A DNA stretch of 64,000 bases. Source: a virus. Positions within the stretch are counted from its first letter, which is position 1; each line of letters starts with the position of its first letter. The translations under genes were made by a program, and so were the position numbers. This document shows, piece by piece, positions 1 to 64,000 of this stretch. The notes beneath the pieces were generated by a model. It saw only the letters and a program-made list of their open reading frames with translations, made no database searches and had not been told where the DNA came from. Where the stretch lies: IMG/VR virus record IMGVR_UViG_3300031949_000010. The stretch is one strand, 5' to 3'.

Positions 1-1
1 C

Positions 2-97
2 AGGTTCACGAAGGGACGCCGGAAGGGCATGAACTGCCGGAAGGTCGGCAGGGGCAAGCGCCGCCGGATGCTCTGCTGTCCGAAGAAGCGCCGGTAG
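2..97 (+). CDS. C-terminal end of a very basic Cys-containing protein (partial, runs off window)
   Basis: Manual translation RFTKGRRKGMNCRKVGRGKRRRMLCCPKKRR*; too short for the ORF track. Confidence 0.55.
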   Translation, partial: RFTKGRRKGMNCRKVGRGKRRRMLCCPKKRR

Positions 98-168
98 GCG
101 CGGCGCGGGCCGGAGGACGCGGCGGCGCGCCGCGGCGCGTCCCGGCCGGCCCCTAGGAGGGCCGATCC

Positions 169-336
169 ATGGGCATGATGGTGTCGCTTCTCACGTCCAA
201 GCTGAGGGCCCTGCGCGGGCTCGGGCTCGGGGACGCGGCGAAGGCGGCGATTCGGGCGGTCGGGGTCAAGAAGGACGACTGCGGGGGCTGCGAGAAGCGC
301 CGGAAGGCGCTCAACCGCTTCCGCCTCCCGAGGTAG
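169..336 (+). CDS. Small basic GLGD...CxxC protein (55 aa), viral-type
   Basis: SD aggagg upstream; MGMMVSLLTSKLRALRGLGLGDAAKAAIRAVGVKKDDCGGCEKRRKALNRFRLPR; resembles the GLGD..CGGC.KR..LN small proteins recalled from phage metagenomes. Confidence 0.7.
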   Translation: MGMMVSLLTSKLRALRGLGLGDAAKAAIRAVGVKKDDCGGCEKRRKALNRFRLPR

Positions 337-338
337 GC

Positions 339-689
339 ATGCCGCCCTGGGCCCTCGCCCGGCTACGCTCCTCGGGCACCCCGCCCGGCTGGTCCGGGTC
401 GGTCCTGTCGGGGGCGCGTTCGCTCGTCCTGTGGGCAGAGCGGAGCCCGAGGACTGCCTTCATGGCGGGGATCGAGCCCCTTGCGGTCGAGTCGCGACTT
501 CTCCTTTCGGGACCGACGTCCATGGCGTCGCTCTCCCGGATGCGGGACCTTCAGGCGGAGGCTTGCCGGAGGGCAGAGGTGCGGGAGGCCGAGCTCGCCG
601 CAGCCCCCGGAAGGGACGTGCTCGGGGCGCTCGGCGCGGGGTTCTCGATCGCGAGCTCCGCTGTAATGATCGTCGTGGCCCTGGCCTGA
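339..689 (+). CDS. Tail-anchored membrane protein (116 aa)
   Basis: C-terminal hydrophobic segment VLGALGAGFSIASSAVMIVVALA; follows the previous stop directly. Confidence 0.65.
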   Translation: MPPWALARLRSSGTPPGWSGSVLSGARSLVLWAERSPRTAFMAGIEPLAVESRLLLSGPTSMASLSRMRDLQAEACRRAEVREAELAAAPGRDVLGALGAGFSIASSAVMIVVALA

Positions 690-705
690 ACTGGAAAGGA
701 ACCCG

Positions 706-1545
706 ATGGTGCCTCTGAGGAAGAACCAGATGGGCTGAGGGGGAGGATCCCCCCCGCCGCCCCTTCCGCCGTCGGCGGACGAGGGCGACGGAAACGGCGC
801 TGTGGCGCTGCCATCCTCTCCGGCAGCCGCTCGTCCCGGCGCGTCCCTCCGGGGAGGCCAGGGAGGCGAGGCCATTCCGGCCTGGAATGCCCAGGGGCTG
901 GCGCCGACCGAGGAATCGAGGCTCGAGGCGGCAGGGCTAACGCCCTACCGAGGCCCGGTTCATCCGGGGGCGTCCAAGCCGTCCATCGGGGGCGCGTCGA
1001 TCCCCTGGCTTCTCGTGCGCGGCCTAGGCCAGACGCCAACCCTGCCGCCGGCACCCGTCTCGGACGAGCCGCCCCAGCCGGGGCCGGTGCCGCCGGCCAC
1101 GCCCCAGGCGCCGAGGGGGGGCGTCCGCATGGGGCCCCCTCCCGCCCCCCGGCCCGCCCAGGCGCGGGCCAAGGTGGCCAAGGCACAGGCGGCGAAGTTC
1201 CTGCACCTCGCGGACGAGTCCCTGGTCGAGATCCGGGGCACGCTCGTCAAGGCGGCGTCGCCGGCGCCGAGAGACCGGGACCGCATGGCGGCGCGCGCGA
1301 TCGGCCAGTGCATGAGGGCCCTCGCGAGGGCGGTCGATCCTCTGGGACGGGCGATGAAGGAGCTCCGAGCAGCCAGGGACGAGGGCCGGGACGCCTCGCT
1401 CTCGGATGATGAGCTCGGGGCCCTCGAGGCCTTCTCGACGTGCGCGGAGCGCGCGGCAGAGGAGCGCCGCAGTCACCGGAAGGCGGAGGCGGCCGTGGGC
1501 GGAGGCGTGCCCGCAGTCCTCACGCTCGCGCTGCTCGTGCTTTAG
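706..1545 (+). CDS. Pro-rich, tail-anchored putative virion membrane protein, paralog family A; in-frame TGA at 736-738
   Basis: ATG 706 with SD aagga is in frame with the tracked ORF 802..1545; C-terminal helical domain plus TM (VGGGVPAVLTLALLVL) aligns with ORFs 50844, 52509 and 53315. Confidence 0.75.
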
Positions 1546-1581
1546 GCTCTTGGAGACGCCCGCTCGGCGGGTGGGACGACC

Positions 1582-2547
1582 ATGGCGATCAGGGCCGGCC
1601 TCGGCTGACCCGACGACCAGTTTGAGGAAGGGTCCGGCCCGGAGGGCGTGGACCTGGCCGGGGGCGCGGTCTGGATCGGCGTCTCCGTGACGCCTGCAGA
1701 CCGGGCGGGAAACGTGCGGACGGCCCGGGGCTCCGCGATCGGCGCGGCGCTTTGCGGCCCCGACGGGGGGCCCCCGGCGGGTGAATGGGCCATCGAGCTC
1801 CACACCGACCGCGCGCTTCCCCCTCGGTCTCAGGGCGCGGCGAAGCCGGCCGGACCGGCCGTAGGGCCGATGCTGGAGAGGATGGTAGACCCCGAGGGCC
1901 CGTGCGCCCTCACGCACGCGCGCCTCGTCTGCCATGAAGGACGCGGGGAGTCCAGCCGGGCCGTGCGGTTCGAGCCGCCGGTTCTCTTCGGAGCAGATGA
2001 GCTCGCCCTGGTCAGGGTCGAGGTCCGAAGGGCCCCGGAGGTGCGGGTTCCCGCTCCCCGGATCGTGATCCGGAAGGAGCCCGAGCCGGAAGGGCATCAG
2101 CCCAGGCTCTCATGCGCCCCCCAGGAGGGGCTGAAGGGAGGATCCATGGCACGCCGCGCATTGGGAGCGATCGAGGACCAGATCAAGCAGGCCCGGGAGT
2201 TGATGGACCGCTTCGTCACCCTCAACCCCTCGAGGGACGACAAGAACGAGGTGGACCTGAAGCTCTCGAAGTGTGAGGGGCTCTACGAGGCGGAGAACAT
2301 CGTCAATCTGCCGCTCATCACGCACATCGCGAGCTCGGTCTGCTTCGACGAGTTGATCGACAAACTCCAGAGCATGGTCGCGAGGTACACAAGGACCCCG
2401 GTGCCTACTCCCGGCGCCAAGCCGGCTGAAGGCATGCCCTGGTATGCCTGGGCGGGGATCGGACTGGGGGCGCTGGCTGGGCTCGGATTTTTGGCTTGGG
2501 CGGTGGCGCCAAAGCCGGCGGCCGCACCCGGGAGGAGAGCGGCATGA
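1582..2547 (+). CDS. Hypothetical protein (beta-rich N half) in frame with a downstream membrane protein; in-frame TGA at 1606-1608
   Basis: ATG 1582 MAIRAGLG*PDDQFEEG is in frame with the tracked ORF 1648..2547. Confidence 0.55.
2146..2547 (+). CDS. Helical membrane protein with near-C-terminal TM (133 aa), probably with its own start
   Basis: Strong SD gaagggagg before ATG; MARRALGAIEDQ...PWYAWAGIGLGALAGLGFLAWAV. Confidence 0.7.
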   Translation: MARRALGAIEDQIKQARELMDRFVTLNPSRDDKNEVDLKLSKCEGLYEAENIVNLPLITHIASSVCFDELIDKLQSMVARYTRTPVPTPGAKPAEGMPWYAWAGIGLGALAGLGFLAWAVAPKPAAAPGRRAA

Positions 2548-2637
2548 TCGGCCCGGCGAAGCCAGAGCCGAACCAGCCCCCGACTGACGACGACTTCCTC
2601 GATGACGAGGTGGGCCAGACGATGGACGGAGAATAGG

Positions 2638-2952
2638 ATGGGTTTCCTGAGCAAGGCAGCGAAGTTGATCGTGGGCGGGGGCCCCGAGGCGGAGGGACTC
2701 GCCATCCTCCGGGAATCGCTCGCGGAGCTCGATCGCGCGACCGCGGCCGATCCAGGCCGCGTGGTCGACGGGCGATGGCATGAGGCCAGGGCGCTCAAAG
2801 TCATCCTCTCGCAACTCCGATCGAGGGGCCTAGTCGGTGCCGAGTCCGAAGCCGAGGCACTCCGTATCATCTCCGAGCACGAGTCCAAGGGGGCGCAGGA
2901 CCGGGAGGCGGCCGACGCATACCGTCGGATCCAGGGGCAGGCCTCCCCGTGA
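2638..2952 (+). CDS. Hypothetical protein (MGFLSKAAKLIVGG..., 104 aa)
   Basis: Start overlaps the stop of a 30-aa acidic ORF (2544..2636); GTGA coupling to the next gene. Confidence 0.6.
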   Translation: MGFLSKAAKLIVGGGPEAEGLAILRESLAELDRATAADPGRVVDGRWHEARALKVILSQLRSRGLVGAESEAEALRIISEHESKGAQDREAADAYRRIQGQASP

Positions 2953-3428
2953 TCCCGAGACTCCCGTTCCCGCCCAGGACGATCCCCCTCGCGGACGAGC
3001 TCCTATGGGGGAATTCGGCACGCGACCTCGCCTGGGCGGAAGCGAACCTGGACCGCCTCCGGCAGGCGGCTACCGACGCGTTCAATCGGGTCATCCGAGC
3101 CACCGGGACGCGGCAGCAGGCCGTGGCCCTCTGGAGCAAGGCCGAGCACAGGGAGGCCCGGATGAGGACTCCGGAATCTGGGCGCAACGTCATGGAGGCC
3201 GAGTCCCTCTACAGGGCTGCGGTGGCCCATGCGGACGCCGCGAGGGCGGAGTTTGATCGGCTGAACGCCCATGTCCGGACCTCCGAAGCGTCCGTCATGA
3301 GGATGCGCCAGGCCCTCCCGGCGCGGCTTCGCGGCGGAATAGGCAAAATGTTGCCCGTGCAGGCTCCGATGGCGACGCGGGCCCGGTTCTCGCCCTGGAT
3401 CATCCCCGGGAACTCTTGGGGGACATGA
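2949..3428 (+). CDS. Coiled-coil protein with Pro/aromatic C-tail (family B)
   Basis: Long Ala/Arg helix, then ...FSPWIIPGNSWGT. Confidence 0.65.
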   Translation: MIPRLPFPPRTIPLADELLWGNSARDLAWAEANLDRLRQAATDAFNRVIRATGTRQQAVALWSKAEHREARMRTPESGRNVMEAESLYRAAVAHADAARAEFDRLNAHVRTSEASVMRMRQALPARLRGGIGKMLPVQAPMATRARFSPWIIPGNSWGT

Positions 3429-4144
3429 TGGCGGCATCGACCTTGTCCAGACAGGCGCTCTCCGGGGCCACGCGCGCCAGCTTCCACGTGGAGGCGTCCA
3501 CGGGGCGCAGGTGGTGGGCGTTCGCGGGCCCAGCGGGACGAGTGGTAGTCGAGCCCGAGACGCCGGCACTTGCGGAGGGGCTCGCAGGCGTCCGGATGGG
3601 CGAGCTCGTCGTGGATGACAAGACCGGCCGCGAGATCCTCGACCGGATCTCCTCCATGGAGGCCCGGGCTGCGCTCGCGCAGCAGGTCGCGCGGACCTAT
3701 CCCATCGAGGCTGGCCGGCATGGGCTCCCGAGCGCGATCTCCGAGTGGCGCGCCCAGATGGACCGGGACCGCGCTGTCGTCGACCGCCTGAAGAGGGATG
3801 CCCAGAGGGCAATCATCGTCCGGACCTGGGGCTCGGCATCGGACGAGGATTTGGCGATCCTGGGCAGGCTCGAGGACGGGGCGATCTCTCTCGAGGAGCG
3901 CGCCCATACGGTCGAGGCGGCTGCGAAGCCCCCCGCCGGCACTCGGCCGCCCATCCCCCCGGTGGTCCAGGAGCCATCGGGCGAGGGCGGCATCTCCACG
4001 CTCGGATGGGTCGGGATCGGTGCCGGCGCGCTAGTTGTGATCGGGGTCATGGCCGCCGCCATCTCGGGCGCGTCCGGTACCGTGATGTCGGGGTCGGAGT
4101 TCCGGGTTCCAGGGCCACGAAAGGAGGACGCATGGCGGCGGTGA
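3425..4144 (+). CDS. Membrane protein with Pro linker and near-C-terminal TM
   Basis: ATGA overlap; TM ISTLGWVGIGAGALVVIGVMAAAI. Confidence 0.7.
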   Translation: MMAASTLSRQALSGATRASFHVEASTGRRWWAFAGPAGRVVVEPETPALAEGLAGVRMGELVVDDKTGREILDRISSMEARAALAQQVARTYPIEAGRHGLPSAISEWRAQMDRDRAVVDRLKRDAQRAIIVRTWGSASDEDLAILGRLEDGAISLEERAHTVEAAAKPPAGTRPPIPPVVQEPSGEGGISTLGWVGIGAGALVVIGVMAAAISGASGTVMSGSEFRVPGPRKEDAWRR

Positions 4145-4365
4145 AATTCAAGGTGAACGCCGGAAACGACACGAACGGTAACCCGCGCCGCGGATGGGTC
4201 ATCCTTTCCTCTGAGACAGGTGAGCTGCGGGACTTCGTGGACGAGGGATACGAGGGCACAGGCGCGCTGGACCGGAAGGGGTACGGCGCGTCGCCTGGCG
4301 ACCTCGAGATCGAAGTCAAGCCGTCCGTGTACAGAGAGTTCATGCGACTGGAGAAGGGGGCGTAG
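4141..4365 (+). CDS. Small viral hypothetical protein (NDTNGNPRR motif, 74 aa)
   Basis: SD aaggagg and GTGA overlap; MKFKVNAGNDTNGNPRRGWVIL...DEGYEG. Confidence 0.65.
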   Translation: MKFKVNAGNDTNGNPRRGWVILSSETGELRDFVDEGYEGTGALDRKGYGASPGDLEIEVKPSVYREFMRLEKGA

Positions 4366-4369
4366 GGTC

Positions 4370-4858
4370 GTGGCGGACCTCACGATCGACCGGCTCGCCG
4401 CCCAGAGCATGCTGAACGCCTTTGCCATCATCGAGGCACACATCGAGATGGCGAGGGTCATCCTGGGGACGTTCCCGGAGGACTCCCAGAAGTTGGGCCT
4501 GACGGAGGCTGTCGTCTTTTGGAAGGACCGGATGCGTTCGCTTCAGGCCTGGTACGACGGGCTGAGGAGGACGGCCGCGCTGACGTGGCTCGACGGGCAG
4601 CCTCGGGGGGTGCCGGCGGACGCGTGGTCCTCGCTCAACACGCTGGACGACGCAGCCTCCTCGATCGCCTTCAAGGCCGGGGATGTTCTCCAGGCCCGCG
4701 GACATCCGAGGGACTTCTGGAAGGGCATCCCCATCCTCCCGGAGGTCATGGCCGCGAAGTACGGCTCCACAGGCGCATCGACCGGACAGATAATCCTGGC
4801 GACCGGCGCCGCCGTGGGCGTCCTCGGAATCGCGCTCTGGGCCTTCGGGGCATTCTAA
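4370..4858 (+). CDS. Tail-anchored helical membrane protein (162 aa)
   Basis: C-terminal TM IILATGAAVGVLGIALWAFGAF. Confidence 0.7.
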   Translation: MADLTIDRLAAQSMLNAFAIIEAHIEMARVILGTFPEDSQKLGLTEAVVFWKDRMRSLQAWYDGLRRTAALTWLDGQPRGVPADAWSSLNTLDDAASSIAFKAGDVLQARGHPRDFWKGIPILPEVMAAKYGSTGASTGQIILATGAAVGVLGIALWAFGAF

Positions 4859-4863
4859 GATCC

Positions 4864-6537
4864 ATGGAAGATTCCGCTGCGGCCATCCCGGTCCCAGGAA
4901 CCCTCCTGGACCCCCCGGCCGCCCCAAGCCGCGCCGTCCGGGTCTTGCGCCTGAACGGCCATATGGGCGACGTCGTGATGGCCCTCCCGGTCCTCCGCGC
5001 CTTCCGAAGGGCGCATCCCCTCGACCGGATCCACTTTCTCGCGCAACCGAAATACCATCCCGTGCTCAAGGGGAACAGGGACGTGGATTTCGTGCGGGCC
5101 CTGGGGACACTCAAGGGGACCCCGGGGCATATCGACCTGGCGGACTTCCGCCGGCGCCCATGGGCGGCACGCTGGAGACACGTCGTCGACGCGATGGGTG
5201 ACGCCTGCGGGGTCGAAATCCAGGACCGGGCCTACCGCATGGTGATCCCGGGGGATGACGCGCGCTGGGCGGAAAACGAGGCGGCCGCGCTCGGCCAATT
5301 CGCGGTGATGCACGCCAGCTCCGCCATGGATTCAAAGGACTGGCCGATCGAGCGCTTCGGGACGCTGGCCGGCCGCCTGATCGGCGAGCTCTCGCTCAGG
5401 GTCGTCCAGATCGGCGCGAACGAGGACGCCCAGGTCGCCTGTCCGGGCGTGGTCGATCGGAGGGGCGCACTCTCGATCACCCAGTCGGCCGCCCTCATGG
5501 CGAGGGCGCAACTCTTCGTGGGGGTCGATTCCGGGCCCATGCACCTGTCCCGCGCCGCGCGCGAGGTGCCGGCAGTCGTTCTCTGGGGCGCTGGATCCCC
5601 GGTGACGACCGGGCTACCGGGCGGGCGCATCGCTAACCTGGACCCCGTCCGCTGGTGCGGGCACGGTGGCAGGCCCTGCCATTCCCGCTGCGACTGGACC
5701 TCGAAGTGCATCTCGGAGATCCACGAGGAGGACGCGTTCCGCGCGTGCGCCCGGGTCACGGGGCTCGTGCCCGAAGGGCCAGACCTCTCGATCATCCTCG
5801 TCAACTGGAATTCATGGGTCAAGTCGACCCACCCCATGGTCTCGAGGATCGACCGAACCTTGCGGGACGAAAGGGTTGAGCTCATCCTGATCGACAACGG
5901 CTCTCCAGCGGACGAGCAGCACGCTATCCAGTCGCTCTCGCGGCCATACCCCGTAAAGAGGGCAATCTGGCCGTCCAACCGCGGCTTGCCGGCCGCATGG
6001 AACGATGCCTCGAGGCTGGCTTCCGGCCGGATCCTCGCATTCATGAACACCGACCTCGACCTAGAGCCCGGGTGGGCGTCCTTCGCGATCGACTTCTTCC
6101 GTCGTAATCCCGCCGCCGACGTCCTCGGCCTGTCGGGAAACGAACCGCCCATGGCCTTCGGGCCCGGCCTGGCCAGGGAGAAGCTGCCGCTCGAGAGGGG
6201 ACGTACGACCCGTTGTCACCACATGATCGGATCCTGCTTCCTCGTGCGTAGGGAGGCCCTGGACCGCGTCGGCGATTTCGACCTCCGGTTCACGCCTGGC
6301 TACTGCGAAGACACGGACTGGTTCATGAGGGCCTCGCTGATGGGATCTCAGGTGTGGCACCACGCCGGTTTCGTGACGCATCGAGGCCACGAGGTCACCG
6401 TAAACATCAACAGAACCGACCTACGCCCCATCATCGCGCGGAACGACGCGTACTTCGAAGGGAAATGGGCGGGCGCCGAGCCGTCCAGGCTTTCTAAAGA
6501 AGCCCCAGCCGAGCGGCCAGCCGAGGTGGTCGCATGA
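4864..6537 (+). CDS. Fusion of GT9 (heptosyltransferase-like) and GT2 glycosyltransferases
   Basis: GT9 motifs HMGDVVMALP, KDWPIERF, FVGVDSGPMHL; GT2 motifs SIILVNWNS, LIDNGS, NRGLPAAWN, FMNTD, YCEDTDW. Confidence 0.9.
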   Translation: MEDSAAAIPVPGTLLDPPAAPSRAVRVLRLNGHMGDVVMALPVLRAFRRAHPLDRIHFLAQPKYHPVLKGNRDVDFVRALGTLKGTPGHIDLADFRRRPWAARWRHVVDAMGDACGVEIQDRAYRMVIPGDDARWAENEAAALGQFAVMHASSAMDSKDWPIERFGTLAGRLIGELSLRVVQIGANEDAQVACPGVVDRRGALSITQSAALMARAQLFVGVDSGPMHLSRAAREVPAVVLWGAGSPVTTGLPGGRIANLDPVRWCGHGGRPCHSRCDWTSKCISEIHEEDAFRACARVTGLVPEGPDLSIILVNWNSWVKSTHPMVSRIDRTLRDERVELILIDNGSPADEQHAIQSLSRPYPVKRAIWPSNRGLPAAWNDASRLASGRILAFMNTDLDLEPGWASFAIDFFRRNPAADVLGLSGNEPPMAFGPGLAREKLPLERGRTTRCHHMIGSCFLVRREALDRVGDFDLRFTPGYCEDTDWFMRASLMGSQVWHHAGFVTHRGHEVTVNINRTDLRPIIARNDAYFEGKWAGAEPSRLSKEAPAERPAEVVA

Positions 6538-7283
6538 GCAGGCAGACGCGGCGAGGCGCCGAAAATGTCCGGCAGGACCTGGCGACGAAGGAGCTTCGCC
6601 GTATCGCGCTACTCTGCCCGAATGGGATGGCCCGCAAGATCCTCTCTCAGGTGAAGGCCGAGCACCGGGCCAGGATTGAGGATGACCGGCGGCTCGTGAA
6701 GGACGTCCGGGGCAGGGGCGGCGTGTGCTTCCCGGGGGGCATGACAAGGGAGGAATGGGGAGACCGGCTACCGCGATCGCTGCACGGCCGTAAACGCCAC
6801 TGCGCCCCGAGCGACGAACTTGCCCAGGAGCTCTACGATCGGGGCCAACTTCCAGACCCGTCGACGGACGCGGTTCTTGACAAACTCTCGGGCGCGTACA
6901 CGCGCTCCCGCTCGGCCGTGCCGGCGCCGGACGAGAAGGAACTCCTCAAGGAGGCCAAGCGCCTAATCGGGGACGAGGTCCGGCTGGCCGTCCGGGAACT
7001 GGTAAAGAGCGCCGAAAGCCACTGCGAAGCTGCGTGTCCGCAGCCGCTTGAGGTATCCCTTTCGGGCCTGACAAGGGGATACTCGCTGGGCGCCGCGCAC
7101 GACCGATCTGCCACCATCGACGAGCGCCGGAAGGGGCTCCTACGGCTCGCGCGGCGCAAGGGATGCGCTCCCGTTCTACAAAGCCTCAAGATCGCTCGTA
7201 TCAAGGTCCGCGGCCGCGCGAGGGCGTCCGTTTCGGCGGACATCGCGTGGCTCCGGGTGCGAGGGCCCTGTTCGGCCAGATGA
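6534..7283 (+). CDS. Basic protein with C-terminal DUF5771-like domain
   Basis: C-terminal RGYS...ERRKGL.R.ARRKG...V...L......ADIAWLR parallels the C-half of ORF 54397..54810. Confidence 0.6.
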   Translation: MSRQTRRGAENVRQDLATKELRRIALLCPNGMARKILSQVKAEHRARIEDDRRLVKDVRGRGGVCFPGGMTREEWGDRLPRSLHGRKRHCAPSDELAQELYDRGQLPDPSTDAVLDKLSGAYTRSRSAVPAPDEKELLKEAKRLIGDEVRLAVRELVKSAESHCEAACPQPLEVSLSGLTRGYSLGAAHDRSATIDERRKGLLRLARRKGCAPVLQSLKIARIKVRGRARASVSADIAWLRVRGPCSAR

Positions 7284-7465
7284 GTTCATTTCCTCTATAA
7301 GTGAAGTTTGTATAAGGCCTCCTTGAGAGCGCGAGGGGGCGGCTCGCGGATTGCCCGTTGCTGGCTGGCGCATAGGAGGCTTCCTTTAAGAGCATCTGTA
7401 AAAGGCCGACCGGCCAAAACTAGGCATGGCGCAGATCCGCTATCTAGCGACTATAGACTTCTAAA

Positions 7466-9748
7466 ATGGCGCTTACCGTGACCACCGACCTGACTCGCGT
7501 GACAGACGCCGAATCCGTCACCGGCTGGGTGAGCTACGGATCGGGCGGCGCTGGCGCGATGGCGCTCGAGCCCGACTTCTTCGTCCAAGGCTCGAACTGC
7601 ATCAGCCGGGGCGTTTCCGGAACAGTCAACAAGGGGATGCTGTTCGACCTTGGGGCTGGTGGAACGCTCAACTTCTTGACGACTCACGCGGGCAAGCTGA
7701 TCTTCATCTGGATGCGCACCTCGACCCCCGGCCTCATCGACACCAGGCCGAACGGGGGCATCAGGATCGTGATCGGGTCAGGTGCGACCGTTCCCGGTGA
7801 CGCGGCCGGGGTATGGTCCGCTTTCTACGTGGACGGATCCGACACCATCGACGGAACCGATGGTTGGAAGTGCTACATCATCGACATCTCGCTTCCAGCT
7901 TCCGCTACCTTCGGCGGCGGCGTCGATCTTACGGCCGTCCGGTACATCGGGGGCGTGCAGAGGTCCATCGGCACCCTCAAGGGTCAGAACTTCGGCGTGG
8001 ATGCCATCGGCTACGGCTTTGGAGAGTTGCGCTGCTACGGCACGGTGACGAACGAAGGCCGCGGGTTCAACGAGATGGCGGACGCGGACTTCGGCACGCT
8101 CGCGAACCGCTACGGGGTCATCATCCGGAAGGAGGGCATCCTCTTCGTCCAGGGGCGCCTGATTCTCGGGGACTCTTCCGGGACGAACGGCCTCACGTTC
8201 TCGAGCCGGAACGAGCAGATCGTCTTCAATCACCAGACCTACTACGACGGAACCCGCGCGCGCCCATCCATTCCAGACCGGCGTCCCGATGGCACTCCAT
8301 ACCTCGGGATCTACCGCATGGGCAACTCGACCAACACCACCGACGTTGAGATCGGCGCCAAGGTGGGCACCGGGGACACCGCGACAGGTCGCTCAGGCGG
8401 CAGCTTCACGGGCTCTCGCATCCGAACGGACTTCGTCGGGCAAAGCGGGACGGTTAAGAGCGGCTCGTACCTCAAGGTCTACGGAGCCCAGTTCCGCCGC
8501 TTCTGGGGAGGGATCGACCTCACAGGAAACGTGGCCGGCGACGAGTGGCATGGAGGCTCGATCTCGCTCTGCGGCACAACCCAGGCGGGTAAGGTCAAGT
8601 TCCGGAACGTCTCCTGGATCGACAACTATGGCGGCGCCTACCGCTTCCTGGAGGACTTCATCAACGATGCGGCCTCGAACGAGGCGCTCGCGACCGCAGA
8701 TCCGCGCATCGACTGGGGGAATGCGGTGGGCGGGACTCAGCTCACGGTCCCAGCCAACGCCGAGTACGCACGACTCGATCCAGCGGCGGCGGTGCGGAAC
8801 GTGGTCAAGATCAACGCCGACATCGTCGGAAGCGATGACCACTACGTGGACGCGATTGTGCGCTTTCCGACAGGGTCGAATCAGGGGATCATCGGGATCC
8901 TCATTCGCGGAGACGCGACGCTCGCAACGGAGAACTACTGGTACCTGAAGCTCGATCGACCGAACAGCCAGATCAGCCTTGTCCGAAGCGATGGCGGAAT
9001 CGATACCACGGTCGTCGGCCCAACGGCGTTCACGCTCAACGCCGACACGGACTACCAGATTCACATCCGCGGCTCAGGAACCGCCATCGAGGCGTTCGTG
9101 AACGGGACGAAGCTCTCGACCACGTCCTCGACCTACCAGACGAACCGGCGCGTCGGCATCGTGGGCGTCACGAACACCTCGCAGTCTGCCGGCGCGGAAC
9201 CCCGCATGTCTCGGTTCGGATGCGGGCCCGTAACTGACGTCTACGCCGCCACACGCCTCCCTGTAACCGCCGACGACGACGTGGTCAACTGCGCATGGAT
9301 CAACAACGGGCGCGCCACTGCGGTCACGGAATCTGCGGGGACCTACGCCTACACGGGGCATAGCTTCTCGGGCAACGCCGTAGGAGTCCGGAACGACTCG
9401 AACGGTTTCGTCACGATCAACGTCTCGGGGGGAGAGTCGCCGGGTACCAACACGGAGAACGTTGGGTCCGCGACAACCACCATAAACGCGACCTACGACT
9501 ACACTCTCACGAGCATCGTCTCCGGCTCCGAGGTCCGTATCTTCAACGACGCTACGGGGGCCGAGTTAGCTGGTACGGAGTCCAGCGGCACCTCCCTTAC
9601 CTGGCAGCACGACGGGACGGCGCTGAACATCTACGTCATCCTCCAGAAGACGGACTACGAGTGGCTGAGGATCAATGATACTGTGGGGGCGGCCGCCAAG
9701 TCCCAGAAGGTCTTCCAGCGGGAGGACCGGAACTATGCGAACCCATGA
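7466..9748 (+). CDS. Large beta-rich virion/spike-like protein (760 aa) with an internal ConA/laminin-G-like domain
   Basis: Gly/Thr/Asn/Asp-rich; N-terminal TTDL..V..AE..TGW...EPDFFVQG motif recalled from phage structural proteins. Confidence 0.75.
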   Translation: MALTVTTDLTRVTDAESVTGWVSYGSGGAGAMALEPDFFVQGSNCISRGVSGTVNKGMLFDLGAGGTLNFLTTHAGKLIFIWMRTSTPGLIDTRPNGGIRIVIGSGATVPGDAAGVWSAFYVDGSDTIDGTDGWKCYIIDISLPASATFGGGVDLTAVRYIGGVQRSIGTLKGQNFGVDAIGYGFGELRCYGTVTNEGRGFNEMADADFGTLANRYGVIIRKEGILFVQGRLILGDSSGTNGLTFSSRNEQIVFNHQTYYDGTRARPSIPDRRPDGTPYLGIYRMGNSTNTTDVEIGAKVGTGDTATGRSGGSFTGSRIRTDFVGQSGTVKSGSYLKVYGAQFRRFWGGIDLTGNVAGDEWHGGSISLCGTTQAGKVKFRNVSWIDNYGGAYRFLEDFINDAASNEALATADPRIDWGNAVGGTQLTVPANAEYARLDPAAAVRNVVKINADIVGSDDHYVDAIVRFPTGSNQGIIGILIRGDATLATENYWYLKLDRPNSQISLVRSDGGIDTTVVGPTAFTLNADTDYQIHIRGSGTAIEAFVNGTKLSTTSSTYQTNRRVGIVGVTNTSQSAGAEPRMSRFGCGPVTDVYAATRLPVTADDDVVNCAWINNGRATAVTESAGTYAYTGHSFSGNAVGVRNDSNGFVTINVSGGESPGTNTENVGSATTTINATYDYTLTSIVSGSEVRIFNDATGAELAGTESSGTSLTWQHDGTALNIYVILQKTDYEWLRINDTVGAAAKSQKVFQREDRNYANP

Positions 9749-9972
9749 TGCTTATAAACTCGATGAAGATGGTTGAGGCGAGCGCCTCCCAGGACGGGCT
9801 ACAGTGCTGGGTGGAGCGGTGCTCCCATAGGATTGGCGCCATGGAGTTGTACTTCATCGATACCTTGTGGGATCGGGTATATTGCCATCAGTGCGGGCTC
9901 TGCGTTAGGTTCCGGCGTAAGAGGGCCTTGAAGCGGGGCGAACCCCTGGAGACCGTGGAGGCTGAGCCATGA
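9745..9972 (+). CDS. Small Cys-containing protein (CxxC)
   Basis: ATGA-coupled on both sides; YCHQCG. Confidence 0.55.
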   Translation: MMLINSMKMVEASASQDGLQCWVERCSHRIGAMELYFIDTLWDRVYCHQCGLCVRFRRKRALKRGEPLETVEAEP

Positions 9973-12707
9973 GCAAAGTGACCGATCCAGACACCTTGGA
10001 CCGCTTCCAAGTTTGCGTCGACCCAATCGCCGAGAAGGTGTCGATACGAGGCTTGGGCACGGAACGGCACGCGGTGGATCAGACCGGGGACTCGGACGGG
10101 TCCACCACGTTTACGGACGCCGGTGCGAACTTCACTACGGACGGGGTCGTCGCGGGCGACATCCTCACCGTCGTCAGCGATCCAGCCAACAACAGCGGGA
10201 TCATCGGGCATTACCGTGTCGTGACGGTGGGGACGACCACCCTCACGGTCGAGCGTGCGATCCCCGCCTCGACGGGCGCCGACCTGACCTACAAGATCAA
10301 CGCAAAGCAGACGCCCGGAGCGGCCACCCCGCAGGTTGCCGACGGGGTCAACATGCAGGCGCTCTACAGTTTCCTCAAAGAGGAGTGGAAGACGCTGGCG
10401 GGTGGGCTCGGGAACGCAGTCGACCTCAACAAGTTCGATTTCCCGATGGTCTCGATCACGCCCGAGGAGTTCATCCTGGGAGGTACCAACGGCGACGCAG
10501 CTTCGGCGTGGACCTTCAACGATACGAACGGCACCCAATCGACCGACACGGAGGGGAAGACGAGAGAGCTTCTCCGCGACGGCGGCTGGCAGGAGCGGAA
10601 CGCGTCCAACCTCGTGCTCCGCGAGTACGCCAACATCACCACCCTGGGCAGCCTGGACTCCGATGCGCAGGCGTACTACCAGCAGGGCCGCTCCGATCAG
10701 ACTCCCGCAAACTTCAAGCTGACCGGACCCGTCAACCAGTCGATCTATACGCTCGAGGCTCCGGTCGTCCCGACCAACATCGCCTTCGCGGCCACCACGA
10801 TCACCCGCTTGGCTGGAGACTGGACGACGGATGGGTTCAAGCTGGGCGACTACGTCACGATCCGTTCCGCTGAGGACGCCGGTAACAACGGTACCTTCGG
10901 GCCGATCACGGCGCTCTCGGCAACCGTCATCACCATCGCGTCCGGGGCCTTCACCGTCAATGCCGACGACGATACGGCGACGTTCCTTCCGAACCACAAG
11001 TTCTACACGAAACTCTTCTGCCGGAAGAAGGGTCGCACCTACGCTTCGGCCGTTCACGCTGACGCCGGCATCTCGACCACGCTGGGAATCGGTCCCCGCG
11101 TGAACAAGTTTCCGCTGTCGCATGCCAACGACCCGGCCATCGTCTACCATGACGGAAAGCTGTCGGGCGGCGACGGCACCGCCTCGGGCAACCTCTTCCA
11201 GGAGACCGAGAACCACACGACGGGGTCCGACGGCGTTACCCAAGCGGCGGCCAGTGCGGCGGCGGATTCCTTCACGTTCACGTCTGCGGGGGCTACCTTC
11301 AATTCGCTCGCCCGCGGCGTGCAGGTCCTCAGGCCCGGAGACTCCATCGAGATCACGAGCGGCTCCGACCAGGGCGTGTACGAGATCAAGTCGATCGACT
11401 CCGCGACCCAGATCACCCTCTACAAGGAACCGACCAAGACCTACGTGGGCGGCCAGTCGTCGCTCACCTACGTCTGCCGAACCGGGATCAAGGACGTGGG
11501 GGCAGCCAACGCGACCCTCACCAACGTGGACGGAAGCACGGGCACGCTCGATTCGGCCGGCTCGACCTTCAACGCCGACAACGGGCTGGGCGACCGGACT
11601 GTCGCGGTGGGTGACATCGTCGAGGTCTCCGCCGGGACAGGAGCCGTCATCGGCTACTACAAAGTCACCGTGGTCAATTCGGCGACCCAGCTCACGCTCA
11701 ACACCAGCGACCAGATATTCGGAGGGCAAACCAGCCAGACCTACCGGATCTGGCGCCCCGGCATGTTCCTACAGAAGTTCGATACCGATCTCGTGGCGTC
11801 GGGCATGACGGATGGCCTCAACATCAACGGGGCCGGGAACCCTGACACGTTTACCCGCGTGGGAGGGAGTTGGGTCACGGACGGCTTCGTGCCTGGAGCG
11901 GCGGTCCGGCTCGCCGCAGCCGAGGACGCCGGGAACGTGGGGTCCTTCATCGTGGGCACGCCCACTCCCACGGCGACTGTCCTGACGCTCATCCTATCCG
12001 AGAGCGTCACGACGAACGCTGACGACGACACGGCCGTCAACGGGAACGTCACGGGGGAGTACGGCATCATCCGGACGATCAACCAGGTGAAGTACCCGTT
12101 CCACTGGAGAGTCTTCGCAAATGGAGGGGCCCTGTCGGACATCTTCCAGTTCCTCCAGCGAGAGTTGCGCCGCACCACGGACGTGGACGGTGGAAACGGG
12201 GTCGCACGAGGGGACATCACCGACCTCCTCATGAGTTTCGCTTCCCCGAACGGAACCACCCTAGACCTCTATCCGGACAACCTCGCGACCGCAGACTCGA
12301 ACAACGTCACCTTCCGCGACCTGACCAGCGACGACCGCACGAATGCCTTCATCGTCGGGATCACCATCGACGTTAACGCCAACCTTATCAACTCGGTCTC
12401 GAAGCGTCTGACGATGTACTTCACGACGAATCCTGGCGGAAACTTCGGGACAAACGGCGCGATCATTGTCGATGACAAGGACGGTGTGGACATCAATTTC
12501 ACGACGATCAACGGGGACATCCAGACCTCGTTCGACTACACCAACAACAGCCAGGGCGGGCGAACGCCGGACACGAATGCCGACGTCACAATCGTCGCCA
12601 TCGGCGATGACCTCGCCCAGCACGTGCTCGCTCAGGCCACTATCACGAAGGTGAATTCTATGACAGTCGCTGTCCAGCCCGCCCTCGAGAGGAATTACGC
12701 CACTTAG
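9969..12707 (+). CDS. Large beta-rich virion/spike-like protein (912 aa) with five internal repeats
   Basis: MSKVTDPD..., DGV.MQALYSFLKEEWK...FDFPM..IT scaffold recalled from phage proteins; repeats T.T....f.tDG...Gd.v.i. Confidence 0.8.
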   Translation: MSKVTDPDTLDRFQVCVDPIAEKVSIRGLGTERHAVDQTGDSDGSTTFTDAGANFTTDGVVAGDILTVVSDPANNSGIIGHYRVVTVGTTTLTVERAIPASTGADLTYKINAKQTPGAATPQVADGVNMQALYSFLKEEWKTLAGGLGNAVDLNKFDFPMVSITPEEFILGGTNGDAASAWTFNDTNGTQSTDTEGKTRELLRDGGWQERNASNLVLREYANITTLGSLDSDAQAYYQQGRSDQTPANFKLTGPVNQSIYTLEAPVVPTNIAFAATTITRLAGDWTTDGFKLGDYVTIRSAEDAGNNGTFGPITALSATVITIASGAFTVNADDDTATFLPNHKFYTKLFCRKKGRTYASAVHADAGISTTLGIGPRVNKFPLSHANDPAIVYHDGKLSGGDGTASGNLFQETENHTTGSDGVTQAAASAAADSFTFTSAGATFNSLARGVQVLRPGDSIEITSGSDQGVYEIKSIDSATQITLYKEPTKTYVGGQSSLTYVCRTGIKDVGAANATLTNVDGSTGTLDSAGSTFNADNGLGDRTVAVGDIVEVSAGTGAVIGYYKVTVVNSATQLTLNTSDQIFGGQTSQTYRIWRPGMFLQKFDTDLVASGMTDGLNINGAGNPDTFTRVGGSWVTDGFVPGAAVRLAAAEDAGNVGSFIVGTPTPTATVLTLILSESVTTNADDDTAVNGNVTGEYGIIRTINQVKYPFHWRVFANGGALSDIFQFLQRELRRTTDVDGGNGVARGDITDLLMSFASPNGTTLDLYPDNLATADSNNVTFRDLTSDDRTNAFIVGITIDVNANLINSVSKRLTMYFTTNPGGNFGTNGAIIVDDKDGVDINFTTINGDIQTSFDYTNNSQGGRTPDTNADVTIVAIGDDLAQHVLAQATITKVNSMTVAVQPALERNYAT

Positions 12708-12722
12708 ACCGGAGCACTCTCG

Positions 12723-13580
12723 ATGGCAATGACGAAGTTCGACGTGGATTCCTCGGCGAAGTTGTTCATCGCCAAGGCGGGAATCACCAACTTCAACGTC
12801 ACAACCGACCTGTACTCTGACGCGAAGGAGCACTGGATCGCGGGCGGTGCCGTCATGGGCTTCGACTTCCCGATCCGTGCCGTCGCCGGCGACGTGCGGG
12901 CGGACGCGTCGATTGTCGAGCCATTCTACTTCATGCGGGACGGATGGAAGATCCGACCCCAGGAAGCCAACCATACCCTCCAAGTCACGGGCAACATCGA
13001 ACTCGACCAGGGGGAATCGGGGCAACTCTTCGTTGCCACACTCGGCGCCTTCACCGTCCTAGTCACGGTCAACACAACGAACCGCGGCACGCTCCTGGCG
13101 GGGAGTGGCTCGGACTGGACCGCATCGGAGTTGGCGCAGATTCGACACCGGCTAGGTATCGACGGGACCGCGCAGGCACCCTCAGCCGACCCATCCCTTG
13201 CCCTTGCTGGAGACGCCATGACTCTTACGAGCGGGGAGCGGGTGGCCATCGCCGCATTGATTCTGGCTGATGGCGTGCCATTCAGTGGAGCTCTGATAGA
13301 TGCCGCAATCTCGACCCGATCTCAAGCTGGCACGCCGACGACGCTGACGGCTGGTGAGCGCATCGCCGTGGCCGCCGCCGTGCTGACACAGGATATAGGC
13401 CCGTTACAGGTATCGGCCTCACTCCACAGCGCGCTATCTGCCATGCTAAAACTGCTGTCGAGGTTCGATGCAAAAACAGGCCGCACTTACAGGCTGGACG
13501 GCACCACTATCCACATGACGCAGACGCCGAGTGTGGACACCGCGATGAAGCCCATCCGGGAGTTAGGGGTTTCAGCCTAA
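12723..13580 (+). CDS. Virion-associated protein (285 aa), partner of the two upstream genes
   Basis: DLYSDAKEHW...YF.RDGWKIRPQEANHTL.V.GNI motif; C-terminal ALILAD/AAVLTQD duplication. Confidence 0.7.
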   Translation: MAMTKFDVDSSAKLFIAKAGITNFNVTTDLYSDAKEHWIAGGAVMGFDFPIRAVAGDVRADASIVEPFYFMRDGWKIRPQEANHTLQVTGNIELDQGESGQLFVATLGAFTVLVTVNTTNRGTLLAGSGSDWTASELAQIRHRLGIDGTAQAPSADPSLALAGDAMTLTSGERVAIAALILADGVPFSGALIDAAISTRSQAGTPTTLTAGERIAVAAAVLTQDIGPLQVSASLHSALSAMLKLLSRFDAKTGRTYRLDGTTIHMTQTPSVDTAMKPIRELGVSA

Positions 13581-14242
13581 TGGACGCCATCTCCCTGCAG
13601 GGAATATGGCCCACGGCCGTGTCCACCCATACGCTAACCGGGCCAGCAGCACCCCATAGAGACTCTTCCTCTACCAAGGGTACCTCAGGATCAGGCTGCT
13701 CGGCGGCTCAGCGGTTTGGCTCCCCCGTAGGGGCTACCGTCAAAACATTCGCGAAAGCATGCGTCAAATTCGGCCTGGAAAAGAAGGTAGACAAGAAGGC
13801 ACCCCACGACGGGGTGCGGCAGCGGGACGAAATCTACCGCCTCAGGGAACGGATCGCGGCATTCAAGGAGAGGATCCGTCAACTCGAGGATCTTAACCGA
13901 TCGCGCTCTTCAGCGGACGAAGAGGCTAGGCGGAAAGCCGAGGAGGAGCGGGACAGGCTGCTCCGTGAGATAGGACAGCTTGCCGATGAACTCGATGCGA
14001 CGTGCATCGAGAAGCGGGGGCTTGAGGAGGCGTTGGCGGAGGCTAGGTCTTCGAGGACGACCGCCGCCTGGCTGATCGGGTCAGGGGTCGCCCTGGGCGT
14101 GCTGACGGCCCTCGTGAGCCCCGGCAAGACGGCTTCGTTCATCGGATTTGGGGTCGCGTCCGCCGCCTTCTTGGCCGGGTTCATGACCCTCGTACGCCCA
14201 TCGGCCGAGTCCCTCCCAGTGGACGCATCCGTGAGCGCCTAG
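13580..14242 (+). CDS. Coiled-coil protein with two C-terminal TM helices (220 aa)
   Basis: Heptad-rich Glu/Arg helix, then AAWLIGSGVALGVLTALV and FIGFGVASAAFLAGFMTLV. Confidence 0.75.
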   Translation: MDAISLQGIWPTAVSTHTLTGPAAPHRDSSSTKGTSGSGCSAAQRFGSPVGATVKTFAKACVKFGLEKKVDKKAPHDGVRQRDEIYRLRERIAAFKERIRQLEDLNRSRSSADEEARRKAEEERDRLLREIGQLADELDATCIEKRGLEEALAEARSSRTTAAWLIGSGVALGVLTALVSPGKTASFIGFGVASAAFLAGFMTLVRPSAESLPVDASVSA

Positions 14243-14466
14243 GCCAGCGGGATCGCCGGGGGTTGCGAGAACAAGGCGAGCGCCTTCTCGGTCTCCCGGT
14301 GGAGGGCCTCCGCGACGTCCCGGCTCTCGACCATGAGCGTAAGGCCGACGCAATTCCCGAGCGTGATGTGGTAGGAATTTCCGGTTTTCGCCTTGAAGAT
14401 TCCGCCCGAGATCTCCTCTTTGGAGGCTGGTGCGGACACAACATGCAGATAAGTCTTTTCTCCCAT
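14239..14466 (-). CDS. Small hypothetical protein (75 aa), divergently transcribed
   Basis: SD gaaggagg; MGEKTYLHVVSAP... Confidence 0.6.
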   Translation of the reverse strand: MGEKTYLHVVSAPASKEEISGGIFKAKTGNSYHITLGNCVGLTLMVESRDVAEALHRETEKALALFSQPPAIPLA

Positions 14467-14530
14467 GAATGGAATCCTCCTTCGCTGCTCCCTAATACGG
14501 CGCGCCGCCGCCCAGGGGCTGGAAAAAAGG

Positions 14531-14554
14531 TCGATCTTTGCATAATAAGATCGA
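14531..14554. promoter_or_regulatory. Palindromic operator copy 1 (TCGATCTT-N8-AAGATCGA)
   Basis: Perfect 8-bp inverted arms in an AT-rich gap between divergent genes. Confidence 0.8.
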
Positions 14555-14557
14555 ATT

Positions 14558-14589
14558 TTGACGACCTTCCTGCCCCGGGGTCGTATTAT
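14558..14589 (+). promoter_or_regulatory. sigma70-like promoter (TTGACG ... gtcgTATTAT)
   Basis: -35 and -10 like hexamers with a long 20-bp spacer; SD aaggaggg follows. Confidence 0.5.
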
Positions 14590-14613
14590 GGGGCAGGTGA
14601 AGGAGGGATCAAC

Positions 14614-14862
14614 ATGGCGACCCCGCAAGTCTACGCGATGTCCAGGGATGGAAAACTCGCCCACGCCGCTCCCCGGGCCTTCGCGGGTGGCATCCCGACG
14701 AACGATGAATGCGTCCGCCAGGAACGGGCTTGGAGGCGGTGGAGAAATAAGTACGTCCGGGAGCATTCCGGAAGCTACCCTCTCAAGGACGAGCGGCGGA
14801 ACGCCCACATCTACCGAGTGGTGCTCGCGGACGGGTCGACGGTGGACATCGCGTGCGTCTGA
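14614..14862 (+). CDS. Hypothetical protein (82 aa), first gene of the small-ORF operon
   Basis: SD aaggaggg; MATPQVYAMSRDGK... Confidence 0.65.
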   Translation: MATPQVYAMSRDGKLAHAAPRAFAGGIPTNDECVRQERAWRRWRNKYVREHSGSYPLKDERRNAHIYRVVLADGSTVDIACV

Positions 14863-14871
14863 GGAGAAGCC

Positions 14872-17503
14872 ATGAACCAGACGACCTACGAGGCTTGGGC
14901 GTGGCAGCGACTCACCGCTTTGGTGAACGAGGGGCAGAACCACCTCCGGACGCTTCGCAACATGTTCGCGGTAGCCGCCAGGGAGGGACGCGTCACGACG
15001 CAAGAAGAGCGGGCTGCTGCGGAGCACGCCATCTACGCCGACTAACTCTTCTAGGAACGGGAGGAATTCGATGAACGACACGAACGTAATCGCCCGAGAT
15101 CCCGAGACGAAGCAGCCCAGCGCGATCCACTGTGGGTGCGGTGCCCGCGTCGAACTGGACGGCTACGACGTGACGTGCGGCTGTGGCCAGCCCTTCAACG
15201 GGTTCGGCCAGCCCCTTCGCCGTGGGCACGACATGGAGTGCCCGTGCTGGGAGTGCGCGTGAAAAAGCCTCTGTGCCAGGAGTGTCGTCATCGCTTGGAG
15301 CGGCATACCAAGGACGGATGCCACGCGAGGTATTCCGCTCGCCGCGCTGGGAGTCGCCGTTGTCCGTGTCGGCGTTTGGCGCAGGTCGTTTGACTCAGAA
15401 TTGAGAGTCGAGGAACGGAGGAAAGATGAACACGGGACTGCTGGACAAGGCGCTTATCGGGAAACACGCTTTCACGGCCATCGTGGAGAGCGAGGGCTAC
15501 ATCATCGGCCGTGCTGACTATGGGATTGGTGGCTACACCCCCATGCGTCGTGAGCCAACCTTCAAGACCTACGATGCGGCGCAGAAGTTCGCGAACGGGC
15601 TCAACGAAAAGATGGGGCTCACCAAAGAAGAGGCCCTCAAGATCGTTTTCAACACGATGCGCTGAAGACTCGAAATACGAATAGGAGGGTCTGTGACGAC
15701 TGAGGAGGCGGTGATCGTGGCAAGAATCATGATCGCCGAGCGAGGCGTTCAAAGGAGTCCAAGTAGGCAGGTTGCGGATCTCCTGAACGCATTCGCTACT
15801 GTTGACATGGCAGACTTTTTTAACGCACTGGACGACTACCTGGACCCGGTAACCCATGATGAGGTTTTTGGCATACTGGAACGGAGACGAGAAGGAAGAG
15901 AATAGATCAAAGGAGGAAACTGTGGCTCGATGCAAGGCGAAGAAGAGGCCCGCGAAATATGCCTTTCGCTGCCGTCGTCGGCAGGGGCACAACGGCAAGC
16001 ACCGGGCGCAGATCTATCCCGGCTACAGCGGACGCCTGACCTGGGGTCGCTGAAGTACCATGATCTGCAAATGCTCCTGCCACGTAATCGAGGCGCGGTC
16101 CTGCGCGGTCTGCCCGTGCAAGCCGCTTCCGAAATACACCGATGAATGGACGCCCGGCCCTCGCCGGATGCCGGTCGGGTACCGGGCGAAGAGGTCGCGC
16201 CCTGGGGCCTGGAGGCACGCGGGCGGGGCGAGAAAGCACTAACCTGACATTGGGAGCAAGCCATGGAAGCGGTACAAGGATCAGAGGAGTCATCGATCAA
16301 GGACGCCGAGAAGCTCCGCAGCCAGCGGAAGCAGGCGGCAGCGTACATGCGGGAACGGGTGAAGAATCTGGACAAGAAGATGGCCGAGAATTTCGTCCAG
16401 ACGAACTACGCTCTTGCCGCAGGGGATGCCCGTGAGATGGCCGAGCTGCTCTCGGTCCTAAGCCGGATGGATCTGGAGTCGTAGTACAAGCATATGACGA
16501 CCGTCGATGACGTCCGGAAGCTGCTCGAGGCTGTCGAGGCCCTTGCCCCCGCCTTCGATTGCTGCGTGGACGAGCTGGAGACTTACGCCGAGGTGATCGT
16601 CCGAAAGGCGAACGGCATGGAGTACAGCGACGTCTCCTGCCCGGAATCAGTCCTGGTTGCCGCGCTGATTCTGCGACTTCGGAAGAGGCTTTCGGAGTGG
16701 GAGCGCCAGATCGCCCCGAATGCCAAGGCCGAGCGATACTCGCTCAAAGACTTGTCCGGGGACGAGGAATAGACCTTTCAGGTAGACGGAGCCTATGTGA
16801 AAAGAGATCGCAGCGCCGAAAAGAACCCTATGGCCTACATGAAGACCAGCGGGCGGTTCGAGTCGCTTCGCGTCGACCTCTCTAAGCGGTTGGGGATCAC
16901 CGTCAAGGCGACTCAGGTTATCGAGTACCTGATGAATTTCTACGACAAGCACAAGACCTGTGGGGACACCAGTCGCGGATGAACTGAAAGGACTACCGAT
17001 GTGGAGCTGCCCGAATTGCGAAGCCCTCGCCGCCGAGCTTGACAGAGTCACGAAAGAACGGGATCAGGAAAGAGAGAGCTGGGCGAAGGCCACGGATCTC
17101 ATGATGAAGGGCGAGGCGCTTCGAGATCGCATGATGTTCATGGCGATCACCGGGAAGTTTCCACCGAAGACATAGAAGATTTGATCGAGTAATCCCATGA
17201 ACGATGACTGGAAGTCTGGCTTCACCGGGGCCATCCTAGCCGCGAAAGCTAAGGCTAGCGAATTCAACACCAGGGCGAACGCCTCGGGCCCGCTTGACTG
17301 CCTCCTCCTCCGCGCTAAGGAAGAAGCAGTCAAGGAGCTTGTCACGGATTTGGAAACGATCCTGGAAAAGTCCTAGAAGAGAACTTATGACCTTCGATTA
17401 CCGCCTCTACAAACTCCGGACTCAGGGGCCAGACTTCTACGCAACCCTGAATTGGGGAGGGCACCCCAAGAGGTCGTGGTATCTCGCGGTCTGCATGAAC
17501 TGA
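14872..17503 (+). other. Run of ~12 tightly packed small early-type ORFs (e.g. 14872-15045, 15071-15262, 15259-15393, 15426-15665, 15693-15905, 16060-16242, 16263-16484, 16494-16772, 16797-16982, 16960-17175), several Cys/His-rich
   Basis: SD sites and head-to-tail packing; no recognisable functions. Confidence 0.6.
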
Positions 17504-17529
17504 AGGAGCCTTCGAAGAAGGATGATCCC

Positions 17530-17958
17530 GTGAAGAAGAAAAAGAAACCGTCCAAGCCTCTGCTGTCCTACCCTCCTCAGGGATTCTGGATCTCGCCAGG
17601 TGGCGCCGTTGTACCAGTGCAGATCCACGCAGAGATGTTGATTCTGATGCCGGAGGTGTTCGGCCTTGAGCGTGCTCCTCATGGACGCGATGAGATCAAC
17701 GCTGCAATAGCTGACGTGCTTGAGCGCGGATGGGTGCGGGCCAGGGTTCTTTCAGCAGGCCACATCAGCTTTCAGGTCTGGAAGGCCGACGCGGAGACCG
17801 TTGCCCTGATCTACGGCGTCCTCGTGGAGCATCACGCCGGCATCTCGCACGTCGCGGTCGAGACTGTCGACCCGCGCGGCTGGTGGGAGTTCACGCTTCG
17901 CGAGTTCGAGGAAAAGCGGTTCCCGACGCATTGGGGACTTGGAGGTGAAGAGCCGTGA
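17530..17958 (+). CDS. FWISPxG...H...GWVR...FPxHWGLG protein, tandem paralog 1
   Basis: Aligns end to end with 18092..18526. Confidence 0.75.
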   Translation: MKKKKKPSKPLLSYPPQGFWISPGGAVVPVQIHAEMLILMPEVFGLERAPHGRDEINAAIADVLERGWVRARVLSAGHISFQVWKADAETVALIYGVLVEHHAGISHVAVETVDPRGWWEFTLREFEEKRFPTHWGLGGEEP

Positions 17959-17996
17959 CGTGCGGGCGAATGAGCGACCGGTGAGGCCGAAGCAAG

Positions 17997-18018
17997 CGAT
18001 CTTTCGCATATAAGATCG
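17997..18018. promoter_or_regulatory. Palindromic operator copy 2 (CGATCTT-N8-AAGATCG)
   Basis: Perfect 7-bp arms, intergenic. Confidence 0.8.
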
Positions 18019-18025
18019 AATATAC

Positions 18026-18055
18026 TTGACCACGCCCTGTGAGGCGTCGTATAGT
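18026..18055 (+). promoter_or_regulatory. sigma70-like promoter TTGACC-18-TATAGT
   Basis: Near-consensus hexamers; gtcg precedes the -10 box. Confidence 0.7.
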
Positions 18056-18091
18056 TCTCGGTGTAGGCGTTCCCTGGAATGGAGAGAGCGC

Positions 18092-18526
18092 ATGCCCAAG
18101 AAGCGCAAGTTGCCCCCTGAACTCAATTTTCCGCCCGACATCTTCTGGATCTCTCCGGAAGGCACCATTCGGTCGGTGATCGGCCACCTCACGGCGATCC
18201 GTGCCAAGCCTAGTGTCTACGGCTTCCACGCAGCGCCGGAAACCAAGCGGGAGGTCGAGGAGGCCCTGGACTTACTCTTCCGAGAGGGTTGGGTCCGAGG
18301 CCGCTGGAGCGGCTCGGGGCTGTTCAGTTTCCAGATGGAGCGCCCGCGCGGGCTTCCGATGGGATGGGCCTTCGAGATGGTTCAGCGGTATCAGGCGCAC
18401 GCGAAGGAAGTCGAGGTCGACTTCTGGGATCCCGGGTCCAAGGGGCTGTCGAAGTCGATGTCGGCCGAGGAATTCTTGAGGCATGAATTCCCCAAGCATT
18501 GGGGTCTTGGCAGCGATTCAGAGTAG
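18092..18526 (+). CDS. FWISPxG...H...GWVR...FPxHWGLG protein, tandem paralog 2
   Basis: Aligns with 17530..17958. Confidence 0.75.
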   Translation: MPKKRKLPPELNFPPDIFWISPEGTIRSVIGHLTAIRAKPSVYGFHAAPETKREVEEALDLLFREGWVRGRWSGSGLFSFQMERPRGLPMGWAFEMVQRYQAHAKEVEVDFWDPGSKGLSKSMSAEEFLRHEFPKHWGLGSDSE

Positions 18527-19722
18527 ATGCACTATGGCACCGGAAGTTAGGCGGGCGATTGCGGGCGCGATGGTCAAGGATGCCTTCGAGTCGCTTCGCC
18601 TGCCCGAGCTCCATGACGTCTTGATTAGCTCGATCGCGTACGGGTTCGAGGCGACGAAAGATCTCCTCAGAGAGATCCGGAAGGCCGCGAAGCCAGCGCT
18701 CGAGGTTGAGCGGGAGGCCTTCGGCTCCTACTTCACCTTTACCAGGGCGCACAGAGGGAACTAGAATGGGCCGTCCCGGGCACCATAGCGTCATGAAGAC
18801 CCTGTTCTGCATCGTGTCCTGGCATCGTGAGGGCCGGGATCTCTCGTTCTGGGATGGCACCGCATTTGGCGCGAGCGCTCGTGCCGAGTTCTTCGAGTCG
18901 CGAAAGGACGCGTTCGCATCCCTCAAGAATGCCCGTTCAAGCCACGCCAGGATGCCTGACGCGGCTGAGTTTTTCAAGCCGAACATTCTCAACGTGGAGG
19001 CCTACAACAAGAAGTTCGGGAAGAGCATCGGTCCAAAGCCAAAGCCAAACCTCAAGACCGTCAAGACGAGCTTGGACTGGAAGACGGGCATTCTTACCCG
19101 GACCGAATGCTAGAAAGGCGAATATGCCTCACGTGACGTTCAGGACCGACAGTGATCGGGGAACGTTTGAAATGTTCGTCGACGGGAAATACGTCGGCGA
19201 CATCACCGAAGAGCAGGCTGCGGAGATCATTGAGCGGCTCCAGGAACTGCTCGACGACTAGCAACTTTGGAGGTCTGTGATGGCCAGACGTAGGCATGGA
19301 CGACGTAAAAGTCCGTGGAAGGCGAAGCACTGGGCCAGCTATCGGCCGTCTGCGAGCGATCGCCCGACCCAGGCAATCCCATTCCTCTTCAAGCCGGAGG
19401 TCCGGCTGGCGATGAGGTTGATGGGTGCGCTCGCCGAGTATGCTTTGGAGACGGTCTTTCCGCACTTGTCGCCGAGGTTGCTTCCGCATCCAGAGGCTTT
19501 GGAACCTGTCCGCACATTGATCGACGAGCGCCAGCTTGGGCGCTCTGAAGTTGTTCGTGAGATCGCGAACCCAAAGCAAAGTTAGCATGGATACATCTCA
19601 CCGCGATAGCCGCGCTGGAGCCCGGCGCTCGGCGGACTTTCGAGATGGGCCTTCGGCCCCGAGTCGTAGACCGGAGCGGAGGGGATGGGCTCCCGCCGCA
19701 CGGCCAAACTTGAGGTAACCGA

Positions 19723-20109
19723 ATGAACGTGCCCGTGAAGCATACGCCTGGGCCATGGACATGGTGGAACGTCGGCGGCGGCCCGGTGCTCGCGACGCCT
19801 GACCGCGGCCGGCTGATCGTTATGGACTTCGCCCGAAAGGGCATGAACGGTGCGCAGCCGCGCTTCTCAATCTGGGATGGGCTCGATCGCGAGCGGCTCG
19901 GCGGTGTCATGAAGTCTGCAGAGGTTCTCGATCTCGGCAAGCATCCAGACGCGCGCCTGATTGCGGCAGCGCCTGAGTTGCTGGAGTCGCTCAAGGACCT
20001 CCTCCAGATGATCGAGGTAGACCAATTGATTCCGGAGTCTGTCAGCTACATGAAGCGGGCGCGAGAAGCGGTTATGGCCGCAGAGTGCGCAGAGCGAGCT
20101 CCACTGTGA
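19723..20109 (+). CDS. Phage-type HTPGPW...ARLIAAAPELL protein (128 aa)
   Basis: Both signature motifs of this common phage hypothetical family are present. Confidence 0.75.
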   Translation: MNVPVKHTPGPWTWWNVGGGPVLATPDRGRLIVMDFARKGMNGAQPRFSIWDGLDRERLGGVMKSAEVLDLGKHPDARLIAAAPELLESLKDLLQMIEVDQLIPESVSYMKRAREAVMAAECAERAPL

Positions 20110-20195
20110 TGCCCCGGCTAGGCGCTGTAGCCCTAAACCAGCGGCCCTCTCTCATCCAGAGCGCCTTGGTGGGCAAGCCGCAGGGCATCACAGTG
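20102..20195. other. Long stem-loop (13+5+7 bp), candidate structured RNA or processing site
   Basis: cactgtgatgccc 20102-14 / gggcatcacagtg 20183-95; cggct/agccg; aggcgct/agcgcct. Confidence 0.6.
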
Positions 20196-22533
20196 AAGTT
20201 CGCGGAATAAGGATTTCGCGGCGTGGAGGTCGTATTGATGGACCCCTTGGACTCGTTGGCGGGCCTGGTGGAGCGGTGCGACGCCCTCGCGGCAAGGTAC
20301 GCGGCCCGCTACCACACGGGCTGCGAATGGCACGTCCTTGACGAGCCAGAGGGCGTCGCCTTCATCGTGAGGCGGCTCCCCGGCGAGGCCGGGTGGAGGA
20401 TATGCTGCCAATCTAGGGACGGCGCGGAGAAGGCCTTGAACGGCTGCCAGCTCTGGGCCAAGGTGCTCTTCCTCCGATGGGTCCAGGACTTCTTCATCCA
20501 CTACAGGAAGAAGGGCGAGGAGTTGTGGGCCCAGATAGAAACGGTCGTTCCCCAGGCAGAGAAGACGCTTGTACGCCTCGAGGGCCTGGCTGCGGTCGCC
20601 ACGCCGGAGGGCAAGGCGGTCGCGGAAGGGGTCCAAGAATTTCGACGCCAACTCAATGAGTCCGTTGGGCTCTTGGAGAGGGCCTTGGCCGGCCACAATT
20701 GCGATGATAAGTCCGGTGCGTGTTGGCATTACAAGGCAAGGACACTGGTAATAGACCTGGGGCTTGGTGACGTCACAGAATGAGGATATGGCGAAAAGGA
20801 AGGACGTGGGCACGTACATGGAAGCCACTGAACGGGCCAACGAGCCGAGGCTGACCTGCAGGGGTTGCGGGCACGAGGAGACAGTCCGCTGCCCCCTTCC
20901 TGTGGATCAGATGATCGACATCGTCAACGGCTTCAATCGGCGGCATGCACAGTGCAGAGGCGAGGAGGATCCGCTGAATTTACAGACTGTAATGTTGGCG
21001 AGAAAGAAAAGGCCTCGGCTCTCAGAATAGCAATGGAGATGAACCAGTGAAACACGACGATAAGAGCGCCCACATCGTAGCCGAGCACCATAAGAGCGAA
21101 GTGGACGCCGCAACCACCTTGATGGACAAGGCGATCGAGTCCACAGCGCATCGTGACTATGTCCACGCGATCGAACTTCTAAAGTGCTCCATCGACCACT
21201 TGCATGCGGCTGAGATCATTCAGCGGATCTTGAAGGACCTCGGGCGTGCAATTGCTGAAAGGTAGAGCAATGAAAGTCCACGAGCGGACGCCAGCGGTCA
21301 CAAAAGTGCGGCTAGAGATCTCTGAGTTCATCTGCAAGTTGATGGAGCGGGAACCGCTTACCCATGTGGAGTTGAACCAAGTTCTACTCGAGGAAGCCAT
21401 TTCCTGGAACAAGTTCGCGCTTCGAGAGGAGAGGCATCCTGACAGGCGTGACAAGGGCGCGGCCGAGGCGTAGCACACGGAATAGCCAGGAGGAGTTATG
21501 GAGATCAGGATCAAGGTGAATCGCAAAGGCATCCGGGCACTCTCGAACCCCCACGGAAAGATATTCTGCTGCGCCATCTTCCGGGAGAACGGCAGTCTGG
21601 GCCCGACCACAGCTAAGGACATCCAAGACGTCATCACGTGGACAAAGCGGGAGGTCGAAGGCTTCCTTAAGATGGCCAAGAAGAAGCGTGCATAGAATAG
21701 CCAAATGATAACTCTGGTAGTATTCGCGGGCATCTATCTTGCGTGTGGTTTTGTGATGTGCTGGCAGACCAAGCTCCCCTACTGGTGGACGCCTATCGCA
21801 CCGGCCTTGGCTATCTGGGGTCTTTTCATCTTCGTTCACCGCGATCTGTGGCTCCGGATTACAGGTCGGAGAAAGCAGGCTGAACAAGAGTGGGCTAAGT
21901 CATTCATGGAAGTCCACGATTCCGAGACGCGCAAAACGGAGATCAAATGAGGTTGCGGTATAAACGCTGCCCGTGCTGCCACTGGGGAGGGTTCCTCCTC
22001 GACGCATTCATCTTCATTGGCGTTTCTCGCTGGTGGGCCTCAACCGGCTTTCCATTCTTAGAGGCGGCGCACAGGTTCATGAATGGCAGAGAATAGGCGA
22101 AAAGACCGTGAAGAAGCCGCGTCATAGAATTCCTGCCTGCGGCTTGGTAAAGGAATCCTCTATGATCTGCAAAAAGTGTCATGAGTCATTCGGCTGCGGG
22201 GTTTCCCATGGCATTCTTTGGCAGAGTGTATGTGTCGTCTGCGGGCAGAATGGTGACTGCCTATCGTGCCCACTCCCAAAAGAGTTAAGACCCTCAAAAC
22301 AGCCAGTAGCCAAACGGTGATCGTATGTACAGAAGCTTAAAAGAACCTGCGGTCCCGGAGAGGCTGACCGGAGTGAGCTCATGGGACTTCATGAGAGATT
22401 TCTGCGAATGGCGGTGCAATGGAAGCGCAGATTACCCTCCGTGTTCAAGTTGCGTCCAAGAAGCCTTGGCAAAGATCCTGGCGGCCGCGCGTGATCGGGT
22501 CGAGCATGGGTCTGACAAAAGGTGAGGTGAGAT

Positions 22534-22968
22534 ATGTCCGACCTTGAGCACCTACATCAGCCGAAGGATGCCGGTATTCCGGAGGCACCTCCTGGGGTGC
22601 CGGCGCCTGAGCCGGAAGTGGTAGCGAAGCAACCAGAGGCCAAGCAAAGCCCGTTCGACTGCCTCATGGTGACTGCGGAGGAAGCCGATCGGATAGCCAA
22701 GATCCAAAGGGTGGAAACGCCAGCCGACGCCTTGGCCGAGCCAGAGCAGGAAGACCCTGAAGAGGACAGTGGCACCATTCTCGTGGAGGAAGTCGCCAAG
22801 ATATGCAAGGCGATCGAACGCCTCGCAAAAAGGGGGCTAAACATGCGGGCAGTGATCGCACTGCTTCACGACTCCAACCCGACGATCCCGAAGAAACACA
22901 TCAAGACGGTTCTCGAGGGGCTTCGGGAGTTGCCGGTAATCTACGGGCACCAATCGGCGAAACGGTGA
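22534..22968 (+). CDS. Phage hypothetical protein (acidic N-term; GLNMRAVIALLHD motif)
   Basis: SD gaggtgag; C-terminal motif recalled from phage proteins. Confidence 0.7.
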   Translation: MSDLEHLHQPKDAGIPEAPPGVPAPEPEVVAKQPEAKQSPFDCLMVTAEEADRIAKIQRVETPADALAEPEQEDPEEDSGTILVEEVAKICKAIERLAKRGLNMRAVIALLHDSNPTIPKKHIKTVLEGLRELPVIYGHQSAKR

Positions 22969-23294
22969 CCCAGTGAGAATCGGCTTGTTTTGCAGTTGTG
23001 GCGCAGGGCTCGAAGGAGAACTGCCGGATTCTGCGGTCGATAGGTTGATCGCAATCTGGCGAGAGTGCCACCAGGGCCCTGGACACGGATCCTGCACGAA
23101 AAGGCAGGCTACCGAGGCAATGAAGAAAGCCGAGCTTTTGGACCTCCAGAGCAGACTGAGAATGAATCCTTGAACCACATTCTCCCACTACAGATGGGGT
23201 GGACACCGCCGGCGGGGACCAAAGCCCCGCCGGCGTGGCCTGCGCCATCAGGAGGCACTGGAATGGATCTCGACGACCCAAGGCAAAGGCAACC

Positions 23295-25091
23295 GTGAGT
23301 AAGATCTCCATTGGCAAGGCACCGGACGGGAGTACGGTCTACGCGGACCTGGACGTCTTGAGCCGCACGCGGGCGCTCATCCAGGCGAGCTCTGGCGGGG
23401 GGAAATCCTTCCTGATCCGGCGCCTGGCCGAGCAGATCTTCGGAAAGATACCGGAGTTCATCGTCGACGAAGAGGGCGAGTTCCCCTCGCTCCGCTGCGA
23501 GAAGTTCCCGTTCGTCCTCGTGGGAAAGGGAGGGGACACGCCGGCGGATCCCCGGTCGGCTCAGATCCTAGCGCACCGCCTCCTCGAGCACCGGGCCTCC
23601 GCGATCTTCGACCTCTCCGAGCTCAAACCTCAGGTTCGGCACCACTGGGTGCGGCTGTTCTTCGAAGCCCTCGTCGAGTCGCCGCGGGCTCTCTGGACGC
23701 CCGTCATCGTCTTCCTGGACGAGGCGCACCACTACGCGCCCGAGAAGGGCGACAGCGAAGCGCGCGGTGCCGTGGTCGACGCCGCCACCCGAGGCCGGAA
23801 GCGCGGAATCTGCCTCATCCCCGCGACGCAGCGCCTCGCGAAGCTCTCGAAGGACGTGAGCGGAGAGCTCCTCAACCGCTTGATTGGACCGACCTTCGAG
23901 GACCTGGACATCGAACGCGCGGCCGACCTCCTCTCGATCGTGAAGGCCGAGAAGGCCGACTTCGCCAAGTCGATGCGCGTCCTCGCGCCTGGCAACTTCC
24001 AACTCCTGGGACGGGCCTTTGGAACGGAGCGCATCCAGGTGAAAGTCGGGCCCGTCGAGACGACCCCCCCCGAGCTCGGGCGATCGAAGCGTATGCTCGC
24101 CCCGCCCCCGCCGCCCGAGAAGATCAAGGCCTTCCTCCCGAAGCTTCAGGATCTACCGAAGGAGGCGGAGGAGAAGGCGAAGACGGAGGCCGAACTACGT
24201 GCCGAGATCCGATCACTCAAGACCCAACTCGCCGTCAAGCCGACGGGCTCGGTCATCGCCAAGCCTACAGAGAAGGCGGCGACCCTCAGGATTGAGGTTC
24301 CAGTCGTCAAGCCAGCCGAGCTCCTGCGGGTGGAGAAGGCCATGGGCCGCGCTGTTGAGGCGGCGAACCGAGCTCAGGAGGCCGCGGGCCACCTCAGGGG
24401 CTTCTCGGATCTGATCCAAGAGCGGATCGCGTCGGTCGATAAGAAGCAACGACAGACTGACGCGTCGAGGATCCGCGCAGCCGTCACCGAAGTCCGGGTA
24501 CCCCGGGTACCCCTTAAAACGCCTCTGGAACGGCCCCAGACCGTCAAGAAACCGGCGAATATTATTCACGCCGAAAAAGCGCCCCAGGATGGCCAGGGAA
24601 CGACTCCTGCGCAGGGACGCATCCTGAACGCTTTGTCGGACTTCTACTCGATCGGCCGGTCCGAGGTGCCGAGGACATGGGTCGCCGCCCGCGCGGGCGC
24701 AAGCCATCGCTCCGGTGGCTTCAAGAACAACCTGGGGAGGCTCCGCGCCTTGGGCTTAATCGACTACGGCGGCGCCGGCACCGTCCACCTGACGGAGGCC
24801 GGCCTAGATGCGGCGCCCCCGCCGGACCGCCCCAGCACGACCGAGGCCATGCTGCAGAGTTGCGTCAAGGTGCTCTCTCCGGCGCAGGAACGGATCCTGC
24901 GAGCGGTCTTCGACGCCTTTCCTGGCGTGCTCGTCCGGGAGGATCTCGCGGCCGCCGTCGGGGCCTCGTCGACGTCCGGGGGCTTCAAGAACAACCTGGG
25001 CGCGCTACGGTCGGCTGGCATGATCGAGTACCAGCAGGGCGGCGTGAAATGCGCCAACTGGATCTTCGTGGAAGAGAGGGCCACGGCATGA
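23295..25091 (+). CDS. HerA/DUF87-like P-loop ATPase with two C-terminal winged-helix repeats (598 aa)
   Basis: Walker A ASSGGGKS, Walker B IVFLDEAH, GRKRG..LI.ATQR; SGGFKNNLG.LR..G.I.Y occurs twice. Confidence 0.88.
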   Translation: MSKISIGKAPDGSTVYADLDVLSRTRALIQASSGGGKSFLIRRLAEQIFGKIPEFIVDEEGEFPSLRCEKFPFVLVGKGGDTPADPRSAQILAHRLLEHRASAIFDLSELKPQVRHHWVRLFFEALVESPRALWTPVIVFLDEAHHYAPEKGDSEARGAVVDAATRGRKRGICLIPATQRLAKLSKDVSGELLNRLIGPTFEDLDIERAADLLSIVKAEKADFAKSMRVLAPGNFQLLGRAFGTERIQVKVGPVETTPPELGRSKRMLAPPPPPEKIKAFLPKLQDLPKEAEEKAKTEAELRAEIRSLKTQLAVKPTGSVIAKPTEKAATLRIEVPVVKPAELLRVEKAMGRAVEAANRAQEAAGHLRGFSDLIQERIASVDKKQRQTDASRIRAAVTEVRVPRVPLKTPLERPQTVKKPANIIHAEKAPQDGQGTTPAQGRILNALSDFYSIGRSEVPRTWVAARAGASHRSGGFKNNLGRLRALGLIDYGGAGTVHLTEAGLDAAPPPDRPSTTEAMLQSCVKVLSPAQERILRAVFDAFPGVLVREDLAAAVGASSTSGGFKNNLGALRSAGMIEYQQGGVKCANWIFVEERATA

Positions 25092-25294
25092 ACAGGGTCG
25101 GCGACATGGAGATTGGCCATGATACATTTCGTGGCGGCTGGCGGGTCTATGTGCTCTACAAAGACCAGATCATCTACTTCCAGGAGACCGGAAAGCACGA
25201 ACAGACCGCAAAAGTGCGGGCCGCATTCCTCTCCAGCATGATCGCGGCGCTCGTCGAGGACGAAAGGCGAAAGCCGAGCTCCCTGGAGCCCTGA
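25088..25294 (+). CDS. Small hypothetical protein (68 aa)
   Basis: ATGA overlap with the ATPase. Confidence 0.55.
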   Translation: MNRVGDMEIGHDTFRGGWRVYVLYKDQIIYFQETGKHEQTAKVRAAFLSSMIAALVEDERRKPSSLEP

Positions 25295-25313
25295 TGCCGC
25301 AACATTTGGAGAC

Positions 25314-26177
25314 ATGATGGCGAAAAAGCCCGCGCACAAGAAGAAGACCTGCATGAACCCGAATTGTGGGCGAGAGTTCATCCCCGGCCACTATGGGGAC
25401 AAGCAGAAGGTCTGCTCGGGCAACTACATAGCCCAGTGCCGGCATTGCAAGGGAAAGGAGTGCCGAAAGTGCGGCGGCGCCGGCTCGTATACGGAATCCT
25501 GCAAGGCCTGGTACAGGCAGCATTGGGGCCAGACGAGGAGCGTGCCGAGGGGGATCCCGGACATCGACTTCCAGAAGATCCTGAGCCGCCTGAAGGCGGA
25601 CCTTTTTTGGTGGAGCTACTTCGTCGTGGCTCGGGAAAGCGCCCTCCGGAAAGGAGAGCAACTCGGGCTCTCCTGGTCCGACGTGCTCGATGGGGAGGGC
25701 GTCCGGAGTTCGTTTGTCGTCCGTGGCCAGTGGAAGGACCGCCAGGGATTCAGGCCGACGAAGACAGGAGACGGCAAGATCGCTTTCCTTATGGGGCCCG
25801 CCCGCAAGGCCCTGCAGGTCCTCCGGAGGACCATGAAGAAAGACGACGGGTGGGCCTCCCGCCGGATCTGGGACGTGACAAAGTCGTCCGTCTGGGCTAA
25901 GTGGACGACCCTCCAACGGGGGCTCGGAATCACGAACCCGGATAGCCACGAGCCTTATCGCGTCCACGACATCCGCCACACGGCGGCGCTCCGGACCTGG
26001 CGTGCGACCCGGGACATCACGCGGGCCCAGAAGCTCCTCGGCCACAAGAGCCTCTCCACGACGACGATCTACACCCAGGAGCGCCCGGAGGACTTCGTGA
26101 GCGACCTCGAGAAGGCCCTAGAGAAGGGGAACGGAAAGGCCAGGAAGGCAAAGCGCAAGGGGAAGGGGAGAAGATGA
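25314..26177 (+). CDS. Tyrosine recombinase catalytic domain with Cys-rich N-terminus
   Basis: R (ALRKGEQL), K (RPTKT), HxxR (VHDIRH), LLGH, TTTIY. Confidence 0.88.
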   Translation: MMAKKPAHKKKTCMNPNCGREFIPGHYGDKQKVCSGNYIAQCRHCKGKECRKCGGAGSYTESCKAWYRQHWGQTRSVPRGIPDIDFQKILSRLKADLFWWSYFVVARESALRKGEQLGLSWSDVLDGEGVRSSFVVRGQWKDRQGFRPTKTGDGKIAFLMGPARKALQVLRRTMKKDDGWASRRIWDVTKSSVWAKWTTLQRGLGITNPDSHEPYRVHDIRHTAALRTWRATRDITRAQKLLGHKSLSTTTIYTQERPEDFVSDLEKALEKGNGKARKAKRKGKGRR

Positions 26178-26364
26178 TAGACGAGAAGAGCCTCGAGTCC
26201 AAGGCAAAGGCCTACGCCGGCGGCGTCGTTCGGACGCTGAAGGAGGGTCGGCCAGAGGGCGCGAAGTGGCCCGATGTTGAGCGGCTGACCGAGGCCGCAT
26301 ACTTCAACGGCTTCCAGTCCGGGGTGTGCTGGCAGAAAGAGCAGTTCCCGAGGAAGGCCAAATA

Positions 26365-27192
26365 ATGGCCAGAGCAAACGGACGCCCAATAGAGTTGTAC
26401 GGTGAGGAGAAAGCGCTCTTCGAGCTCCTGAAGAAGCGCTATCCGGCGCCGGCGTGGGCGTGCATTCCTCAGGTCGCCAACGGGACGGGAGCGCATGTCC
26501 GACGGTGGGCGGATGCAATTGCCCTATGCTGCTATCCGTCGATGGGCCTTGAACTCCACGGCTTCGAGATTAAGACACACCGCTCCGACTGGCTACGGGA
26601 GCTCCAGAACGGAGAAAAGTCTCAAGCGGTCTGGCAGTTCTGCGACCGCTGGTGGATTGTTGTGGCCGATAAGGCAATCGTAGCCCCTGGTGAGCTCCCA
26701 AAGACTTGGGGGCTTCTCGCTCCAAAAGGGGGGAGACTCTATACTGAAACGCCGGCGCCAGCGCTCAAACCACGAGCGCCCACAAAGACCTTCGTTGCTT
26801 CTGTGCTGCGAAACGCCATGGGAGTCTGTGTCCCTGATGCGTTTATCGCAAACGAATTCAAGCGCGGCAGGGACGATGGGCTCAAGGAAGGTGCCGACCG
26901 AGCAAAGTACGACCTCGATGAAATCAAGAAGAAGTTGTCGGCCACGGAAGCTGCTATCCAATCCTTCGAAAAAACCTCCGGTCTGAAGTTTCCAAATGTG
27001 TGCGCATGGATGGGCAGTCACTCTGACCATGAGGCCTTCGGCGCTGCCGTCCGGCAGGTCCTAGCCGGGCAAGATGGAGCCCTCCTGAACCGATTACTCT
27101 CCGTTCGGGACAAGGCGAGGGCTCTTGCTGACGAAGTGGACAAGAAGTTAGCGGAGGCGTCAGAGCCAGTCGCTAGTGGAGGTGGGCAATGA
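26365..27192 (+). CDS. MmcB-like PD-(D/E)xK nuclease
   Basis: RRWADAIAL...LHGFEIKTHRSDWLRELQ..EKS.....CDRWWIV. Confidence 0.8.
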   Translation: MARANGRPIELYGEEKALFELLKKRYPAPAWACIPQVANGTGAHVRRWADAIALCCYPSMGLELHGFEIKTHRSDWLRELQNGEKSQAVWQFCDRWWIVVADKAIVAPGELPKTWGLLAPKGGRLYTETPAPALKPRAPTKTFVASVLRNAMGVCVPDAFIANEFKRGRDDGLKEGADRAKYDLDEIKKKLSATEAAIQSFEKTSGLKFPNVCAWMGSHSDHEAFGAAVRQVLAGQDGALLNRLLSVRDKARALADEVDKKLAEASEPVASGGGQ

Positions 27193-27545
27193 TCTGGATC
27201 GCGATGGGTTGCCTGCTCGTGGCTAATGTGGGGCTCCTGCTCAGGCTGCGGCGCCTTGAGCGACGCGTAGAGGCCAACGCCGATAGGCCCTTCGTGGCCC
27301 CGCCGGCATCGATCGAAGAATTGCTCACAAACTCCCGGATCTCAGGAGACAGCAGGGACTTCGTGGCCGTACCGCCATCGGCCGAAGAAGTACGGCAGCC
27401 CATGGATCGGATGGCCGGGGCCACCACCCCTGAGCAAGTTGCACTCGAGCGTTTGGTCGCCCTAAGGCGGCGACTGGAGGACGAGCGGTACGAGCGGGAG
27501 TTGGCAGCGCTCAGAGGGCAACTCGATCTTACGGGGAGAAGATAG
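27189..27545 (+). CDS. N-terminally anchored membrane protein (118 aa)
   Basis: MIWIAMGCLLVANVGLLLRL, then charged helix. Confidence 0.6.
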   Translation: MIWIAMGCLLVANVGLLLRLRRLERRVEANADRPFVAPPASIEELLTNSRISGDSRDFVAVPPSAEEVRQPMDRMAGATTPEQVALERLVALRRRLEDERYERELAALRGQLDLTGRR

Positions 27546-27574
27546 AAACCTAGTTCTGTGCCGAAGGAGGGCAA

Positions 27575-28864
27575 ATGAAGACGGCAGAATGGTTCTTGGG
27601 CAGGATGCAGGGCGAAAAGACGGAGGCTGAGCGTGTGAAAGTGATTGGAGTGATTCGGGAAATCCAGGCGGACGCCTTGAGGGCCGCGGCAGAATTCTCG
27701 TTCACCGAGCGCGAATTCAGTCTTGCCGCACAGCTCGTAGACGCGGCACGTTCAATCGAGGCCCTTGGGATCTCGCCCACTCCCGTCCCGGCCTAGCGGA
27801 TGGCTCGAATGGGCGATTTCACGGCGGGGGGATAGCGATGGATAGAGGTGTTTTTGCGATGGCGCGCGTGCGAGCGGCAGAACTCGTGGGGCGTCAAAAG
27901 TTGTGGGAGATCACCACGGCCTTTCGCGCTATCCGAATCAAGAACGACGTCACCCGCGAGATCTACAAGGCTGTGATGAAGGATAGGTTGACGCAGAAGA
28001 GGTAGAGGATGACCGAGGTTGAGGTAGTCGCGGAGGTCGCCGAGACCGTCGCGCGGTGGATTCGTAATGGCCCTCCGAAATGCGGCAAGTGTGGGAAGTC
28101 GCCAGAGATGAAACTCAAGGTTCATCCAGACTGGCAGGACGACATGGATAGCGGAGACGCCTTCCGCTTGGCCGTGGAATGGGAGGGCGACTGGACTGGC
28201 TGGCTGAAATGGTCTAGCGACGGCTCAACACCGGGCGGTCGACCCAAGGGGAGTGGCCATGAGTGTCCGGGTTGTCGGAAGGAATAGTCTGATGACGAGA
28301 CTAGCCGCCAACCTCTGTAGCGAGTGTGGGGCGATTCTGCCCGCCCACCACTTCTCGTGTCACCAGATCGTCGGTACGAAGGATGAGATCCGGGTGTACC
28401 TCCAGGCCGAGAACGCCAAGCTCCGCGCCGAGGTGGACGGCTGGAAGGCAATGGCGGGCGTCAGGCTCGATGAGATGCTCCTCGCGCAGCAGGAGAGGGA
28501 CGCCACGTTTCTTCAGGTCCGTGAAATGATGGACGCCCTATCCCAAGCCGCCGTTGCGATGGAGACGGTGGAATGCCACGGCCAGCATGAAGACTGTACC
28601 CGCTGTGAGCGTATCCGGTGGCTTCGGGCTAAGTCCAAAAAGCCAGAACATGATGCCCTTCGACTTGGGGAGTCAAGGAACCTGACCTATCCAAGGCCGA
28701 TTAGCGACGATGACGCGACAAAGCAGGACCCAGCCAGAGAGGCCTGGAACGCCCGCACAGACGATCCGAAGGACACACAAAAGCAGAAGTGCCTAAAGTG
28801 CGGCTCCGAATCTCTGACGGAAGGTGGGACTTGTCGGGCTTGTGCGTTAGATCGTGAGGTCTGA
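27575..28864 (+). other. Small hypothetical ORFs 27575-27796, 27838-28005, 28009-28287 (CxxC), 28292-28864 (CxxC, coiled coil)
   Basis: Co-oriented packed ORFs. Confidence 0.55.
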
Positions 28865-28866
28865 AC

Positions 28867-29901
28867 GTGAAGTCGGTGCCTATCGTCCTGCTCGTGGATG
28901 CCAGCTACCCGACCCGGAAGGGCCACGGCTGGTACTACAACCTCGGGCTGGCAAAGGCACAGAATTGGTGGAGATCCCAGGGGGCCGAGGTCCGGCTGAT
29001 CGCGCCGCCCGTCACCCTGTTCGACGCGGCCCACGTCAAGGTGGCGTTCGTCTCCGCGATCTTCTCCTGGGACGTCCTGAAGGCCCTCGAGATCGCGGAG
29101 GGGCTCCGGGGCGTGGGGATCTCCGTCGAGGTCGGCGGCCCCGGCTTCTTCGCCCTGCGGGACCTGGCGCGGTCTAAGGGCTTCGAGCCCCAGGTGACGG
29201 TGGACGCCCGCTTCGACCGCCAGCCGGGCACCTACGATGCGGTCTTCTGGTCCCGGGGCTGCCCGGCCTACAACTGCACCTTGGGCTACCCGAAGGACGG
29301 GACGCGGCCGGTCTGCCTCGTCCCGGAGATGGAGGGCTCGAGGTCAACGCTCTACGAGGACGTGACCCCCGCGCCGATGATCCTCGACAACAACCTCTCG
29401 GCGCTGCCCCGCGCCCACCAGGAGCGCATCGTCGAGCGGACGCTGGCGGCGGGCTTCAAGACGGTGGACTGCAACAGCGGCTTCGAGCCCCACTCCTTCA
29501 AGCCCGAGACGGCCTCGCTCTGGAAGCGGCTTCCGCTGGTCGCGTGGCGGTACGCCTACGACGAGGCCGGGGAGCGCAAGGCCGTCCTGAAGGTGTTGGG
29601 CATCCTGGACGGGCTGGGGATCCCGCGCCGGAAGTCACATATCTACTGCCTAGCCGGGAACGAGCCGGTGGAGGCTTGCGAGGAGCGCGTCCGCGAGATC
29701 CGCTCCTGGAAGGCCGTCCCTGTCGTCCAGCGCCGTCGCCCGCTCGACTGGACGGGCGGGGAGCTTCCGACGCTGCACGACTGGACCGAGCGCAAGCTGA
29801 TCGACTTCCAGCGGTGGGGCAACCGCCTCTCCCATTCGATGCCTTTCGCCAAGTACGACCCGCGCCTGAACCACTCGGGCGTGAAGATGAAGGGAGCGTA
29901 G
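28867..29901 (+). CDS. Phage-type radical-SAM-like protein (344 aa)
   Basis: NLGLAK...GAEV, F.W, VGGPG, SRGCPAYNC...C.VP..EG, LDNNL, VDCNSG.E, RYAYD. Confidence 0.7.
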   Translation: MKSVPIVLLVDASYPTRKGHGWYYNLGLAKAQNWWRSQGAEVRLIAPPVTLFDAAHVKVAFVSAIFSWDVLKALEIAEGLRGVGISVEVGGPGFFALRDLARSKGFEPQVTVDARFDRQPGTYDAVFWSRGCPAYNCTLGYPKDGTRPVCLVPEMEGSRSTLYEDVTPAPMILDNNLSALPRAHQERIVERTLAAGFKTVDCNSGFEPHSFKPETASLWKRLPLVAWRYAYDEAGERKAVLKVLGILDGLGIPRRKSHIYCLAGNEPVEACEERVREIRSWKAVPVVQRRRPLDWTGGELPTLHDWTERKLIDFQRWGNRLSHSMPFAKYDPRLNHSGVKMKGA

Positions 29902-30412
29902 ATGATGAGGACGATGAAACGCTTCTGGGATCGGCTTCTGTGTTGGCTGGACGTCCACGACGAATCCGGCAGATTCGTTCGGACGGAATTCCACCTCTGG
30001 TGGTACTACTACGAATGCACCGATTGTCGGCGGTGCAAGAAGGAACTAAGTCGGCGGCAGGCCCCGCTGTTCTAGGAGGCGTAGACCATGGCGTATGTGA
30101 AAAGGCTATGGTATTGGCTGCGGTATCACGTTTTTAAATGTTCATGCGATCTCTGTGGCAGTGCCGGCCGCGTGTACTTCGATGAAGGAATTACTGACAT
30201 TTGCCCGAAGTGTCTTGGGTGGGTTCGTAAATCCAGCGGTGAGCGCAAGGAGGAGGGGGCGTGACGAAGCCACGGCGCCGCCGGGCCCTCTGTCCTTGCG
30301 GCTGCGGGAAGCCCAAATGCTTCGCCCAGGGCCACGCGCACCGGATCTACCGCCCGGGCGGGTGGAACGCGCACGAGCCGGGCTGGTACCGGGAGCGCAG
30401 GAGGAGGCGCGC

Positions 30413-30598
30413 GTGAAGATCGGCGAGATTAAGGTGACGGCCGGGAAGGACGTGTTCCTGTTCTCCCCGAAGGCGGTCCAGGCGATCGTGGGTGGGAAGT
30501 CGTTCTTCCTGCCCGACAAGCTGGCGGCGCAACTCTTCAAGGCTGTGGTTACTCCAGCCGAGAAGATATGCGACGAACTCAAGGGGTATAAGGGCTAA
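30413..30598 (+). CDS. Small protein, paralog of 33152..33340
   Basis: SD aggaggagg; MKIGEIKVTAGKDVFLFSPKA. Confidence 0.7.
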   Translation: MKIGEIKVTAGKDVFLFSPKAVQAIVGGKSFFLPDKLAAQLFKAVVTPAEKICDELKGYKG

Positions 30599-30601
30599 AT
30601 C

Positions 30602-31183
30602 GTGCATTCAGCGGCGCCCAGCCTGACGTTGTCGAAGCAGAGCGATCACCCAGTTCACGCGGAGATCCTGCTCGATGGCGGGACTCTGGTGGTTTGCGGG
30701 GTGTGGGACAAGAACGGAAACCGCCAGCCGGGCCTCTACCGGATCTACCACCGCTTGAGCGGCCTCTGCATCGGCCCGTACTACGCCGAGCTCGGCCTGG
30801 CCGAAAAGGGGATGAAGAAGGCGCTGACTCTCCACCCCTACACATGGAGCCATCCGATCGAGTGGTATCAGGCTCCCGAGCGCGCGTGGATACGGAAGTG
30901 GATGGACGAGCAACTCGGCACCTCCGAAGACATCGTAGGCGGCTACTGGGCCCCCCCGGATCCCGTCCACGTCTGCCACTGGCCCGGCTGTGGGAAGCCC
31001 GTCCCGCCCAGAATGTGGGGTTGCGGTCCTCATTGGTTCCGCCTCCCGAAGCATCTCCGAAGCCTGATCTGGAAGACGTACGCCCCAGGCCAGGAGATCA
31101 CGAAGAAACCGAGCCGTGCGTATCTTGAGGCCGCACGCCAAGTCCAGGAGTGGATCGAGGGCCAGAAGGCGAGGGCACGATGA
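30602..31183 (+). CDS. Hypothetical protein with C-terminal HxCxxPGC...CxxHW zinc-binding domain
   Basis: HVCHWPGCGKPVPPRMWGCGPHWFRLP...IW..Y.PGQE...PS..YL.AA. Confidence 0.7.
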   Translation: MHSAAPSLTLSKQSDHPVHAEILLDGGTLVVCGVWDKNGNRQPGLYRIYHRLSGLCIGPYYAELGLAEKGMKKALTLHPYTWSHPIEWYQAPERAWIRKWMDEQLGTSEDIVGGYWAPPDPVHVCHWPGCGKPVPPRMWGCGPHWFRLPKHLRSLIWKTYAPGQEITKKPSRAYLEAARQVQEWIEGQKARAR

Positions 31184-31662
31184 AAGAATACAACCCCAAC
31201 GAGGAGGTCAACCCTGAGGAGCTTGCGAAGGAGCACCTGAAACTCTGCAGCGAATTGCTTGAGGAGATGAAGAGGGGCCGCCCGGCGCCTCCGCCGGCAC
31301 CGTGCCCACCACCGATCGAGGAGCTCGCCCGCCTGCGGGCCAGGATGGAGGAACAGCAGGCGGGCGTAGCCTATGAGCTACCCTCCTTCGAGGAGTCGCT
31401 GCGCCTGCTCGCGAGGAAGTGGGACATCATCGAAAAGACGTTCAGGGGCGCGCCGTTTGATCTTCAGGTTCGCGTTTTCCAGATGCTCGCCCACTCAGAC
31501 CTCGAGGAGCTCCGCGCGCCGATCGTCGCCCGCGCCAAGACGGACCTCCTCGGAGCTTCCTGCCGGCCCATGGCACCCGCCGGAGGGGCAATTCCAGGCC
31601 CGGAACCGGGGTCTGGAGAGGGGAAAGGGCCTCCGGACGCCCCAGAGGGGAAAAGCGCCTGA
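31180..31662 (+). CDS. Hypothetical helical protein (160 aa)
   Basis: ATGA overlap; plausible composition. Confidence 0.6.
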   Translation: MKEYNPNEEVNPEELAKEHLKLCSELLEEMKRGRPAPPPAPCPPPIEELARLRARMEEQQAGVAYELPSFEESLRLLARKWDIIEKTFRGAPFDLQVRVFQMLAHSDLEELRAPIVARAKTDLLGASCRPMAPAGGAIPGPEPGSGEGKGPPDAPEGKSA

Positions 31663-31681
31663 TCTTATAGGTAGAAGATCG
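31660..31681. promoter_or_regulatory. Palindromic operator copy 3 (TGATCTT-N8-AAGATCG)
   Basis: One arm mismatch; AT-rich gap before a wHTH gene. Confidence 0.75.
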
Positions 31682-31703
31682 AATTCGCTTGCTTTTTGCC
31701 GTA

Positions 31704-31721
31704 TTTCTATCAAGATAGAAA
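31704..31721. promoter_or_regulatory. Second palindrome TTTCTATC-AA-GATAGAAA
   Basis: Perfect 8-bp arms, 11 nt upstream of ATG 31733. Confidence 0.55.
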
Positions 31722-31732
31722 CGTGGAAAACG

Positions 31733-32065
31733 ATGGTCCGGCATAGGCTCTCGCCCCGGGATAGGGGCAAGCGGAGGGGCGACCGCCGCCTGCTATGCCT
31801 CCTGGCTCTCCGGGATGCGCAGGCCCGCTACAGGAAGAACGACTCGCTGGCACCCGGTCTCACCGCCTACGAGTTGGCCGAGGAGTGGGGCGTCCATCCG
31901 ACGAGCGCCCTTCGTGTGCTCCTGCGCCTCATCAACAGCGGAGCGGTGGAGCGCGCCGTCAAGGGCTTAGGGGCGGTTTGCTGGATCACGGATGCTGGCC
32001 ACGGCAAGATCGAATGGCTCTCGGTGAAGGCTCAGGTAGACGCGAGAAACAAGAAGAACCAATGA
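31733..32065 (+). CDS. Winged-helix DNA-binding protein (110 aa)
   Basis: LTAYELAEEWGVHPTSALRVLLRLINSGAVER...VCWITDAG. Confidence 0.75.
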   Translation: MVRHRLSPRDRGKRRGDRRLLCLLALRDAQARYRKNDSLAPGLTAYELAEEWGVHPTSALRVLLRLINSGAVERAVKGLGAVCWITDAGHGKIEWLSVKAQVDARNKKNQ

Positions 32066-32292
32066 GTATTGAAATCATGATCGTCTGCGATGGCTGCGGT
32101 CTCAAGGCCCCATCGCCGCTGAAGCCCGCGCCCCCGTCGAGTCCGGTCCCCGGGGCCCTCGAGCTCTGCCCGAAGCCCTTCGTCGCCGCTACGATCAGGA
32201 AGACCCCGTTCTTCCTCCACGCGTGCAGCCCTTCCTGTCAAGCGATCGTCGAGATGAAGAAGTCCGTCCGGATGAGAAATACGCCAAGATGA
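32062..32292 (+). CDS. Small CxxC...CxxxC zinc-finger-like protein
   Basis: IVCDGCG...HACSPSC. Confidence 0.55.
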   Translation: MSIEIMIVCDGCGLKAPSPLKPAPPSSPVPGALELCPKPFVAATIRKTPFFLHACSPSCQAIVEMKKSVRMRNTPR

Positions 32293-32702
32293 GCGAGCCC
32301 ATCGCCAAGGCCATGCTCGTCTGTAACTACGCGACTCAGGACGCGAAGGGCAGATACAGCTTGATCGAGATCTTCGATTCGATCCATCCCCCAGGGTTCC
32401 CTCACTATACCGGGTTCATCCTCTACACGCTGATCGCGGACCCCCCCGCCAAGGGAACCATGGTCGTCCAGGTCGAGGACGACAATGGGATAGCCCTGTG
32501 GACGAGCGGGCACATATCGTTCGTCGTCGCAGATCCATCGGTCTCATGGATGGCCACCTGCCAGCGAGTGGGGCCCGTCTCCTTCGTGTCCTACGGAAAG
32601 TGCAGGGTGGCCGTCTATGTGGGCCCGTACCGGGCAGGAGATCTGGAGCTCAGGATCTCGCCTCCGGCAATACCGGATACCGCCAGGAAGGAGAGCCTGT
32701 GA
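32289..32702 (+). CDS. DUF6941-like beta-sandwich protein
   Basis: AMLVC.YA.QD..G.YSLI.IFD.I...FP pattern. Confidence 0.6.
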   Translation: MSEPIAKAMLVCNYATQDAKGRYSLIEIFDSIHPPGFPHYTGFILYTLIADPPAKGTMVVQVEDDNGIALWTSGHISFVVADPSVSWMATCQRVGPVSFVSYGKCRVAVYVGPYRAGDLELRISPPAIPDTARKESL

Positions 32703-32941
32703 AGGTCATCGAAAGCTCGTGGGTGGACTATCGCGCCAAAGTGATCCCTCGGGCTGCGCCCGAAACCCAGGTAACCGAGATGAAAAGGGCGTTCTACGCT
32801 GGCGCGGCCTGCCTGCTCGACGCCCAATGCAAGATCCTCGGGCCTGGACGGGAGCCGACCGATTCCGACTTGCTCATCATGGACGGGATCCAGGCGGAGC
32901 TCGAGCAGCATGCCCGCGACGTCCTGGCCGGGAAGGCCTGA
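32699..32941 (+). CDS. Phage hypothetical protein (Q..EMKRAFYAGA motif)
   Basis: Signature motif recalled from phage proteins. Confidence 0.7.
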   Translation: MKVIESSWVDYRAKVIPRAAPETQVTEMKRAFYAGAACLLDAQCKILGPGREPTDSDLLIMDGIQAELEQHARDVLAGKA

Positions 32942-33121
32942 GCAATGGAGCCGGTCAAAAGCGTCCAGGAGGCCGAGCGCGCCGTTCTCGCCGTTGCCGA
33001 TGAGTGGTATGATCTGGCGCACGCTCAGTACGTGAACGTGGACGACTGGAGGAAGATCGCCGTCAAGATGGACAAAGCCGTTCAAACGCTCCGGAAGGCC
33101 AGGGCGAGGGCCATGGGCGTT

Positions 33122-33143
33122 TGATCTTAGTGCAAATAGATCG
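33122..33143. promoter_or_regulatory. Degenerate operator copy (TGATCTT-N8-TAGATCG)
   Basis: Same N8 geometry; lies between ORF 32945..33124 and 33152..33340. Confidence 0.45.
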
Positions 33144-33151
33144 GATTCCAA

Positions 33152-33340
33152 GTGAAAATCGCCGAGATCAAGGTGACCGCAGGAAAGGACATGATCGTCT
33201 TCTCTCCGAAGGCCATCATGTTCGTCTTCTCGGGGAAGGCCGGAAGCCTCGACCAGAGGATGGCCCAAGCTCTCTGGAAGGCGATCCCACTGCCGGCCGA
33301 GAAGCTCTGTGCGGAGATTGAAAGGCAGTCGAAGAAGTGA
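33152..33340 (+). CDS. Small protein, paralog of 30413..30598
   Basis: MKIAEIKVTAGKDMIVFSPKA. Confidence 0.7.
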   Translation: MKIAEIKVTAGKDMIVFSPKAIMFVFSGKAGSLDQRMAQALWKAIPLPAEKLCAEIERQSKK

Positions 33341-33394
33341 GCCCTGCATGGACACTCTGGTCGGCATGAAGTAGAATCCCTGCAGGGAGGCCGC

Positions 33395-33929
33395 ATGCCG
33401 GAAAGTTCGGTCTTGGTCGACCGCGCGCAACTCCTGGGTCTCGTCCGGAGGGCCGAGGAGCACCTGGGGCAACTCGACCTCGTCGGCTCCTCGGCCGCGC
33501 AGCTCGCCGACCGCGTCCTCCGGGAGCTCACCCCGAAGCTCAAGGCCCTGCTCGCCGAGGGCGCGACGGTTCTCGAACCCATGATCCGGACGTCGCTCAA
33601 GGAGGAGATCGCCCCGAAGCTGGCGCTCGCCGCAGGCACCGCCCTGTTCTTCGCGGGCGTCATCTCTGGGCTGGTCGGGGCCGGCTTCGCGTCGAGAAGG
33701 TGCTCCTGACGTGTGGCACGCCCTCCTCTCATGGGACCCCGGGGCCGTCGGGCTCGTGATCGCCTATCTGGGCATCGGCCAGTTCTACGCCTCGCAGATC
33801 CTCTCCCGTCCGGTAAACATGAGGCATTCGCCGGTCTACTGGCCCGTAGTGGTGCTGTCGGTGGCCACCCTCATGGTCGCATGGCCGGTCCACCTCGCCC
33901 TCCGTGCGTCGCTCCGGGGGCGCCGGTGA
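33395..33929 (+). CDS. Two small membrane proteins (33395-33709, 33711-33929)
   Basis: Hydrophobic segments LALAAGTALFFAGVISGLVGAG; AVGLVIAYLGIG and YWPVVVLSVATLMVAW. Confidence 0.6.
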
Positions 33930-34273
33930 AGGACAAGGGGCCCCGTTGCCCCTCGTGCGGGTGCGCCTGTCCGACCTGCTTGGCCGGCGCCAGGCGCCTT
34001 CCCCCCTGGCTCCGGAAAAAGGCCAAACTCAGAACCCGAGATGTCCTCGTGCGGGTGACGCGAGGCGGCCGTCGGCGCGGGCGCGCCACGTCGAAGGACA
34101 TCGCTCGGATCTTCAAGGTGGCCCTCTTCGAGGCCAGCCGGCGGCTCCACATGCTCCAGAAGTCCGGGATGCTCCGGAGGACGGGGAGCGGCCTGAGCGG
34201 CCAACCGTTCGTCTATATGGCTACCGACTACGGCCTGTCAAGCGCCGCATCCTTCTCCAAGACCCGCGAATGA
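33926..34273 (+). CDS. Winged-helix protein with N-terminal CPxCxCxCPxC knuckle
   Basis: ATSKDIARIFKVALFEASRRLHMLQKSGMLRR...VYMAT; directly upstream of the glycosylation operon. Confidence 0.7.
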   Translation: MKDKGPRCPSCGCACPTCLAGARRLPPWLRKKAKLRTRDVLVRVTRGGRRRGRATSKDIARIFKVALFEASRRLHMLQKSGMLRRTGSGLSGQPFVYMATDYGLSSAASFSKTRE

Positions 34274-35121
34274 CCGTGGATCCAATTTTCGTTCGAACGA
34301 CCGCCGACTACGCGAGCTACGGATGCTTCTGGAGACTCGTCGAGTTGTCCGGGTTCAAGACCGTTCCCTGCCACCTCGCGGACCCGGAAAGCCGCGCCCT
34401 CTATGTCATCTCCCCATTCACCGCAGAGCATCTGGGCGTGTTCGGGCCCAGGCGTATCTCTAGGAAGTGCATTTTGGCTTGGCTCAACCTAGAGAGGCCC
34501 GACAGCGGACACTGGCCCCCCGAGGGACTTAATGCCTCGAATGACGAGGGTGCCGGCATGGGCTGCGCAGATGTAATGTGGACCTACGACCGGACGCTCG
34601 CGCGCGCGCGTCCCTGGGCCATCTTCACGGCTTTCGGGAGCGACCAGCGGCTGCATGACGGAATCCAGGCGCGGAAGGAGTACGACTTCGCGCACATCAG
34701 CTATAGCGTCGGCCGCAGGGAGGAGGTCTACGCCGAGCTCCGGAAACGCGGGCTCCGGGAGGCCCCGAACGAGCCGGGTCCACACCGTCCATACGTCCTC
34801 GCCAGGACACGGCTCATCCTTCAGGTGCATCAGACGCCCCTCATGGTGGGGAGCCCGCAACGGGCGGCCGTGGCGGCCGCGCATGGGCTTCCATTCATCA
34901 CGGAGACCATCTCGGATCCATGGCCTCTCGTCGCGGGGGAGGACCACCTCCAGTCGCCCCGCGAGGCGCTTCCTGGGCTGGTGGAGCAGACCCTCCTGGA
35001 CTCTCGGAAGATGGCGGCGCTCGGTGATCGGCTGAGGTCGAGGCTGTGCGAGGAGCACTCCTTTGGACAGTGCATGCGCCAGGCCTCGGCCGACACCCTT
35101 GCCAGGATGGGCCTGCCATGA
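34270..35121 (+). CDS. Glycosyltransferase-like protein, paralog of 38355..39200
   Basis: Y.SY..FWRLVELSGF shared; H.SY..GRRE, L.VHQTP, R.A.AAAH.LP. Confidence 0.65.
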   Translation: MTVDPIFVRTTADYASYGCFWRLVELSGFKTVPCHLADPESRALYVISPFTAEHLGVFGPRRISRKCILAWLNLERPDSGHWPPEGLNASNDEGAGMGCADVMWTYDRTLARARPWAIFTAFGSDQRLHDGIQARKEYDFAHISYSVGRREEVYAELRKRGLREAPNEPGPHRPYVLARTRLILQVHQTPLMVGSPQRAAVAAAHGLPFITETISDPWPLVAGEDHLQSPREALPGLVEQTLLDSRKMAALGDRLRSRLCEEHSFGQCMRQASADTLARMGLP

Positions 35122-36131
35122 TACGCCGGGTTGTAGCCGTTACGCTCAATTACGACCACCCGCAGCGCGGGATGCTGGCCGCACTCCATGCCCTCTTCGG
35201 AACGGGCCATGTGTACCATTACGACTATCTGCAGCGCGTTCGCGATGGCGTCGATGCGATCAATGTCAACGCCGAGATCATCCAGGCCGTACGTGATTTT
35301 CGACCGGACTGGATATGGTTCCAACTCCAGAACACGGGCATCGTACTCGCGGAGACGTTACGGGAGGCGAGGGCTACGATCCCAACGTGCGTCATCTCCC
35401 ATTGGACGGGCGACATCAGGCCCACGGTGGACCCGTACTTGGCGTCGATCTGCGCGGCCTCCCATCTGACGTTCGCCGCAAGCGTGGGCCAACTCGACCT
35501 CTTCCGGGACGCCGGCGCGCCCGAGGCGGTCTATCTGCCGCACGGCCTAGACTGGGAGGAGGATGTCCTGGGAGAGCCCCCTTGGACGCCCCCATTCCGC
35601 GTCCCGGACGTGGTTTTCTGCGGGAATCACTACGGCGGATCGCTTCCCGGTACCGCCGAGCGGGAGGGCGCCATCCGGGCCCTGGCCGTGGCGGGCGTCG
35701 ATGTGGGGGTTGTCGGGAACGGATGGGACTACACCGGGCTTCCAGTGGCCGGCCGATGCGCCGTGAAGCAGCAGCACCACGTCTGGAGGAGATCCAAGGT
35801 CGCGCTCTCGGTCAATCACTTCCCCGGGCTCCCTGGATACCATGGGGACCGACAGATCGTTGCCATGGCGAGCGGCACGCCCGTCGTGGCCCGGCATTTC
35901 CCCCTCATGGAAAAGGAGTTTAACGTTGGCGCTTCGGTACTATCATACCGGGACGAATCGGAGCTCGTCGCCCTAGTCGAGCACCTCCTCGGCGATCCAG
36001 AGCTCCGCGCCATGATCGGCGCGGCCGGAAGGGCGGAGGTGGTCCAAAGGCACTCATGGTTCTCAAGGATGGTGGAGGCGTTCTCACGCGCGGACATCGT
36101 GTCAAGCAGGCTTCGATCGGAGGTAGCATGA
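35118..36131 (+). CDS. CgeB/DUF3880-like GT-B glycosyltransferase, paralog of 37354..38358
   Basis: PDVVFCGN.YG, SKVALSVNHF....Y..DR....MASG, F..G..V..Y....EL. Confidence 0.85.
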   Translation: MIRRVVAVTLNYDHPQRGMLAALHALFGTGHVYHYDYLQRVRDGVDAINVNAEIIQAVRDFRPDWIWFQLQNTGIVLAETLREARATIPTCVISHWTGDIRPTVDPYLASICAASHLTFAASVGQLDLFRDAGAPEAVYLPHGLDWEEDVLGEPPWTPPFRVPDVVFCGNHYGGSLPGTAEREGAIRALAVAGVDVGVVGNGWDYTGLPVAGRCAVKQQHHVWRRSKVALSVNHFPGLPGYHGDRQIVAMASGTPVVARHFPLMEKEFNVGASVLSYRDESELVALVEHLLGDPELRAMIGAAGRAEVVQRHSWFSRMVEAFSRADIVSSRLRSEVA

Positions 36132-37357
36132 TCAGCAAGAAACGGGGCGACAAGCCATCCACGTTCTCCTCCTGGAAGAAGCCGCCGCCCAAGCCATCGA
36201 AATTCAGCGCTCACTCAAGGCCCGACACGCCTCAGCCCACCGAGCAGAGGCTCTTCAGCAAGGCGGCTACGGCTATCCAGACGCAGGACTCGACGTCAGC
36301 CAGGGCGCATTCGGCGAGCCCTCAGGCGAGACGTGCGGACGCGGATCAGCCTCGGCGCGCACTACCGGCCAGGCCACCGCTCACGACGACCGTCCTTTCT
36401 CCCGGGCACCGGATCCAGGTGTCCGCAGTCCTGTCGATCCACAACCGTTCGCGGCTTTTCCAGCGGGCCCTCGACGGATACCTCTGGCAGACGATCCCTC
36501 GGGACCGATGGGAGATCGTCCTTGTGGACGACATGAGCAGCGTCGATCTTGCGCAGGCCTACTCCCACCTCATCGGCCGGCTCAACTTGCGGCACGTCAA
36601 GATCGACCACACACGACACCCGATCTACTCGGAGATGAGCGCGCTGGGGCCGGGGCCGGATGGACGCATGCGCTGGTACCACACACCAGCGATCTCCCTG
36701 AACATCGGCTTCGCGCTCGCGGCCGGGCAGGTCCTCTGCGTCTGCCATCCAGAGATCCTGCACGCGCCCACAAACTTTGAAAGGGCGGTGGCGACCCTAA
36801 GAAGATCGAACGAGTACCTCTTCGGGACCACCTACCTGGGCACGCAGGCGACGAACCGCATGCTGGAGGTCTCGCCCGATTGGACATCGCTCGGATGGCC
36901 GGGCTTTCTTGACGCGTCCGGCGCGGTGTCGCTTCAGTCCTACGGATACGAGTGCTACTGGTATACGAGCTTCCTGCCGCGCGCGGCCGCCGTGGCCGTC
37001 GGAGGCGTCGACCTGGCCTACATGAAGGGCGTGGCCGGGGAGGACGACGACTTCCGTGAGCGCGTGAAGAGGGCTGGATGGGACGCGATCCACATGCCAG
37101 AAATCGAGGGGTTCCATCAGGATCACAGCGACGAGGTCGAGCCCCACCGCAGGAGGGACACCGAGGCGTGGGACGATGGCCTCCGGAGGAACCGCGCCAT
37201 CTACCAGGCGAGGAAACTCTCGGGCAATTGGCCCTTCCCAGCCAACGGCGGCACGGACTGGTCGTGCCTCGACTGCGTCGTGGAGGAGGTCCGCTGGACG
37301 GTGGGCTCGCGCGTTCCAGAGCGCATCCCCGGAAAGGCGGCGGCGATCCGGGCATGA
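36128..37357 (+). CDS. GT2 glycosyltransferase with basic low-complexity N-terminal extension
   Basis: VSAVLSIHNR, WEIVLVDDMS, LNIG...A.G..L....PEI, GVAGEDDDF. Confidence 0.85.
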   Translation: MISKKRGDKPSTFSSWKKPPPKPSKFSAHSRPDTPQPTEQRLFSKAATAIQTQDSTSARAHSASPQARRADADQPRRALPARPPLTTTVLSPGHRIQVSAVLSIHNRSRLFQRALDGYLWQTIPRDRWEIVLVDDMSSVDLAQAYSHLIGRLNLRHVKIDHTRHPIYSEMSALGPGPDGRMRWYHTPAISLNIGFALAAGQVLCVCHPEILHAPTNFERAVATLRRSNEYLFGTTYLGTQATNRMLEVSPDWTSLGWPGFLDASGAVSLQSYGYECYWYTSFLPRAAAVAVGGVDLAYMKGVAGEDDDFRERVKRAGWDAIHMPEIEGFHQDHSDEVEPHRRRDTEAWDDGLRRNRAIYQARKLSGNWPFPANGGTDWSCLDCVVEEVRWTVGSRVPERIPGKAAAIRA

Positions 37358-38358
37358 TCCGGATCCGGCGCGTCCTAGCGTCCTGCATTAACGCCGACCA
37401 TCCGCAGCGCGGTATGATCGGGGCTTTCCAGGCCGTCCTCGGGCCAGAGCAGACGTTCGAGTACGACTACCTATCCAGGATGCGGCAGGGCCTCAGCAAG
37501 TCCGAGGTGAACCGGGAGCTCGTCCAAGCCGCCATCGAGGCGCGCCCGGACTGGCTCTGGCTACAACTCCAGGACCTGGGCGTCATCGAGTCGCGCACCC
37601 TCCGGGAAATCCGGGGCGCGCTCCCGAAGTGCGTCATCACCCATTGGATGGGGGACTGCAGGACGACCATCGCGGCCACTCTGGCCGCGATATGTCGCGA
37701 GGCGCATATGACTCTCGTTTCGAACATGGGCCAACTCCCGATGTTCCTGGCTGCGGGGTCCAGGGAGGCGCGATACCTGCAGATCGGCCTCGACTGGGAG
37801 GAAGATGTCCTGGGCGAACCCCCGTGGACGCCGCCATTCCGTGTCCCGGACGTCGTCTTCTGCGGCGGCTACTACGGGGAGTCCTTCCCGGGCACGAAGG
37901 ACCGGCTCGAGGCCTGCCGTGCGCTGGCTGGGGCAAGCCTGGATTTCGGTGTCGTCTCCCCTACCGGCTGGCCGGCCGGCGTCCCCGTCGTCGGCGCCTG
38001 CCACGTCAAGCAGCAACACCACGTCTGGAAGCGGGCACGAGTCTGCATCAACTCGAACCACTTCAACGACATAGAGTTATACTATTCCGACCGGCAGATC
38101 ATCTCCATGGCGAGCGGCAAGCCGCTGGTTTGCCAGTATGTCCCTGGGCTTGAGCGCGAGTTCTCGAACGGGGAGCATCTCCTCTGGTACAAGTCCACTG
38201 AAGAGCTCGTCCAGAACGTCCGGGGCTTGCTGGCTGACGTGACGGCCGCAGAGAGGGTCGGTCGTGCCGGACGTGATCTCGTGTGCGCGGCGCACACGTG
38301 GGAGCACCGCATCCGGCAGATCCTGCCAGACGTGGAAAGGGTGGCTTCAGGGCTTTGA
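37354..38358 (+). CDS. CgeB/DUF3880-like GT-B glycosyltransferase
   Basis: Shares LDWEEDVLGEPPWTPPFRVPDVVFCG with 35118..36131; YYSDR, HTWEHR. Confidence 0.85.
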   Translation: MIRIRRVLASCINADHPQRGMIGAFQAVLGPEQTFEYDYLSRMRQGLSKSEVNRELVQAAIEARPDWLWLQLQDLGVIESRTLREIRGALPKCVITHWMGDCRTTIAATLAAICREAHMTLVSNMGQLPMFLAAGSREARYLQIGLDWEEDVLGEPPWTPPFRVPDVVFCGGYYGESFPGTKDRLEACRALAGASLDFGVVSPTGWPAGVPVVGACHVKQQHHVWKRARVCINSNHFNDIELYYSDRQIISMASGKPLVCQYVPGLEREFSNGEHLLWYKSTEELVQNVRGLLADVTAAERVGRAGRDLVCAAHTWEHRIRQILPDVERVASGL

Positions 38359-39200
38359 GAATCGTGTTCGCGCGGCCGGCGTGGCCCTACGACAGCTACC
38401 GGATCTTCTGGCGGCTGGTGGAACTCTCTGGGTTCGAGCAGGTCCCGCTTGTGGCCATCGACCTCTCCCAGGAGGCCTTCTACATCATCTCACCCCCGAA
38501 CGGCGAACTCGATGGCGCGATGATGGCGGCAAGGGCGAGACTCATAGGCCCGAAAAGATCCCGGGCGGCCGTCTGGGACCTTGAACGGCGGGATGGGTGG
38601 GCGGGCGCCGAGCATCCTGACGAGTCGATGGCGGCGCGCGATGTCTCCGGATTCCTAGCGTCGGTCGACTATGCCTGGACATTCGATCCGCATTACGCGA
38701 CCTATGACGAGAGGCTGGTCCGCGTCACCGTCGGCGGCCATCCCGAACTGGCTGAACAACCGCCCTCTCCGGAGAAGCGGTGGGACGCGTGCCACTTCTC
38801 GTACGTGAACGGGCGGCGCGAGGCCGTGATGGCCGCGCTGAGGTCCAGGCACATGATCGCGCCGGAGACCTGGGGTCCCGAGCGTCCACTCATTCTGTCG
38901 GCCAGCCGGAGCATGGTCTACATCCATCAGACACCCTTCCCGGTCGGAAGCCCGCTCCGGTTCGCCCTCGCGGCCGCCCATTCGCTTCCCCTCATGGCCG
39001 AAGCGATGGAAAACCCCTATCCGATGGAGGCCGGCTGGGATTTCGAGGCCGCCCCCTATGGCGGTTTCGCGGACGCATTCTCGGACTGGTTGCCGAGGAC
39101 GTCGCCCGAGATGGGGTCCAGGCTCCACAAGAAACTTTGCGTCGACTTCACCTTCAGGAAATGCGTCGAGGATGGCGTGAGGAGGAGCCTGTGGGCCTGA
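38355..39200 (+). CDS. Glycosyltransferase-like protein, paralog of 34270..35121
   Basis: TTG start overlapping the previous stop; YDSYRIFWRLVELSGF. Confidence 0.65.
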   Translation: MRIVFARPAWPYDSYRIFWRLVELSGFEQVPLVAIDLSQEAFYIISPPNGELDGAMMAARARLIGPKRSRAAVWDLERRDGWAGAEHPDESMAARDVSGFLASVDYAWTFDPHYATYDERLVRVTVGGHPELAEQPPSPEKRWDACHFSYVNGRREAVMAALRSRHMIAPETWGPERPLILSASRSMVYIHQTPFPVGSPLRFALAAAHSLPLMAEAMENPYPMEAGWDFEAAPYGGFADAFSDWLPRTSPEMGSRLHKKLCVDFTFRKCVEDGVRRSLWA

Positions 39201-39988
39201 GCGAAGAGGGCGTTCCGGTGGCCATCCTCTGCGGGGGCATGGGAACGCGTCTCAGGGAGGAGACCGAGGCCCGTCCGAAACCCATGGTCGAGATCGGGGG
39301 GATGCCCATCCTGTGGCACATCATGCGGACCTACGCGGCGTTCGGACACCGCCGCTTCGTTCTATGCCTCGGCTACAAGGGCTGGCAGATCAAGGACTTC
39401 TTCGTGCGCCACCGCTGGCTCACGAACGACTTCACCCTCCACACGGCAATGGGCGAGATCGAGATCCACGGAATTGGCGCCGGCCTGGACTGGTCTATCA
39501 CGTTCGTGGACACCGGCATAGAGACGCCGACGGGCGGAAGGCTCGCCCGCGCGAGGCCCTACTTGGGCAACGGACGATTCATGGCCACCTACGGCGATGG
39601 CTTGGCCGATATAGATATACGGGCGCTCCTCGCGCACCACTCCATGATGGGCCGGACGGCGACCGTGACCGGCATCAGGCCATCGAGCCCCTTCGGCGTG
39701 CTCGAAACGCGGGATGGGCTTGCGGCGTCCTTCAGGGAGAAGCCCAGGCTGGACGGCTTGGTGAATGGTGGGTTCTTCGTCTTCGAGCCCGGGATCTTCG
39801 GGCTGATCGAAACGACCAGCGTGCTCGAGGAGGAGCCCCTGCGTCGCCTGGCTGCGGGGGGATCCCTTGCCGTGTACGAGCACACCGGCTTCTGGGCGTG
39901 CATGGACACCTTCAAGGATGCCGAGAGGCTGCGGGGGATGTGGGACCGGGGAGAGCGCCCCTGGGCGCCGGCGGGGGGAGCGCCATGA
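39191..39988 (+). CDS. rfbF: Glucose-1-phosphate cytidylyltransferase
   Basis: ILCGGMGTRLREET..RPKPMVEIG..PILWHIM, DTG..T.TGGRL, F..TYGDG, VNGGFFVF, GFWACMDT. Confidence 0.93.
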   Translation: MGLSEEGVPVAILCGGMGTRLREETEARPKPMVEIGGMPILWHIMRTYAAFGHRRFVLCLGYKGWQIKDFFVRHRWLTNDFTLHTAMGEIEIHGIGAGLDWSITFVDTGIETPTGGRLARARPYLGNGRFMATYGDGLADIDIRALLAHHSMMGRTATVTGIRPSSPFGVLETRDGLAASFREKPRLDGLVNGGFFVFEPGIFGLIETTSVLEEEPLRRLAAGGSLAVYEHTGFWACMDTFKDAERLRGMWDRGERPWAPAGGAP

Positions 39989-40914
39989 GGGCGCTCGTCA
40001 CGGGGGCCACCGGAATGGTGGGCGGATGGCTCGCCCAGGCCCTTGTGCTGGCGGGAAACGAGGTCGTCTGCCTCGTCCGGGACCATGTCCCATCCTCCCT
40101 GCTGGAGCGCGAGGGATTGGCGACGCGGGTCGCCATCGTGAGAGGCGATCTCCTCGACAGGGGGATCGTTGCTAGAGCCCTCAACGAGTACGAGATCGAC
40201 ACAGTCTTCCACCTGGGCGCCCAAGCAATCGTGACGGTTGCCAACCGGGACCCGATCTCGACCTTCGAGTCGAACATTCAAGGCTCATGGAACGTATTGG
40301 AGGCCTGCCGCCGGCACGCTCTCCTGAGGAGGCTCGTTTTCGCCTCAAGCGACAAGTGCTACGGCGAGGCCCCGCTGCCCTATACCGAGGAAACCCCCCT
40401 CCGCGGCTCCAACCCCTACGACGCGTCGAAGGCGGCCGCCGATCTCGTCGCCCAGAGTTACCTCTCCACCTATCGGATGCCCGTGGCCATCGCCCGTTGC
40501 GGCAACATCTATGGCGGCGGCGACCAGAACTGGGACCGCATCGTCCCCGGGACGATCCGCTCGGTGATGAGGGGCGAAAGGCCCGTCCTACGGTCTGATG
40601 GCACGATGCTCCGAGACTATCTGTACGTCGAGGATGCCGTTTCGGCATATTTGGCGCTCGGCCGGTCAGAGGAGAACGGGCCCTTCAACTTCGGAACCGA
40701 GAATCCGACCTCGGTGCTCGACGTGGTCGGCCGGATCCTGAAGATCGCCGGAAGCCCGCTAGAGCCGCTCATCCTCGGAACGGCGAGAAACGAGATCAAG
40801 AGCCAATGGCTATCCTCGCGCCGGGCCCGCGAGCTCATCGGCTGGGCTCCGGCCCACAGCCTGGATGATGGTCTTTTGAGGACTTACCAGTGGTACATCC
40901 GGAACAAGCCCTGA
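39985..40914 (+). CDS. NDP-glucose 4,6-dehydratase (RfbG-like SDR)
   Basis: GATGMVG, VFHLGAQ.IV, ASSDKCYG, PYDASK, RCGNIYGGGD. Confidence 0.85.
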   Translation: MRALVTGATGMVGGWLAQALVLAGNEVVCLVRDHVPSSLLEREGLATRVAIVRGDLLDRGIVARALNEYEIDTVFHLGAQAIVTVANRDPISTFESNIQGSWNVLEACRRHALLRRLVFASSDKCYGEAPLPYTEETPLRGSNPYDASKAAADLVAQSYLSTYRMPVAIARCGNIYGGGDQNWDRIVPGTIRSVMRGERPVLRSDGTMLRDYLYVEDAVSAYLALGRSEENGPFNFGTENPTSVLDVVGRILKIAGSPLEPLILGTARNEIKSQWLSSRRARELIGWAPAHSLDDGLLRTYQWYIRNKP

Positions 40915-41363
40915 TCCAGGGCGTCATCGTTTCGCCGCTCGCCAGGATCCAGGATGACCGAGGCTCGGTCATGAGGATGTTGCGGAGAACGGACCCGTGG
41001 TTCTCCGAGTTCGGGGAGGTCTACTTCTCGACCGTGTATCCCGGAGTTGTGAAGGGTTGGCACCTGCACGAAAGAATGGAACTGAACTACGCCTGCGTCG
41101 TCGGAACCGTAAGGCTGGTGCTCCACGATGCTCGGCCCGGCTCGCCCACGCGCGGCCTGACGATGGTCGTTCATATCGGCGAGCGCAACTACGCACTCGT
41201 CAAGATCCCCCCGGGGATCTGGAACGGCTTCAAGAACATCGGGCTGGTGGAGGCTGTGGTCGCGAACTGCGCCTCGATGCCGCACGATCCTGCGGAGATC
41301 CGCAGATTACCGCCGCATGGAGACGGCCAGATCCCATACGACTGGACGACGAGGGACGGGTAG
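40890..41363 (+). CDS. rfbC: NDP-4-keto-6-deoxyglucose 3,5-epimerase (RmlC/RfbC cupin)
   Basis: DDRG, FGEVYFS...PGVVKGWHLH, KIPPGIWNGFK. Confidence 0.85.
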   Translation: MVHPEQALIQGVIVSPLARIQDDRGSVMRMLRRTDPWFSEFGEVYFSTVYPGVVKGWHLHERMELNYACVVGTVRLVLHDARPGSPTRGLTMVVHIGERNYALVKIPPGIWNGFKNIGLVEAVVANCASMPHDPAEIRRLPPHGDGQIPYDWTTRDG

Positions 41364-42683
41364 ATGGACAAGGCCGATGCGCCCCGGGATGAGATTCTGT
41401 CGCTCGCGCGCCGCTACGCTGAGCAACGCGAGGTCCGCACGTGGCGCTCAGGGCTCGACCGGGTTCCGTACGCCGGTCGCGTCGTGGGCGCCGACGAGGT
41501 GTGTAGGCTGGTGGACGCGGCGCTCGACTGCTGGCTCACGCTCGGCCCGAACGGAGACCGCTTCGAGTCGGAGCTCAAGCAGAAAACGGGGACGAGGGAC
41601 GCGATTCTGGTCAACTCGGGGTCCTCGGCGAACCTCGTCGCTCTGACGGCGCTCTCATCGCCCAACACGCCCGACGGGCTCCGCCCAGGGGACGAGGCCA
41701 TCACGCCGGCGACGACCTTCCCATCCACATTCTCTCCGATCATACAGAACCGGCTTATTCCGGTCGTCGTGGACTGCCGGCTGGGCGACTACAATGCGTC
41801 GATGGACGCGATCGAGGCCGCCATCGGACCGCGTACGCGGGCCCTCGTGCTGCCGCACACCCTGGGCAACCCCTTCGACCTCGACCGGGCGACCGCGCTC
41901 TGCCGTCGGCACGGGTTGCGGCTGGTCGAGGACGCCTGCGACGCCCTGGGCAGCCTCTGGCGCGGGAAGCCCGTCGGCGGGTTTGGGGATTTCGGCACCC
42001 TGAGCTTCTATCCGGCGCACCATATCACGATGGGCGAGGGCGGCGCCGTCCTGACGAACGACGCGCGCCTCGCCCTCCGCGCCCGCTCGATCAGGGATTG
42101 GGGAAGAAACTGCTGGTGCCCTACCGGAAAATCGGACACCTGCGGGAAGCGCTTCGGCTGGACGCTGGGCTCGCTCCCGCCGGGATACGACCATAAGTAC
42201 ATCTACTCAGAGATCGGGTACAACCTGAAGCCGACGGACCTCCAGGCTGCGGTGGGGCTCGCGCAGATCGCCCGGCTCACCGGCTTCGTCGAGCGCCGGC
42301 GTCATAACTTCAACCGCCTGGATTCCGCGCTCCGCGCCTCGGGGATGGAGGAGCACCTGCATCTCCCGACCTCCGACCCGAACGCATTCGTATCCTGGTT
42401 CGCCTATCCGATCACGGTGCGCGCCGGCGCGCCGTTCACGCGGGACCAAGCTGTGCGGAGCCTTGAAGCGGCGAACATAGAGACCAGAATGCTCTTCGCG
42501 GGCAACATCCTCAGGCAACCAGCGTTCATCGGCGTCCAGTGCCGCGTTCCCGGAAGCCTTGAGGTCACGGATACGGTCATGCGGAACACATTCGTGGTGG
42601 GCGTCTACCCGGGGCTCACCGATGCGATGGTGGACTATATGGCGGACGCCCTGATCGCCCTTCGGCGGGGGGCGCGGTCATGA
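41364..42683 (+). CDS. rfbH: CDP-4-keto-6-deoxyglucose 3-dehydratase (E1, DdhC/RfbH)
   Basis: NSGSSANL, HTLGNPF, EDACDALG, SFYPAHHITMGEGG (His at the PLP-lysine position), RDWGRNCWC, YDHKY.YS..GYNLK.TD.QAA. Confidence 0.93.
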   Translation: MDKADAPRDEILSLARRYAEQREVRTWRSGLDRVPYAGRVVGADEVCRLVDAALDCWLTLGPNGDRFESELKQKTGTRDAILVNSGSSANLVALTALSSPNTPDGLRPGDEAITPATTFPSTFSPIIQNRLIPVVVDCRLGDYNASMDAIEAAIGPRTRALVLPHTLGNPFDLDRATALCRRHGLRLVEDACDALGSLWRGKPVGGFGDFGTLSFYPAHHITMGEGGAVLTNDARLALRARSIRDWGRNCWCPTGKSDTCGKRFGWTLGSLPPGYDHKYIYSEIGYNLKPTDLQAAVGLAQIARLTGFVERRRHNFNRLDSALRASGMEEHLHLPTSDPNAFVSWFAYPITVRAGAPFTRDQAVRSLEAANIETRMLFAGNILRQPAFIGVQCRVPGSLEVTDTVMRNTFVVGVYPGLTDAMVDYMADALIALRRGARS

Positions 42684-43567
42684 GAATCCTCCTGACAGGC
42701 GCGTCCGGCTTCCTGGGGTCCAGGGTCCTCGCCGAGCTCTTGGCGAGGGAGCACGAGGTCCACGCGGTCGTCCGGGCGTCCACGGACCGCTGGAGGATGC
42801 CGCCCGAGGGCGCAACGGGCCTCGTCCTCCACGAGGCGAGGCTGGACGAGCCACCCATCGAGCCAGAACTCGCCATTCATTTGGCCTGGTATTCCGTGCC
42901 GGGACGCTACCTTTCGGCGACGGACAACTTCGAGTGCCTTGAGATGAGCGAACGGCTCGCCGGAAGGCTGCGATGCCGGATGGTCGCGGCGGGCACGTGC
43001 TTCGAGTACCTGGAGTCATCCGATGCCATGCGCGAGTCCCATCCGCTGGCTCCCGGGACACTCTACGCGAGTTGCAAGGACTCGCTGCGCCGCCGACTTG
43101 AGGAGCGTGGCGACCAGGCGTGGTTGAGGTTCTTCCCGATGTACGGGCCGGGCGAGGATCCGCGGCGGCTTGTGCCGTCAGTCGCAATCCCGATCCTAGA
43201 AAGACGCGAGGCTCGGCTCACGGCGGGGGCGCAGAGGAGGGATTACCTCCACGTGGATGATGCGGCGCGCGCCGTAGTCGATGTCTCTCTTTCCAACATC
43301 GAGGGCCCCGTGAACATCTGCTCCGGACGCGCGCCGACAGTGGCTGAGGTGGCGATCGAGGTGTCCCGCCGCGCCGGTGCCTCCGAGCTCCTTCGCCTTG
43401 GCGCTGTGCCCGGACGGACCGGGGATCCCCATGTGATCCTGGGCGACCCATCGCTGCTACGCTCGATCGGCTGGACGCCCCGCTACGACCTTGTCTCCGG
43501 CGTCGACGACACGGTATCATGGTGGGAACAAGCGCCACTCGGCCGCAGGAAGGCCTGGAGGCACTAG
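42680..43567 (+). CDS. NAD-dependent sugar 4-reductase/epimerase (SDR)
   Basis: LTGASGFLGS, HLAW, GTCFEY, YASCK, RDYLHVDD. Confidence 0.85.
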   Translation: MRILLTGASGFLGSRVLAELLAREHEVHAVVRASTDRWRMPPEGATGLVLHEARLDEPPIEPELAIHLAWYSVPGRYLSATDNFECLEMSERLAGRLRCRMVAAGTCFEYLESSDAMRESHPLAPGTLYASCKDSLRRRLEERGDQAWLRFFPMYGPGEDPRRLVPSVAIPILERREARLTAGAQRRDYLHVDDAARAVVDVSLSNIEGPVNICSGRAPTVAEVAIEVSRRAGASELLRLGAVPGRTGDPHVILGDPSLLRSIGWTPRYDLVSGVDDTVSWWEQAPLGRRKAWRH

Positions 43568-43575
43568 GAGGGCGG

Positions 43576-44211
43576 ATGCGCTTCCCCTTGGACACCATTG
43601 TCCGGCTCTCCCGCGAGATGCCAAGCATGCCCGAGGAGCGCCCGGCCAGGCTACGGTCCCTTCGCGACGCCGACCAACCCGGAAACCTTTACTACCGCCT
43701 GTTCCACGCGATGTCCATGAGATCGGGACCAGCCGACGTGGTCGAGATCGGCACCTTCGTCGGGTCGTCGGCCGCCCATCTGGGCGCGAACCCGGCCGTC
43801 CGGGTGCTCACGATCGACTGCAATCCAGACGCCAGTGTCCGGGTGGCGGAGCTCGGCTTGCCGAACGTTAGAGCCGTAACGGCGGACTCCGTCGCTCACG
43901 CTGATAAGCTTCCCAGGGGACGGTGGATCGACCTCCTGTTCGTGGATGGCAACCACACGTTCAATCAGGCCTACGGCGAGTACGAGGCGTATCGGCCGCT
44001 CGTCAAGCCGGGCGGCCTCGTCTTCTTCGACGACATACGGTTGCCCATGTCGACCCGGGAAATGGACGTCTTCTGGGACCACGTCGTCGACCCGAAGGCG
44101 GAACTTGAAGGGATGCACCACACGGGCATAGGAGTCTGCGTCGTCGATCCGTCCGTGGCGCTCCCCTTGTGGGCCGAGGTCATCGGGGCGGCATCCCGCC
44201 GGTTCAAGTGA
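43576..44211 (+). CDS. Class I SAM-dependent methyltransferase (Methyltransf_24-like)
   Basis: VEIGTFVGSSA, IDLLFVDGNH, VKPGGLVFFDD. Confidence 0.85.
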   Translation: MRFPLDTIVRLSREMPSMPEERPARLRSLRDADQPGNLYYRLFHAMSMRSGPADVVEIGTFVGSSAAHLGANPAVRVLTIDCNPDASVRVAELGLPNVRAVTADSVAHADKLPRGRWIDLLFVDGNHTFNQAYGEYEAYRPLVKPGGLVFFDDIRLPMSTREMDVFWDHVVDPKAELEGMHHTGIGVCVVDPSVALPLWAEVIGAASRRFK

Positions 44212-44221
44212 AGGAGGGGCT

Positions 44222-45025
44222 ATGAAGCGCGCCATCATCGCATTGGTCGGATCCGCCCTGCTCGGGACCACTGGCCGAAGCGCGGCGGACGAGCTTGTGC
44301 TCAAAGATGGAAAGTCCGTGGCCTGGAAATGTATCCGGGACCAGGGCGACCACTACGAGATTGAGACCCCGACCGGGACGAAGGTCACCGTCCAGAAGTC
44401 GGATGTTCAAAGCCTCCGCGTGTCTCCGGCCACCGAGCCCCTTACTGGGGCCACCTTCACCTTCGACAAGAAACGCCGTCTCGATACGACGGATCTCCTG
44501 TCGCGCATCGAGCCCAAGCGGGACTCCATCGCCGGCGCATGGGCCGTGCGCTCGGGCGCATTGGTGGGGACTGCCGATGGCGCGAAGCACTCCAGGATCG
44601 AGATCCCGACCATCCCGCCCGAGGAATATGACCTGACCGTGGTCGCCGAGCGTAAAGAGGGCGACGACGAATTCTTCCTTGGGCTCGTGGGCGGCGGGGC
44701 GCAGTTCGTGGTGCGCTTCGATTGGGCCCGGGGCTCTTCGAGCGGGCTCTCGTCGCCCGGTGGCGTCGATCCGTCCCGCGTGACGATCCAGGGCCGGGCG
44801 TTTGAGAATAGGAAACCAAGAACCATCGTGTGCATGGTGCGGAAGGATGGCGTCGTGGTCAGGCTGGACGGGAAGGACTTCGCCGTCTGCCGGACCACCT
44901 GGGCGGGCACATCGCACGAGGCGATGTACGCGGTCAAGAGGCAGAATGTCCTGTTCCTGGGAATGGCAGGCGCGGGTTGCACGTGGCATGTCTCGAAAAT
45001 CTCGCTCTCGGCCCCGAAGGAGTAG
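44222..45025 (+). CDS. Secreted beta-sandwich protein with signal peptide
   Basis: MKRAIIALVGSALLG signal; DELVLKDG; IP..PPEEYDL.V.AER.EG pattern recalled from Planctomycetota proteins. Confidence 0.7.
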   Translation: MKRAIIALVGSALLGTTGRSAADELVLKDGKSVAWKCIRDQGDHYEIETPTGTKVTVQKSDVQSLRVSPATEPLTGATFTFDKKRRLDTTDLLSRIEPKRDSIAGAWAVRSGALVGTADGAKHSRIEIPTIPPEEYDLTVVAERKEGDDEFFLGLVGGGAQFVVRFDWARGSSSGLSSPGGVDPSRVTIQGRAFENRKPRTIVCMVRKDGVVVRLDGKDFAVCRTTWAGTSHEAMYAVKRQNVLFLGMAGAGCTWHVSKISLSAPKE

Positions 45026-45094
45026 GCTCCCGAACAAGCCGCCGCGGGCGCGCCGCAGACGGGCGCACCCGATCGCGGTCTTGGTGAACGGAGA

Positions 45095-45787
45095 ATGGGC
45101 ATCTCTCGGGCCTTGACCCTGGGCGCGGTCGCGACGACCCGGAATAAGTCACGCACGCTGGGGGCCTTTGCCCTCTCCCTCTCCATTCAGTCCAGGGTTC
45201 CCGACCGGATCGTGCTGGTCGACGATGCCTCATTGGACGGCACGGCAGAACTGCTGGCGTCGTTTCCAGCCGCCTGGGACCGTATTCTTCTTTCCAAGAG
45301 GCTCGGTCAGTCCGCAGCCAGGAACGCCGGGCTGCGCGCGATCCGCACAGACCTCGTGATCTTCCTCGACGCCGACATCGTCATGGCGCCCGACATGCTG
45401 GCGGAGCTCGAGGGTGCCCTTGCGAGCGACCCGGGCGCGAGCTTCGCCTACTGCGGGTACCGCCGCATGGGGGCGCTGTCCGGGGAGCTCTCCGCGCCCA
45501 CGTGGGATTGCGAAGCCCTCCGGCGGTCCAATTTCGCCTCCACGATGAGTCTCGTCAGGATGGAACACCTTCCTCACGGCGGATTCGACGAGTCCCTGGA
45601 CAGATTCGAGGACTGGGACCTATGGCTCCGGATGGCGGCCGCCGGCCGGCGAGGCACGCCCGTCAAGCGGGCGCTCTTCGAGGCTTGGTACCATCGGGGG
45701 GACATCTCCCTCGGTCCTTCATCGCGCAGGAAGGAGGCCTCCGTACGGCGGGCCGACCGGAGGCGCCGGGGAATCCTCAGCGAATGA
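45095..45787 (+). CDS. GT2 glycosyltransferase
   Basis: IVLVDDASLDGT, SAARNAG, IFLDAD, FDE.L.RFEDWDLWLR. Confidence 0.88.
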   Translation: MGISRALTLGAVATTRNKSRTLGAFALSLSIQSRVPDRIVLVDDASLDGTAELLASFPAAWDRILLSKRLGQSAARNAGLRAIRTDLVIFLDADIVMAPDMLAELEGALASDPGASFAYCGYRRMGALSGELSAPTWDCEALRRSNFASTMSLVRMEHLPHGGFDESLDRFEDWDLWLRMAAAGRRGTPVKRALFEAWYHRGDISLGPSSRRKEASVRRADRRRRGILSE

Positions 45788-46529
45788 GGGGCGCCCCGGC
45801 GTAGGGGTGGTCCCCGAGCGTCGAACGGACCGCAGCCTCCAGACTGGCGTCGGCTCTCTCCGGGTTCCAGAAGTCCACACATGTGGGATGCACGTCGCGC
45901 ATGCCGCAATCCGGGGCCCATGGCAGGAACTTCCGCTCGTACCAGTCCCGCCTCCACTCTCCTTTGTGCCCATGGATAACCTGCTTGTACGCGGTGAGAC
46001 GCTCCGATTGCGCGTAACCGAAGTGGAGGACCGGCGCGGTCTGTGGATCGAGGTACCACGTCCCCCGGCCATCCGGATTCACGATTCGCACCGGCATCGA
46101 CGGATCCCGGCACACCCAAGCGAAGGACCTCCAGAAGTGGACGAACCGGACCAGCACGTCCCTCTCCGGGCGCCCCGCCGTGGCCAAGAGCGCTGCCTTG
46201 GCCGCTCCCGGGGCCCAGACCTCGTCCTCATCGACGACCAGGATGCGGTCGGCCTTGGCCTCCCGGGCGATGGGGTATATCGCGTTTCGGTGCTCGCCCT
46301 CGCTCGAGAAAGCTCCCGAATGCCAGTGGACCGGGCAGTCGGCGTAACGGATCGCCTCGCGCTTCAGGTCCTCCTCGGTGTCTGGGCACGAGGCTCCCGT
46401 CTCGTGGCCGAATGAGGGACGGGGGGAATAGACCACGTGGACCTCGTCAACCGCGTCCTGGATGGAGCGGATGGACCAGGCGAGATACTCCTTGCCGTAG
46501 TGGAGGCAGTAGAACGCGATCGCCCTCAT
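45777..46529 (-). CDS. GT-A/GT2-like glycosyltransferase
   Basis: YL.WSIRSI...VDEV.VV, RN.......ADRILVVDEDEVW, LHFGY. Confidence 0.75.
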   Translation of the reverse strand: MRAIAFYCLHYGKEYLAWSIRSIQDAVDEVHVVYSPRPSFGHETGASCPDTEEDLKREAIRYADCPVHWHSGAFSSEGEHRNAIYPIAREAKADRILVVDEDEVWAPGAAKAALLATAGRPERDVLVRFVHFWRSFAWVCRDPSMPVRIVNPDGRGTWYLDPQTAPVLHFGYAQSERLTAYKQVIHGHKGEWRRDWYERKFLPWAPDCGMRDVHPTCVDFWNPERADASLEAAVRSTLGDHPYAGAPLIR

Positions 46530-47473
46530 GCGCGGCCACCAGAGGACAACCTCCACGATGAGATCGTCGCACGGATCCCCTCGGTAAGATCGACCTCTGG
46601 CTCCCATCCCAGGATCGATCGAGCCCTCATCCCGTCAACTGAACGGCGCGGCTGGCCATCGGGCTTCGAGGGGTCCCACTCGATCAAACCCTGGTATCCG
46701 ACCTCCATGGAGATGATCTGCGCGAGATCAGCGATTGAAATCTCGGGGGAGCCCGGCAGGTTGACCGGGACATCGTCGTCCAGCATGCCAGCCGCGGCTA
46801 CGACCGCCCTGGCGCAGTCGTCGACATGAAGGAACGATCGCGTCGCGAGACCAGTACCCCAGCAGCAGACGGACGGGCTTCCGGCCACCCGTGCCTCCTC
46901 AAACTTTCTGACGAGCGCGGGAAGCACATGGGATGTTGAGGGAGAGAAGTTGTCCCCGGGCCCGTAGAGGTTGCAGGGCATCAGGTAGCCGAAGCGAAGG
47001 TCCGATTGCGCCCGGTGCGCTTGGCAGAGGACGAGCAGGGCCTTCTTTGCGATACCGTAGGGCGCGTTGGTCGGCTCTGGGTAGCCGTCCCACAGGGAGG
47101 ACTCGGAGAACGGGGCGGGGCAATCCTTGGGATAGCTGCAGATCGTACCCACCATGAGAAGCCTCGTCCGGGACCGCGCGCAGCCCCCCACGACGGAGAG
47201 GCCCATGGCCATGTTGTCCTCGAAGAACGAGGCGGGGGCTCGCATGTTGGCGCCGATGCCCCCGCAAGCAGCGGCCAAGTGGACGACGAGATCGGGCGAG
47301 AAGGACCGCAAGGCAGACTCGAAAGCCTGAGGGACGCGCAGGTCGCACCCAATAGACCGACTTACGCTCTGGATCTGAGCGCCCCCTGCGGCGAGCATCA
47401 AGCAGGCCCGGCGTCCCAGGAAGCCCGTTCCGCCGGTGACCAGGATTCGGCTGGCCGGCATGAGCGGTGCCAT
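46526..47473 (-). CDS. fcl: GDP-L-fucose synthase
   Basis: VTGGTGFLG, HLAA.CGGIGAN...PA.F..DN, GTICSYPK, GYPEPTNAPYGIAKK, NLYGPGDNF...SHV.PAL, WGTG...RSFLHVDD, WD.SKPDGQPRR. Confidence 0.93.
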   Translation of the reverse strand: MAPLMPASRILVTGGTGFLGRRACLMLAAGGAQIQSVSRSIGCDLRVPQAFESALRSFSPDLVVHLAAACGGIGANMRAPASFFEDNMAMGLSVVGGCARSRTRLLMVGTICSYPKDCPAPFSESSLWDGYPEPTNAPYGIAKKALLVLCQAHRAQSDLRFGYLMPCNLYGPGDNFSPSTSHVLPALVRKFEEARVAGSPSVCCWGTGLATRSFLHVDDCARAVVAAAGMLDDDVPVNLPGSPEISIADLAQIISMEVGYQGLIEWDPSKPDGQPRRSVDGMRARSILGWEPEVDLTEGIRATISSWRLSSGGRA

Positions 47474-47477
47474 GGTT

Positions 47478-47975
47478 TTAGTACGCCCCCATCCAGATTG
47501 CCGCCAACTCGTCGCGGGTGCCCTGGGACTCCGAGAACGCCGTCCCGAAGGCGTCGATCTTTCCCGCCATGAGGGCGTGGGCGTATCCGAACGTCCTGGA
47601 GGTGTGCCTCAGGAACGCGTCCCTCCAGGCTTCCGTCGGGAACCGGACGGAGTCCGCCGAGTACAGCCGGGTCTGGGCCTCGACGCTGCTCACGGCCATG
47701 TCGATCGCGGCCGCCGCGTCGCTCGGATTCCCCGCCCTGAGGGACTGGAGGAAGAAGGCGACCGCAGCGACGTGGTCCGCCATGAGGGCCGCTGCAAGGG
47801 GGTGCCCGACGATCTCACCCCAACGGACGACCAACTCCCAGAGAGCTTCCCGGGACACGGCCACCCGGGCGGCGTCTGCGGTCTGGAAGCCGGTGACGAG
47901 CTCCGAAACGAGCCTCGAGTGATCCACCCACCAGAGGGCGGCGTCCTTTGCGCGCTCTGTCGCCGGCGCCGTCAC
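47478..47975 (-). CDS. All-helical protein (165 aa) with spaced His residues
   Basis: LWW.DH...LMADH...FLRH pattern. Confidence 0.65.
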   Translation of the reverse strand: MTAPATERAKDAALWWVDHSRLVSELVTGFQTADAARVAVSREALWELVVRWGEIVGHPLAAALMADHVAAVAFFLQSLRAGNPSDAAAAIDMAVSSVEAQTRLYSADSVRFPTEAWRDAFLRHTSRTFGYAHALMAGKIDAFGTAFSESQGTRDELAAIWMGAY

Positions 47976-48499
47976 GGGGAGCCCTCCTCAAGTACCGCGC
48001 TCCCCCCCAGAGAGGCCCTTCGGGAGACGTCCGGCGGAAGGTGCGAGGACGGCCAGGTCTCGATCAGGTCCTCGGGGGCGCCGATTCCGCCATGGGGCGC
48101 GAATCCCTGCTTGGCGAGCGCATGAGCGTGTTGGGAGGCATGCGCCCAGTCCCTGAAGGCGAGCCCGCGTCCACGCCACCCGAAAACGACGAAGAACGGC
48201 TGGCCTGCGTCTGGGCGCTCGCCCAGGAGCGCCCGTGCCCGCACGCTGCGGGCGTGAGACCAGAGGGCCCGCCCTTTTGCCGTGGGCATCGGCCTCCCAG
48301 AACGCGTCTGCCGGACGAGGCCCCTCGATTTCAACTCGGAAAGATCGGCCGTCCAGCGCTCCCCCTCCTCGTCGCCTTCGCCATCCAGGAGCATGCCGAG
48401 AAATGACGCCATGATGTCCAAGTCGGCACGCTCGGCGGCCGCAGGGCGCTCCGCTACCTGCTCCACGGCGCGATCGAGTAGAACGGCGAAACGATCCAT
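47972..48499 (-). CDS. Hypothetical protein
   Basis: GTGA coupling to the downstream gene; start uncertain. Confidence 0.55.
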   Translation of the reverse strand: MDRFAVLLDRAVEQVAERPAAAERADLDIMASFLGMLLDGEGDEEGERWTADLSELKSRGLVRQTRSGRPMPTAKGRALWSHARSVRARALLGERPDAGQPFFVVFGWRGRGLAFRDWAHASQHAHALAKQGFAPHGGIGAPEDLIETWPSSHLPPDVSRRASLGGSAVLEEGSP

Positions 48500-48975
48500 G
48501 GGTAGTACGGCACCTGGCCCGTGGGCCCGACGGGGGACCCCGGGTAGTACGGCTGAACCCGCCCTGGCGCGGTCGCTTGGGCAGGTCCCATCTTCTCGAG
48601 TCCGGCTCGGAGCGCCCGCACGCGCGCGGCCAGCGTCGCATGCGCCGCCACAGCTCGCCGGCGCTCGTCCAAGCCCTCCTCAAGCCGCGTGGTGGCCTGG
48701 TCGTGCCGCTGGCCGACCTGGCCAAGCTTACGAAGCCATGCGGGCGTCATCAGCCGGTCGAGCGTCCCGTTGGAGAGGGCACGCCTCGCCTCGAGAGCCA
48801 TGGCGCCCATCCAGTCCGACGTGATCCTGTGGGCCTCCTCTCGCGCGCCCACCGCGGACTGGATCGAGGCGAGGATGCCCTCGGCTTTCTCCAGGTCATG
48901 GAGCGCGCGCGCAAGCTTCTCCTGCGCCTCCGCCCGGGCCCGGGCGTCCACCGGGGCGACCTGTCCCATCCTCAT
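48454..48975 (-). CDS. Coiled-coil protein with Pro/Tyr/Trp C-tail (family B)
   Basis: SD gaggagg; MRMGQVAP...QPYYPGSPVGPTGQVPYYPWIVSPFYSIAPWSR. Confidence 0.7.
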   Translation of the reverse strand: MRMGQVAPVDARARAEAQEKLARALHDLEKAEGILASIQSAVGAREEAHRITSDWMGAMALEARRALSNGTLDRLMTPAWLRKLGQVGQRHDQATTRLEEGLDERRRAVAAHATLAARVRALRAGLEKMGPAQATAPGRVQPYYPGSPVGPTGQVPYYPWIVSPFYSIAPWSR

Positions 48976-49017
48976 CGAGATTCCTCCTCGGCCGTTCCGG
49001 CCGCGTCAGGCAGCCCC

Positions 49018-49601
49018 TCAGGGCGGGCATTCCTTGGCCTTGCAGAGCTCCGCCGCCGCCTCTGCCTCCTTGAGCGTGGCGAAAGGCGTGGCCCGTGAGC
49101 GCCGTCGGGCCCTGCCGCAACGTCCCCCCGTCGTCCGGAGGAAACCCCTGAGGTCATTCGTAGTTGGGTCGAACAGCGCGACCACGAAGCCCTTCCCCGC
49201 GAGCCCCTCATCCACAACCGCGCAGGGCGGCATGGGCGCCCCAGACACTCCAGCCGCTGGACGCCGGCAGGACGCCGGCGTGGTCACAATTCCCTCCGGA
49301 GCGTGATCGAGAGCCTCCTGGCGTAATCGGGCCTTCCGTCGGCCTTCCAGACGCGGGCCTGCTCCTGAGCCTCCTCGACAAGCATCCGGAATCCCTCTCG
49401 GGCCGCCTCGATCCAGTGGGGATCCCGGCTGAGGTCCGCCTTCATTCCCTCGAAAATCGCTTCGGCGACACGGCTCACCCACGGAAGCACGGGGTCGTCC
49501 GTGCGCCGGATCATGGCGCGCCCCGCCAGGACGCGCTGGACCTCGCCTAGAACGGCCTCCTCGACCAAGTCAAGCGCCTGGGCGAGCGAGAACGCGGCCA
49601 T
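49018..49601 (-). CDS. Two small hypothetical proteins (49018-49287, 49284-49601)
   Basis: SD aaggag before 49601; GTGA overlap. Confidence 0.55.
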
Positions 49602-49603
49602 AG

Positions 49604-49909
49604 CTACTCCTTGCCCATGATACGGCCGATGATCGAGCAGATGTCGAGGAGCGCCGCGAACGCGCTCACAATGCCCACCGTCCAGCCGGCCGTCGACCAG
49701 AAGCCGGAGGCGATGATGCCGAGGTATACCCCGATTGCGCCAGTCGAGCCGTGGACGAGAAGACGCACGGCGTCGCCCACCCATCCCGGAAGCCCCATCA
49801 TCCCGTCCCAGGTCTGACCGAGGCCGAGCGGTGGCCGCGCCGCTGGACGCGCTCCAGCGAAGCTGGGCCGTGCGAAGCGGGCTGCGGAGTCGAGGATGGT
49901 CGGGGTCAT
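49604..49909 (-). CDS. Small multi-TM membrane protein with GLGQ leader
   Basis: ARFARPSFAG...PLGLGQTW; hydrophobic C-half. Confidence 0.7.
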   Translation of the reverse strand: MTPTILDSAARFARPSFAGARPAARPPLGLGQTWDGMMGLPGWVGDAVRLLVHGSTGAIGVYLGIIASGFWSTAGWTVGIVSAFAALLDICSIIGRIMGKE

Positions 49910-50844
49910 CGAGGGCCCCCGGAAGAGTAATAGTAGGGCATTTGGGGCTTCGCCGAGGCGGTGGGGGAGGTCGCTGTCGGCACCGCAACTATGACCTGAG
50001 GGATGATGGCCGTTTCAGGCGACCACCATTTTCTAATGTCGATCCTCAACCCCCGCATCCGGACGCACCAGACGAACCAGGCGTGCATGTCCGCGCTGGA
50101 TGCAAACTTCCCCTGCATGGTCTCCTTCAGTTCTCGCGCCGCGTCCTTCATCTCATTCTCGGCGCTCTTGACAGCCCCAGCCGGGGCCCTGCGAGCGGTC
50201 TGCGCGTTGTACTCGGAGACGGCCGTTTCAAGGTTCTTCGCCAGGATACAGAGTTCATCCCAGATGACGGGCACTTTCGCAGGCACGGCGGGCGCGCGGG
50301 GAACTCCGGCCGACGGGGCGGGGGTGGGCGTGGGAGCCGGCGCGGATACTGGCTGCTGCGGCTGAAGGGCGCGGAGAATCGCCTCCTTCTCCCAGAGGAG
50401 GGCCTGCATCTTCGCGCGTAGGGCCAGGTCAGTCTCGATCCTTGCCGCCCAGAGTTTGGCCTGATTTTCTGGGAAGTCGCGCTCGAGTTGCTTTATTCTC
50501 CACTCCTCGTAGCCCAGCCAGCCGCTGGCGCGAGCCGCCCGGAGCCGTTCTGCGTCGCGTTCGTAATCTTCCGCATTCCGGCGGATCGCCTCGTAGAGGT
50601 TGGTCATCTCCAAGTCGATCTGGTCGACGGTTTTCGTTGGCACGGCGGGCCGCGCGCTCGGGGTGGAGGACGTCACCGCTGCCGGAGGGAGTTGGGCGAA
50701 CCCGGGGCGGAGCCGATCCCACAGGCGGTTCAGGTCCTTGGAATAGTCCCGGTACTGGTCGCGCCAGTAGTCGATCATCGGCTGGGTCGCCGAGGGCGGT
50801 TGCCCGAGCGCCCTTCTCCGCGCATGAAAGGCCATCGGAAGCAT
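49906..50844 (-). CDS. Coiled-coil/Pro-rich protein (312 aa) with ALGQ leader and PYYY tail
   Basis: TGATG coupling; MLPMAFHARRRALGQPP... Confidence 0.7.
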   Translation of the reverse strand: MLPMAFHARRRALGQPPSATQPMIDYWRDQYRDYSKDLNRLWDRLRPGFAQLPPAAVTSSTPSARPAVPTKTVDQIDLEMTNLYEAIRRNAEDYERDAERLRAARASGWLGYEEWRIKQLERDFPENQAKLWAARIETDLALRAKMQALLWEKEAILRALQPQQPVSAPAPTPTPAPSAGVPRAPAVPAKVPVIWDELCILAKNLETAVSEYNAQTARRAPAGAVKSAENEMKDAARELKETMQGKFASSADMHAWFVWCVRMRGLRIDIRKWWSPETAIIPQVIVAVPTATSPTASAKPQMPYYYSSGGPR

Positions 50845-51308
50845 CAGAGCACCGAGAGAAGAAGTGAGAGAATCGTGGGCAACCCGACGCCGGCCACCGC
50901 AGTCAGCACGGGTGGCGCCGCCGGGACCCCGAGGAGTGGCTCGGCGCACTTCGCGAAGGCCTCGATCGCCTTGATCTGGGCTAGGTCAAGTGACATCGGC
51001 CCCTGGCCACCCTGGGAGATCCGGGACAGCGTGTCGATCGCCCGGTCGAGATCTGGAACCTGCTCGACCAGGTCCTTCATGCAGACATCGGCCCGCGCGG
51101 CCGCCTTCCGCTCCGAAGTCGAAGCGCCCCCCCGGGCAACGGCCTCGAGGGCCCGCGCGACGGCGTCCCTGGAGCTTCTGGCAAGAGCGAGCAGCCTTTC
51201 GGCCGAGGGCCGGTCCAACTCCGCCCGTGGCGGGAGCTCCGGCTGCTCCCGGACGTCCGGGGGCGCGGGAAACTCCGGCAAGGGCCCGAGATCACGATGA
51301 CCGGGCAT
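50844..51308 (-). CDS. Tail-anchored protein, paralog family A (shortest member)
   Basis: KAAARADVC...AIEAFAKC...VAGVGLPTILSLLLSVL. Confidence 0.75.
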   Translation of the reverse strand: MPGHRDLGPLPEFPAPPDVREQPELPPRAELDRPSAERLLALARSSRDAVARALEAVARGGASTSERKAAARADVCMKDLVEQVPDLDRAIDTLSRISQGGQGPMSLDLAQIKAIEAFAKCAEPLLGVPAAPPVLTAVAGVGLPTILSLLLSVL

Positions 51309-51528
51309 TCGCCTCCCTTGCGATCATGCTTCTCCTCAGCTTGAGCCCCACGAGCCGCGCGGCGAGGCTCTCGGCCCGCGCCCTTGCGCCAGAGCCCCCC
51401 GTGGAGAGCGCCAGGCGCTCGGCCGTCTCCACGGCCTCCTCCGCCGTCGGGATCGCAATCTCGTCCATATACCTCAGCGCCCAGGATGGGCTGGCCGGCG
51501 GCGGGCCCCCCATGAGAGCCTGTCCCAT
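51292..51528 (-). CDS. Small protein (78 aa), MGQALMG leader
   Basis: TGATG coupling. Confidence 0.55.
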   Translation of the reverse strand: MGQALMGGPPPASPSWALRYMDEIAIPTAEEAVETAERLALSTGGSGARARAESLAARLVGLKLRRSMIAREANARSS

Positions 51529-52499
51529 CAGAGAAAGATACCCGGAAATGCCTGAACGCGCAACCCCGCCCCGTAGGGTGGAAACCACGGGAAGGAAGGG
51601 GCTGAGACAGGAACGGTGACCTGCGAGCGCGGTGCCGGGATGGGAGGGCGCGGCGCGGCGGGCCCCATAACAAGCCGGTCTGACGGCGGGACGATCCGGA
51701 TGCTGGGGGGAGAGTAGGTCGCCCCCTTTGGGAGCGCGCAGAGCTCGTATCCGACCCGCTTCACCCAGGCGATTTCGGGCGCTGTCAGGAACTCGGTTAC
51801 TTGCTCGTTGAAATTGGACGCCTCACGCCGCGCTCGCTCGTAGGCGTCCTGGCCAGCCTGCCCCGTGGTCGTTCTGGCCCGGTTCTGCTCGCGGCAGATG
51901 AGTTCCCACTGCTTGGCGAGTCCCCAGAGCTCGCGCTCGCGGGTTCCCCGCGGCCACGGGTTCTGGCTCTGGCCGAGCGCGGCACCGGATCTGATGCCCG
52001 CCTCTGCGAGCGCCAGCATCCGCCCGATCAGGGCCAGGGGGACGTCGACCCTCGATCCCGGCGGCGTTGCAGCCGCCGTAAGGGCCTCGCGCGCTGCCGA
52101 CGAGGCTGCGGCATGGCGCACCGCCGAGAGACCCCGGGGAGCGGCCACGGCGCCCTCGTAGCGCTCCATCGCGCGGGCTGGCGGGGGAACGAGGGAGACG
52201 AGATCTGTGCCGGAGGCTTTGGCCAGCCAGCGGAGCGTCTGGCCTGAGAGCGATGCCGTGCCGGCCGGCGGGGGTGCCAACTCGTCCGCGCTCGTCCGGT
52301 CAACTCCTGGACAGTCCTCGGCGCGGAATGCGGCGAGCGCGGCACCGCGGCCGGCGGCATTCAGGCGGGACTCGAGGACGACGGCGAAGACATGCCGCCA
52401 GTTGTCTACTGCGGGCTTATTGACCCTCGACCGGGCCTGCGAGTAGTCGCGGGCGACCTGGCAGAGGGCGGCGACTACGTCCTTCAGGGTATCGGCCAC
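51528..52499 (-). CDS. Ala/Pro-rich protein (323 aa) with internal ALGQ and aromatic Pro tail
   Basis: SD gaggagg; ...SFPWFPPYGAGLRVQAFPGIFL. Confidence 0.65.
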   Translation of the reverse strand: MADTLKDVVAALCQVARDYSQARSRVNKPAVDNWRHVFAVVLESRLNAAGRGAALAAFRAEDCPGVDRTSADELAPPPAGTASLSGQTLRWLAKASGTDLVSLVPPPARAMERYEGAVAAPRGLSAVRHAAASSAAREALTAAATPPGSRVDVPLALIGRMLALAEAGIRSGAALGQSQNPWPRGTRERELWGLAKQWELICREQNRARTTTGQAGQDAYERARREASNFNEQVTEFLTAPEIAWVKRVGYELCALPKGATYSPPSIRIVPPSDRLVMGPAAPRPPIPAPRSQVTVPVSAPSFPWFPPYGAGLRVQAFPGIFL

Positions 52500-52508
52500 G
52501 GGACCTCC

Positions 52509-53318
52509 TCAGGCGGCAACCAGGACGGACCCCACGATGGGTAGCCCGGTTCCGATTAGTGCTTCGAGCCAGGGCGTACCTGCAGGCTCGGCTCCGGCCG
52601 TTCCGAGCGCCTCCTCTACGCAGCGGGCGAAGGCCTCGAGCGCCTCCGCCTGAGCAGGCGACACGCGTGCGGGACGCCCTTCTATCTTCGCGGCGCAGAG
52701 TTCGTCGACCAGCCGACGGAGCTCCCCAACTTGCGTTCGGAGTTCGATCAGGCATCTCTCTCCGGCAGCCGCCGCGCCCTTCTCGGCCGCCGTCGCGCTG
52801 CACCTCCGAGCGCGGATCCGGGCACGCTCTATCTGGATCCAAGCGGTTTCCGAGAGCTCGAGGATGCGGGTCACGATGCCGATCTCGATCATTCCCACTC
52901 CCGGGATCGGGGGCACCTTGGCGGGCGGCGGCGGACGGATGAAAGGTGGAAGAATGGCGGTGGGCGGGATCACGGGCCGCGGCCGAGGTGGAATGGGCGG
53001 TCCGATGATCGGAGGAGACGTGGGCGGCGGCGGCATGATTTCAACCGTTGGCGGAGGCGCGAGCGACGGTGCCGGCGGGACGACGGGCGATGGGGGAGCT
53101 CCGCCCGGGACGCAAATGGGGCACGGAGGCTCATTCTGGGGCTTCGCCGTGCTGACCCAGGTGAGGATGCACTTCCCGGTGCCAGTGTCATAGCACTTGA
53201 CGAGACCGCCTTCCTGGCAGCACTGGATCTGCCCCAGGCCCGCCTGGCCCATCAGCCAGTGCATCGTCTTGTGGCTCAGGCTGACGTATTCCTTTCCCAT
53301 GCTCGCCATCTTCGTCAC
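52509..53318 (-). CDS. Family A: Cys-rich head, Pro stalk, helical domain, TM anchor
   Basis: GLGQIQCC...; GAAAAGERC...ALEAFARC...IGTGLPIVGSVLVAA. Confidence 0.8.
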   Translation of the reverse strand: MTKMASMGKEYVSLSHKTMHWLMGQAGLGQIQCCQEGGLVKCYDTGTGKCILTWVSTAKPQNEPPCPICVPGGAPPSPVVPPAPSLAPPPTVEIMPPPPTSPPIIGPPIPPRPRPVIPPTAILPPFIRPPPPAKVPPIPGVGMIEIGIVTRILELSETAWIQIERARIRARRCSATAAEKGAAAAGERCLIELRTQVGELRRLVDELCAAKIEGRPARVSPAQAEALEAFARCVEEALGTAGAEPAGTPWLEALIGTGLPIVGSVLVAA

Positions 53319-54094
53319 GCCGCAATCAGGATGGAGGCGGCCGCCGGCAACGCGACGCCCGCAACGGCCTTGAGCCAGTTGGGCGAGGAGTCGGGCGCGA
53401 TCGCCGCAATCTCGCCCAGACAGGCAACCAGAGTCTCGAGGGCCCCGACCTGCCGCGCGTTCAAGCGCGCCGCCCTACCCGCCCTCTTGGCGGCACAGAG
53501 CTCGCCGACTGCCGCTGAAAGCGTGCCGGCGGCGACCGTGAAGCCGGCTAGGCACTGCTTCGCCTGCGTTGCGGCCATCTTGTCGGATTCACTCGCCCCG
53601 CAGCGCTGCCCGCGCAGAATGGCCGCCTCGGCGCTCTCCCATGCCGCCTCTGCCTTGGAAAGGATGCCTTCGACTGCTGCCGTGTCGACTGGTCCCGTTG
53701 GCCCGGTCGGAGGAGGCGGCCGCGATGGCGTGAAGGGAAATTGCCCGCCTGGAAAGCCCTGCCCAGGCGGTGGTGCCCATGGGAAAACGCCCGGAAAGAA
53801 CGTGGGCGGCGGGACCGGGGGACCCAGGGGTGCCCCTCCTCCCCAACCAGGGTCAGGGCGGGGATCTCCGGCCCCCGGGGGGGCGGGAATGCCTCCGCCG
53901 CCGGTCGTCAGGTCGATGGTGCCCGTTCCGCCCCCTCCCGCGCCCCCGCCGGCGTCAGCGCCTCCGGGAGCAGGCGCGCCTCCCGGGACGCACGTGAAGC
54001 TCTCGGTGAGGTTGTCAGGGCTTATCGTGACCTGAGGAACCATACCCGGAGGGCACTGCTGGCCGAGGGCCATCGAAAGACGGACAGGCATCAT
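53315..54094 (-). CDS. Family A: two-Cys head, Gly/Pro stalk, helical domain, TM anchor
   Basis: MALGQQCPPG...; KMAATQAKQC...ALETLVAC...VAGVALPAAASILIAA. Confidence 0.8.
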   Translation of the reverse strand: MMPVRLSMALGQQCPPGMVPQVTISPDNLTESFTCVPGGAPAPGGADAGGGAGGGGTGTIDLTTGGGGIPAPPGAGDPRPDPGWGGGAPLGPPVPPPTFFPGVFPWAPPPGQGFPGGQFPFTPSRPPPPTGPTGPVDTAAVEGILSKAEAAWESAEAAILRGQRCGASESDKMAATQAKQCLAGFTVAAGTLSAAVGELCAAKRAGRAARLNARQVGALETLVACLGEIAAIAPDSSPNWLKAVAGVALPAAASILIAA

Positions 54095-54103
54095 GGGAGT
54101 CTC

Positions 54104-54394
54104 CTAGCTTCCGCTCGCGGCGACCCAGACGAGCATTCCGCCGCCGACGGTGATCCTAAAGAGCCTGAAAACGGTGGACCAGCCGCCCTGGTCCTGGGAC
54201 GCGAAGAGCGACACGAGGCCCTCGCCGACCAGGACGACGCCCGAGACCGCCAGGGCGACGCCAAGGGCACTCGTCAGGGGCACCTTCGGTACGGTGTGGC
54301 CCTCGAAGATGATGGCCGGCACGCTCGATCGCGCGCGGGAGATCCCCGTGGTTCGGCCTCCGAAGGAGGGGCTCGCGAAGGCGCGCTGCCGCAT
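54104..54394 (-). CDS. Small two-TM membrane protein (96 aa)
   Basis: MRQRAFASPSFGG...; ALGVALAVSGVVLVGEGLV; FRITVGGGMLVWVAA. Confidence 0.65.
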   Translation of the reverse strand: MRQRAFASPSFGGRTTGISRARSSVPAIIFEGHTVPKVPLTSALGVALAVSGVVLVGEGLVSLFASQDQGGWSTVFRLFRITVGGGMLVWVAASGS

Positions 54395-54396
54395 TC

Positions 54397-54810
54397 TCAC
54401 CGTCCCTTCGTCTTGAGCTCGCAGAAGGCCTGATCCCGAAGCCAGTTCATGTCGGCCCCCGCAGCCCTTTTCGTGCCTGGGTCGGCGGTCTTGTTTCGGA
54501 GTAGGTTGAGCCTGCGAATCGCCTCTCCGCACCCATCCGCGTCCACGACCTTCCGCAGGATCCCGTGCCTCGTGCGCGGGGCCATCTTCTTCTTCCAGCC
54601 GCGGAGCCCGCCTGGCCGGATCTCAGGGAGCGTCCTCCGTGAGGGTGGCGTCTTCCCGGGCGCGCCGGTGTCCGGAACGCAGCCGGCGGAGACCTGGACG
54701 CCCTGCTTCGTCGTGTAGGCGCGCCGCAGGATGAACTGGGGTGGGCAGGTCCTCGCGGCCCCCAGCCGGAGGTCTCCCAGCGTGCTCGGGAGCGCCCTAT
54801 TCTTGCCCAC
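54397..54810 (-). CDS. Basic DUF5771-like protein (NCLDV-type), 137 aa
   Basis: CPPQFILRRAYTTKQG..V...CVPDTGAPGK...RHGILRKVV...G....IRRLNLL......ADMNWLR. Confidence 0.75.
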   Translation of the reverse strand: MGKNRALPSTLGDLRLGAARTCPPQFILRRAYTTKQGVQVSAGCVPDTGAPGKTPPSRRTLPEIRPGGLRGWKKKMAPRTRHGILRKVVDADGCGEAIRRLNLLRNKTADPGTKRAAGADMNWLRDQAFCELKTKGR

Positions 54811-54871
54811 GTCTCCCTCTACTGTACCCTGGAAGTCTAGCCGACGTGGGGTGCGGCGTCAACGCCTACGA

Positions 54872-55207
54872 CTACCCCTGGTAGCCCAAGGAGCCGATCG
54901 TCAGCGTGTAACCGTCGAAGAGGACGTACCCCGTGGCTTCCCCACGGACGGGACGCGCTTCCATGGTTTCGACGTTGATGGAGACCGCCGCGCCATGGTA
55001 GAACTCGATGGCGCTCGCGATGTCGCGCATGAAGGGAAGTACGGCGTCCCTCGGGATGGGCGGCTCGTCAGCCGCCTTCGCGGCCAGGATGATCTTCATC
55101 TCGAACGGCGACTTCCAATGCTTCCCGTGCGCCCTCTCGATCAGAGTGAAGAGGACGCGATTCCTGACGACTTCCACTGGGTCGGGCATGTCGAAGACGT
55201 CGCCCAC
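54872..55207 (-). CDS. Phage hypothetical protein (HWKSP...AIEFYHG...GY)
   Basis: SD aggaggg before GTG 55207. Confidence 0.65.
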   Translation of the reverse strand: MGDVFDMPDPVEVVRNRVLFTLIERAHGKHWKSPFEMKIILAAKAADEPPIPRDAVLPFMRDIASAIEFYHGAAVSINVETMEARPVRGEATGYVLFDGYTLTIGSLGYQG

Positions 55208-55218
55208 TTTCCCTCCTC

Positions 55219-55638
55219 CTATGTAGTCGGACCACCATAGGCCATCGGCCCGGTCGAGAACATCGGTCCGAATCCGAATGGAATTCGCATCGGGTAAGGT
55301 CTGACTGGGTAATCGACTGGATACGGCTGCTGCCCATAGGTGGGCCCCGGAGGAGGAGGAGCCTGTGCAGGACGGAATGGGGAAGAGGTGCCTCTGGGCC
55401 GGCACTGCTCGTACATCCGCTTGTGCTCCTCGTACTTCTTTCCGGCGTCCCGAGCAATCGTAGCGGCTTGGTCGGCCGCACCCTTGTCTCCGCGCGCCAA
55501 GGCCTCGCGCATCTGTCGGCTGAACTCGGCGATCTTCTTGGCGTAGATCGCCATGGCGTCCTGGTGCGGCTTGCACGGATCGTACTGACTCAGCGCGGGC
55601 GAGCCCATCCAGAAGGACCTGCGCGTCGAATCGAACAT
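55219..55638 (-). CDS. Coiled-coil protein with Cys pair and Pro/Tyr/Phe tail (family B)
   Basis: WMGSPALSQYDPC...YEQC...PYPMRIPFGFGP. Confidence 0.7.
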   Translation of the reverse strand: MFDSTRRSFWMGSPALSQYDPCKPHQDAMAIYAKKIAEFSRQMREALARGDKGAADQAATIARDAGKKYEEHKRMYEQCRPRGTSSPFRPAQAPPPPGPTYGQQPYPVDYPVRPYPMRIPFGFGPMFSTGPMAYGGPTT

Positions 55639-55656
55639 GCGCGTCTCCTGATCTCG

Positions 55657-56064
55657 CTAGAGTTCGTATTTCCGTAGGAAGTCTAGGTAATCGGCCTGAG
55701 CCGGTCCACCTTCCATTTCCGAACGAACGAGGTAGGCCTCGTAGTCCTCCCTGCTGAGGTGGCTTGGTCGACGAAGCCCCGCATGGAAAATCAACTCGTC
55801 CTGGACATGTGGACCGATGAGCCCCGCCTTTCTTGCATCATCGTACCGGAGCTCGTATCGTCCGTCGTAGGTCTGCCCGTCCTCCCACGAGATCCGGAAG
55901 TCGACTTTGTCGATGCTTCCATCCTTAGGAGCCGTTCTTGCCCACCGTTTCAGGTGGGCGTCAGCGGCCTCCAAGGAATCGACCGTGTGCTGGCCGAGGT
56001 CTTTCGTCGGACCCTCGGCTCGGCGAACCCAGACGTTCCGCACCCTGATCTTGTCCATAGTCAA
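55657..56064 (-). CDS. Hypothetical protein, possibly LPD25-like
   Basis: APKDGSIDKVDFRISWEDGQTYDGRYEL resembles the recalled GYDK.DF...DG..Y.GR.DL motif. Confidence 0.6.
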   Translation of the reverse strand: MTMDKIRVRNVWVRRAEGPTKDLGQHTVDSLEAADAHLKRWARTAPKDGSIDKVDFRISWEDGQTYDGRYELRYDDARKAGLIGPHVQDELIFHAGLRRPSHLSREDYEAYLVRSEMEGGPAQADYLDFLRKYEL

Positions 56065-57700
56065 TCCCAGTAGGGCGTGCCGACCACGCTCGGCGTCCTC
56101 CCCTCCGCTCGGTCGACGGCCTCCTGCCGGTAGTCGTGGCTTGCGGGAATCTGGAGTCCCTGCTGATGGACGCTCTCAAGCCCCATCAACTCCGCCAGTT
56201 CCTTGAGCTCGGCTGCACGATTGGCCTCTCTTGCGGTCGGCACGTCGATGTCGATCCAACCCCACGCGGTGCCGCGGCCACCGCGCACGCTCCAGGATTT
56301 TCCGCTGCGGCGCTTCAGGGCCGCGCGGACCCTCGCTATCGTCTCGTCCCGTTCCATTTCCTTCCTCCAAGCGTGGCTCCGCGTTTTGCGCAGACTAGTC
56401 TCGCCTGCGCGACTGCTGTTTTCTTTGGGACCATCTCAATGAAGGTCACGACACAGCCGGACTCAAGTGTGACGCGAGTGGCTTTTCGGATTTTCCGCCC
56501 CGTAGGCGTTACGAGCCTGATGGTTTCCACTATGGCTTTGTGTGCCATCGTTCACCAATCTCCGGTTTCGCGAATGTAGCCTCTCTAGCCGCTGTAGTAA
56601 GCCTGGCTTGCGGCCGCAGCCAACTCGGAAGCTGTTATCTTATGATATTTGGGTGAGAGTTTGAGCTCGACGCCCCTCGCGATGCGGACGATTGCGCGCA
56701 CCTCGATGTCGCTCGTGGGGCCTCCGACCCAGGCACGGGCCACTCTCCAGACAGCCTTTTCTAGGGCCTTCTCACTTACCATCGTTCACCTTCCCGAAAT
56801 TACCATCCCGAGCGCGTCTACCTACGCAATTCCTCGCTCGAATGCCTCCTGAGAACTGGGCAGGATGGGAAGCTTCCTGAGCAGGTTGTAGATCCAGGAC
56901 TTCGCCCCCTCAACCCCACGCGCCATTACCGGGATGGGCTCTGGGGTTACGAGCTCGAATCCGCCGGCGCCGGGGTCCGCCTCGGTGACACTGACCACAC
57001 CCCAGTCCTCGGGCGTGCTCGGCCGGTAGTAAAGATAGGTGCGTTGATAGGAACCCGCCGCCTCTCTGGCCAGACGGGCGGCGAGACCCCACAAGACCCG
57101 GTCCATGAACTCGGTCTCGGACTCGTACTTCTTCTTCGGGGCGGTCTTCGCCATTCGCTCTCCGGCTAGTCGTGGGACGTCGCCACGATGTCCTTGTCGT
57201 CGATGGCTTCTTGCTCGATTTTGTAGCCGTCTCCTACGCGAAGTTTGCGGGGCTCGTCCGGGTCATAGTAGACATAAAAGACGACTTTGAAGTCCGTCTC
57301 CTCGGCTTTCTTCCTCGCAAGCTTGACCGCATCGCGATAGCTCAACGGTCGACCTCCCTACCGCTCCCGAGAATTGTAACGTCTTGGGCGTCGGTAAGTC
57401 ACGCGGATCGTGCTACGGTAAGCACCCATGGATGAAATGGGCGACACCGAGCATTCAATGCAGAAGCCTTCCTGCCGGCAGAGGGCGCAGTTGGCTTGCT
57501 GATATGACGGGCCATGCGCGTTCCCGCAGGGCGAGATCTTGACGTGGCAGTCCCGGCAGGCGAACACGCTTCACCGCACGAGAACGATCGTCCTTGAGGG
57601 GTGGTCGATGAAGCATTCGAACGTCGCCTGGATTTCCGAAACGGCCTCCTCAGGTGCAACGCAGATTTCGATGCCCGCAAAAAAGACGGCGTACATGCCC
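56061..57700 (-). other. Small early-type ORFs (56061-56357, 56336-56548, 56585-56782, 56822-57154 and shorter ones)
   Basis: Co-oriented, downstream of the promoter at 57723-57758. Confidence 0.55.
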
Positions 57701-57722
57701 ATATCGTACCCTCCTTCTCGCC

Positions 57723-57732
57723 ATCATACGAC
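57723..57732 (-). promoter_or_regulatory. -10 element gtcgTATGAT of a leftward promoter
   Basis: Reverse complement of atcatacgac; SD gaaggaggg follows. Confidence 0.6.
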
Positions 57733-57758
57733 GCGGATTGAAGGGTATCCTCTAATTT

Positions 57759-57780
57759 CGATCTTATTTATGGAAGATCG
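57759..57780. promoter_or_regulatory. Palindromic operator copy 4 (CGATCTT-N8-AAGATCG)
   Basis: Perfect 7-bp arms in an AT-rich divergent gap. Confidence 0.8.
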
Positions 57781-57879
57781 TCCATATTTTTTCGCTTTTA
57801 AGCGCGTTTTTATGTCCGATTTTTATGCCTATCTTCGCCTGAGTGGTTGAATGGGTGCGAAAATAATGGTGCATCGGGA

Positions 57880-58515
57880 ATGACCGAATGGAGGTGCCGC
57901 ATGGGCTGGAGAATGTACTTGATCGAGAGGACCGAGCAGTGCCGACGCTCGCTCCGCCGCTACTACAAGTCCGAGGGAAGGCCGTTCGACCCGAACCACT
58001 ATCATGACGAGACGGTCGTCATCGACCCTGAATTCCACTGTCCCGGGGACAGCAACGGCCGGTCCAGTCTCATCGGGGGATACGAGAACGACCCGCGCTG
58101 GCCGAAAGCGTGCGGCTGCGGCTATACCTTCCTGCCGGAGGACCATTGGCAAGTGAACGAGGAGCGGCTATGGAGGGGAGCTTTGGATGGAAAGCCCTAC
58201 GTCCTGCGGGAGCACCCGCCCGGAGCGACCTGGGCGGCGGACTGGTTTCCGGAGGAGGGCCCCAACGGCCACTATACTGGCCCCGACGGAAAGGTGTGGT
58301 GCGTCATGCTGCCATCAGGGATGGAGTGGATCATCTACGGCTACGCCTCTGGTCCCGAGCCTCGCCAGAAGTGGCGCGTCGATGGCGCTGTCCCGAAGAT
58401 CAGCGTCCAGCCGTCCATCAGCCAGGTCGGCAAGTACCATGGGCACATCCACGACGGAATCATCACCGAGGACGTCGATGGACGGAAATTCGAGGGAGTT
58501 CCGAGGACAGCATGA
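57880..58515 (+). CDS. Phage hypothetical protein (DPRWP..C.CGY.F; PSI...YHG)
   Basis: Lone + strand gene in the right arm; start uncertain (57847/57880/57901). Confidence 0.7.
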   Translation: MTEWRCRMGWRMYLIERTEQCRRSLRRYYKSEGRPFDPNHYHDETVVIDPEFHCPGDSNGRSSLIGGYENDPRWPKACGCGYTFLPEDHWQVNEERLWRGALDGKPYVLREHPPGATWAADWFPEEGPNGHYTGPDGKVWCVMLPSGMEWIIYGYASGPEPRQKWRVDGAVPKISVQPSISQVGKYHGHIHDGIITEDVDGRKFEGVPRTA

Positions 58516-58522
58516 CCTCCGA

Positions 58523-58774
58523 TCACGGGCCCTGCCTGGTCAAAAGGTACTGATCTAGGTCGCGCTGAAGTGCGCCCATCAACGCCCTGGGCCCGCGCGG
58601 GCCATGGGCGATGTCGCTTGCCAGGGAGGCGTGAAAGAGGGCCGGATCCGTGACGATGACGCCGGACGCGAGCATGAATGGTTGCGCCACAGGAGCCGAA
58701 AGCTTCTTGAATCCCGCGATGAGGGCGCGCTCTCGCGCCGTCCAAGTCGTCCGCAACTCCTTAGGTTCGGCCAT
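58523..58774 (-). CDS. Small hypothetical protein (83 aa)
   Basis: Start follows the upstream stop directly. Confidence 0.55.
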   Translation of the reverse strand: MAEPKELRTTWTARERALIAGFKKLSAPVAQPFMLASGVIVTDPALFHASLASDIAHGPRGPRALMGALQRDLDQYLLTRQGP

Positions 58775-58776
58775 GG

Positions 58777-59199
58777 CTACCAGAACGATCCGAAGGGGAT
58801 CCTGTAGGAGAAGGGGCCGTAGCCTGCCGGCTGGATAGGTTGCGGTGCGGGCGTGAACGGGATCATTGCAGAGCGGCGCTGGATGGGCGTTCGAAGCCAG
58901 GGCCGGGGCCCAAGCCCATGGAATCTTGCGGCCTTCCCCCTCATCTGGGCGTCGAGGCGAGCCTTCAGCCGCAGGTATTCCACGCCGGCGCGATCGAGCG
59001 ACTCGCCTGCCCTCCACATCCTGTAGAAGGCTTCGCTGATTCTCTGGTCGAGGACGTTCATGCCCTCGGCAGCAGGTTGAAGCCCGCTGATCCGGTCCAG
59101 AATCGTGTCGTAGAGCCTCGAGGCCTCGTCGAATTCGACCCAGGCCTGATTGATGGCGTCGATGGCGTCCCGGATCGAATCCTCAAGCGTCTTCGGCAT
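58777..59199 (-). CDS. Coiled-coil protein with Pro/Tyr/Phe tail (family B)
   Basis: SD gaggagg; ...QPAGYGPFSYRIPFGSFW. Confidence 0.7.
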   Translation of the reverse strand: MPKTLEDSIRDAIDAINQAWVEFDEASRLYDTILDRISGLQPAAEGMNVLDQRISEAFYRMWRAGESLDRAGVEYLRLKARLDAQMRGKAARFHGLGPRPWLRTPIQRRSAMIPFTPAPQPIQPAGYGPFSYRIPFGSFW

Positions 59200-59219
59200 G
59201 CCCTGTCCTCCTCGGCCGA

Positions 59220-59594
59220 CTATAACTGTACCAGCGGAGTCCGTCTTCCCATGAAGTAAACCCGGGCGGTTTTCCCGGATCTGGTGGGCCGACGGATTCC
59301 CTCCCTCCAGTGTATACGCTCCTCGGCCTGGAGCTCCGTGATTCTCGCGCTGGCCGCGGTGTACGGGATCCCGAGCGACTCCGAGGATTCCTGGCAAGTC
59401 GATCCCCTCTCTCCACGGCCCGCGATATGCCTCATCACGAGCTCCCGCTGCCTTGACCTCGTTTCCGGCGCTGTGGTCGCGAAGGCCTCCCGACTCGTCT
59501 CGGCTCCGCAATGCTTCCCAACGCAGATGTCCTTGTCAGGACGCATCTCCTTCCGAAACGGGGCACCTTGGAATAGGTCGAGTTGCCCTTCCAT
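59220..59594 (-). CDS. Phage winged-helix protein
   Basis: TS..A...GSTCQE...ASARITELQ...RRPTRSGKTARVY. Confidence 0.75.
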   Translation of the reverse strand: MEGQLDLFQGAPFRKEMRPDKDICVGKHCGAETSREAFATTAPETRSRQRELVMRHIAGRGERGSTCQESSESLGIPYTAASARITELQAEERIHWREGIRRPTRSGKTARVYFMGRRTPLVQL

Positions 59595-59812
59595 GCAGCC
59601 TCCTCTAATTCTGGCCGAGCTCGCTGGGGTGTGTGTAAGTCCAATAGACCCTGTGGGCCGACGTTTTCTCATGTTCCGCTGCGGCTTCCGGCGATAGCAC
59701 CACGACGCCGCACGCGTCGCATTTCCACGCGCCCCAACGCATCGGATCACCTTTCAGGGGAAACGACCAGCACGCTTTCCGGCAGTACCGGCCCGCAGCC
59801 CTACGGTCAGAC

Positions 59813-60388
59813 CTACTGCCCACGCTCCTCTTTGACGGCCTTATCCAAGGCTTTCGCAAAACGCTGGGCCATCGAAGGAGAGTGCTGAGTCAGCCACGCA
59901 AAGACAGCCTTGGAGTCAATGCCAGCTTTGATTAGCTCGATGACATCGGTTCTGTCCTTGTCGCGCGGAGACTTGAGTTTCAGGTAGATCAGCGCCTCCA
60001 CGGCGATGACCGGAATACCGCCCACGATGATCGGATTCTCAAGCGCCTCCGTCAGAAAGGTTTCGTCCGCAGAGATCGACAGAGAATCAACCGCAACGCC
60101 GCCGAACGAAATCGGTACTCCTTCGGCAAAGGTGACGAAGCCTCCGGGATGAGCGATAAAGGCTTCGTCGCCAACCAGGAAGTCGACATCCTTGCTCCAC
60201 CGTGGATAGCCCCATGCGCCGACCGCAAGGCCACCTACAAGCGCGTGACGGACGCCCGCTTTCCGGAGCGCCTCGGACGCGCCCAAGGTGGCTTCGTGAA
60301 TCTCCGGGCGGTTCACTTCAAAGACTGGGCCTAAGTCGGGGTACTCGGACGCCACGTGAAACCTCCTGACGGCGAATTGCCTCGGCAT
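59813..60388 (-). CDS. Pol-beta-superfamily nucleotidyltransferase (191 aa)
   Basis: ALVGGLAV.AWGYPR.SKDVDFLV; LKL...R.KD..D. Confidence 0.8.
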   Translation of the reverse strand: MPRQFAVRRFHVASEYPDLGPVFEVNRPEIHEATLGASEALRKAGVRHALVGGLAVGAWGYPRWSKDVDFLVGDEAFIAHPGGFVTFAEGVPISFGGVAVDSLSISADETFLTEALENPIIVGGIPVIAVEALIYLKLKSPRDKDRTDVIELIKAGIDSKAVFAWLTQHSPSMAQRFAKALDKAVKEERGQ

Positions 60389-60512
60389 ATCAACTCCTTT
60401 TGGCGTCCGTAATCCTCGCACGGCCGGCACGGGGCCGGGGGTGCTGGCCGATCACGATGTGATCCCGTGCGAGGATTGAGAACGCCAGAAATATGACATC
60501 GGCCAGCACAGA

Positions 60513-62111
60513 CTAAGTGTACTCCGTAGTCTTTCTAGGGTCAAGTTCACCGATCACCTCAAGCGCGTACGCGATTCTGCGGCCGCACGGGGTCATGAGA
60601 CGATAGACCGTCATCGGCCTTGAGATTTCAGACAGGTATCGCAGCCTGTCGGGCCTTCCCCTGGGAACCACGATCCTGATACCAACCCAAACCACCAAAC
60701 CGCTCCTGCCGTTCATGGTCTTTGCGTTCTATGCGTCCGGTGCTTTCGTCGGCTCGTTCCAAGCCTTCTGCCAGTCAGCGATCTTTCCCCACCAGGTCGT
60801 CAAATGCTCCAGGAGCTCGCGGGCACAGCTCTCACAGAGATGCGCGGCGAATGCCCCGGCTAGACGTTGGTCACGTTCTGAGAAGACCGGTACCTCGAAC
60901 TTGCTTCCAGGGGGAGAGGCATGCTCATGGGCCTGTCCGATCTTGGCCTCGCATCGGTCACAAAAGACGGTTAGCATAAGGTCCTCCTCACCGATCTCTC
61001 GTTTCGATCATTCGTCTTGAAGCTGACAGATCGACGTTCCCATGAGTTCGTCCCGGAGCTGCTCCCGCGCACGCACCACCATGGACACGCAGGTCTTGAA
61101 CAGCCGTTGGCTGTCCTTCGACTTCTCCGCGATGGGTACATGCGGGAAGAACTGCTGGAACAGGATGTAGGCGGCGTTGTGATCCCGCCTATTCCTCTCA
61201 CGTTCACGTTTTGTCATGGTTCCCTCATTCTTACCTTGATGCTCGCTTGCGAGCCACAGCCCCGCGAACCATCGCCCACGAGAAGAACGCCAGATCGACA
61301 GAGCAGGCTACCCCTTTGTGGCACGGCTGATGACAGACGCGGATTCCATCCTTGCCTTCTGTCCACCACCAATCGCCGATACCCTTGACCTCTGTCGGCT
61401 TCTGGTAGCCTGCTCGCAGTCCTCTTTTCTTCATACTGTGACCTTGCGCTGGCTGGTTCTGTGAAGCTCAAGGTCGGTGATTACGCCGGGCATCTCCCTC
61501 AGTAGTTCGGCGTGCTCGGCGCAGATGGCGATCCCGGCTGCCGTTGCTAACCGCCTACCCATCGGCGTATTAGGCCACGGGTCTACGGCGATGGGTTCCC
61601 CCGCAAACTGTGAGGCGACCCACAACCGTCCCCGCCCAGCGCGACCCAAGCGGCTCCGGTATTCGACCTGGAGGTAGTTCGGGAAAGACTCTGGTAGATG
61701 ATTCCCGATGGCCTCGCAATCCTCCTGCTCGGTCCACCAGATCAACGTCGGAATGATAACCACCTTTGCGTTTGTCATGCTCCCGCCTTCATCGTTCGGT
61801 TGTTAAGACTTTCCCATTTCGATGATCTTCTTTGCCTCGCTGGTTCCAACGAATCGGAGCAGACGGTCATACATCCTGTCCCACTCCTTGATCGTCATCT
61901 TCGTGGCCCGCTTCTCGGAGACTCTCTTCGCGGCGATGTAATGGACGAGGTTGTCCACCGACCTCAAATGCTCGACCATATCGTGCTCGGTTCCGTCGAT
62001 CCGTTCTTTCCTCACGGCGTAGTCCTTTCGCTGGAAACGTGCTTTCGGTCGCTGTGGACGCCCTGCTCCCTTGCGCAAGCGGGGCAGCAGTACCGGCACT
62101 CCTCGCACCAA
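60513..62111 (-). other. Small hypothetical ORFs (60513-60716, 60729-60977 CxxC, 61008-61217, 61231-61434, 61431-61778, 61803-62111)
   Basis: Co-oriented packed ORFs. Confidence 0.5.
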
Positions 62112-62188
62112 CTAACCTTGTGCCTACGGCAGATTTTCACCCTCGCCTTGTTGCACCAGTGGCAGGACTCCTTCACCGACGTCATGGA

Positions 62189-62542
62189 CTATGCCTTTCC
62201 AATTAACGTCATGAACTCCTCGTAACTCATCGACCCCTTCCGTTGGTTGCACCGCCAACAGGCTGGGACTAAATTGCTCTCCCCGCGTCTGCTTCCGCCT
62301 TTAGATATTGGGGTCTTGTGGTCACGAGTCGTCGCTGGTTCCCCGCAATAATGGCACAACCCAATCACTTTCGCGGCATCCTGGCACCCGGCCCTGTTCT
62401 GCTTTTCTCGGAAGCGATTGCACTTCGGGCACTCGCAGTTAGGCCACTCCGCGCAGGGATCCCGGCGAGTGACGGACCGGAAACTCCTACGAACCTGAGC
62501 CCTTCCGTCGTTTCTCATCGGACGCCCTGCGTTCCAGCTCAC
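62189..62542 (-). CDS. HNH endonuclease (McrA-like)
   Basis: CHYCG...TRDHKTPISKGG....NLVPACWRCNQRKG. Confidence 0.85.
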   Translation of the reverse strand: MSWNAGRPMRNDGRAQVRRSFRSVTRRDPCAEWPNCECPKCNRFREKQNRAGCQDAAKVIGLCHYCGEPATTRDHKTPISKGGSRRGESNLVPACWRCNQRKGSMSYEEFMTLIGKA

Positions 62543-63867
62543 GTTCTATCCTCCGGATGAACGGGCTTCCCAAATTCGCGCAATCGCAGCAACTTCTCCT
62601 CTTCGCAGATTGTGAACGCCTTCTGGCATCCGCGACATTGGACCTGGGCGACGAGCCGTTCCCCCTCCGGGCTGGCGATCTCCTTGTCCTCAACTGGAAT
62701 TTCACTCGTGCATAACGGGCAATACATCCGCGTTGGATGACTGGAACTCATCTTCCACGCCTCCACCTTGCGATCCGATGCCCAAAGAGGTTTCCGCAGG
62801 CAACGCAATCTCCACCGTGCCCATTTAGGCGAGTGCATTTGTAGTTCTCGCGCTGACGGAGGCACATATTGTTGCCAGCCTTGGCGCACACGCACTTGGG
62901 CCAATTCGTTGATTTCACGGTCAGACCTTCACCGTTTTCATTTCGGCTTCGAGTTCCCGAAGCCGCGCTTTTGCTGCAACCGCCCGCTCGACTCCACCGA
63001 CGTTGAACTGCATCGCCTTGAAGATGCGTTCGTTCACGGTGTCGGCGTCGAGAAGGCCGATCTTTGCGTCATAGACCATGCCCTCCAGCACATCGACCTC
63101 GACGCAGAAGTCGATTGCTGGATCTGGGTGCCAGTCGAATCTTCCAAGCTGTTCCATTTGTCAATCCCTCTTTAGCTCGTCTACGCCTCGACCTTCGTTT
63201 CCCGGCACTTCGCACATTCGTACATGGCCTTGTGGCTTATCAGAGCCACGGGCTGCCAGTCGTGTTCACACTCCTGCTTTTCGGTGTCTTCCGACTCGTC
63301 CAGCCTCCCGGCGCTCTTGAGAGCCTTTGCCACCTTGGCGACGACTTGCTCCTGCTCCTCCTCATCTCTAGGTTGAGGCTTGGTCGCCAGCCGCAACAGC
63401 GCGTAGAGGGCCTCGCGCAGTTCGACGACCTGAAGATTGAGGACTTCGATCCTCCGATCCCGCTCAAGGCACTTGTCGAGCGTCTCCCCTAACTTCTTCC
63501 GTGAATAGGCGAGATCCTCGCGGAGCTTGGCAACGTCATCCTTTGATTGAGCGTACCCAAGTCCGTCGCACCTCTCAGCCTCGAATCGGCTCTTATGCGT
63601 ATGCCCGCTGGCACAAATCATCGTCTATTCCTTCCGTGCCTCATCCAGCCGATCCTGAATTGCCGGATGCTTCGTGACCATCAGCCACAGAGCGAGGTCC
63701 ACGTCCGTCATTTCTTCCTTGTGCTCGTCGGATGCGTTGCGGAGCTCGCACCAGAGAATCCGCACCGCGTTGTTCAGGTTCGCCCGCCATCCATTCATGC
63801 CACGTTTACCTCTTCTGTGCTTTCGGGGCCTTATGGGGCGGGGCCTTTCGACCCCGCCCCTGCCCAC
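62539..63867 (-). other. Small ORFs 62539-62904 (CxxC..CxxC), 62921-63157, 63181-63621 (coiled coil, CxH/CxxC), 63625-63867
   Basis: ORF track plus packing. Confidence 0.55.
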
Positions 63868-63872
63868 TAAAA

Positions 63873-64000
63873 TCAGGCCACCTTGGTGAAGTCGAGATAG
63901 TATTCCTTCCCGACCTCAAAGAACTGCGTGTGCGTGCAGTCGAGCTTGAGAGTCCCGCTGGGCGTTGCCTCCCAGAAGGCTTTGTTCTCTTCGCTCCCGC
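63873..64000 (-). CDS. C-terminus of a phage hypothetical protein (partial)
   Basis: GSEENKAFWEATPSGTLKL...FEVGKEYYLDFTKVA*, a motif recalled from phage proteins. Confidence 0.7.
   Translation of the reverse strand, partial: GSEENKAFWEATPSGTLKLDCTHTQFFEVGKEYYLDFTKVA

Follow-up and report, generated by a model that had tools for sequence, protein, structure and literature searches.

Near the start of the viral DNA analysed here (64,000 nucleotides from an uncultured soil virus-like element, referred to as the window), an in-frame TGA stands directly behind a ten-codon leader in an otherwise open frame, and the question that this locus raises is whether the codon ends translation or is decoded as part of a longer protein. 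Inspection of the sequence placed the leader MVPLRKNQMG from ATG 706, with GGC 733-735 as its last codon and TGA 736-738 next; beyond the TGA, the frame stays open by way of GTG 802 to TAG 1543-1545. An earlier note, made from the letters alone, had described a Shine-Dalgarno sequence before ATG 706 and a GGC-TGA in frame with the 802-1545 reading frame, and both descriptions were borne out. The parts of this gene (gene 1) are as follows.

693-701, plus strand: Shine-Dalgarno-like sequence GGAAAGGAA, 5 nt upstream of the leader ATG
706-735, plus strand: leader MVPLRKNQMG, ten codons, with basic residues and a Met-Gly (GGC) end
736-738, plus strand: in-frame TGA, the proposed recoding site, present in nine of nine gene-1 contigs of the TGA type
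739-1545, plus strand: remainder of the gene (family A), encoding a Gly/Pro-rich stalk, a Cys-paired helical domain and a C-terminal membrane anchor, ending in TAG

Family A has four members within the window, each built from a variable head, a stalk rich in Pro, a helical domain in which two Cys residues are conserved, and a C-terminal membrane anchor. The UGA site falls in a Gly/Pro-rich stretch that is predicted to be disordered and lies outside any catalytic motif. The paralog at 53315 (53315-54094, minus strand), which the earlier note had taken to point to Trp at the stop, indeed reads PGWGGGAP there, with Trp encoded by TGG. The motif [L/M]-G-Q was seen at several paralog N termini. A lipoprotein or prepilin signal was considered for the leader and rejected, the leader having no hydrophobic core and Leu at -2, not -3.

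Gene 2 (1582-2547), which lies next to gene 1, repeats the design: ATG 1582, the leader MAIRAGLG, GGC-TGA at 1603-1608 and a frame that is open to 2547.

1582-1605, plus strand: leader MAIRAGLG, eight codons
1606-1608, plus strand: in-frame TGA, always followed by a Pro codon; TGA in six of six contigs with the gene-2 N domain
1630-1655, plus strand: hairpin of 11 bp with one bulged G and the loop GGA (1641-1643), 32 nt past the UGA
1609-2547, plus strand: remainder of the gene, encoding a beta-rich N domain, a three-helix domain and a C-terminal membrane anchor, with an ordinary TGA stop

The start chosen for gene 2 by open reading frame callers, GTG 1648-1650, sits inside this hairpin. An AlphaFold2 model of the gene-2 protein, built from four sequences, was of low confidence (pLDDT 56), and Pfam returned no significant family for the gene-1 protein, the gene-2 protein or their paralogs. 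Both proteins are putative tail-anchored, virion membrane components.

Relatives were obtained through protein look-ups, and the family is rare: a search of 185,579 species genomes gave no relative, JGI metagenome contigs and IMG/VR gave almost none, and cultured phages gave no close relative. The contigs compared were these.

L011/L012 (Logan/JGI): 94% nucleotide identity to the window over 4.3 kb
L007 (Logan): about 80% amino-acid identity to the window
L001 (JGI): about 60% identity to the window
L003 and L008 (JGI): 35-42% identity to the window
L009 and L010 (Logan): 35-42% identity to the window
L002 and L004 (Logan): 35-42% identity to the window, lacking the TGA

The synteny of the module is kept among the relatives, with a glycosyltransferase gene coming next. 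The arrangement leader-[M/L]-G-TGA-G was found for gene 1 in nine contigs spanning 35-94% identity (the window, L011/L012, L001, L007, L003, L008, L009 and L010), the leaders including MMPIKKSSMG, MLAKKNGMG, MEPKKKLG and MKLRMRGLG. The gene-2 N-terminal domain occurs only in the window, L011/L012, L001, L007 and L008, each with [L]-G-TGA-P. AAGGA or AGGAG boxes are placed upstream of the leader ATG in L001, L007, L008 and L010, and the gene-1 GGAAAGGAA is unchanged in L011/L012. In every distinct sequence of both genes the proposed recoded stop is TGA, with no instance of TAG or TAA. It occupies codon 9-11 of the gene, or about codon 50 in L009, in which the TGA lies some 50 codons into a Cys-rich head that runs uninterrupted in L002. 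The codon ahead of it is GGC or GGT and the one further up ATG, CTG or CTC, so that the constraint acts on the peptide [M/L]-G. The gene-2 leader differs from that of L001 by six synonymous and no non-synonymous changes. A plain nucleotide alignment contains gaps of 3 and 6 nt.

The earlier note had proposed comparing homologs for a TGA versus a sense codon, and this came out both ways, with TGA in the nine contigs, TGG in L002 and TGC in L004. MAFFT was unreliable on the N termini of distant relatives, and the motif [L/M]-G-X-G was aligned by eye and position, which makes the following correspondences uncertain. At this site L002 has TGG (EMG-W-GGGGS) and its relative L009 the TGA (GLG-TGA-GGGSS), and Cys occupies the aligned site, within a short low-complexity motif, in L004 (ELG-C-GC) and in an internal copy of L008 (ELG-C-GE). 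The DNA of this internal copy, CTGGGCTGCGGCGA, is nearly the same as that of the leader-TGA site of L008 itself, CTGGGCTGAGGCGA. Because TGG, TGC and TGA are single-step neighbours, Trp or Cys in relatives does not decide which residue the UGA would encode.

Sequence evolution past the TGA follows a coding pattern. In codons +1 to +12 of gene 1, comparisons with the closer relatives gave 2, 0 and 5, 1, 0 and 4, and 1, 0 and 5 differences at first, second and third codon positions, respectively, and pN was 0.04-0.08 versus a pS of 0.33-0.42. In gene 2, over codons +1 to +25, the third position varied at least as much as positions 1 and 2 in every pair. Judged by these patterns, purifying selection on the gene-1 protein begins at the first codon past the TGA. 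Furthermore, homologs were found not to start at 802, as the earlier note had allowed they might: GTG 802 is GCG in L011/L012, and the first in-frame ATG, GTG or TTG of gene 1 lies 2-33 codons past the TGA at non-homologous places, with a start-free run of up to 33 codons in L007. For gene 2, L007 carries GTC in place of GTG 1648, and no start codon (ATG, GTG or TTG) was seen in frame from its TGA up to the called start at 1821. Scanned copies of gene 2 had their first in-frame start 4, 5 or 13 codons past the TGA. A separate main open reading frame is therefore unlikely on sequence grounds, and because the TGA is conserved, the downstream frame is under selection and no downstream start is conserved, sequence error, a pseudogene and a start at 802 can all be excluded as accounts of the locus.

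Constraint was also apparent at the nucleotide level. The window and L011 diverge by 6.25% over 4.16 kb, chiefly at third codon positions, and the 125 nt of 675-799, comprising the Shine-Dalgarno sequence, leader, TGA and two hairpins (A and B), contain no difference and form the second-longest such run; 1630-1689 is another long difference-free run. The two gene-1 hairpins were predicted by RNAfold.

739-753, plus strand: hairpin A, 6 bp GGGGGA/UCCCCC (739-744 with 748-753), loop GGA, beginning at the base after the UGA
754-791, plus strand: hairpin B, core 765-779 UCCGCC GUC GGCGGA, with its loop from 32 nt past the UGA

Hairpin A is the structure directly 3' of the TGA that the earlier note had described. 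Its counterparts in L001, L007, L009 and L010 likewise begin at offset 0, with stems of 6-11 bp, and such a hairpin is present at the UGA in 5 of 7 distinct gene-1 TGA sites, against a background of 8.6% for a stem of at least 6 bp beginning 0-4 nt from random positions in the same sequences. The earlier caution that it may just reflect Gly-Pro codons is opposed by two observations: the TGG-bearing paralog at 53315 encodes the same GGG-A-P peptide with no such hairpin, and the L009 hairpin, GGAGGA-GGA-UCCUCC, carries a compensatory G-C to A-U change that replaces Pro by Ser in the peptide. Hairpin B was found at all seven distinct gene-1 TGA sites, with a stem of 5-12 bp and a triloop with G first (GUC three times, GUU twice, GGC and GGA) located 20-38 nt past the UGA; the background for such a hairpin at random positions is 29% for stems of at least 5 bp and 15% for at least 6 bp. 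Its stems are formed by unrelated sequences encoding unrelated peptides, for example CCUCCACG GUC CGUGGAGG in L003. Five TGC sites in relatives have no hairpin B, and the TGG site of L002 has one of 7 bp. Gene 2 has no hairpin adjoining its TGA. In its downstream hairpin, C1635-G1650 is replaced by a G-C pair in L007, the outcome of two synonymous substitutions (TCC to TCG and GTG to GTC).

These data suggest that the UGA in both genes is decoded in frame, in a programmed manner and by some route, a reading to which a probability of roughly 75% is assigned. Programmed UGA readthrough, one of the options raised in the earlier note, thereby gains support from the codon-position pattern, the nucleotide constraint and the conserved hairpins, the choice between Trp and selenocysteine aside. 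As to the route, readthrough by near-cognate tRNA-Trp, serving to throttle expression, is tentatively preferred to selenocysteine insertion, at somewhat less than an even chance. Translation would initiate at the leader AUG, and at the UGA, RF2 and the decoding tRNA would compete. Gly precedes all of the proposed recoded TGAs versus 2 of the 49 ordinary TGA stops in the window, and the +4 base at these sites is G or C and never U. A passage of PMC10802582, citing Pierson 2016, gives Gly as the residue with the slowest peptide release, and a +4 U makes termination stronger (PMC5289835). Because the P site would hold glycyl-tRNA and the +4 base is not U, release is expected to be slow. Some ribosomes would then insert an amino acid, most probably Trp by means of tRNA-Trp, which naturally reads stop codons as a near-cognate (PMC7026636), and would complete the tail-anchored protein including its leader; the remaining ribosomes would release just a peptide of 8-10 residues. 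With readthrough partial in this way, the UGA could act as an inexpensive throttle on translation, or as a gate sensing the supply of RF2 or tRNA, on two adjacent putative virion membrane proteins, and the 3' hairpins would tune decoding efficiency.

Readthrough by tRNA-Trp would yield the same protein that relatives with Trp produce, and the location of the site tolerates any residue. Several features fit this route less well. Structure-stimulated readthrough is established in eukaryotic viruses and not in bacteria, and the structures of eukaryotic viruses typically lie about 8 nt from the stop, whereas the hairpins here begin 0 nt and about 16-27 nt from the UGA, and hairpin A must melt while the UGA occupies the A site. 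The geometry of hairpin B suits the bacterial SECIS model (PMC13188914), and L004 and L008 have Cys at the aligned site. In L008, ATG codons occur 2 and 4 codons past its two TGAs, so reinitiation would be possible there. Finally, a weak ribosome-binding site could equally attenuate expression. The strict placement of the stop after [L/M]-G in two genes is a feature that an attenuator of that type leaves unaccounted for.

Selenocysteine insertion at both UGAs, with host SelB and tRNA-Sec recruited by hairpin B as a bacterial SECIS, would make the two products virus-encoded selenoproteins and is considered unlikely. The standard criteria for a selenoprotein are homologs from other sources that also have the TGA, a stem-loop downstream of it and Cys in relatives (PMC13188914), and all three apply at least in part, the last through L004 and L008. 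The bSECIS model calls for a loop of 3-9 nt with G in its first two positions, a stem of 4-16 bp, a spacing of 16-37 nt from the UGA and a stability of -7.5 kcal/mol or lower (PMC13188914). A search for such an element, proposed in the earlier note, was positive to the extent that the gene-1 hairpin of the window agrees with the model on all four points (GUC loop, 32 nt, core stem of -8.9 kcal/mol) and the gene-2 hairpin on loop, stem and spacing (GGA, 11 bp, 32 nt); it was negative in Rfam, where no SECIS or other family was recovered up to an E-value of 10. Selenocysteine would also be in keeping with the absence of hairpin B from the five TGC sites, and strict use of TGA would follow automatically. 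Furthermore, the lower SECIS stem beside the UGA is usually unwound by the ribosome (PMC7026636), which would suit hairpin A. Because the UGA is placed directly after the [L/M]-G leader motif, cleavage of the leader past Gly may make the UGA-encoded residue the new N terminus, where a selenocysteine could thus come to lie.

On the other hand, Trp, found at the site in L002 and in the 53315 paralog, is unusual for a selenocysteine position, and this low-complexity, disordered region has no nearby Cys or redox motif. The hairpins are heterogeneous, with loops that differ by gene (GUC, GUU or GGC versus GGA or GAC) and a hairpin B spacing that ranges over 20-38 nt, reaching 38 nt in L010, and those of L008 and L009 fall short of the -7.5 kcal/mol of the model. 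L002 retains its 7-bp hairpin B despite having TGG. In addition, the model is permissive in GC-rich DNA, where a comparable filter passes 15-29% of random positions. A literature search turned up no description of a selenoprotein from a prokaryotic virus; that the tail-anchored gene-1 and gene-2 proteins are the first such selenoproteins, borrowing host SelB by way of their own SECIS-like hairpins, is a doubtful proposition, slightly more so than selenocysteine insertion itself.

Less probable again is a model in which the leader is an independent regulatory mini-ORF, where the UGA terminates translation, perhaps with stalling at [L/M]-G, and the main protein is made by reinitiation or from a separate start to which the hairpins gate access. 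Precedent exists in short leader peptides that exert their effect at termination, and the leader here has its own Shine-Dalgarno sequence and a conserved peptide. The close ATGs in L008 and the occurrence of a GGAGG box together with GTG 1648 inside the gene-2 hairpin are also in line with this model. However, the main frame has no conserved start of its own, and protein-level selection is seen from the first codon past the TGA. Moreover, the stop is invariably TGA and invariably in frame with the main open reading frame, and the L009 TGA interrupts a Cys-rich head that is contiguous in L002.

A timed code switch, in which a late, virus-encoded UGA-suppressor tRNA or RF2 inhibitor unlocks both genes, is considered quite improbable. 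It would draw on the use of stop-codon recoding as a late-gene lock in phages (bioRxiv 10.1101/2021.08.26.457843), both genes resemble virion membrane components and are thus probably late, albeit putatively, and the window leaves out about one third of the contig. Against this, no tRNA gene was found in the 64 kb of the window or at the related loci, and TGA is the commonest terminator, ending 49 of 93 provisional open reading frames, several with ATGA-type overlaps. Scans of the window for leader-type arrangements returned only the two sites in about 90 genes, and genome-wide use of TGA as a sense codon was rejected on these counts. TGAs at 14860, 32939 and 33338, which have a coding signal on both sides, were considered as further recoded codons and attributed to separate adjacent small genes; two of the three have an ATG a few codons downstream, and the TGA at 33338 is most likely an ordinary stop as well.

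Bypassing of the T4 gene 60 type, in which peptidyl-tRNA-Gly would leave GGC and land on a matching downstream Gly codon, has next to no probability. The Gly codon, the stop, the hairpin from the next base and the conserved nascent leader recall listed bypass signals (PMC7026636), but no landing GGC or GGU is conserved, the stop shares the frame of the downstream reading frame in all lineages, the supposed gap shows the codon-position pattern of coding DNA with indels in multiples of 3, and gene 2 has no hairpin beside its stop. A broken gene or an error of sequencing or assembly, with TGG, TGC or CGA turned or misread into TGA, as the earlier note had also considered, is just as remote and was refuted: TGA is one substitution away from the TGG and TGC of relatives, but the same TGAs recur in two genes, in independent samples and assemblers (JGI, Logan and ENA) at 94% down to about 35% identity, and purifying selection flanks the TGA on both sides. 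Frameshifting is not required because the TGA is in frame. TadA-type A-to-I editing of the UGA was likewise discarded, as the UACG loop motif that marks such editing is absent at both sites.

The proposed in-frame decoding has practical and conceptual implications. Gene finders truncate both genes at arbitrary internal codons, with calls in relatives that come 2 to about 130 codons late. To our knowledge, no device of programmed stop decoding at the very start of a gene has been described in bacteria or their DNA viruses. Here the stop lies in a fixed context of nascent peptide and hairpin, and the product of failed decoding would be a harmless peptide of 8-10 residues. If readthrough is responsible, this recoding element of about 90 nt would amount to a small and transferable readthrough signal for bacteria and would give viruses a new means of setting protein dosage; if selenocysteine is inserted, selenoproteins would be extended to prokaryotic viruses.

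Known systems resemble the proposed element in part. With bacterial selenoprotein mRNAs of the E. coli fdhF type (PMC13188914), it shares a conserved UGA, a small loop with G first 20-38 nt downstream, a UGA-adjacent structure that the ribosome must open and Cys in some homologs; it differs in having Trp in other homologs, a low-complexity setting lacking a redox motif, heterogeneous loops and spacing, and in residing in a virus-like element. T4 gene 60 (PMC7026636) offers the same series of Gly codon, stop and adjacent hairpin behind a conserved nascent peptide, whereas here there is no matched landing codon or non-coding gap and everything is in frame under protein-level selection. In line with stop-reassigned phages (bioRxiv 10.1101/2021.08.26.457843), the in-frame stops are confined to probable structural genes and the host presumably uses the standard code. 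In contrast to those phages, the sites number only two and share a defined motif, TGA is still the leading terminator, a suppressor tRNA was not seen and GC content is high. The A1 protein of Q-beta (Allolevivirus) is made by UGA readthrough with tRNA-Trp, and as proposed here, an in-frame UGA is leaky, a minority of ribosomes insert an amino acid and continue in the same frame, and the stop codon sets the product ratio. The general mechanism of readthrough is described in PMC7026636. The stop codon of Q-beta follows a complete coat protein, which readthrough lengthens at its C terminus, whereas here the stop is codon 9-11 (about codon 50 in L009), termination would leave just a short peptide and readthrough would produce the whole protein, in a DNA element that uses the device in two adjacent genes, at a fixed [L/M]-G motif and with hairpins conserved on the 3' side.

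The two longest runs without a difference between the window and the related metagenome contig L011, which diverge by 6.25%, lie at 675-799 and 140-336. The former is the leader-TGA-hairpin region of gene 1, while the latter holds a gene of 55 aa (169-336) whose protein identity is 82-85% even in comparisons with L001 and L007, two other contigs that have a TGA in both genes. The start that ORF finders give the 247-aa ORF of gene 1, GTG 802-804, is replaced by GCG in L011/L012 (94% identical; window-equivalent 800-810), and gene callers then set the start of the homolog approximately 70-110 codons further in.

Short leaders ending in [L/M]-G-Q are found at several ORF N termini on the minus strand of the window, as follows.

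48454-53318, minus strand: ORF N termini with the leaders MRMGQ, PPLGLGQ, LMGQAGLGQ and MALGQQ

The Gln in these paralogs occupies the position of the TGA in both gene 1 and gene 2, and [L/M]-G-Q is possibly a processing signal. Within the gene of L008, a further contig with both TGAs, the leader site at 567-596 (CTGGGCTGAGGCGA, L-G-stop-G-D) nearly recurs approximately 110 nt downstream, at 699-715 (CTGGGCTGCGGCGA, L-G-C-G-E), which suggests that the leader-site motif was duplicated within this gene.

Simple ORF calling chose the wrong strand in two regions, 14239-15081 and 32238-33472, where the long ORFs on the minus strand have a poor codon-position GC pattern. On the plus strand, these regions hold several small genes that share a frame and are set apart by TGA; of the three junctions, two have an ATG a few codons past the stop. 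Elsewhere, a 630-aa protein (23199-25091) weakly matches a terminase-large-subunit PHROG and shares 36% identity over half its length with an uncultured Caudoviricetes record annotated 'hera helicase'; a search for a relative among cultured phages found none.

The beta-rich N-terminal domain of gene 2 (1609-2154, approximately 180 aa) is present only in the window, L011/L012, L001, L007 and L008, which form one lineage, and the homolog in the relatives L002, L003 and L004 consists of the C-terminal part alone (124-131 aa). In L007, a hairpin with a 6-bp stem (CCUCGG UUGAC CCGAGG) holds the gene-2 UGA in its loop of 5 nt. The gene-2 leader itself, AIRAGLG-stop-Pro (1582-1611), resembles IRAGP, the core of the arrest peptide in SecM.

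Follow-up and report, generated by a model that had tools for sequence, protein, structure and literature searches.

The locus described here raises the question of whether a UGA codon close to the start of a gene can be read in frame instead of ending the protein. It lies on the plus strand of a 64,000-nt stretch of viral DNA (the window), in which ATG 1582-1584 is followed by the codons GCG ATC AGG GCC GGC CTC, by GGC 1603-1605 and by TGA 1606-1608. Behind this TGA, 13 sense codons lead to GTG 1648, and the frame stays open until TGA 2545-2547. The translation from position 1582 thus reads MAIRAGLG*PDDQFEEGSGPEGVDL..., the asterisk marking the UGA. A preliminary description of this DNA had placed the GGC-TGA in frame with the ORF 1648-2547, and the frame is indeed continuous from ATG 1582 through TGA 2545-2547. 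We consider it probable (roughly 0.85) that recoding of some kind takes place in frame at 1606-1608, although no readthrough product has been measured.

The UGA at 1606-1608, its sister site and their relatives

Read without interruption, the gene (1582-2547, plus strand) would have 321 codons. Its leader, MAIRAGLG (1582-1605), consists of the ATG and seven further codons, and Leu-Gly are its last residues. The putative recoding site, an in-frame UGA followed by C (1606-1608), adjoins a purine-rich 21-nt spacer (1609-1629) that encodes PDDQFEE and is Shine-Dalgarno-like at its 3' end. ORF finders using table 11 take the GTG at 1648-1650 as the start; this codon is GTC in the relative L002 (see below) and is not a conserved start. 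Among the 22 codons from 1582 to 1647, 19 have G or C in the third position, the same as in the surrounding coding frame, and the G+C content by codon position favours the plus-strand frame of the window from about position 1561. The remaining two plus-strand frames are closed within a few codons of the site at 1606, so frameshifting would yield no product. An antisense ORF on the minus strand (1024-2097) was set aside, since codon-position G+C favours the plus frame at 1561-1740.

Close relatives were recovered by protein search, two at 67-72% identity and one at 95%, and distant ones by a profile search of 1.8 billion representatives; the protein identity between the window and the distant set is 25-43%. 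Besides the window, we compared the DNA of L001, L002, L003, L005/L006, L007, L008, L009 and L011. With L005/L006 counted as one, these and the window make up nine lineages, which come from independent metagenome assemblies. Searches of viral contigs with the protein and with a C-domain profile found no relatives. In metagenome contigs, a first scan gave none, and L009 and L010 emerged from a second one based on the N-domain profile of the distant set. No provirus was detected in species-genome contigs, and no clue to the host came from there. The sequencing runs that contain the window are soil and sediment metagenomes, with no RNA run among them; contigs of two sediment runs cover positions 600-2600 at about 94% identity, are L003-like, and are uninformative on 1606-1608. 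The window has a G+C content of 58-74%; its genes include one for a HerA/FtsK-type ATPase, a block for sugar biosynthesis and many whose products belong to no known family. An uncultured virus-like element fits as its source.

The neighbouring upstream gene, gene 1, has a sister site (706-738, plus strand). Here ATG 706 and nine further codons encode the leader MVPLRKNQMG, which ends in GGC-TGA (733-738, with the UGA at 736-738) in frame with 802-1545. The sister site is kept in L001, L002, L003 and L007. In L007, a strong GGAGG is followed by an ATG, six codons and TGA 1806 (leader MARMRMG), and the 365-codon ORF past this TGA is 37% identical to gene 1 (E 5e-25). In L003, the 95% relative, 92 codons follow the TGA of the sister gene without a canonical start. 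Insertions and deletions in the sister gene comprise whole codons, and its stop stands in the context UGA-G, versus UGA-C at 1606.

The window was scanned in six frames for start codons that are followed, after 4-25 codons, by a stop and next by an ORF of 70 codons or more whose composition is coding-like. In the whole 64 kb, a leader ending in (L/M)G directly before TGA occurred only at 736 and 1606. The preliminary description had held that recoding would be refuted if such sites were not enriched across the genome and if homologues lacked the leader. The enrichment is missing; however, as there are only two sites in 64 kb, recoding is site-specific, and the lack of enrichment does not refute it. 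The homologues behave as recoding demands: all of those recovered have both the leader and the TGA.

The reading frame on both sides of the UGA

Every lineage has a short basic leader ending in L-G (L-C in L008), then the TGA, then the peptide P-D-D-E-(L/F)-E-E-G, which persists even where protein identity is about 30%. The TGA and the following CC(C/G) codon are unchanged in 9/9 lineages, and among the homologues recovered there is no relative with a sense codon at the UGA position. The length of the leader varies from 8 to 19 codons. Between the window and L001, seven leader codons carry six synonymous changes and no non-synonymous change. Across the nine lineages, Arg at position -5 is encoded by CGG, AGG, AGA or CGA, Leu at -2 by CTC, CTG or CTT, and Gly at -1 by GGC or GGT, with TGC instead in L008. 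Since the leader codons vary synonymously and the residues are kept, we infer that the leader is translated and selected as a peptide.

In the codons for P-D-D-E-(L/F)-E-E-G, 8/8 third positions are variable, as are 4/8 first and 4/8 second positions, and the Leu/Phe residue is spelt TTT, TTC, CTT, CTC or TTG. Synonymous divergence is about 0.22 in the 13 codons past the UGA versus about 0.52 in the remainder of the gene, and third-position invariance past the UGA is modestly raised (11/19 vs 45/140, and 7/19 vs 35/138). In codons 23-54, pN/pS is 0.37-0.58 at a pS of about 0.52, as in the gene remainder. The first canonical start past the TGA lies 13, 5 and 44 codons away in the window, L001 and L002, respectively. 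L002 accordingly has no ATG, GTG or TTG for 44 codons, and purifying selection acts on this stretch. A conserved GUG is present 10 codons past the UGA in the distant clade (L005, L007, L008, L009 and L011). As far as sequence comparison can demonstrate it, leader, UGA and following codons form one continuous conserved reading frame in nine lineages, and the leader-TGA arrangement is far beyond chance. The earlier claim that the two stops are not random errors is borne out by the presence of the same stop in nine lineages, with selection on both sides of it.

Apart from the two sites, TGA is an ordinary stop codon. The 53 called genes in the related loci are terminated by TGA (26 genes), TAG (22) or TAA (5), and the recoded gene itself ends with TGA in the window, L001, L002 and L003, with TAA in L005 and with TAG in L007 and L008. 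This supports the proposal made in the preliminary description that any recoding would be context-specific and not a change of the genetic code. Stop-codon reassignment would require many in-frame stops and a codon unused as terminator, and with two sites in 64 kb this criterion was failed. ARAGORN detected no tRNA either in the window (64 kb) or in the 11 loci; the contig is 96 kb long, and about 32 kb of it were outside the scope of this search. Since TGA is a normal stop elsewhere and no tRNA was found in the DNA searched, recoding would be confined to the two sites and would need local signals.

The recoded product is best explained as a tail-anchored membrane protein of 321 residues. In the AlphaFold model (mean pLDDT 66), a disordered N-terminal tail (residues 1-23, below pLDDT 50) is followed by a predicted beta-rich N-domain with strands within residues 31-165, a three-helix C-domain with helices within 190-270, and a C-terminal membrane anchor (helix 287-308). 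Foldseek found no structural match to this model in the PDB. In distant relatives, the N-domain and the C-domain are encoded as separate proteins. In the window, the C-domain is opened by a strong internal site, GGGAGGA with ATG 2146 (2136-2148, plus strand), from which the translation MARRALG... is leader-like and has no stop. Related motifs occur elsewhere in the window: a paralogue at 53315-54094 (minus strand) has a leader ending in ALG followed by Q, ORF 169 has LGLG-D, ORF 50844 (minus strand) has DLG-P, and the internal start at 2146 has ALG-A. Other proteins of the virion block had been said to carry Q or D after (L/M)G, where the two genes have their stop. This is true of the paralogue (Q) and of ORF 169 (D), but not of ORF 50844 (P) or of the start at 2146 (A). 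The occurrence of Q, P and A at the stop position in paralogues points to selection for the stop as such rather than for a particular residue. Furthermore, as the leader motif is present on stop-less paralogues, the leader cannot serve solely to hamper release.

Downstream hairpins and competing explanations

Behind the UGA of the 321-codon gene, the RNAalifold consensus has a putative hairpin (1630-1655, plus strand) of 7 bp, a bulged G1648, 4 bp and the loop GGA (1641-1643), with GTG 1648-1650 in its 3' arm. In every lineage of this gene, a hairpin starts 21 nt past the TGA. A hairpin is also found behind the sister UGA (759-786, loop GUC 771-773), and the apical loops at both sites of the window start exactly 32 nt past the UGA. 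The hairpin of the distant clade has a different sequence and consists of 4 bp, a bulged A on the 3' side, 4 bp and a 7-nt loop. In L007, both genes have hairpins with GGCC/GGCC as the lower stem and an A bulged out on the 3' side. The UGA-to-loop distances of the two genes within one genome are 29 vs 23 nt in L007 and 32 vs 35 nt in L001 and L002. Another small hairpin, of 5 bp and a G-U pair with the loop UCG, lies at 1558-1572 (plus strand), downstream of the gene 1 stop and ahead of the region where ribosomes would bind for the leader; it occurs at this position also in L001, L003 and L002, with a different stem sequence in L002.

The covariation that supports the downstream hairpins is thin, with one compensatory pair per clade, and remains weak evidence. 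The C1635-G1650 pair is changed to G-C in L002, which is compensatory. In the distant clade, an A-U pair is changed to C-G in L007 and a C-G pair to U-G in L009 and L011; the covariation of this clade is not significant, 118 of 500 shuffles being equal to it. Single-sequence folding z-scores are just -0.85 and -0.72. With such scores and in G+C-rich DNA, stability alone is no evidence for a hairpin. The hairpins were also compared with the rules for the bacterial SECIS element (bSECIS), which ask for a distance of 16-37 nt from the UGA, a loop of 3-9 nt with G and then G/U in its first positions, 4 bp or more in the upper stem, and a minimum free energy of at most -7.5 kcal/mol (PMC13188914). 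A hairpin fitting these rules at 16-37 nt is present behind 12/12 recoded UGAs, versus 5/24 true TGA stops of the same loci and 24-30% of random window positions. The probability of the difference between 12/12 and 5/24 is about 0.006 if the four hairpin classes are taken as independent.

The same rules raise the alternative that the UGA encodes selenocysteine (Sec), with the hairpin serving as a bacterial SECIS bound by the host SelB. All four hairpin classes (loops GGA, CGUGCCU, GUC/GGC and GUU) satisfy the rules, and an invariant in-frame UGA with a conserved hairpin on its 3' side is the classic bacterial signature. The likeness to bacterial SECIS genes extends to a loop that lies 23-35 nt 3' of the UGA and opens with G-G/G-U (PMC13188914, PMC7026636). 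The equal loop distance at the two sites of the window and the Cys immediately before the UGA in L008 are also in line with selenocysteine. However, rules that 24-30% of random positions pass are loose, even if only 5/24 true stops meet them, and no match to an Rfam SECIS family was found in 680-1760, even at E up to 10. In the window as a whole, no Rfam family matched at the gathering threshold. The two genes have dissimilar apical loops, and the UGA-loop distance differs between the two genes of one genome in L007 as well as in L001 and L002. Cys homologues exist for nearly all selenoproteins (PMC13188914), whereas the nine plus five lineages yielded none, and in the paralogues Q, P or A stands at this position. 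In contrast to bacterial selenoproteins, the site lies in the disordered N-terminal tail of virion membrane proteins, without a redox motif. Selenocysteine would moreover require Sec machinery in every host of a divergent clade, and it leaves the peptide-level conservation of the leader unexplained. We therefore regard it as an unlikely, albeit serious, alternative. If the residue were selenocysteine, the two genes would encode the first selenoproteins of a prokaryotic virus.

A general suppressor acting late in infection, either a virus tRNA reading UGA or the inactivation of release factor 2, would account for the two UGAs as a minimal lock on late genes, as in recoded-stop phages. An early stop in two adjacent genes of the virion module would block their premature expression, TAG is unusually frequent among the true stops (22/53), and the tRNA search left out the 32 kb of the contig that lie beyond the window. 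Recoded phages have in-frame stops scattered across late genes, and Borges et al. reportedly described in 2022 stop-reassigned phages (crAss-like and Lak) with many in-frame stops and encoded suppressor tRNAs. The likeness is that in-frame stops in late or structural genes could silence them until the right moment. Here, in contrast, just two in-frame TGAs stand in 64 kb, both accompanied by local signals of their own; ARAGORN detected no tRNA in the window or the 11 loci, and TGA is still a terminator. A suppressor would extend the half of the genes that end in TGA, the 321-codon gene included, and the conserved local context and hairpin would be needless. We consider this explanation improbable.

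It is likewise improbable, as a general account, that no recoding occurs and that the leader is a separate regulatory upstream ORF, with the protein started downstream at GUG or CUG. The Shine-Dalgarno-like sequence of such a start would lie in the hairpin: in the window clade, GGAGGG stands 8 nt before a conserved CUG, and in the distant clade, the GUG is in the hairpin loop with AAGGA-like purines 6-7 nt upstream. Gene callers chose this distant-clade GUG as the start, and a second, internal start may exist there. Against this explanation, the spacing to the window-clade GUG is only 2 nt and the GUG is absent in L002, the GUGs of the two clades are at non-homologous codons, and the sister gene in L003 lacks a canonical start over the 92 codons past its TGA. 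The peptide between UGA and GUG is conserved through synonymous and Leu/Phe codon changes. In addition, the hairpin begins 21 nt beyond the end of this upstream ORF, so ribosomes terminating there would be unable to open it.

Bypassing of the T4 gene 60 type, in which peptidyl-tRNA-Gly would leave GGC 1603-1605, skip 39 nt and land on GGC 1645-1647, is very unlikely. The two systems have in common a Gly codon followed by a stop, a role of the nascent peptide and nearby stem-loops (PMC7026636). Judged by the bypass elements of gene 60 listed in the same source, the Gly codon right before the stop, the basic nascent leader, the GAG-GGC 39 nt downstream and the matching GGC 48 nt downstream in gene 1 would suit such a mechanism. 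But the supposed gaps are both in frame, which bypassing does not need, the sister-gene indels are whole codons, and the take-off codon TGC of L008 has no in-frame TGC as landing codon. Since the post-stop sequence is conserved as in-frame codons, we conclude that it is translated, and not skipped as in gene 60. Finally, a sequencing or assembly error or a decaying pseudogene is refuted by the occurrence of the same stop in nine independent assemblies, made from different samples and taken from different sources (JGI, Logan), with purifying selection on both sides.

A proposed near-cognate readthrough gate

Programmed stop-codon readthrough is familiar in eukaryotic RNA viruses and very rare in bacteria and their DNA viruses. 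For the locus studied here, we propose near-cognate readthrough that acts as a gate. Translation would start at ATG 1582 and pass the UGA at 1606-1608 to give a single 321-residue protein. Most ribosomes would terminate at the weak UGA-C; a set fraction would take up a near-cognate amino acid, with Trp carried by tRNA-Trp as the likeliest candidate. Release factor 2 (RF2) may be hampered by the short basic leader peptide while it is still in the exit tunnel, and/or by a factor-bound hairpin. With both gated genes starting from strong ribosome-binding sites, the UGA would be an attenuator that fixes the amount or the timing of two virion membrane proteins encoded side by side. We give this version even odds; the inserted residue has not been identified, and the efficiency is unmeasured.

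UGA is the leakiest stop codon, and UGA-C is its weakest context. Bacteria terminate inefficiently at a UGA when C comes next (PMC5289835), and this context is present in 9/9 lineages of the 321-codon gene. A precedent for the role of the leader is PepNL of E. coli, a 14-residue leader that blocks RF2 at its own UGA, which is then read through by Trp-tRNA (PMC11890864). We favour near-cognate readthrough because of the leaky UGA-C, the 7-19-residue chain inside the tunnel, the PepNL precedent and the stop-less paralogues. Two points are not accommodated by it. The 8-residue termination product looks wasteful, and its fate is not explained by the gate model. Moreover, the hairpin 21 nt past the UGA is beyond the reach of the decoding ribosome, so its role in simple readthrough remains unexplained. 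The UGA-G context of the sister site and the usually low rate of spontaneous UGA readthrough in bacteria, a few per cent at most, also speak against this version. It is conceivable, though doubtful, that UGA, leader peptide and bulged hairpin together form a switchable gate run by a trans-acting factor, which could be a viral or host hairpin-binding protein or SelB.

The proposed gate differs from the known systems that it resembles most. Like PepNL, it has a short leader ORF that ends in UGA and is selected for the sequence of its peptide (PMC11890864). PepNL, however, is an upstream ORF of its own, through which pepN is regulated, and no function is known for the product of its readthrough (PMC11890864), whereas the leader found here is in frame and continuous with the main protein. 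The two leader sequences are unrelated, and a block of RF2 is only inferred in our case. With phage Q-beta it shares a prokaryotic virus, a leaky UGA inside a structural gene, a near-cognate tRNA and a virion protein in low copy number. In Q-beta, the coat protein is already complete and functional at the stop, and readthrough extends it at the C-terminus; here, only 7-19 codons precede the stop, termination would leave a tiny peptide, two adjacent genes are affected, and a hairpin lies 21 nt to the 3' side.

We conclude that this is a new variant of programmed stop-codon recoding. It is a deeply conserved case with an unusual layout, in which the stop stands 7-19 codons past the start in two neighbouring genes, behind a conserved nascent leader and ahead of a hairpin whose distance is fixed. 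If the gate exists, the virus would time or dose two virion membrane proteins through the decoding of one stop codon, and the gated stop would sit exactly at the junction of N-terminal leader and mature protein. For research on recoding, the locus offers a compact cassette of about 75 nt that is directly testable. The arrangement also matters for annotation, since all pipelines truncated or missed these genes: the called proteins have 225, 276 and 236 residues where there should be about 320 or 263, and gene callers passed over the gene 1 homologue of L007 altogether.

Domain composition of the second gene

Judged from sequence comparison, gene 2, which runs from ATG 1582 to TGA 2547 and contains the recoded UGA, looks like a fusion, with window positions 2136-2547 as the region concerned. 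The proteins of distant relatives that we considered for this comparison were P0009, P0011, P0013, P0014, P0015 and P0016. In the distant relatives, the two domains are separate proteins: the beta-rich N-domain is one of about 180 residues, and the helical C-domain with its membrane anchor is another of 130-140 residues. The C-domain in the window begins at an internal ATG at position 2146, which is preceded by a strong GGGAGGA and opens a leader-like MARRALG. This internal start may still be in use.

The relatives consisting of the N-domain only (P0011, P0013, P0014 and P0016; loci L008 and L011) end with a conserved tail, P-T-R-P-(L/I)-G-L. This is a second terminal L-G motif, and it resembles the N-terminal leaders, the short basic peptides that end in L-G before the recoded UGA. 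It is compatible with a possible processing or ligation signal common to the virion proteins.

Gene arrangement and hairpins

Gene 1 (from ATG 706) and gene 2 share one reading frame across window positions 706-2547, and only the TAG at 1543-1545 and 12 sense codons lie between them. A small conserved hairpin (1558-1572) is located between this TAG and the ribosome-binding region of the gene 2 leader; it is present in the close relatives L001 and L003, and L002 has a different hairpin in the same place. In the distant locus L007, the hairpins behind both UGAs (1823-1844 and 2992-3015) are alike in having GGCC/GGCC as their lower stem and an A bulged out on the 3' side, features that one and the same factor may bind. 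In the distant relative L005/L006, the recoded gene is followed, three genes further downstream, by an RRXRR/HNH endonuclease gene (519 residues; L005 4324-5883).

Gene calls and stop codons

Because of the in-frame UGA, recoded genes were systematically truncated or overlooked by gene callers (L007 1785-2906, L003 3260-4678 and L002 1211-2651). The L007 homologue of gene 1, with 365 codons and a third-position G+C of 0.93, was absent from the gene calls, which instead show an antisense gene of 130 residues and a fragment of 76 residues at that place. The 53 called genes of L001-L008 are terminated by TAG in 22 cases, TGA in 26 and TAA in 5; TAG is unusually common as a terminator for DNA so rich in G+C.

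Follow-up and report, generated by a model that had tools for sequence, protein, structure and literature searches.

The window analysed here (the whole stretch of 64 kb, from a 96-kb contig) comes from an uncultured GC-rich virus-like element, in which a tripeptide of Leu or Met, Gly and Gln ([LM]GQ) recurs in a number of proteins that are unrelated to one another and for the most part membrane-associated. The term cluster is used below for ten genes on the minus strand at 48454-54810, which together encode 1,968 aa. The features concerned, with the LGQ and MGQ sites located by translation, are as follows.

169-336, plus strand: 55-aa basic protein with the variant GLGLGD
706-1545, plus strand: family A gene; 10-codon leader (706-735) with MG as its last residues, then an in-frame TGA (736-738)
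1024-1032, plus strand: LGQ site
1582-2547, plus strand: gene of a tail-anchored protein; 8-codon leader (1582-1605) with LG as its last residues, then an in-frame TGA (1606-1608)
48454-48975, minus strand: 173-aa coiled-coil protein; MGQ at residues 3-5 (48961-48969), second LGQ at residues 84-86 (48718-48726)
49604-49909, minus strand: 101-aa two-helix membrane protein; 29-residue leader, then LGQ at residues 30-32 (49814-49822)
49906-50844, minus strand: 312-aa coiled-coil, Pro-rich protein; 12-residue basic leader, then LGQ at residues 13-15 (50800-50808)
50844-51308, minus strand: family A tail-anchored protein, 154 aa; N-terminal variant DLGPLP (LG-P, not LGQ)
51292-51528, minus strand: 78-aa protein; MGQ is the very N-terminus (51520-51528)
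51528-52499, minus strand: 323-aa two-domain protein; internal LGQ at residues 175-177 (51969-51977)
52509-53318, minus strand: family A tail-anchored protein, 269 aa; tandem MGQ (53244-53252) and LGQ (53229-53237), then a Cys-rich head
53315-54094, minus strand: family A tail-anchored protein, 259 aa; 9-residue leader, then LGQ at residues 10-12 (54059-54067)
54397-54810, minus strand: 137-aa basic protein; N-terminal variant TLGDLRLG

Translation start sites were considered for several of these genes. GGAGG is located 7 nt 5' of the ATG of the 48454 gene, and AGGAG 6 nt 5' of that of the 53315 gene. At 50844, the ATG of the 49906 gene overlaps the stop codon of its upstream neighbour, a TGATG junction being read in the relative L001, and the database gene call likewise gives 312 aa. 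The ATG of the 51292 gene at 51528 has one base in common with the stop codon of the 51528-52499 gene, and the same TGATG junction and MGQ start were found in L001.

Every motif instance listed in the original prediction was recovered by translation in the gene named for it, and the enrichment suspected there was borne out against shuffled controls. Nine [LM]GQ were observed in the cluster against 0.69 +/- 0.84 expected from within-protein shuffles, and none of 5000 shuffles reached nine; the first-order Markov expectation was 2.6. Gln stood after [LM]G in 9 of 27 cases, with Gln making up 3.6% of residues (binomial p = 3e-7). Per 1000 aa, [LM]GQ occurred 4.6 times in the cluster versus 0.30 times in the entire window translated in six frames as background (15-fold), and comparison of the cluster with the rest of the window gave an odds ratio of 9 (Fisher p = 4e-5). 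As the motif had been picked post hoc, all tripeptides in the cluster were ranked by enrichment as a control: LGQ came 2nd (6 versus 0.51 expected) and MGQ 5th (3 versus 0.13 expected).

For 29 instances aligned relative to a putative cut after Gly, P2 was always Leu or Met and P1 always Gly. At every position from P3 to P6, Arg ranked first or second in frequency, P3 was dominated by Ala, Gly and Arg, and several instances read Arg-Gly-Leu-Gly-Gln; usually, Arg or Lys is found two to five residues before [LM]-G-Q, which a small residue also precedes. Leaders of 2-29 residues precede the motif in five unrelated families, are kept in relatives and are predicted to be flexible. Three sites are located outside short leaders: in the 51528 protein at residue 175, in the 48454 protein at residue 84 and in the 802 protein at residue 75. 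Six of the motif-bearing proteins have a tail anchor or transmembrane segments, and most carriers are either membrane-anchored or end in aromatic C-terminal tails.

Conservation was then considered gene by gene, and seven of the nine cluster sites are kept in relatives at 41-62% identity. In the 49604 family (12 homologues down to 51% identity), G31, Q32, T33 and D35 are invariant, L30 is replaced once by Met, and a linker of variable length precedes the motif; within the leader, F12 and F17 are invariant and M1, P3, T4, D7, R11 and P15 nearly so. LGQP of the 49906 family is invariant in L001, L002 and L003 (41-88% identity), with variation of the preceding leader residues. For the 48454 protein, L001, L002 and L004 (51-57% identity) retain MGQ or LGQ at the N-terminus, and the LGQ at residue 84 is gone in the same three relatives; as judged from these comparisons, the latter is plainly a chance occurrence. 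The internal LGQ of the 51528 protein is kept in L002 (62% identity), where the upstream residues differ and the downstream segment is conserved, and the L002 homologue of the 51292 protein is without the motif. MGQ and LGQ of the 52509 protein are both kept in L001 and P0025, and LGQ of the 53315 protein in L001 (in-frame reading), P0021, P0023 and P0028; the sites of these two genes are paralogous and thus not independent of each other. Among the variants, GLGD of the 169 protein is kept in L007. The 50844 protein, assigned to family A by alignment of the C-terminal domain, keeps DLGPLP in L001, L002, P0024 and P0026, and has IGPLP in L003. The N-terminal motif of the 54397 protein is also found in the distant relative L005 (5499-5927), whose product has a weak precomputed match to DUF5771; by hmmscan, no family was found for the 54397 protein itself at E <= 0.01. 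Orthologues and paralogues share ancestry, so that the motif counts are not fully independent.

Between the window, L001 and L002, the Gly and Leu codons at identical sites differ synonymously, indicating that selection acts at the protein level, and LGQ and MGQ are evidently one motif, as orthologues alternate between Leu and Met. Recurrence was also observed out of sample: among 29 family A representatives from other contigs, nine motifs fall within the first 30 residues versus 0.39 expected, carried by 8 of the 29 proteins, of which the N-termini are otherwise different. In the most distant family A relatives (L005, P0031 and P0055), Asp or Gly stands in place of Gln, or else the motif is gone; the two positions of the 52509 protein read there LAG or MAG, and LDG or LGD, and L005 as a whole has one [LM]GQ left in 15 genes. 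In AlphaFold models of two carriers, the motif falls where predicted disorder gives way to order. For the 49604 protein, pLDDT averaged over 10-residue blocks is 49-56 within residues 1-30 and at least 83 within residues 31-100; for the 51528 protein, residues 170-178 form the sole internal segment with pLDDT below 50.

Both TGA genes carry a conserved in-frame TGA at the position of Gln, directly after MG (706 gene) or LG (1582 gene). In L007, the leader of the 706 gene has diverged and MG-TGA is kept, as is the later LGQ (1024-1032), which precedes a Pro-rich stalk and is also kept in the homologue P0033; for the 1582 gene, the L007 leader is identical and the TGA kept. Since TGA stands exactly where Gln would be, leaders of either design, with Gln or with TGA, stop at the same residue, and this speaks for a boundary after Gly.

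These comparisons indicate that [LM]-G-Q is, at the level of sequence, a short linear motif under selection, and that it is predicted, with the support of the models, to mark, in five or more mutually unrelated protein families, the junction between a short N-terminal leader (or inter-domain linker) and the folded body. Protein-level selection, conservation among orthologues, recurrence in unrelated families and flexible junctions together give it the appearance of a shared recognition site. The original prediction had gone further, to a virus-wide LG|X processing or sorting code. As [LM]GQ occurs in only two blocks of genes, at 0.1-2.5 kb and at 48.4-54.1 kb, and as [LM]G irrespective of the next residue shows no clear enrichment in the cluster (27 counted versus about 20 expected, by arithmetic from residue counts), the virus-wide and the generic LG|X versions are not supported, and what stands of that proposal is a real, selected, conserved and recurrent junction motif. 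It is probably a shared processing or sorting site, and one common factor is likely to read it at the leader junctions.

As to the nature of this factor, we infer a reader that would recognize [LM]GQ within a flexible segment, would be a processing protease cutting the Gly-Gln bond, and would thereby remove a targeting leader during assembly of the particle to which the carriers would belong. This reading is favoured tentatively, at somewhat short of an even chance. The enrichment, the conservation amid diverging flanks, the out-of-sample recurrence, the accessibility of the sites and the TGA junctions count for it, as does the precedent of T4 and giant-phage leaders. Several observations count against it. 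A search of about 75 proteins from the 64-kb window, with about 32 kb of the contig lying outside it, revealed neither a Ulp1/adenain-like peptidase nor a peptidase family of any other kind (Pfam E <= 1e-3 or 1e-2; PHROGs). In three proteins MGQ stands at or near residue 1, so that a cut after Gly would take off 2 to 4 residues, and the conserved residues within the 49604 leader make it more than a disposable spacer. The change of Gln to Asp or Gly, or loss of the motif, in distant family A members likewise weighs against proteolysis, as does LG-P of the 50844 type, Pro being a poor P1' residue for most proteases. An invariant Gln at P1' is, to our knowledge, unusual among proteases cutting after Gly, and the shared ancestry of the counted sites detracts further.

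The same leader could instead be an uncleaved docking or sorting tag, binding with its LGQ to a scaffold, capsid or membrane-assembly partner and co-locating the proteins without proteolysis, by analogy with the cargo targeting peptides of encapsulins. Enrichment, conservation and flexible location fit such a tag equally well; the 49604 leader has the conserved residues expected of a binding peptide, MGQ at residue 1-3 is hard to understand as a cleavage site, and the window search found no protease. However, the residue-175 site, which lies in a disordered linker between the two domains of the 51528 protein, resembles a processing site more than a terminal tag, and the ending of two leaders exactly after Gly in the TGA genes suggests separable leader and body units. 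We regard the tag as unlikely, if well worth bearing in mind. It is rather improbable that composition, chance and shared ancestry suffice, with leader modules spread by duplication or recombination and the motif merely inherited, with no shared reader behind it. GC-rich proteomes are full of LG, the choice of motif followed inspection of the data, [LM]G in general is not clearly enriched, and the sites include a paralogous pair (52509/53315), a tandem in the 52509 protein that may be an internal duplication, one plain chance occurrence among the nine (residue 84 of the 48454 protein) and one that is missing in L002 (51292), with a single [LM]GQ retained in the 15 genes of L005. Yet about six independent sites remain versus about 0.6 expected after paralogues are collapsed and weak sites dropped, LGQ is 2nd among all cluster tripeptides, and the sites stay invariant while neighbouring leader residues and codons change; moreover, the out-of-sample homologues show a strong bias to the first 30 residues, and the bodies concerned (two-helix membrane protein, coiled-coil proteins, family A) have no other mutual similarity.

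Two further explanations turn on the invariant Gln. It could be a transglutaminase acyl donor, as it lies in a flexible stretch of chain and has a hydrophobic residue two positions upstream; cross-linked to the lysine of a neighbour, it would staple membrane proteins to one another or to the shell. In the 49604 family, Gln varies no more than Gly does, as is natural for a reactive residue, and the context of [LM]GQ agrees with the preference of microbial transglutaminase for Gln near hydrophobic residues, where chain flexibility is enhanced (PMC2777024). In two genes, however, a TGA occupies the position of Gln, and distant homologues have Asp or Gly, none of which can donate an acyl group. 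Furthermore, bacterial transglutaminase-fold proteins of this kind are mostly proteases and not cross-linkers, and the 49906 family has Gln-Pro, a poor substrate for mammalian tissue transglutaminase. Cross-linking is given only a small probability. Alternatively, the cut might be after Gln and not after Gly, with Leu/Met at P3, Gly at P2 and Gln at P1, as for a prohead protease of T4/phiKZ-like specificity. For T4, phiKZ and SPN3US, a three-residue layout cut on the C-terminal side of Glu is established (PMC5694885), Gln resembles Glu in shape, and its invariance is better explained at P1 than at P1'. Against this, no prohead protease family was found in the window, both conserved TGA genes end the leader after Gly and not one residue further, and the distant homologues have Asp or Gly in place of Gln. 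We consider it highly improbable.

If [LM]GQ is a processing or sorting mark, it would provide a simple sequence rule for telling which proteins belong to the particle or the membrane in a group of uncultured virus-like elements from soil, whose proteins match no known family. It would then also hint at a maturation system in membrane-containing viruses of prokaryotes. Tailed phages, adenoviruses, poxviruses and ASFV have well-known maturation proteases, and we know of none in PRD1-like phages. As a long shot, a transglutaminase-fold enzyme might trim the leaders or cross-link membrane proteins via the invariant Gln, a chemistry as yet undescribed, in uncultured, probably tailless, membrane-containing prokaryotic viruses, with the conserved UGA of two genes setting a regulated ratio of leader to body. 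A conserved junction without a common reader would be of little wider interest.

Among known systems with short leaders, type IV prepilin-like (class III) signal peptides are basic, end in Gly and are directly followed by a hydrophobic helix of about 20 residues; here the residues after Gly are polar or Pro-rich, and no carrier has a hydrophobic segment within 10 residues. C39 papain-like peptidase domains (Cys-His) also cut after Gly, from short N-terminal double-glycine leaders without a hydrophobic core. Such leaders must end in Gly-Gly, Gly-Ala or Gly-Ser, and those found here do not, P2 being Leu or Met in 29 of 29 instances; the present leaders differ also in the upstream acidic/hydrophobic pattern, which they do not have, and the window contains no ABC transporter with a C39 domain. 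Adenain, poxvirus I7 and ASFV pS273R, on which the original analogy was drawn, are similar in that a hydrophobic residue and then Gly mark precursor cuts in membrane-containing or tailless dsDNA viruses. Their consensus, however, requires Gly-Gly, Gly-X-Gly or Ala-Gly (adenain, (M/I/L)-X-G-G|X and (M/I/L)-X-G-X|G; I7, A-G|X; pS273R, G-G|X), and [LM]GQ does not fit it: Leu or Met directly precedes a single Gly that is followed by Gln, the motif needs neither a second Gly nor an Ala-Gly pair, and Gly, needed for an adenain/clan CE substrate, was never found at P2 in the 29 aligned instances.

The staphylococcal protease Prp cuts an N-terminal motif common to ribosomal protein L27 and the capsid and scaffold proteins of phage 80-alpha. 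Here too unrelated proteins share one short N-terminal motif, and Prp illustrates that the cysteine protease need not be encoded beside its substrates, or by the virus at all. The Prp motif, however, ends in Phe-Phe before Ala, its substrates are soluble, and host and carriers differ. The closest analogue is provided by the capsid targeting sequences and gp21 protease of T4, together with the A/S/G-X-E sites of phiKZ, 201phi2-1 and SPN3US (PMC5694885). In T4 and the giant phages, unrelated head proteins carry N-terminal targeting leaders of 10-20 residues, which are removed at a three-residue motif, hydrophobic or small residue-X-Glu, cut C-terminal to Glu in T4, phiKZ and SPN3US (PMC5694885). 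Differences lie in the conserved triplet, which is Leu/Met-Gly-Gln with no Glu conserved at or beside it, in the protease, no S77/U9-type prohead protease having been found as a Pfam or PHROGs family within the window, and in the carriers, which are tail-anchored or membrane proteins of an element without recognizable tailed-phage genes. The likeness lies in the overall design: unrelated proteins carry short N-terminal leaders that end in a three-residue motif, and in the T4-type system the leader serves for targeting and the motif for its removal.

Within the ten proteins encoded by the minus-strand gene cluster at 48454-54810 (1,968 aa; each gene named here by its lower coordinate), the Leu/Met-Gly-Gln ([LM]GQ) leader-junction motif was observed 9 times, where within-protein shuffles predict 0.69. 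The enrichment over shuffled controls was thus present in the cluster, and a count of 9 was reached in none of 5000 shuffles; under a first-order Markov model the expectation was 2.6. Gln followed [LM]G in 9 of 27 cluster cases (p = 3e-7), Gln making up 3.6% of the residues. For the rest of the window, 7 motifs were counted against 3.5 expected (p = 0.06), and comparison of the cluster with this remainder gave p = 4e-5. Per 1000 aa, the motif was found 4.6 times in the cluster versus 0.30 times in a six-frame translation of the entire window, taken as background. To control for choosing the motif after the fact, all cluster tripeptides were ranked by enrichment: LGQ came second and MGQ fifth, and the remaining top-five tripeptides reflect proline runs or a paralogous block. 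All motif instances listed in the original prediction were recovered in place by translation, and its observation of a recurrent motif was confirmed, more strongly than its author could know. The proposal of a virus-wide LG-X code was, however, too broad: [LM]G dipeptides numbered 27 in the cluster against about 20 expected by simple arithmetic from residue counts, and the loose LG-X form was not convincingly enriched.

That the leaders are translated is supported by their start sites. GGAGG is located 7 nt 5' of the ATG of the 48454 gene, and AGGAG 6 nt 5' of that of the 53315 gene. The ATG (50844) of the 49906 gene overlaps the stop of the upstream gene, the TGATG junction being read in the related contig L001, and the database gene call gives the window protein the same length, 312 aa. 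By coordinates, the 51292 gene has an ATG that overlaps the 51528 stop codon by a single base, and its product opens with MGQ. Location of the leaders 5' of the true starts was rejected on the basis of Shine-Dalgarno sites, stop-start overlaps and conservation of the protein sequence. In L001, public gene calls shorten two motif-bearing genes (6423-7170 and 9935-10873), of which the full frames hold leader and LGQ intact: for the 53315 homologue the call covers 110 aa, and for the 49906 homologue it begins after the leader. The leaders are therefore under-reported in database proteins.

Relatives of the cluster are few. L001 is syntenic with 87% identity, followed by L002 (56%), L004 (51%) and L003 (41%), with L005 and L006 more distant; L007 is a relative covering the 0.1-3 kb block. 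Viral and genome contig collections yielded no relatives, and tblastn of the 49604 and 52509 proteins against cultured or deposited phages gave no match even at E = 1. Among the relatives, the motif codons differ synonymously (for Gly of the 49604 site, three elements use GGT, GGC and GGG), indicating that the motif is conserved at the protein level; a DNA- or RNA-level motif was ruled out by the same variation. In the 49906 family, LGQP is invariant and the leader residues before it vary. Across the 12 sequences of the 49604 family, the G, Q, T and D positions never change, L is replaced by M once, and the linker ahead of the motif varies in both length and sequence. Three lineages of the 48454 family carry N-terminal MGQ, LGQ and MGQ. 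LGQ is retained at the border of variable and conserved stretches in the 51528 family, and the 53315-type LGQ is retained in three homologues (P0021, P0023 and P0028). The 52509-type motif is retained in close relatives only, and the 51292 motif is present in L001 and absent in L002. The site at residue 84 of the 48454 protein is attributed to chance, because it is absent from all relatives.

Two N-terminal variants were also noted. The 50844-type proteins of family A, a set of tail-anchored paralogues sharing a C-terminal domain, have Asp-Leu-Gly-Pro-Leu-Pro in place of LGQ (window 51282-51308; L001 9447-9935; L002 1466-1966; homologues P0024 and P0026), and P0024 has both, with an MGQ leader ahead of this sequence. 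Thr-Leu-Gly-Asp-Leu-Arg-Leu-Gly is the common N-terminus of the basic 137-aa protein at 54397-54810, for which hmmscan found no family at E <= 0.01, and of a distant L005 homologue (5499-5927), which has a precomputed weak DUF5771 match.

A profile of the shared C-terminal domain of family A (alignment A3) was searched against 1.84 billion proteins, giving 48 representatives. Of these, 29 come from other contigs and have at least 39 residues ahead of the domain; as homologues, they are not fully independent of one another. In this set, [LM]GQ was found 10 times, with 1.5 expected, and nine of the occurrences were within the first 30 residues (0.39 expected), spread over 8 proteins of which the N-terminal regions otherwise differ. 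Positional bias and diverse flanks argue for a maintained N-terminal feature.

In two plus-strand genes of the window, the leader is followed by a stop codon, as read by translation:

706-738, plus strand, 10-codon leader ending in MG, then in-frame TGA
1582-1608, plus strand, 8-codon leader ending in LG, then in-frame TGA

In both, the frame is open past TGA into a tail-anchored protein. In L007, the first leader is diverged (approximately 1321-1353), with MG-TGA retained and the frame open into a tail-anchored protein, and the second leader (approximately 2194-2220), TGA included, matches that of the window exactly. As judged from the translated frames, the stop codon occupies the exact position of Gln in the other genes, which argues for a functional boundary directly after Gly.

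The 29 aligned instances agree fully at L/M, G and Q. Arg often stands 3-6 residues ahead of Gln, and Ala, Gly or Arg is usual before L/M; the residue following Gln differs between families. Many leaders open with Met-hydrophobic-Pro, and besides the LGQ end they may thus have a conserved N-terminal end. Such openings were seen at the window gene starts 50844, 49909, 54094, 706 and the 3428 region (MLP, MTP, MMP, MVP), with VIP at 2949, and leaders opening with MIP were seen in L002, L004 and L005. Several motif carriers have either a membrane anchor at the C-terminus or membrane helices within the chain. The three carriers without a membrane segment (48454, 49906 and 51528) all end in aromatic, Pro-rich tails of the YYPW, PYYY and FPWFPPYG types:

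48454-48500, minus strand, C-terminal end
49906-49950, minus strand, C-terminal end
51528-51600, minus strand, C-terminal end

These tails may be a second shared tag; they are retained in L002 and L004. AlphaFold models place the motif in predicted flexible segments. In the model of the 49604 protein, built on an alignment of 12 sequences (mean pLDDT 81), confidence was low over residues 1-30, and a helical hairpin was confident from about residue 31. For the 51528 protein, of which the model is weak (3 sequences, mean pLDDT 65), the sole internal low-confidence segment, 170-178, holds the motif and separates two helical domains.

The window is carried by a 96,369-bp contig. The GC content of the window is 58-74%, third-position GC indicates plus-strand genes at about 0.1-45.8 kb and minus-strand genes at 45.8-64 kb, and no tRNA was found in it. 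Sugar-nucleotide and glycosyltransferase genes form a long block, and two further genes were identified:

23199-25091, HerA/FtsK-like (HerA/DUF87-like) ATPase, 630 aa
25314-26177, tyrosine integrase

The ATPase shares 36-39% identity with ATPase genes from three records of uncultured phages, and no other virus-like hallmark was confirmed within the window; the P-loop part of the ATPase matches the PHROGs 'terminase large subunit' family phrog_2666. Because no capsid gene was confirmed in the window, we use the label virus-like element. The motif-cluster proteins gave no Pfam or PHROGs family, except for one sub-threshold WXG100-like match. The 344-aa gene at 28867-29901 reaches a third-position GC of 0.94, the maximum for the window; its PHROGs match, a weak one, is radical-SAM-like, and it shows 24% identity to an archaeal virus radical SAM gene. 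A Pfam B12-binding domain was found in one of 55 further window proteins scanned.

Taken together, the sequences fit a short linear motif that a single common factor would recognise within a flexible segment. The maturation-protease signal of the original prediction is a plausible candidate reading. In T4 and giant phages, targeting leaders are removed by proteolysis (PMC5694885), and here a targeting leader would be removed likewise, with a cut after Gly. We rank this proteolytic removal first, even though no peptidase family was detected in about 75 window proteins, MGQ starts would shed no more than two to four residues, part of the 49604 leader is itself conserved and the motif is eroded in the farthest relatives. 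A docking tag that stays uncleaved is placed second. The third-ranked reading, a transglutaminase Gln-donor site, would account for the invariant Gln, and the motif agrees with microbial transglutaminase being known to favour Gln that lies in flexible regions close to hydrophobic residues (PMC2777024), but the TGA, Asp and Gly variants do not fit it; literature on transglutaminase-like proteases in membrane-containing phages gave nothing relevant. Chance plus shared ancestry is ranked last.

Tat signal, lipobox and class III signal peptide were rejected, there being no hydrophobic region downstream and no lipobox Cys. N-myristoylation of MGQ starts was also rejected, since residue 5 after Gly is off the usual preference and the expression signals are bacterial.

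No published description of the motif was found in the literature. Its sequence differs from the site definitions of adenain, I7 and pS273R and from those of class III signal peptides and double-glycine leaders. In its way of working, the motif comes nearest to the T4 capsid targeting sequence, but it does not belong to that system, because the Glu-based motif is absent and the T4-type protease family was not found in the window.

Follow-up and report, generated by a model that had tools for sequence, protein, structure and literature searches.

The protein encoded by the open reading frame at positions 54397–54810 (minus strand) of the window, i.e., of the whole 64,000-nucleotide stretch of DNA analysed here, is a divergent member of the DUF5771 family that falls in a distinct clade borne by prokaryotic viruses and mobile elements, not by giant viruses. 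What is new about the family is its prokaryotic and archaeal range, an extra pair of cysteines, an N-terminal leader and the existence of membrane-anchored variants.

The frame, whose product is referred to below as P0001, runs from a GTG start codon at position 54810 to a TGA stop codon at position 54397 and is present at exactly those coordinates. Its 137-residue translation is identical at every position to the protein string given in the first-pass annotation of this DNA. The GC3 value of P0001 is 0.86, which is among the top values in the window (64% GC overall) and fits a real, well-expressed coding gene. A Shine-Dalgarno-like (SD) sequence, GAGGGAG, is located at positions 54813–54819 of the minus strand, with its GAGG core 5 nt before the start codon, and the start position is kept in aligned relatives. 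The 61-nt gap that follows the upstream gene houses both this sequence and a putative σ70-like site, TTGACG-17 nt-TAGACT (54834–54862, minus strand), which is a match to the consensus alone (one site found versus 0.2 expected). P0001 is the first gene downstream of this promoter-like site and heads a tightly coupled run of membrane-protein genes. The predicted protein is very basic, with a pI of 11.2 and 29 lysines and arginines versus 10 aspartates and glutamates, and a net charge of about +18. DNA of the window has been found in soil metagenomes; there is no RNA dataset among those listed for the region.

On sequence criteria, the setting of P0001 is prokaryotic. SD cores precede 40 of the 63 predicted starts (63%) versus 16% of internal start-like codons (p 8e-17), and the genes are closely spaced, neighbours overlapping or lying only a few bases apart. 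Several genes are related to those of bacterial phages (phrog_14517, E 2e-45). The sugar-pathway genes are nearest to bacterial ones; the RfbH-like gene has its nearest relatives in Binatia, Gemmatimonas and Anaerolineae, and in mixed bacterial phyla overall. The SD sites, the σ70-like site and the phage-shared genes thus indicate that P0001 does not reside in a Nucleocytoviricota-type genome.

Searched alone, P0001 matches PF19075 (DUF5771), the sole Pfam family listed for it, over residues 76–127 with a score of 13.8 bits (E 0.071), which is below the gathering cut-off of 26.2 bits. This shortfall speaks for a chance or compositional likeness between small basic proteins, a reading that the relatives of P0001 contradict. 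Alignment A1 combines P0001 with nine close metagenomic relatives (53–78% identity), and eight of these ten sequences match PF19075, the best with an E-value of 2.8e-12. The hmmscan comparison proposed in the first-pass annotation stays below threshold for P0001 alone and succeeds for most of its closest relatives. When the A1 profile was scored against 1.84 billion representative proteins, it retrieved 955 representatives at E ≤ 1e-3, 311 of them with E ≤ 1e-10, and the matches cover positions ~17–125, i.e., both halves of the protein. PF19075 is matched by 68 of the 90 aligned relatives in a larger alignment (A2), where no other Pfam family recurs. The consensus of the 90-sequence alignment, which contains giant-virus-type relatives, reads CPxGxIxRKxYTxKxGxxVxxxCVxDxGxPGK...GY...R..AL.K...G...R.LNL..N...D..WL, and every element of the motif string given in the first-pass annotation is present in it.

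The nearest ESM Atlas clusters of the P0001 family are DUF5771 clusters, whose commonest phylum is Nucleocytoviricota. The sole IMG/VR match of the family is located on a GVMAG contig, and two relatives are carried by contigs of 463 kb and 238 kb with giant-virus-like gene spacing. In tblastn searches, P0001 had no match among 50,697 phage records and none among 72,556 plasmids. No paper was found under the name DUF5771 in the searchable literature. Since P0001 alone scores below the cut-off while its relatives match PF19075, we treat it as a divergent branch of the superfamily and not as a Pfam-threshold member. That it is a full-length homologue of the DUF5771 superfamily, comprising both halves, we regard as practically certain. 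The earlier description of P0001 as such a homologue is borne out, as the profile matches both halves and the named members of the family belong to giant viruses. Nothing in the analysis supports the accompanying suggestion of an NCLDV core component, DUF5771 having no assigned function, or that of an ancestor of such a component.

The anatomy of P0001 was delineated on an AlphaFold2 model built on the A2 alignment (mean pLDDT 82.5); the coordinates below refer to the minus strand. The protein begins with a leader, LPxTLGDLRLGA (residues 1–20; 54751–54810), which is modelled as disordered. It is followed by a predicted two-cysteine β-hairpin (residues 21–56; 54643–54750) that contains C22 and C44, strands at residues 26–29 and 43–46, and the loop D47-x-G49-x-P-G52-K53. 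A basic linker (residues 57–76; 54583–54642; net charge +6; LP..PGGL.GW), modelled with lower confidence, leads to a three-helix domain (residues 77–128; 54427–54582) with predicted helices at residues 78–92, 94–107 and 111–126 and a pLDDT of about 95. The C-terminal tail, [FW]-C-x-L-K-[TS]-K (residues 129–137; 54400–54426), carries C130. The Pfam DUF5771 model describes the three-helix half alone, and the hairpin half is present in no Pfam model; the hairpin and three-helix modules together make up the full DUF5771 layout, which is newly defined here.

Comparison of the P0001 model with BFVD, in which predicted structures stand on both sides, revealed that the 17 best matches with an organism name all belong to giant viruses (E 4.6e-8 to 0.09). 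The best match is a protein of Marseillevirus LCMAC202 (E 4.6e-8), and the others include proteins of Klosneuvirus, Catovirus, Harvfovirus, Iridovirus LCIVAC01, Edafosvirus, Tetraselmis virus 1, Hyperionvirus, Yasminevirus, Hokovirus, Bodo saltans virus and chlorovirus (z858R). The sole Atlas cluster with a TM score above 0.5 is a DUF5771 cluster (TM 0.52, rmsd 2.8 over 84 residues). The first-pass annotation had named the lack of any significant match to DUF5771 or NCLDV proteins as evidence against its proposal; what was found instead is that relatives match PF19075 and that predicted folds match giant-virus proteins. Among solved structures, Foldseek retrieved nothing from the PDB at E < 1, and a wide VIA-align search returned generic helical repeats with Z ≤ 6.9, which are uninformative. 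There being no likeness to a solved structure, no DNA-binding fold is recognised in P0001.

Conservation was followed in 164 family sequences. Within the helical domain, R81 (helix 1) is present in all 164, D120 in 158, N106 (at the end of helix 2) in 137 and a tryptophan or tyrosine at position 123 in 134; P0001 has all of these invariants, with D120 and W123 in helix 3. In the hairpin module, G52 is kept in 154 sequences of the 164, G49 in 151, D47 in 142, C44 in 139, K53 in 136 and C22 in 127. R81, N106, D120 and W123 probably keep the three helices in place or provide an interface for a partner. With such position-specific invariants, an agreeing predicted fold and overwhelming transitive and profile evidence, a chance likeness of P0001 to DUF5771 is extremely improbable; it is effectively ruled out by the PF19075 matches of the relatives, the 955-protein profile result and the BFVD fold matches.

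A maximum-likelihood tree of 142 domain sequences, which is midpoint-rooted and sampled with a bias toward P0001, contains a clade of 45 rows (support 100/94). This clade includes 31 of the 32 sequences with four cysteines as well as a subclade of membrane-anchored or cysteine-less members. Its sister is a clade of 26 rows, within which the nearest relatives of the GVMAG protein are found. The phylogeny that the first-pass annotation called for thus does yield a prokaryotic clade nested beside a GVMAG-type clade, and with a midpoint root this arrangement fits transfer in either direction and common descent alike.

The cysteines that distinguish the prokaryotic clade are C94 and C130. Both are present in 41 family sequences, only one of them in four and neither in 119; sequences without them mostly have a tyrosine at position 94. 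This co-variation comes largely from one clade and therefore reflects few independent events. Since short natural variants that lack the hairpin, and with it the C22/C44 pair, retain C94 and C130, the two pairs appear to be independent. As judged from the sequences, the four cysteines are most simply explained as two disulfides rather than as one four-cysteine metal site; counting against a C94–C130 disulfide is the fact that disulfides are unusual in bacterial cytoplasmic proteins. It is very unlikely that P0001 is a redox-active or exported small cysteine protein whose pairs form a thiol-disulfide relay or a metal site. Four conserved cysteines in the clade, the position of C130 seven residues from the C-terminus and a thioredoxin gene on a related 92-kb contig agree with such an activity, but P0001 lacks a CxxC motif, a signal peptide and a thioredoxin-like fold, and most family members possess only the first cysteine pair, some having no pair at all. 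The 92-kb contig, which carries one member of the clade, also codes for a Sigma70_r4 protein, Mom, a product with a faint zf-HC2 match and another with a weak SSB match, in keeping with a prokaryotic setting of the clade.

Two structural disulfides remain our reading of the cysteines, and the second feature that sets the clade apart is the leader. In the four-cysteine group, it ends in L-G, and G17 is present in at least 90% of 22 members; in more distant members of the clade, it takes the form EL[IV]ELG[RK]. Proteins of the giant-virus type start at the first cysteine, without a leader, and often end in tails rich in K, R or S, or contain the domain at least twice. We infer that the leader is possibly a processing or targeting signal.

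Comparison with the DUF5771 proteins of Nucleocytoviricota, which are uncharacterised small basic proteins (Marseillevirus LCMAC202, Klosneuvirus, Catovirus, Harvfovirus, Tetraselmis virus 1 and chlorovirus ATCV-1 z858R), summarises these similarities and differences. P0001 shares with them the hairpin with its D-x-G-x-PGK loop followed by the three-helix domain, the invariants R81, N106, D120 and W/Y123, and matching predicted folds. In contrast to them, it is encoded on a prokaryote-type, SD-using contig with 64% GC, has C94 in place of the usual tyrosine and C130 within a conserved C-terminal CxLK[TS]K, and combines an N-terminal “ELG” leader with the lack of a K/R/S-rich tail.

In five members (P0028, P0038, P0039, P0043 and P0050), a C-terminal hydrophobic anchor comes immediately after the DUF5771-like domain; two of the five proteins are large (650 and 990 amino acids). 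P0043 (L031, 8001–10973) is encoded on a 77-kb contig together with ParA, SbcC and a weak Prim-Pol match. Homologues without cysteines are also present in archaea, where 4 genomes out of 197 from a single class carry them (MAGs labelled Thermoplasmata or Methanobacteriota); the nearest relatives of these homologues lie within the 45-row clade. The archaeal homologues (L004, 2524–2883; L005, 1210–1569; L026–L030) are near-identical between two MAGs. The one in L005 is located where a chromosomal contig of 44% GC ends in a stretch of 35% GC and adjoins ordinary archaeal housekeeping genes (PFK, NMD3 and a pseudouridine synthase), which suggests an integrated element.

In the window, P0001 heads a minus-strand run of genes extending from 54.8 to 47.5 kb, many products of which have hydrophobic anchors. 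P0001 itself has no hydrophobic segment. The next gene (54104–54394, minus strand), whose ATG lies 2 nt past the P0001 stop codon, codes for a small membrane protein of 96 amino acids, and the adjacency of the two genes is conserved in relatives (58–59% identity). A complex prediction for P0001 residues 18–137 with the 96-residue protein gave a score of 0.00, the fold of the partner being uncertain, and so weighs on neither side of the question of binding.

On a related 58.6-kb contig, the run that begins with the P0001 homologue (55% identity) is contiguous and colinear with counterparts of the genes found at 0.1–7.3 kb of the window; the small membrane protein there is 58% identical, and a GT9/GT2 glycosyltransferase is 49% identical. 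The two blocks of the window, 100–7300 and 47400–54900, are about 40 kb apart and on opposite strands, while their counterparts are contiguous in L001 (1600–17600 of the 58.6-kb contig). Because of this contiguity and colinearity, we consider the two blocks to be one conserved module that is split by ~40 kb in the window, and the fibre, replication and sugar genes look as if they had been inserted into the module or inverted around it.

The plus-strand block contains a further, probably DUF5771-related sequence. The C-terminus (residues 192–247; 7107–7274, plus strand) of the product of ORF 6534–7283 is matched in hmmsearch with an E-value of 7.5e-5, as the sole other matching ORF among about 1000, and in hhalign with an E-value of 2e-4 (probability 46%). 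It retains the R, G-C, D..W and terminal Cys features and is joined to an unrelated N-terminal region; it is probably another copy of the helical domain alone that has diverged.

A short motif, [LM]-G-Q, is overrepresented in the proteins of the module, with 11 occurrences observed versus 1.2 expected and none of 1000 shuffles reaching 11. It is found within the first 70 residues of 6 of 20 module proteins versus 2 of 59 others. Most occurrences are near N-termini, where the motif recurs in the module of a distant relative, L010; P0001 has the variants LGD and LGA. The motif may be a shared processing or targeting signal.

The window was also searched for genes that would reveal the type of virus. 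Pfam and PHROG comparisons detected no terminase, portal, capsid or tail family among about 50 ORFs of the 64-kb window, outside of which lies one third of the 96-kb source contig, and ORFs of related loci likewise yielded no terminase, portal or capsid. None of these families, tail families included, is among the precomputed Pfam assignments for 40 kb (12.9–52.6 kb) of the related contig. Genes for glycosyltransferases and methyltransferases abound in the window and in that contig alike. The first-pass annotation had placed P0001 in a bacterial SD-type operon with membrane virion genes. The bacterial character of the operon stands (SD sequence, σ70-like site, coupled genes and phage-shared genes); the virion genes are putative, no capsid gene having been recognised.

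Several individual ORFs were considered in the course of this search. A 630-residue ATPase (23199–25091) was rejected as a packaging gene, being HerA-like only. A 344-residue ORF (28867–29901, plus strand), which has no Pfam match and whose GC3 of 0.94 is the top value among the large ORFs of the window, was rejected as a capsid gene: it falls in phrog_9298, which bears the label “radical SAM domain protein”, and its relative sits in the early region of an archaeal tailed phage. ORF 47478–47975 (minus strand) codes for a well-conserved protein of 165 amino acids (GC3 0.89) that has 10 relatives in metagenomes, His, Asp and Trp residues at invariant positions and no Pfam or PHROG match; it was dropped as a small capsid protein, since its family looks helical and His-rich. 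The 760-residue product of 7466–9748 (plus strand) resembles the Synechococcus phage Syn5 structural protein gp54 in its C-terminal part and a protein of virus Rctr197k over a longer stretch, and is probably a fibre or spike common to phages. ORF 56061–56357 (minus strand) gives a sub-threshold match to PF19072 (DUF5768; E 0.08) and a weak LPD29 match.

As to function, we tentatively propose that P0001 may be a basic, virion-internal structural protein acting at the interface between membrane and genome. The protein would be abundant and strongly cationic and would be made together with the products of a putative virion-module operon; we infer that the genes around P0001 have a virion identity. 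It would be located on the inner face of a virion membrane, where the co-transcribed small membrane protein or, in some relatives, a C-terminal anchor of its own would retain it, and would neutralise or organise the packaged DNA. A probable C94–C130 disulfide would stabilise the helical domain and staple the C-terminal tail to helix 2, and the leader, which ends in L-G, may be cleaved off during maturation. We favour tethering to a membrane because five relatives have the domain followed by a C-terminal anchor and because coupling to the small membrane protein is conserved within a module rich in membrane proteins.

A DNA-facing role inside the virion is favoured by the extreme positive charge of P0001, by the polybasic tails and tandem domain copies of giant-virus members and by a parallel with ascovirus P64. 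P64 is an abundant virion protein that binds and condenses genomic DNA experimentally; it contains 2-cysteine adaptor motifs (PF08793) and Arg/Ser repeats and is the main DNA-condensing protein of the virion (PMC6163548). The P0001 family resembles P64 by analogy of working only, as very basic viral proteins with two-cysteine modules and polybasic stretches: P64 lacks the DUF5771 helical domain, P0001 lacks R/S repeats, and no sequence relation was detected. PF08793 (2C_adapt) gave no match for P0001 at E ≤ 10 and none among 90 relatives at E ≤ 0.01, so that, as far as the sequences go, P0001 is not in the 2-cysteine adaptor family and resembles it only in pattern. Small basic core proteins of large DNA viruses can also be protamine-like, as exemplified by baculovirus P6.9 (PMC6163548). 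P0001 belongs to the same class of size and charge and would share with them a DNA-neutralising role, but protamine-like proteins are unfolded and of low complexity, whereas P0001 consists of two conserved folded modules with position-specific invariants.

Some observations stand against a DNA role. P0001 has no recognised DNA-binding fold, the long R/S or K tails of giant-virus members are absent from it, and R81, N106, D120 and W123 look structural or protein-binding, not DNA-contacting. These residues (with W or Y at position 123), together with the glycine-rich loop, are typical of a fold core or of a partner interface, and would also be expected if P0001 were a protein–protein adaptor or assembly factor that docks a conserved viral partner at the membrane, its charge being incidental and DNA not being organised by it. 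The fusion of family members to large unrelated N-terminal regions and to membrane anchors (P0043, P0050 and P0032) agrees with an adaptor, as do the weak helical-repeat matches, which at Z ≤ 6.9 are not significant and correspond to protein-binding modules (VHS, TOG and InvE/CopN gatekeepers). We nevertheless consider this possibility doubtful, given a net charge of about +18 in only 137 residues, the polybasic tails that recur in relatives and the fact that no partner was identified.

The charge could alternatively mean that P0001 is a non-structural nucleic-acid-binding protein, i.e., a regulator or an RNA- or DNA-binding factor of the infected cell, whose place at the head of the operon is incidental. 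The protein is indeed small and basic and is encoded by the first gene past the promoter-like site, its cysteine-less homologues occur in archaeal chromosomes away from recognisable virion genes, and automatic annotation has wrongly named relatives ribosomal proteins L34e, L20 and L35, in reflection of their RNA-binding-like composition. However, neither a helix-turn-helix nor another regulator fold is present, the membrane-anchored relatives speak against a soluble regulator, and linkage to the membrane-protein module is conserved; this explanation is therefore unlikely. A virion-internal protein at the membrane–genome interface remains the role that we prefer for P0001.

DUF5771 is a family widespread in giant viruses; a distinct, well-supported branch of it now extends to virus-like elements of bacteria and to the genomes of archaea, which widens its host range across domains. 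The small, soluble protein of the bacterial branch, its conserved membrane-protein neighbour, the anchored variants and the co-varying cysteine pair all lend themselves to experiment. It is conceivable, if quite improbable, that DUF5771 is an ancient bridge between membrane and genome in the virion interior, inherited from a common ancestor of giant viruses and of an undescribed lineage of bacterial viruses. If this were true, that lineage would consist of viruses of roughly 60–100 kb, rich in membrane proteins and glycosylation genes; the contigs of 96, 92, 100 and 59 kb would be its members, and it would be a prokaryotic relative of the giant-virus stem and not the recipient of a stray gene. 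Should the carrier contigs prove to be new large membrane-containing bacterial viruses, P0001 would be among the very few small proteins that link such viruses to giant viruses.
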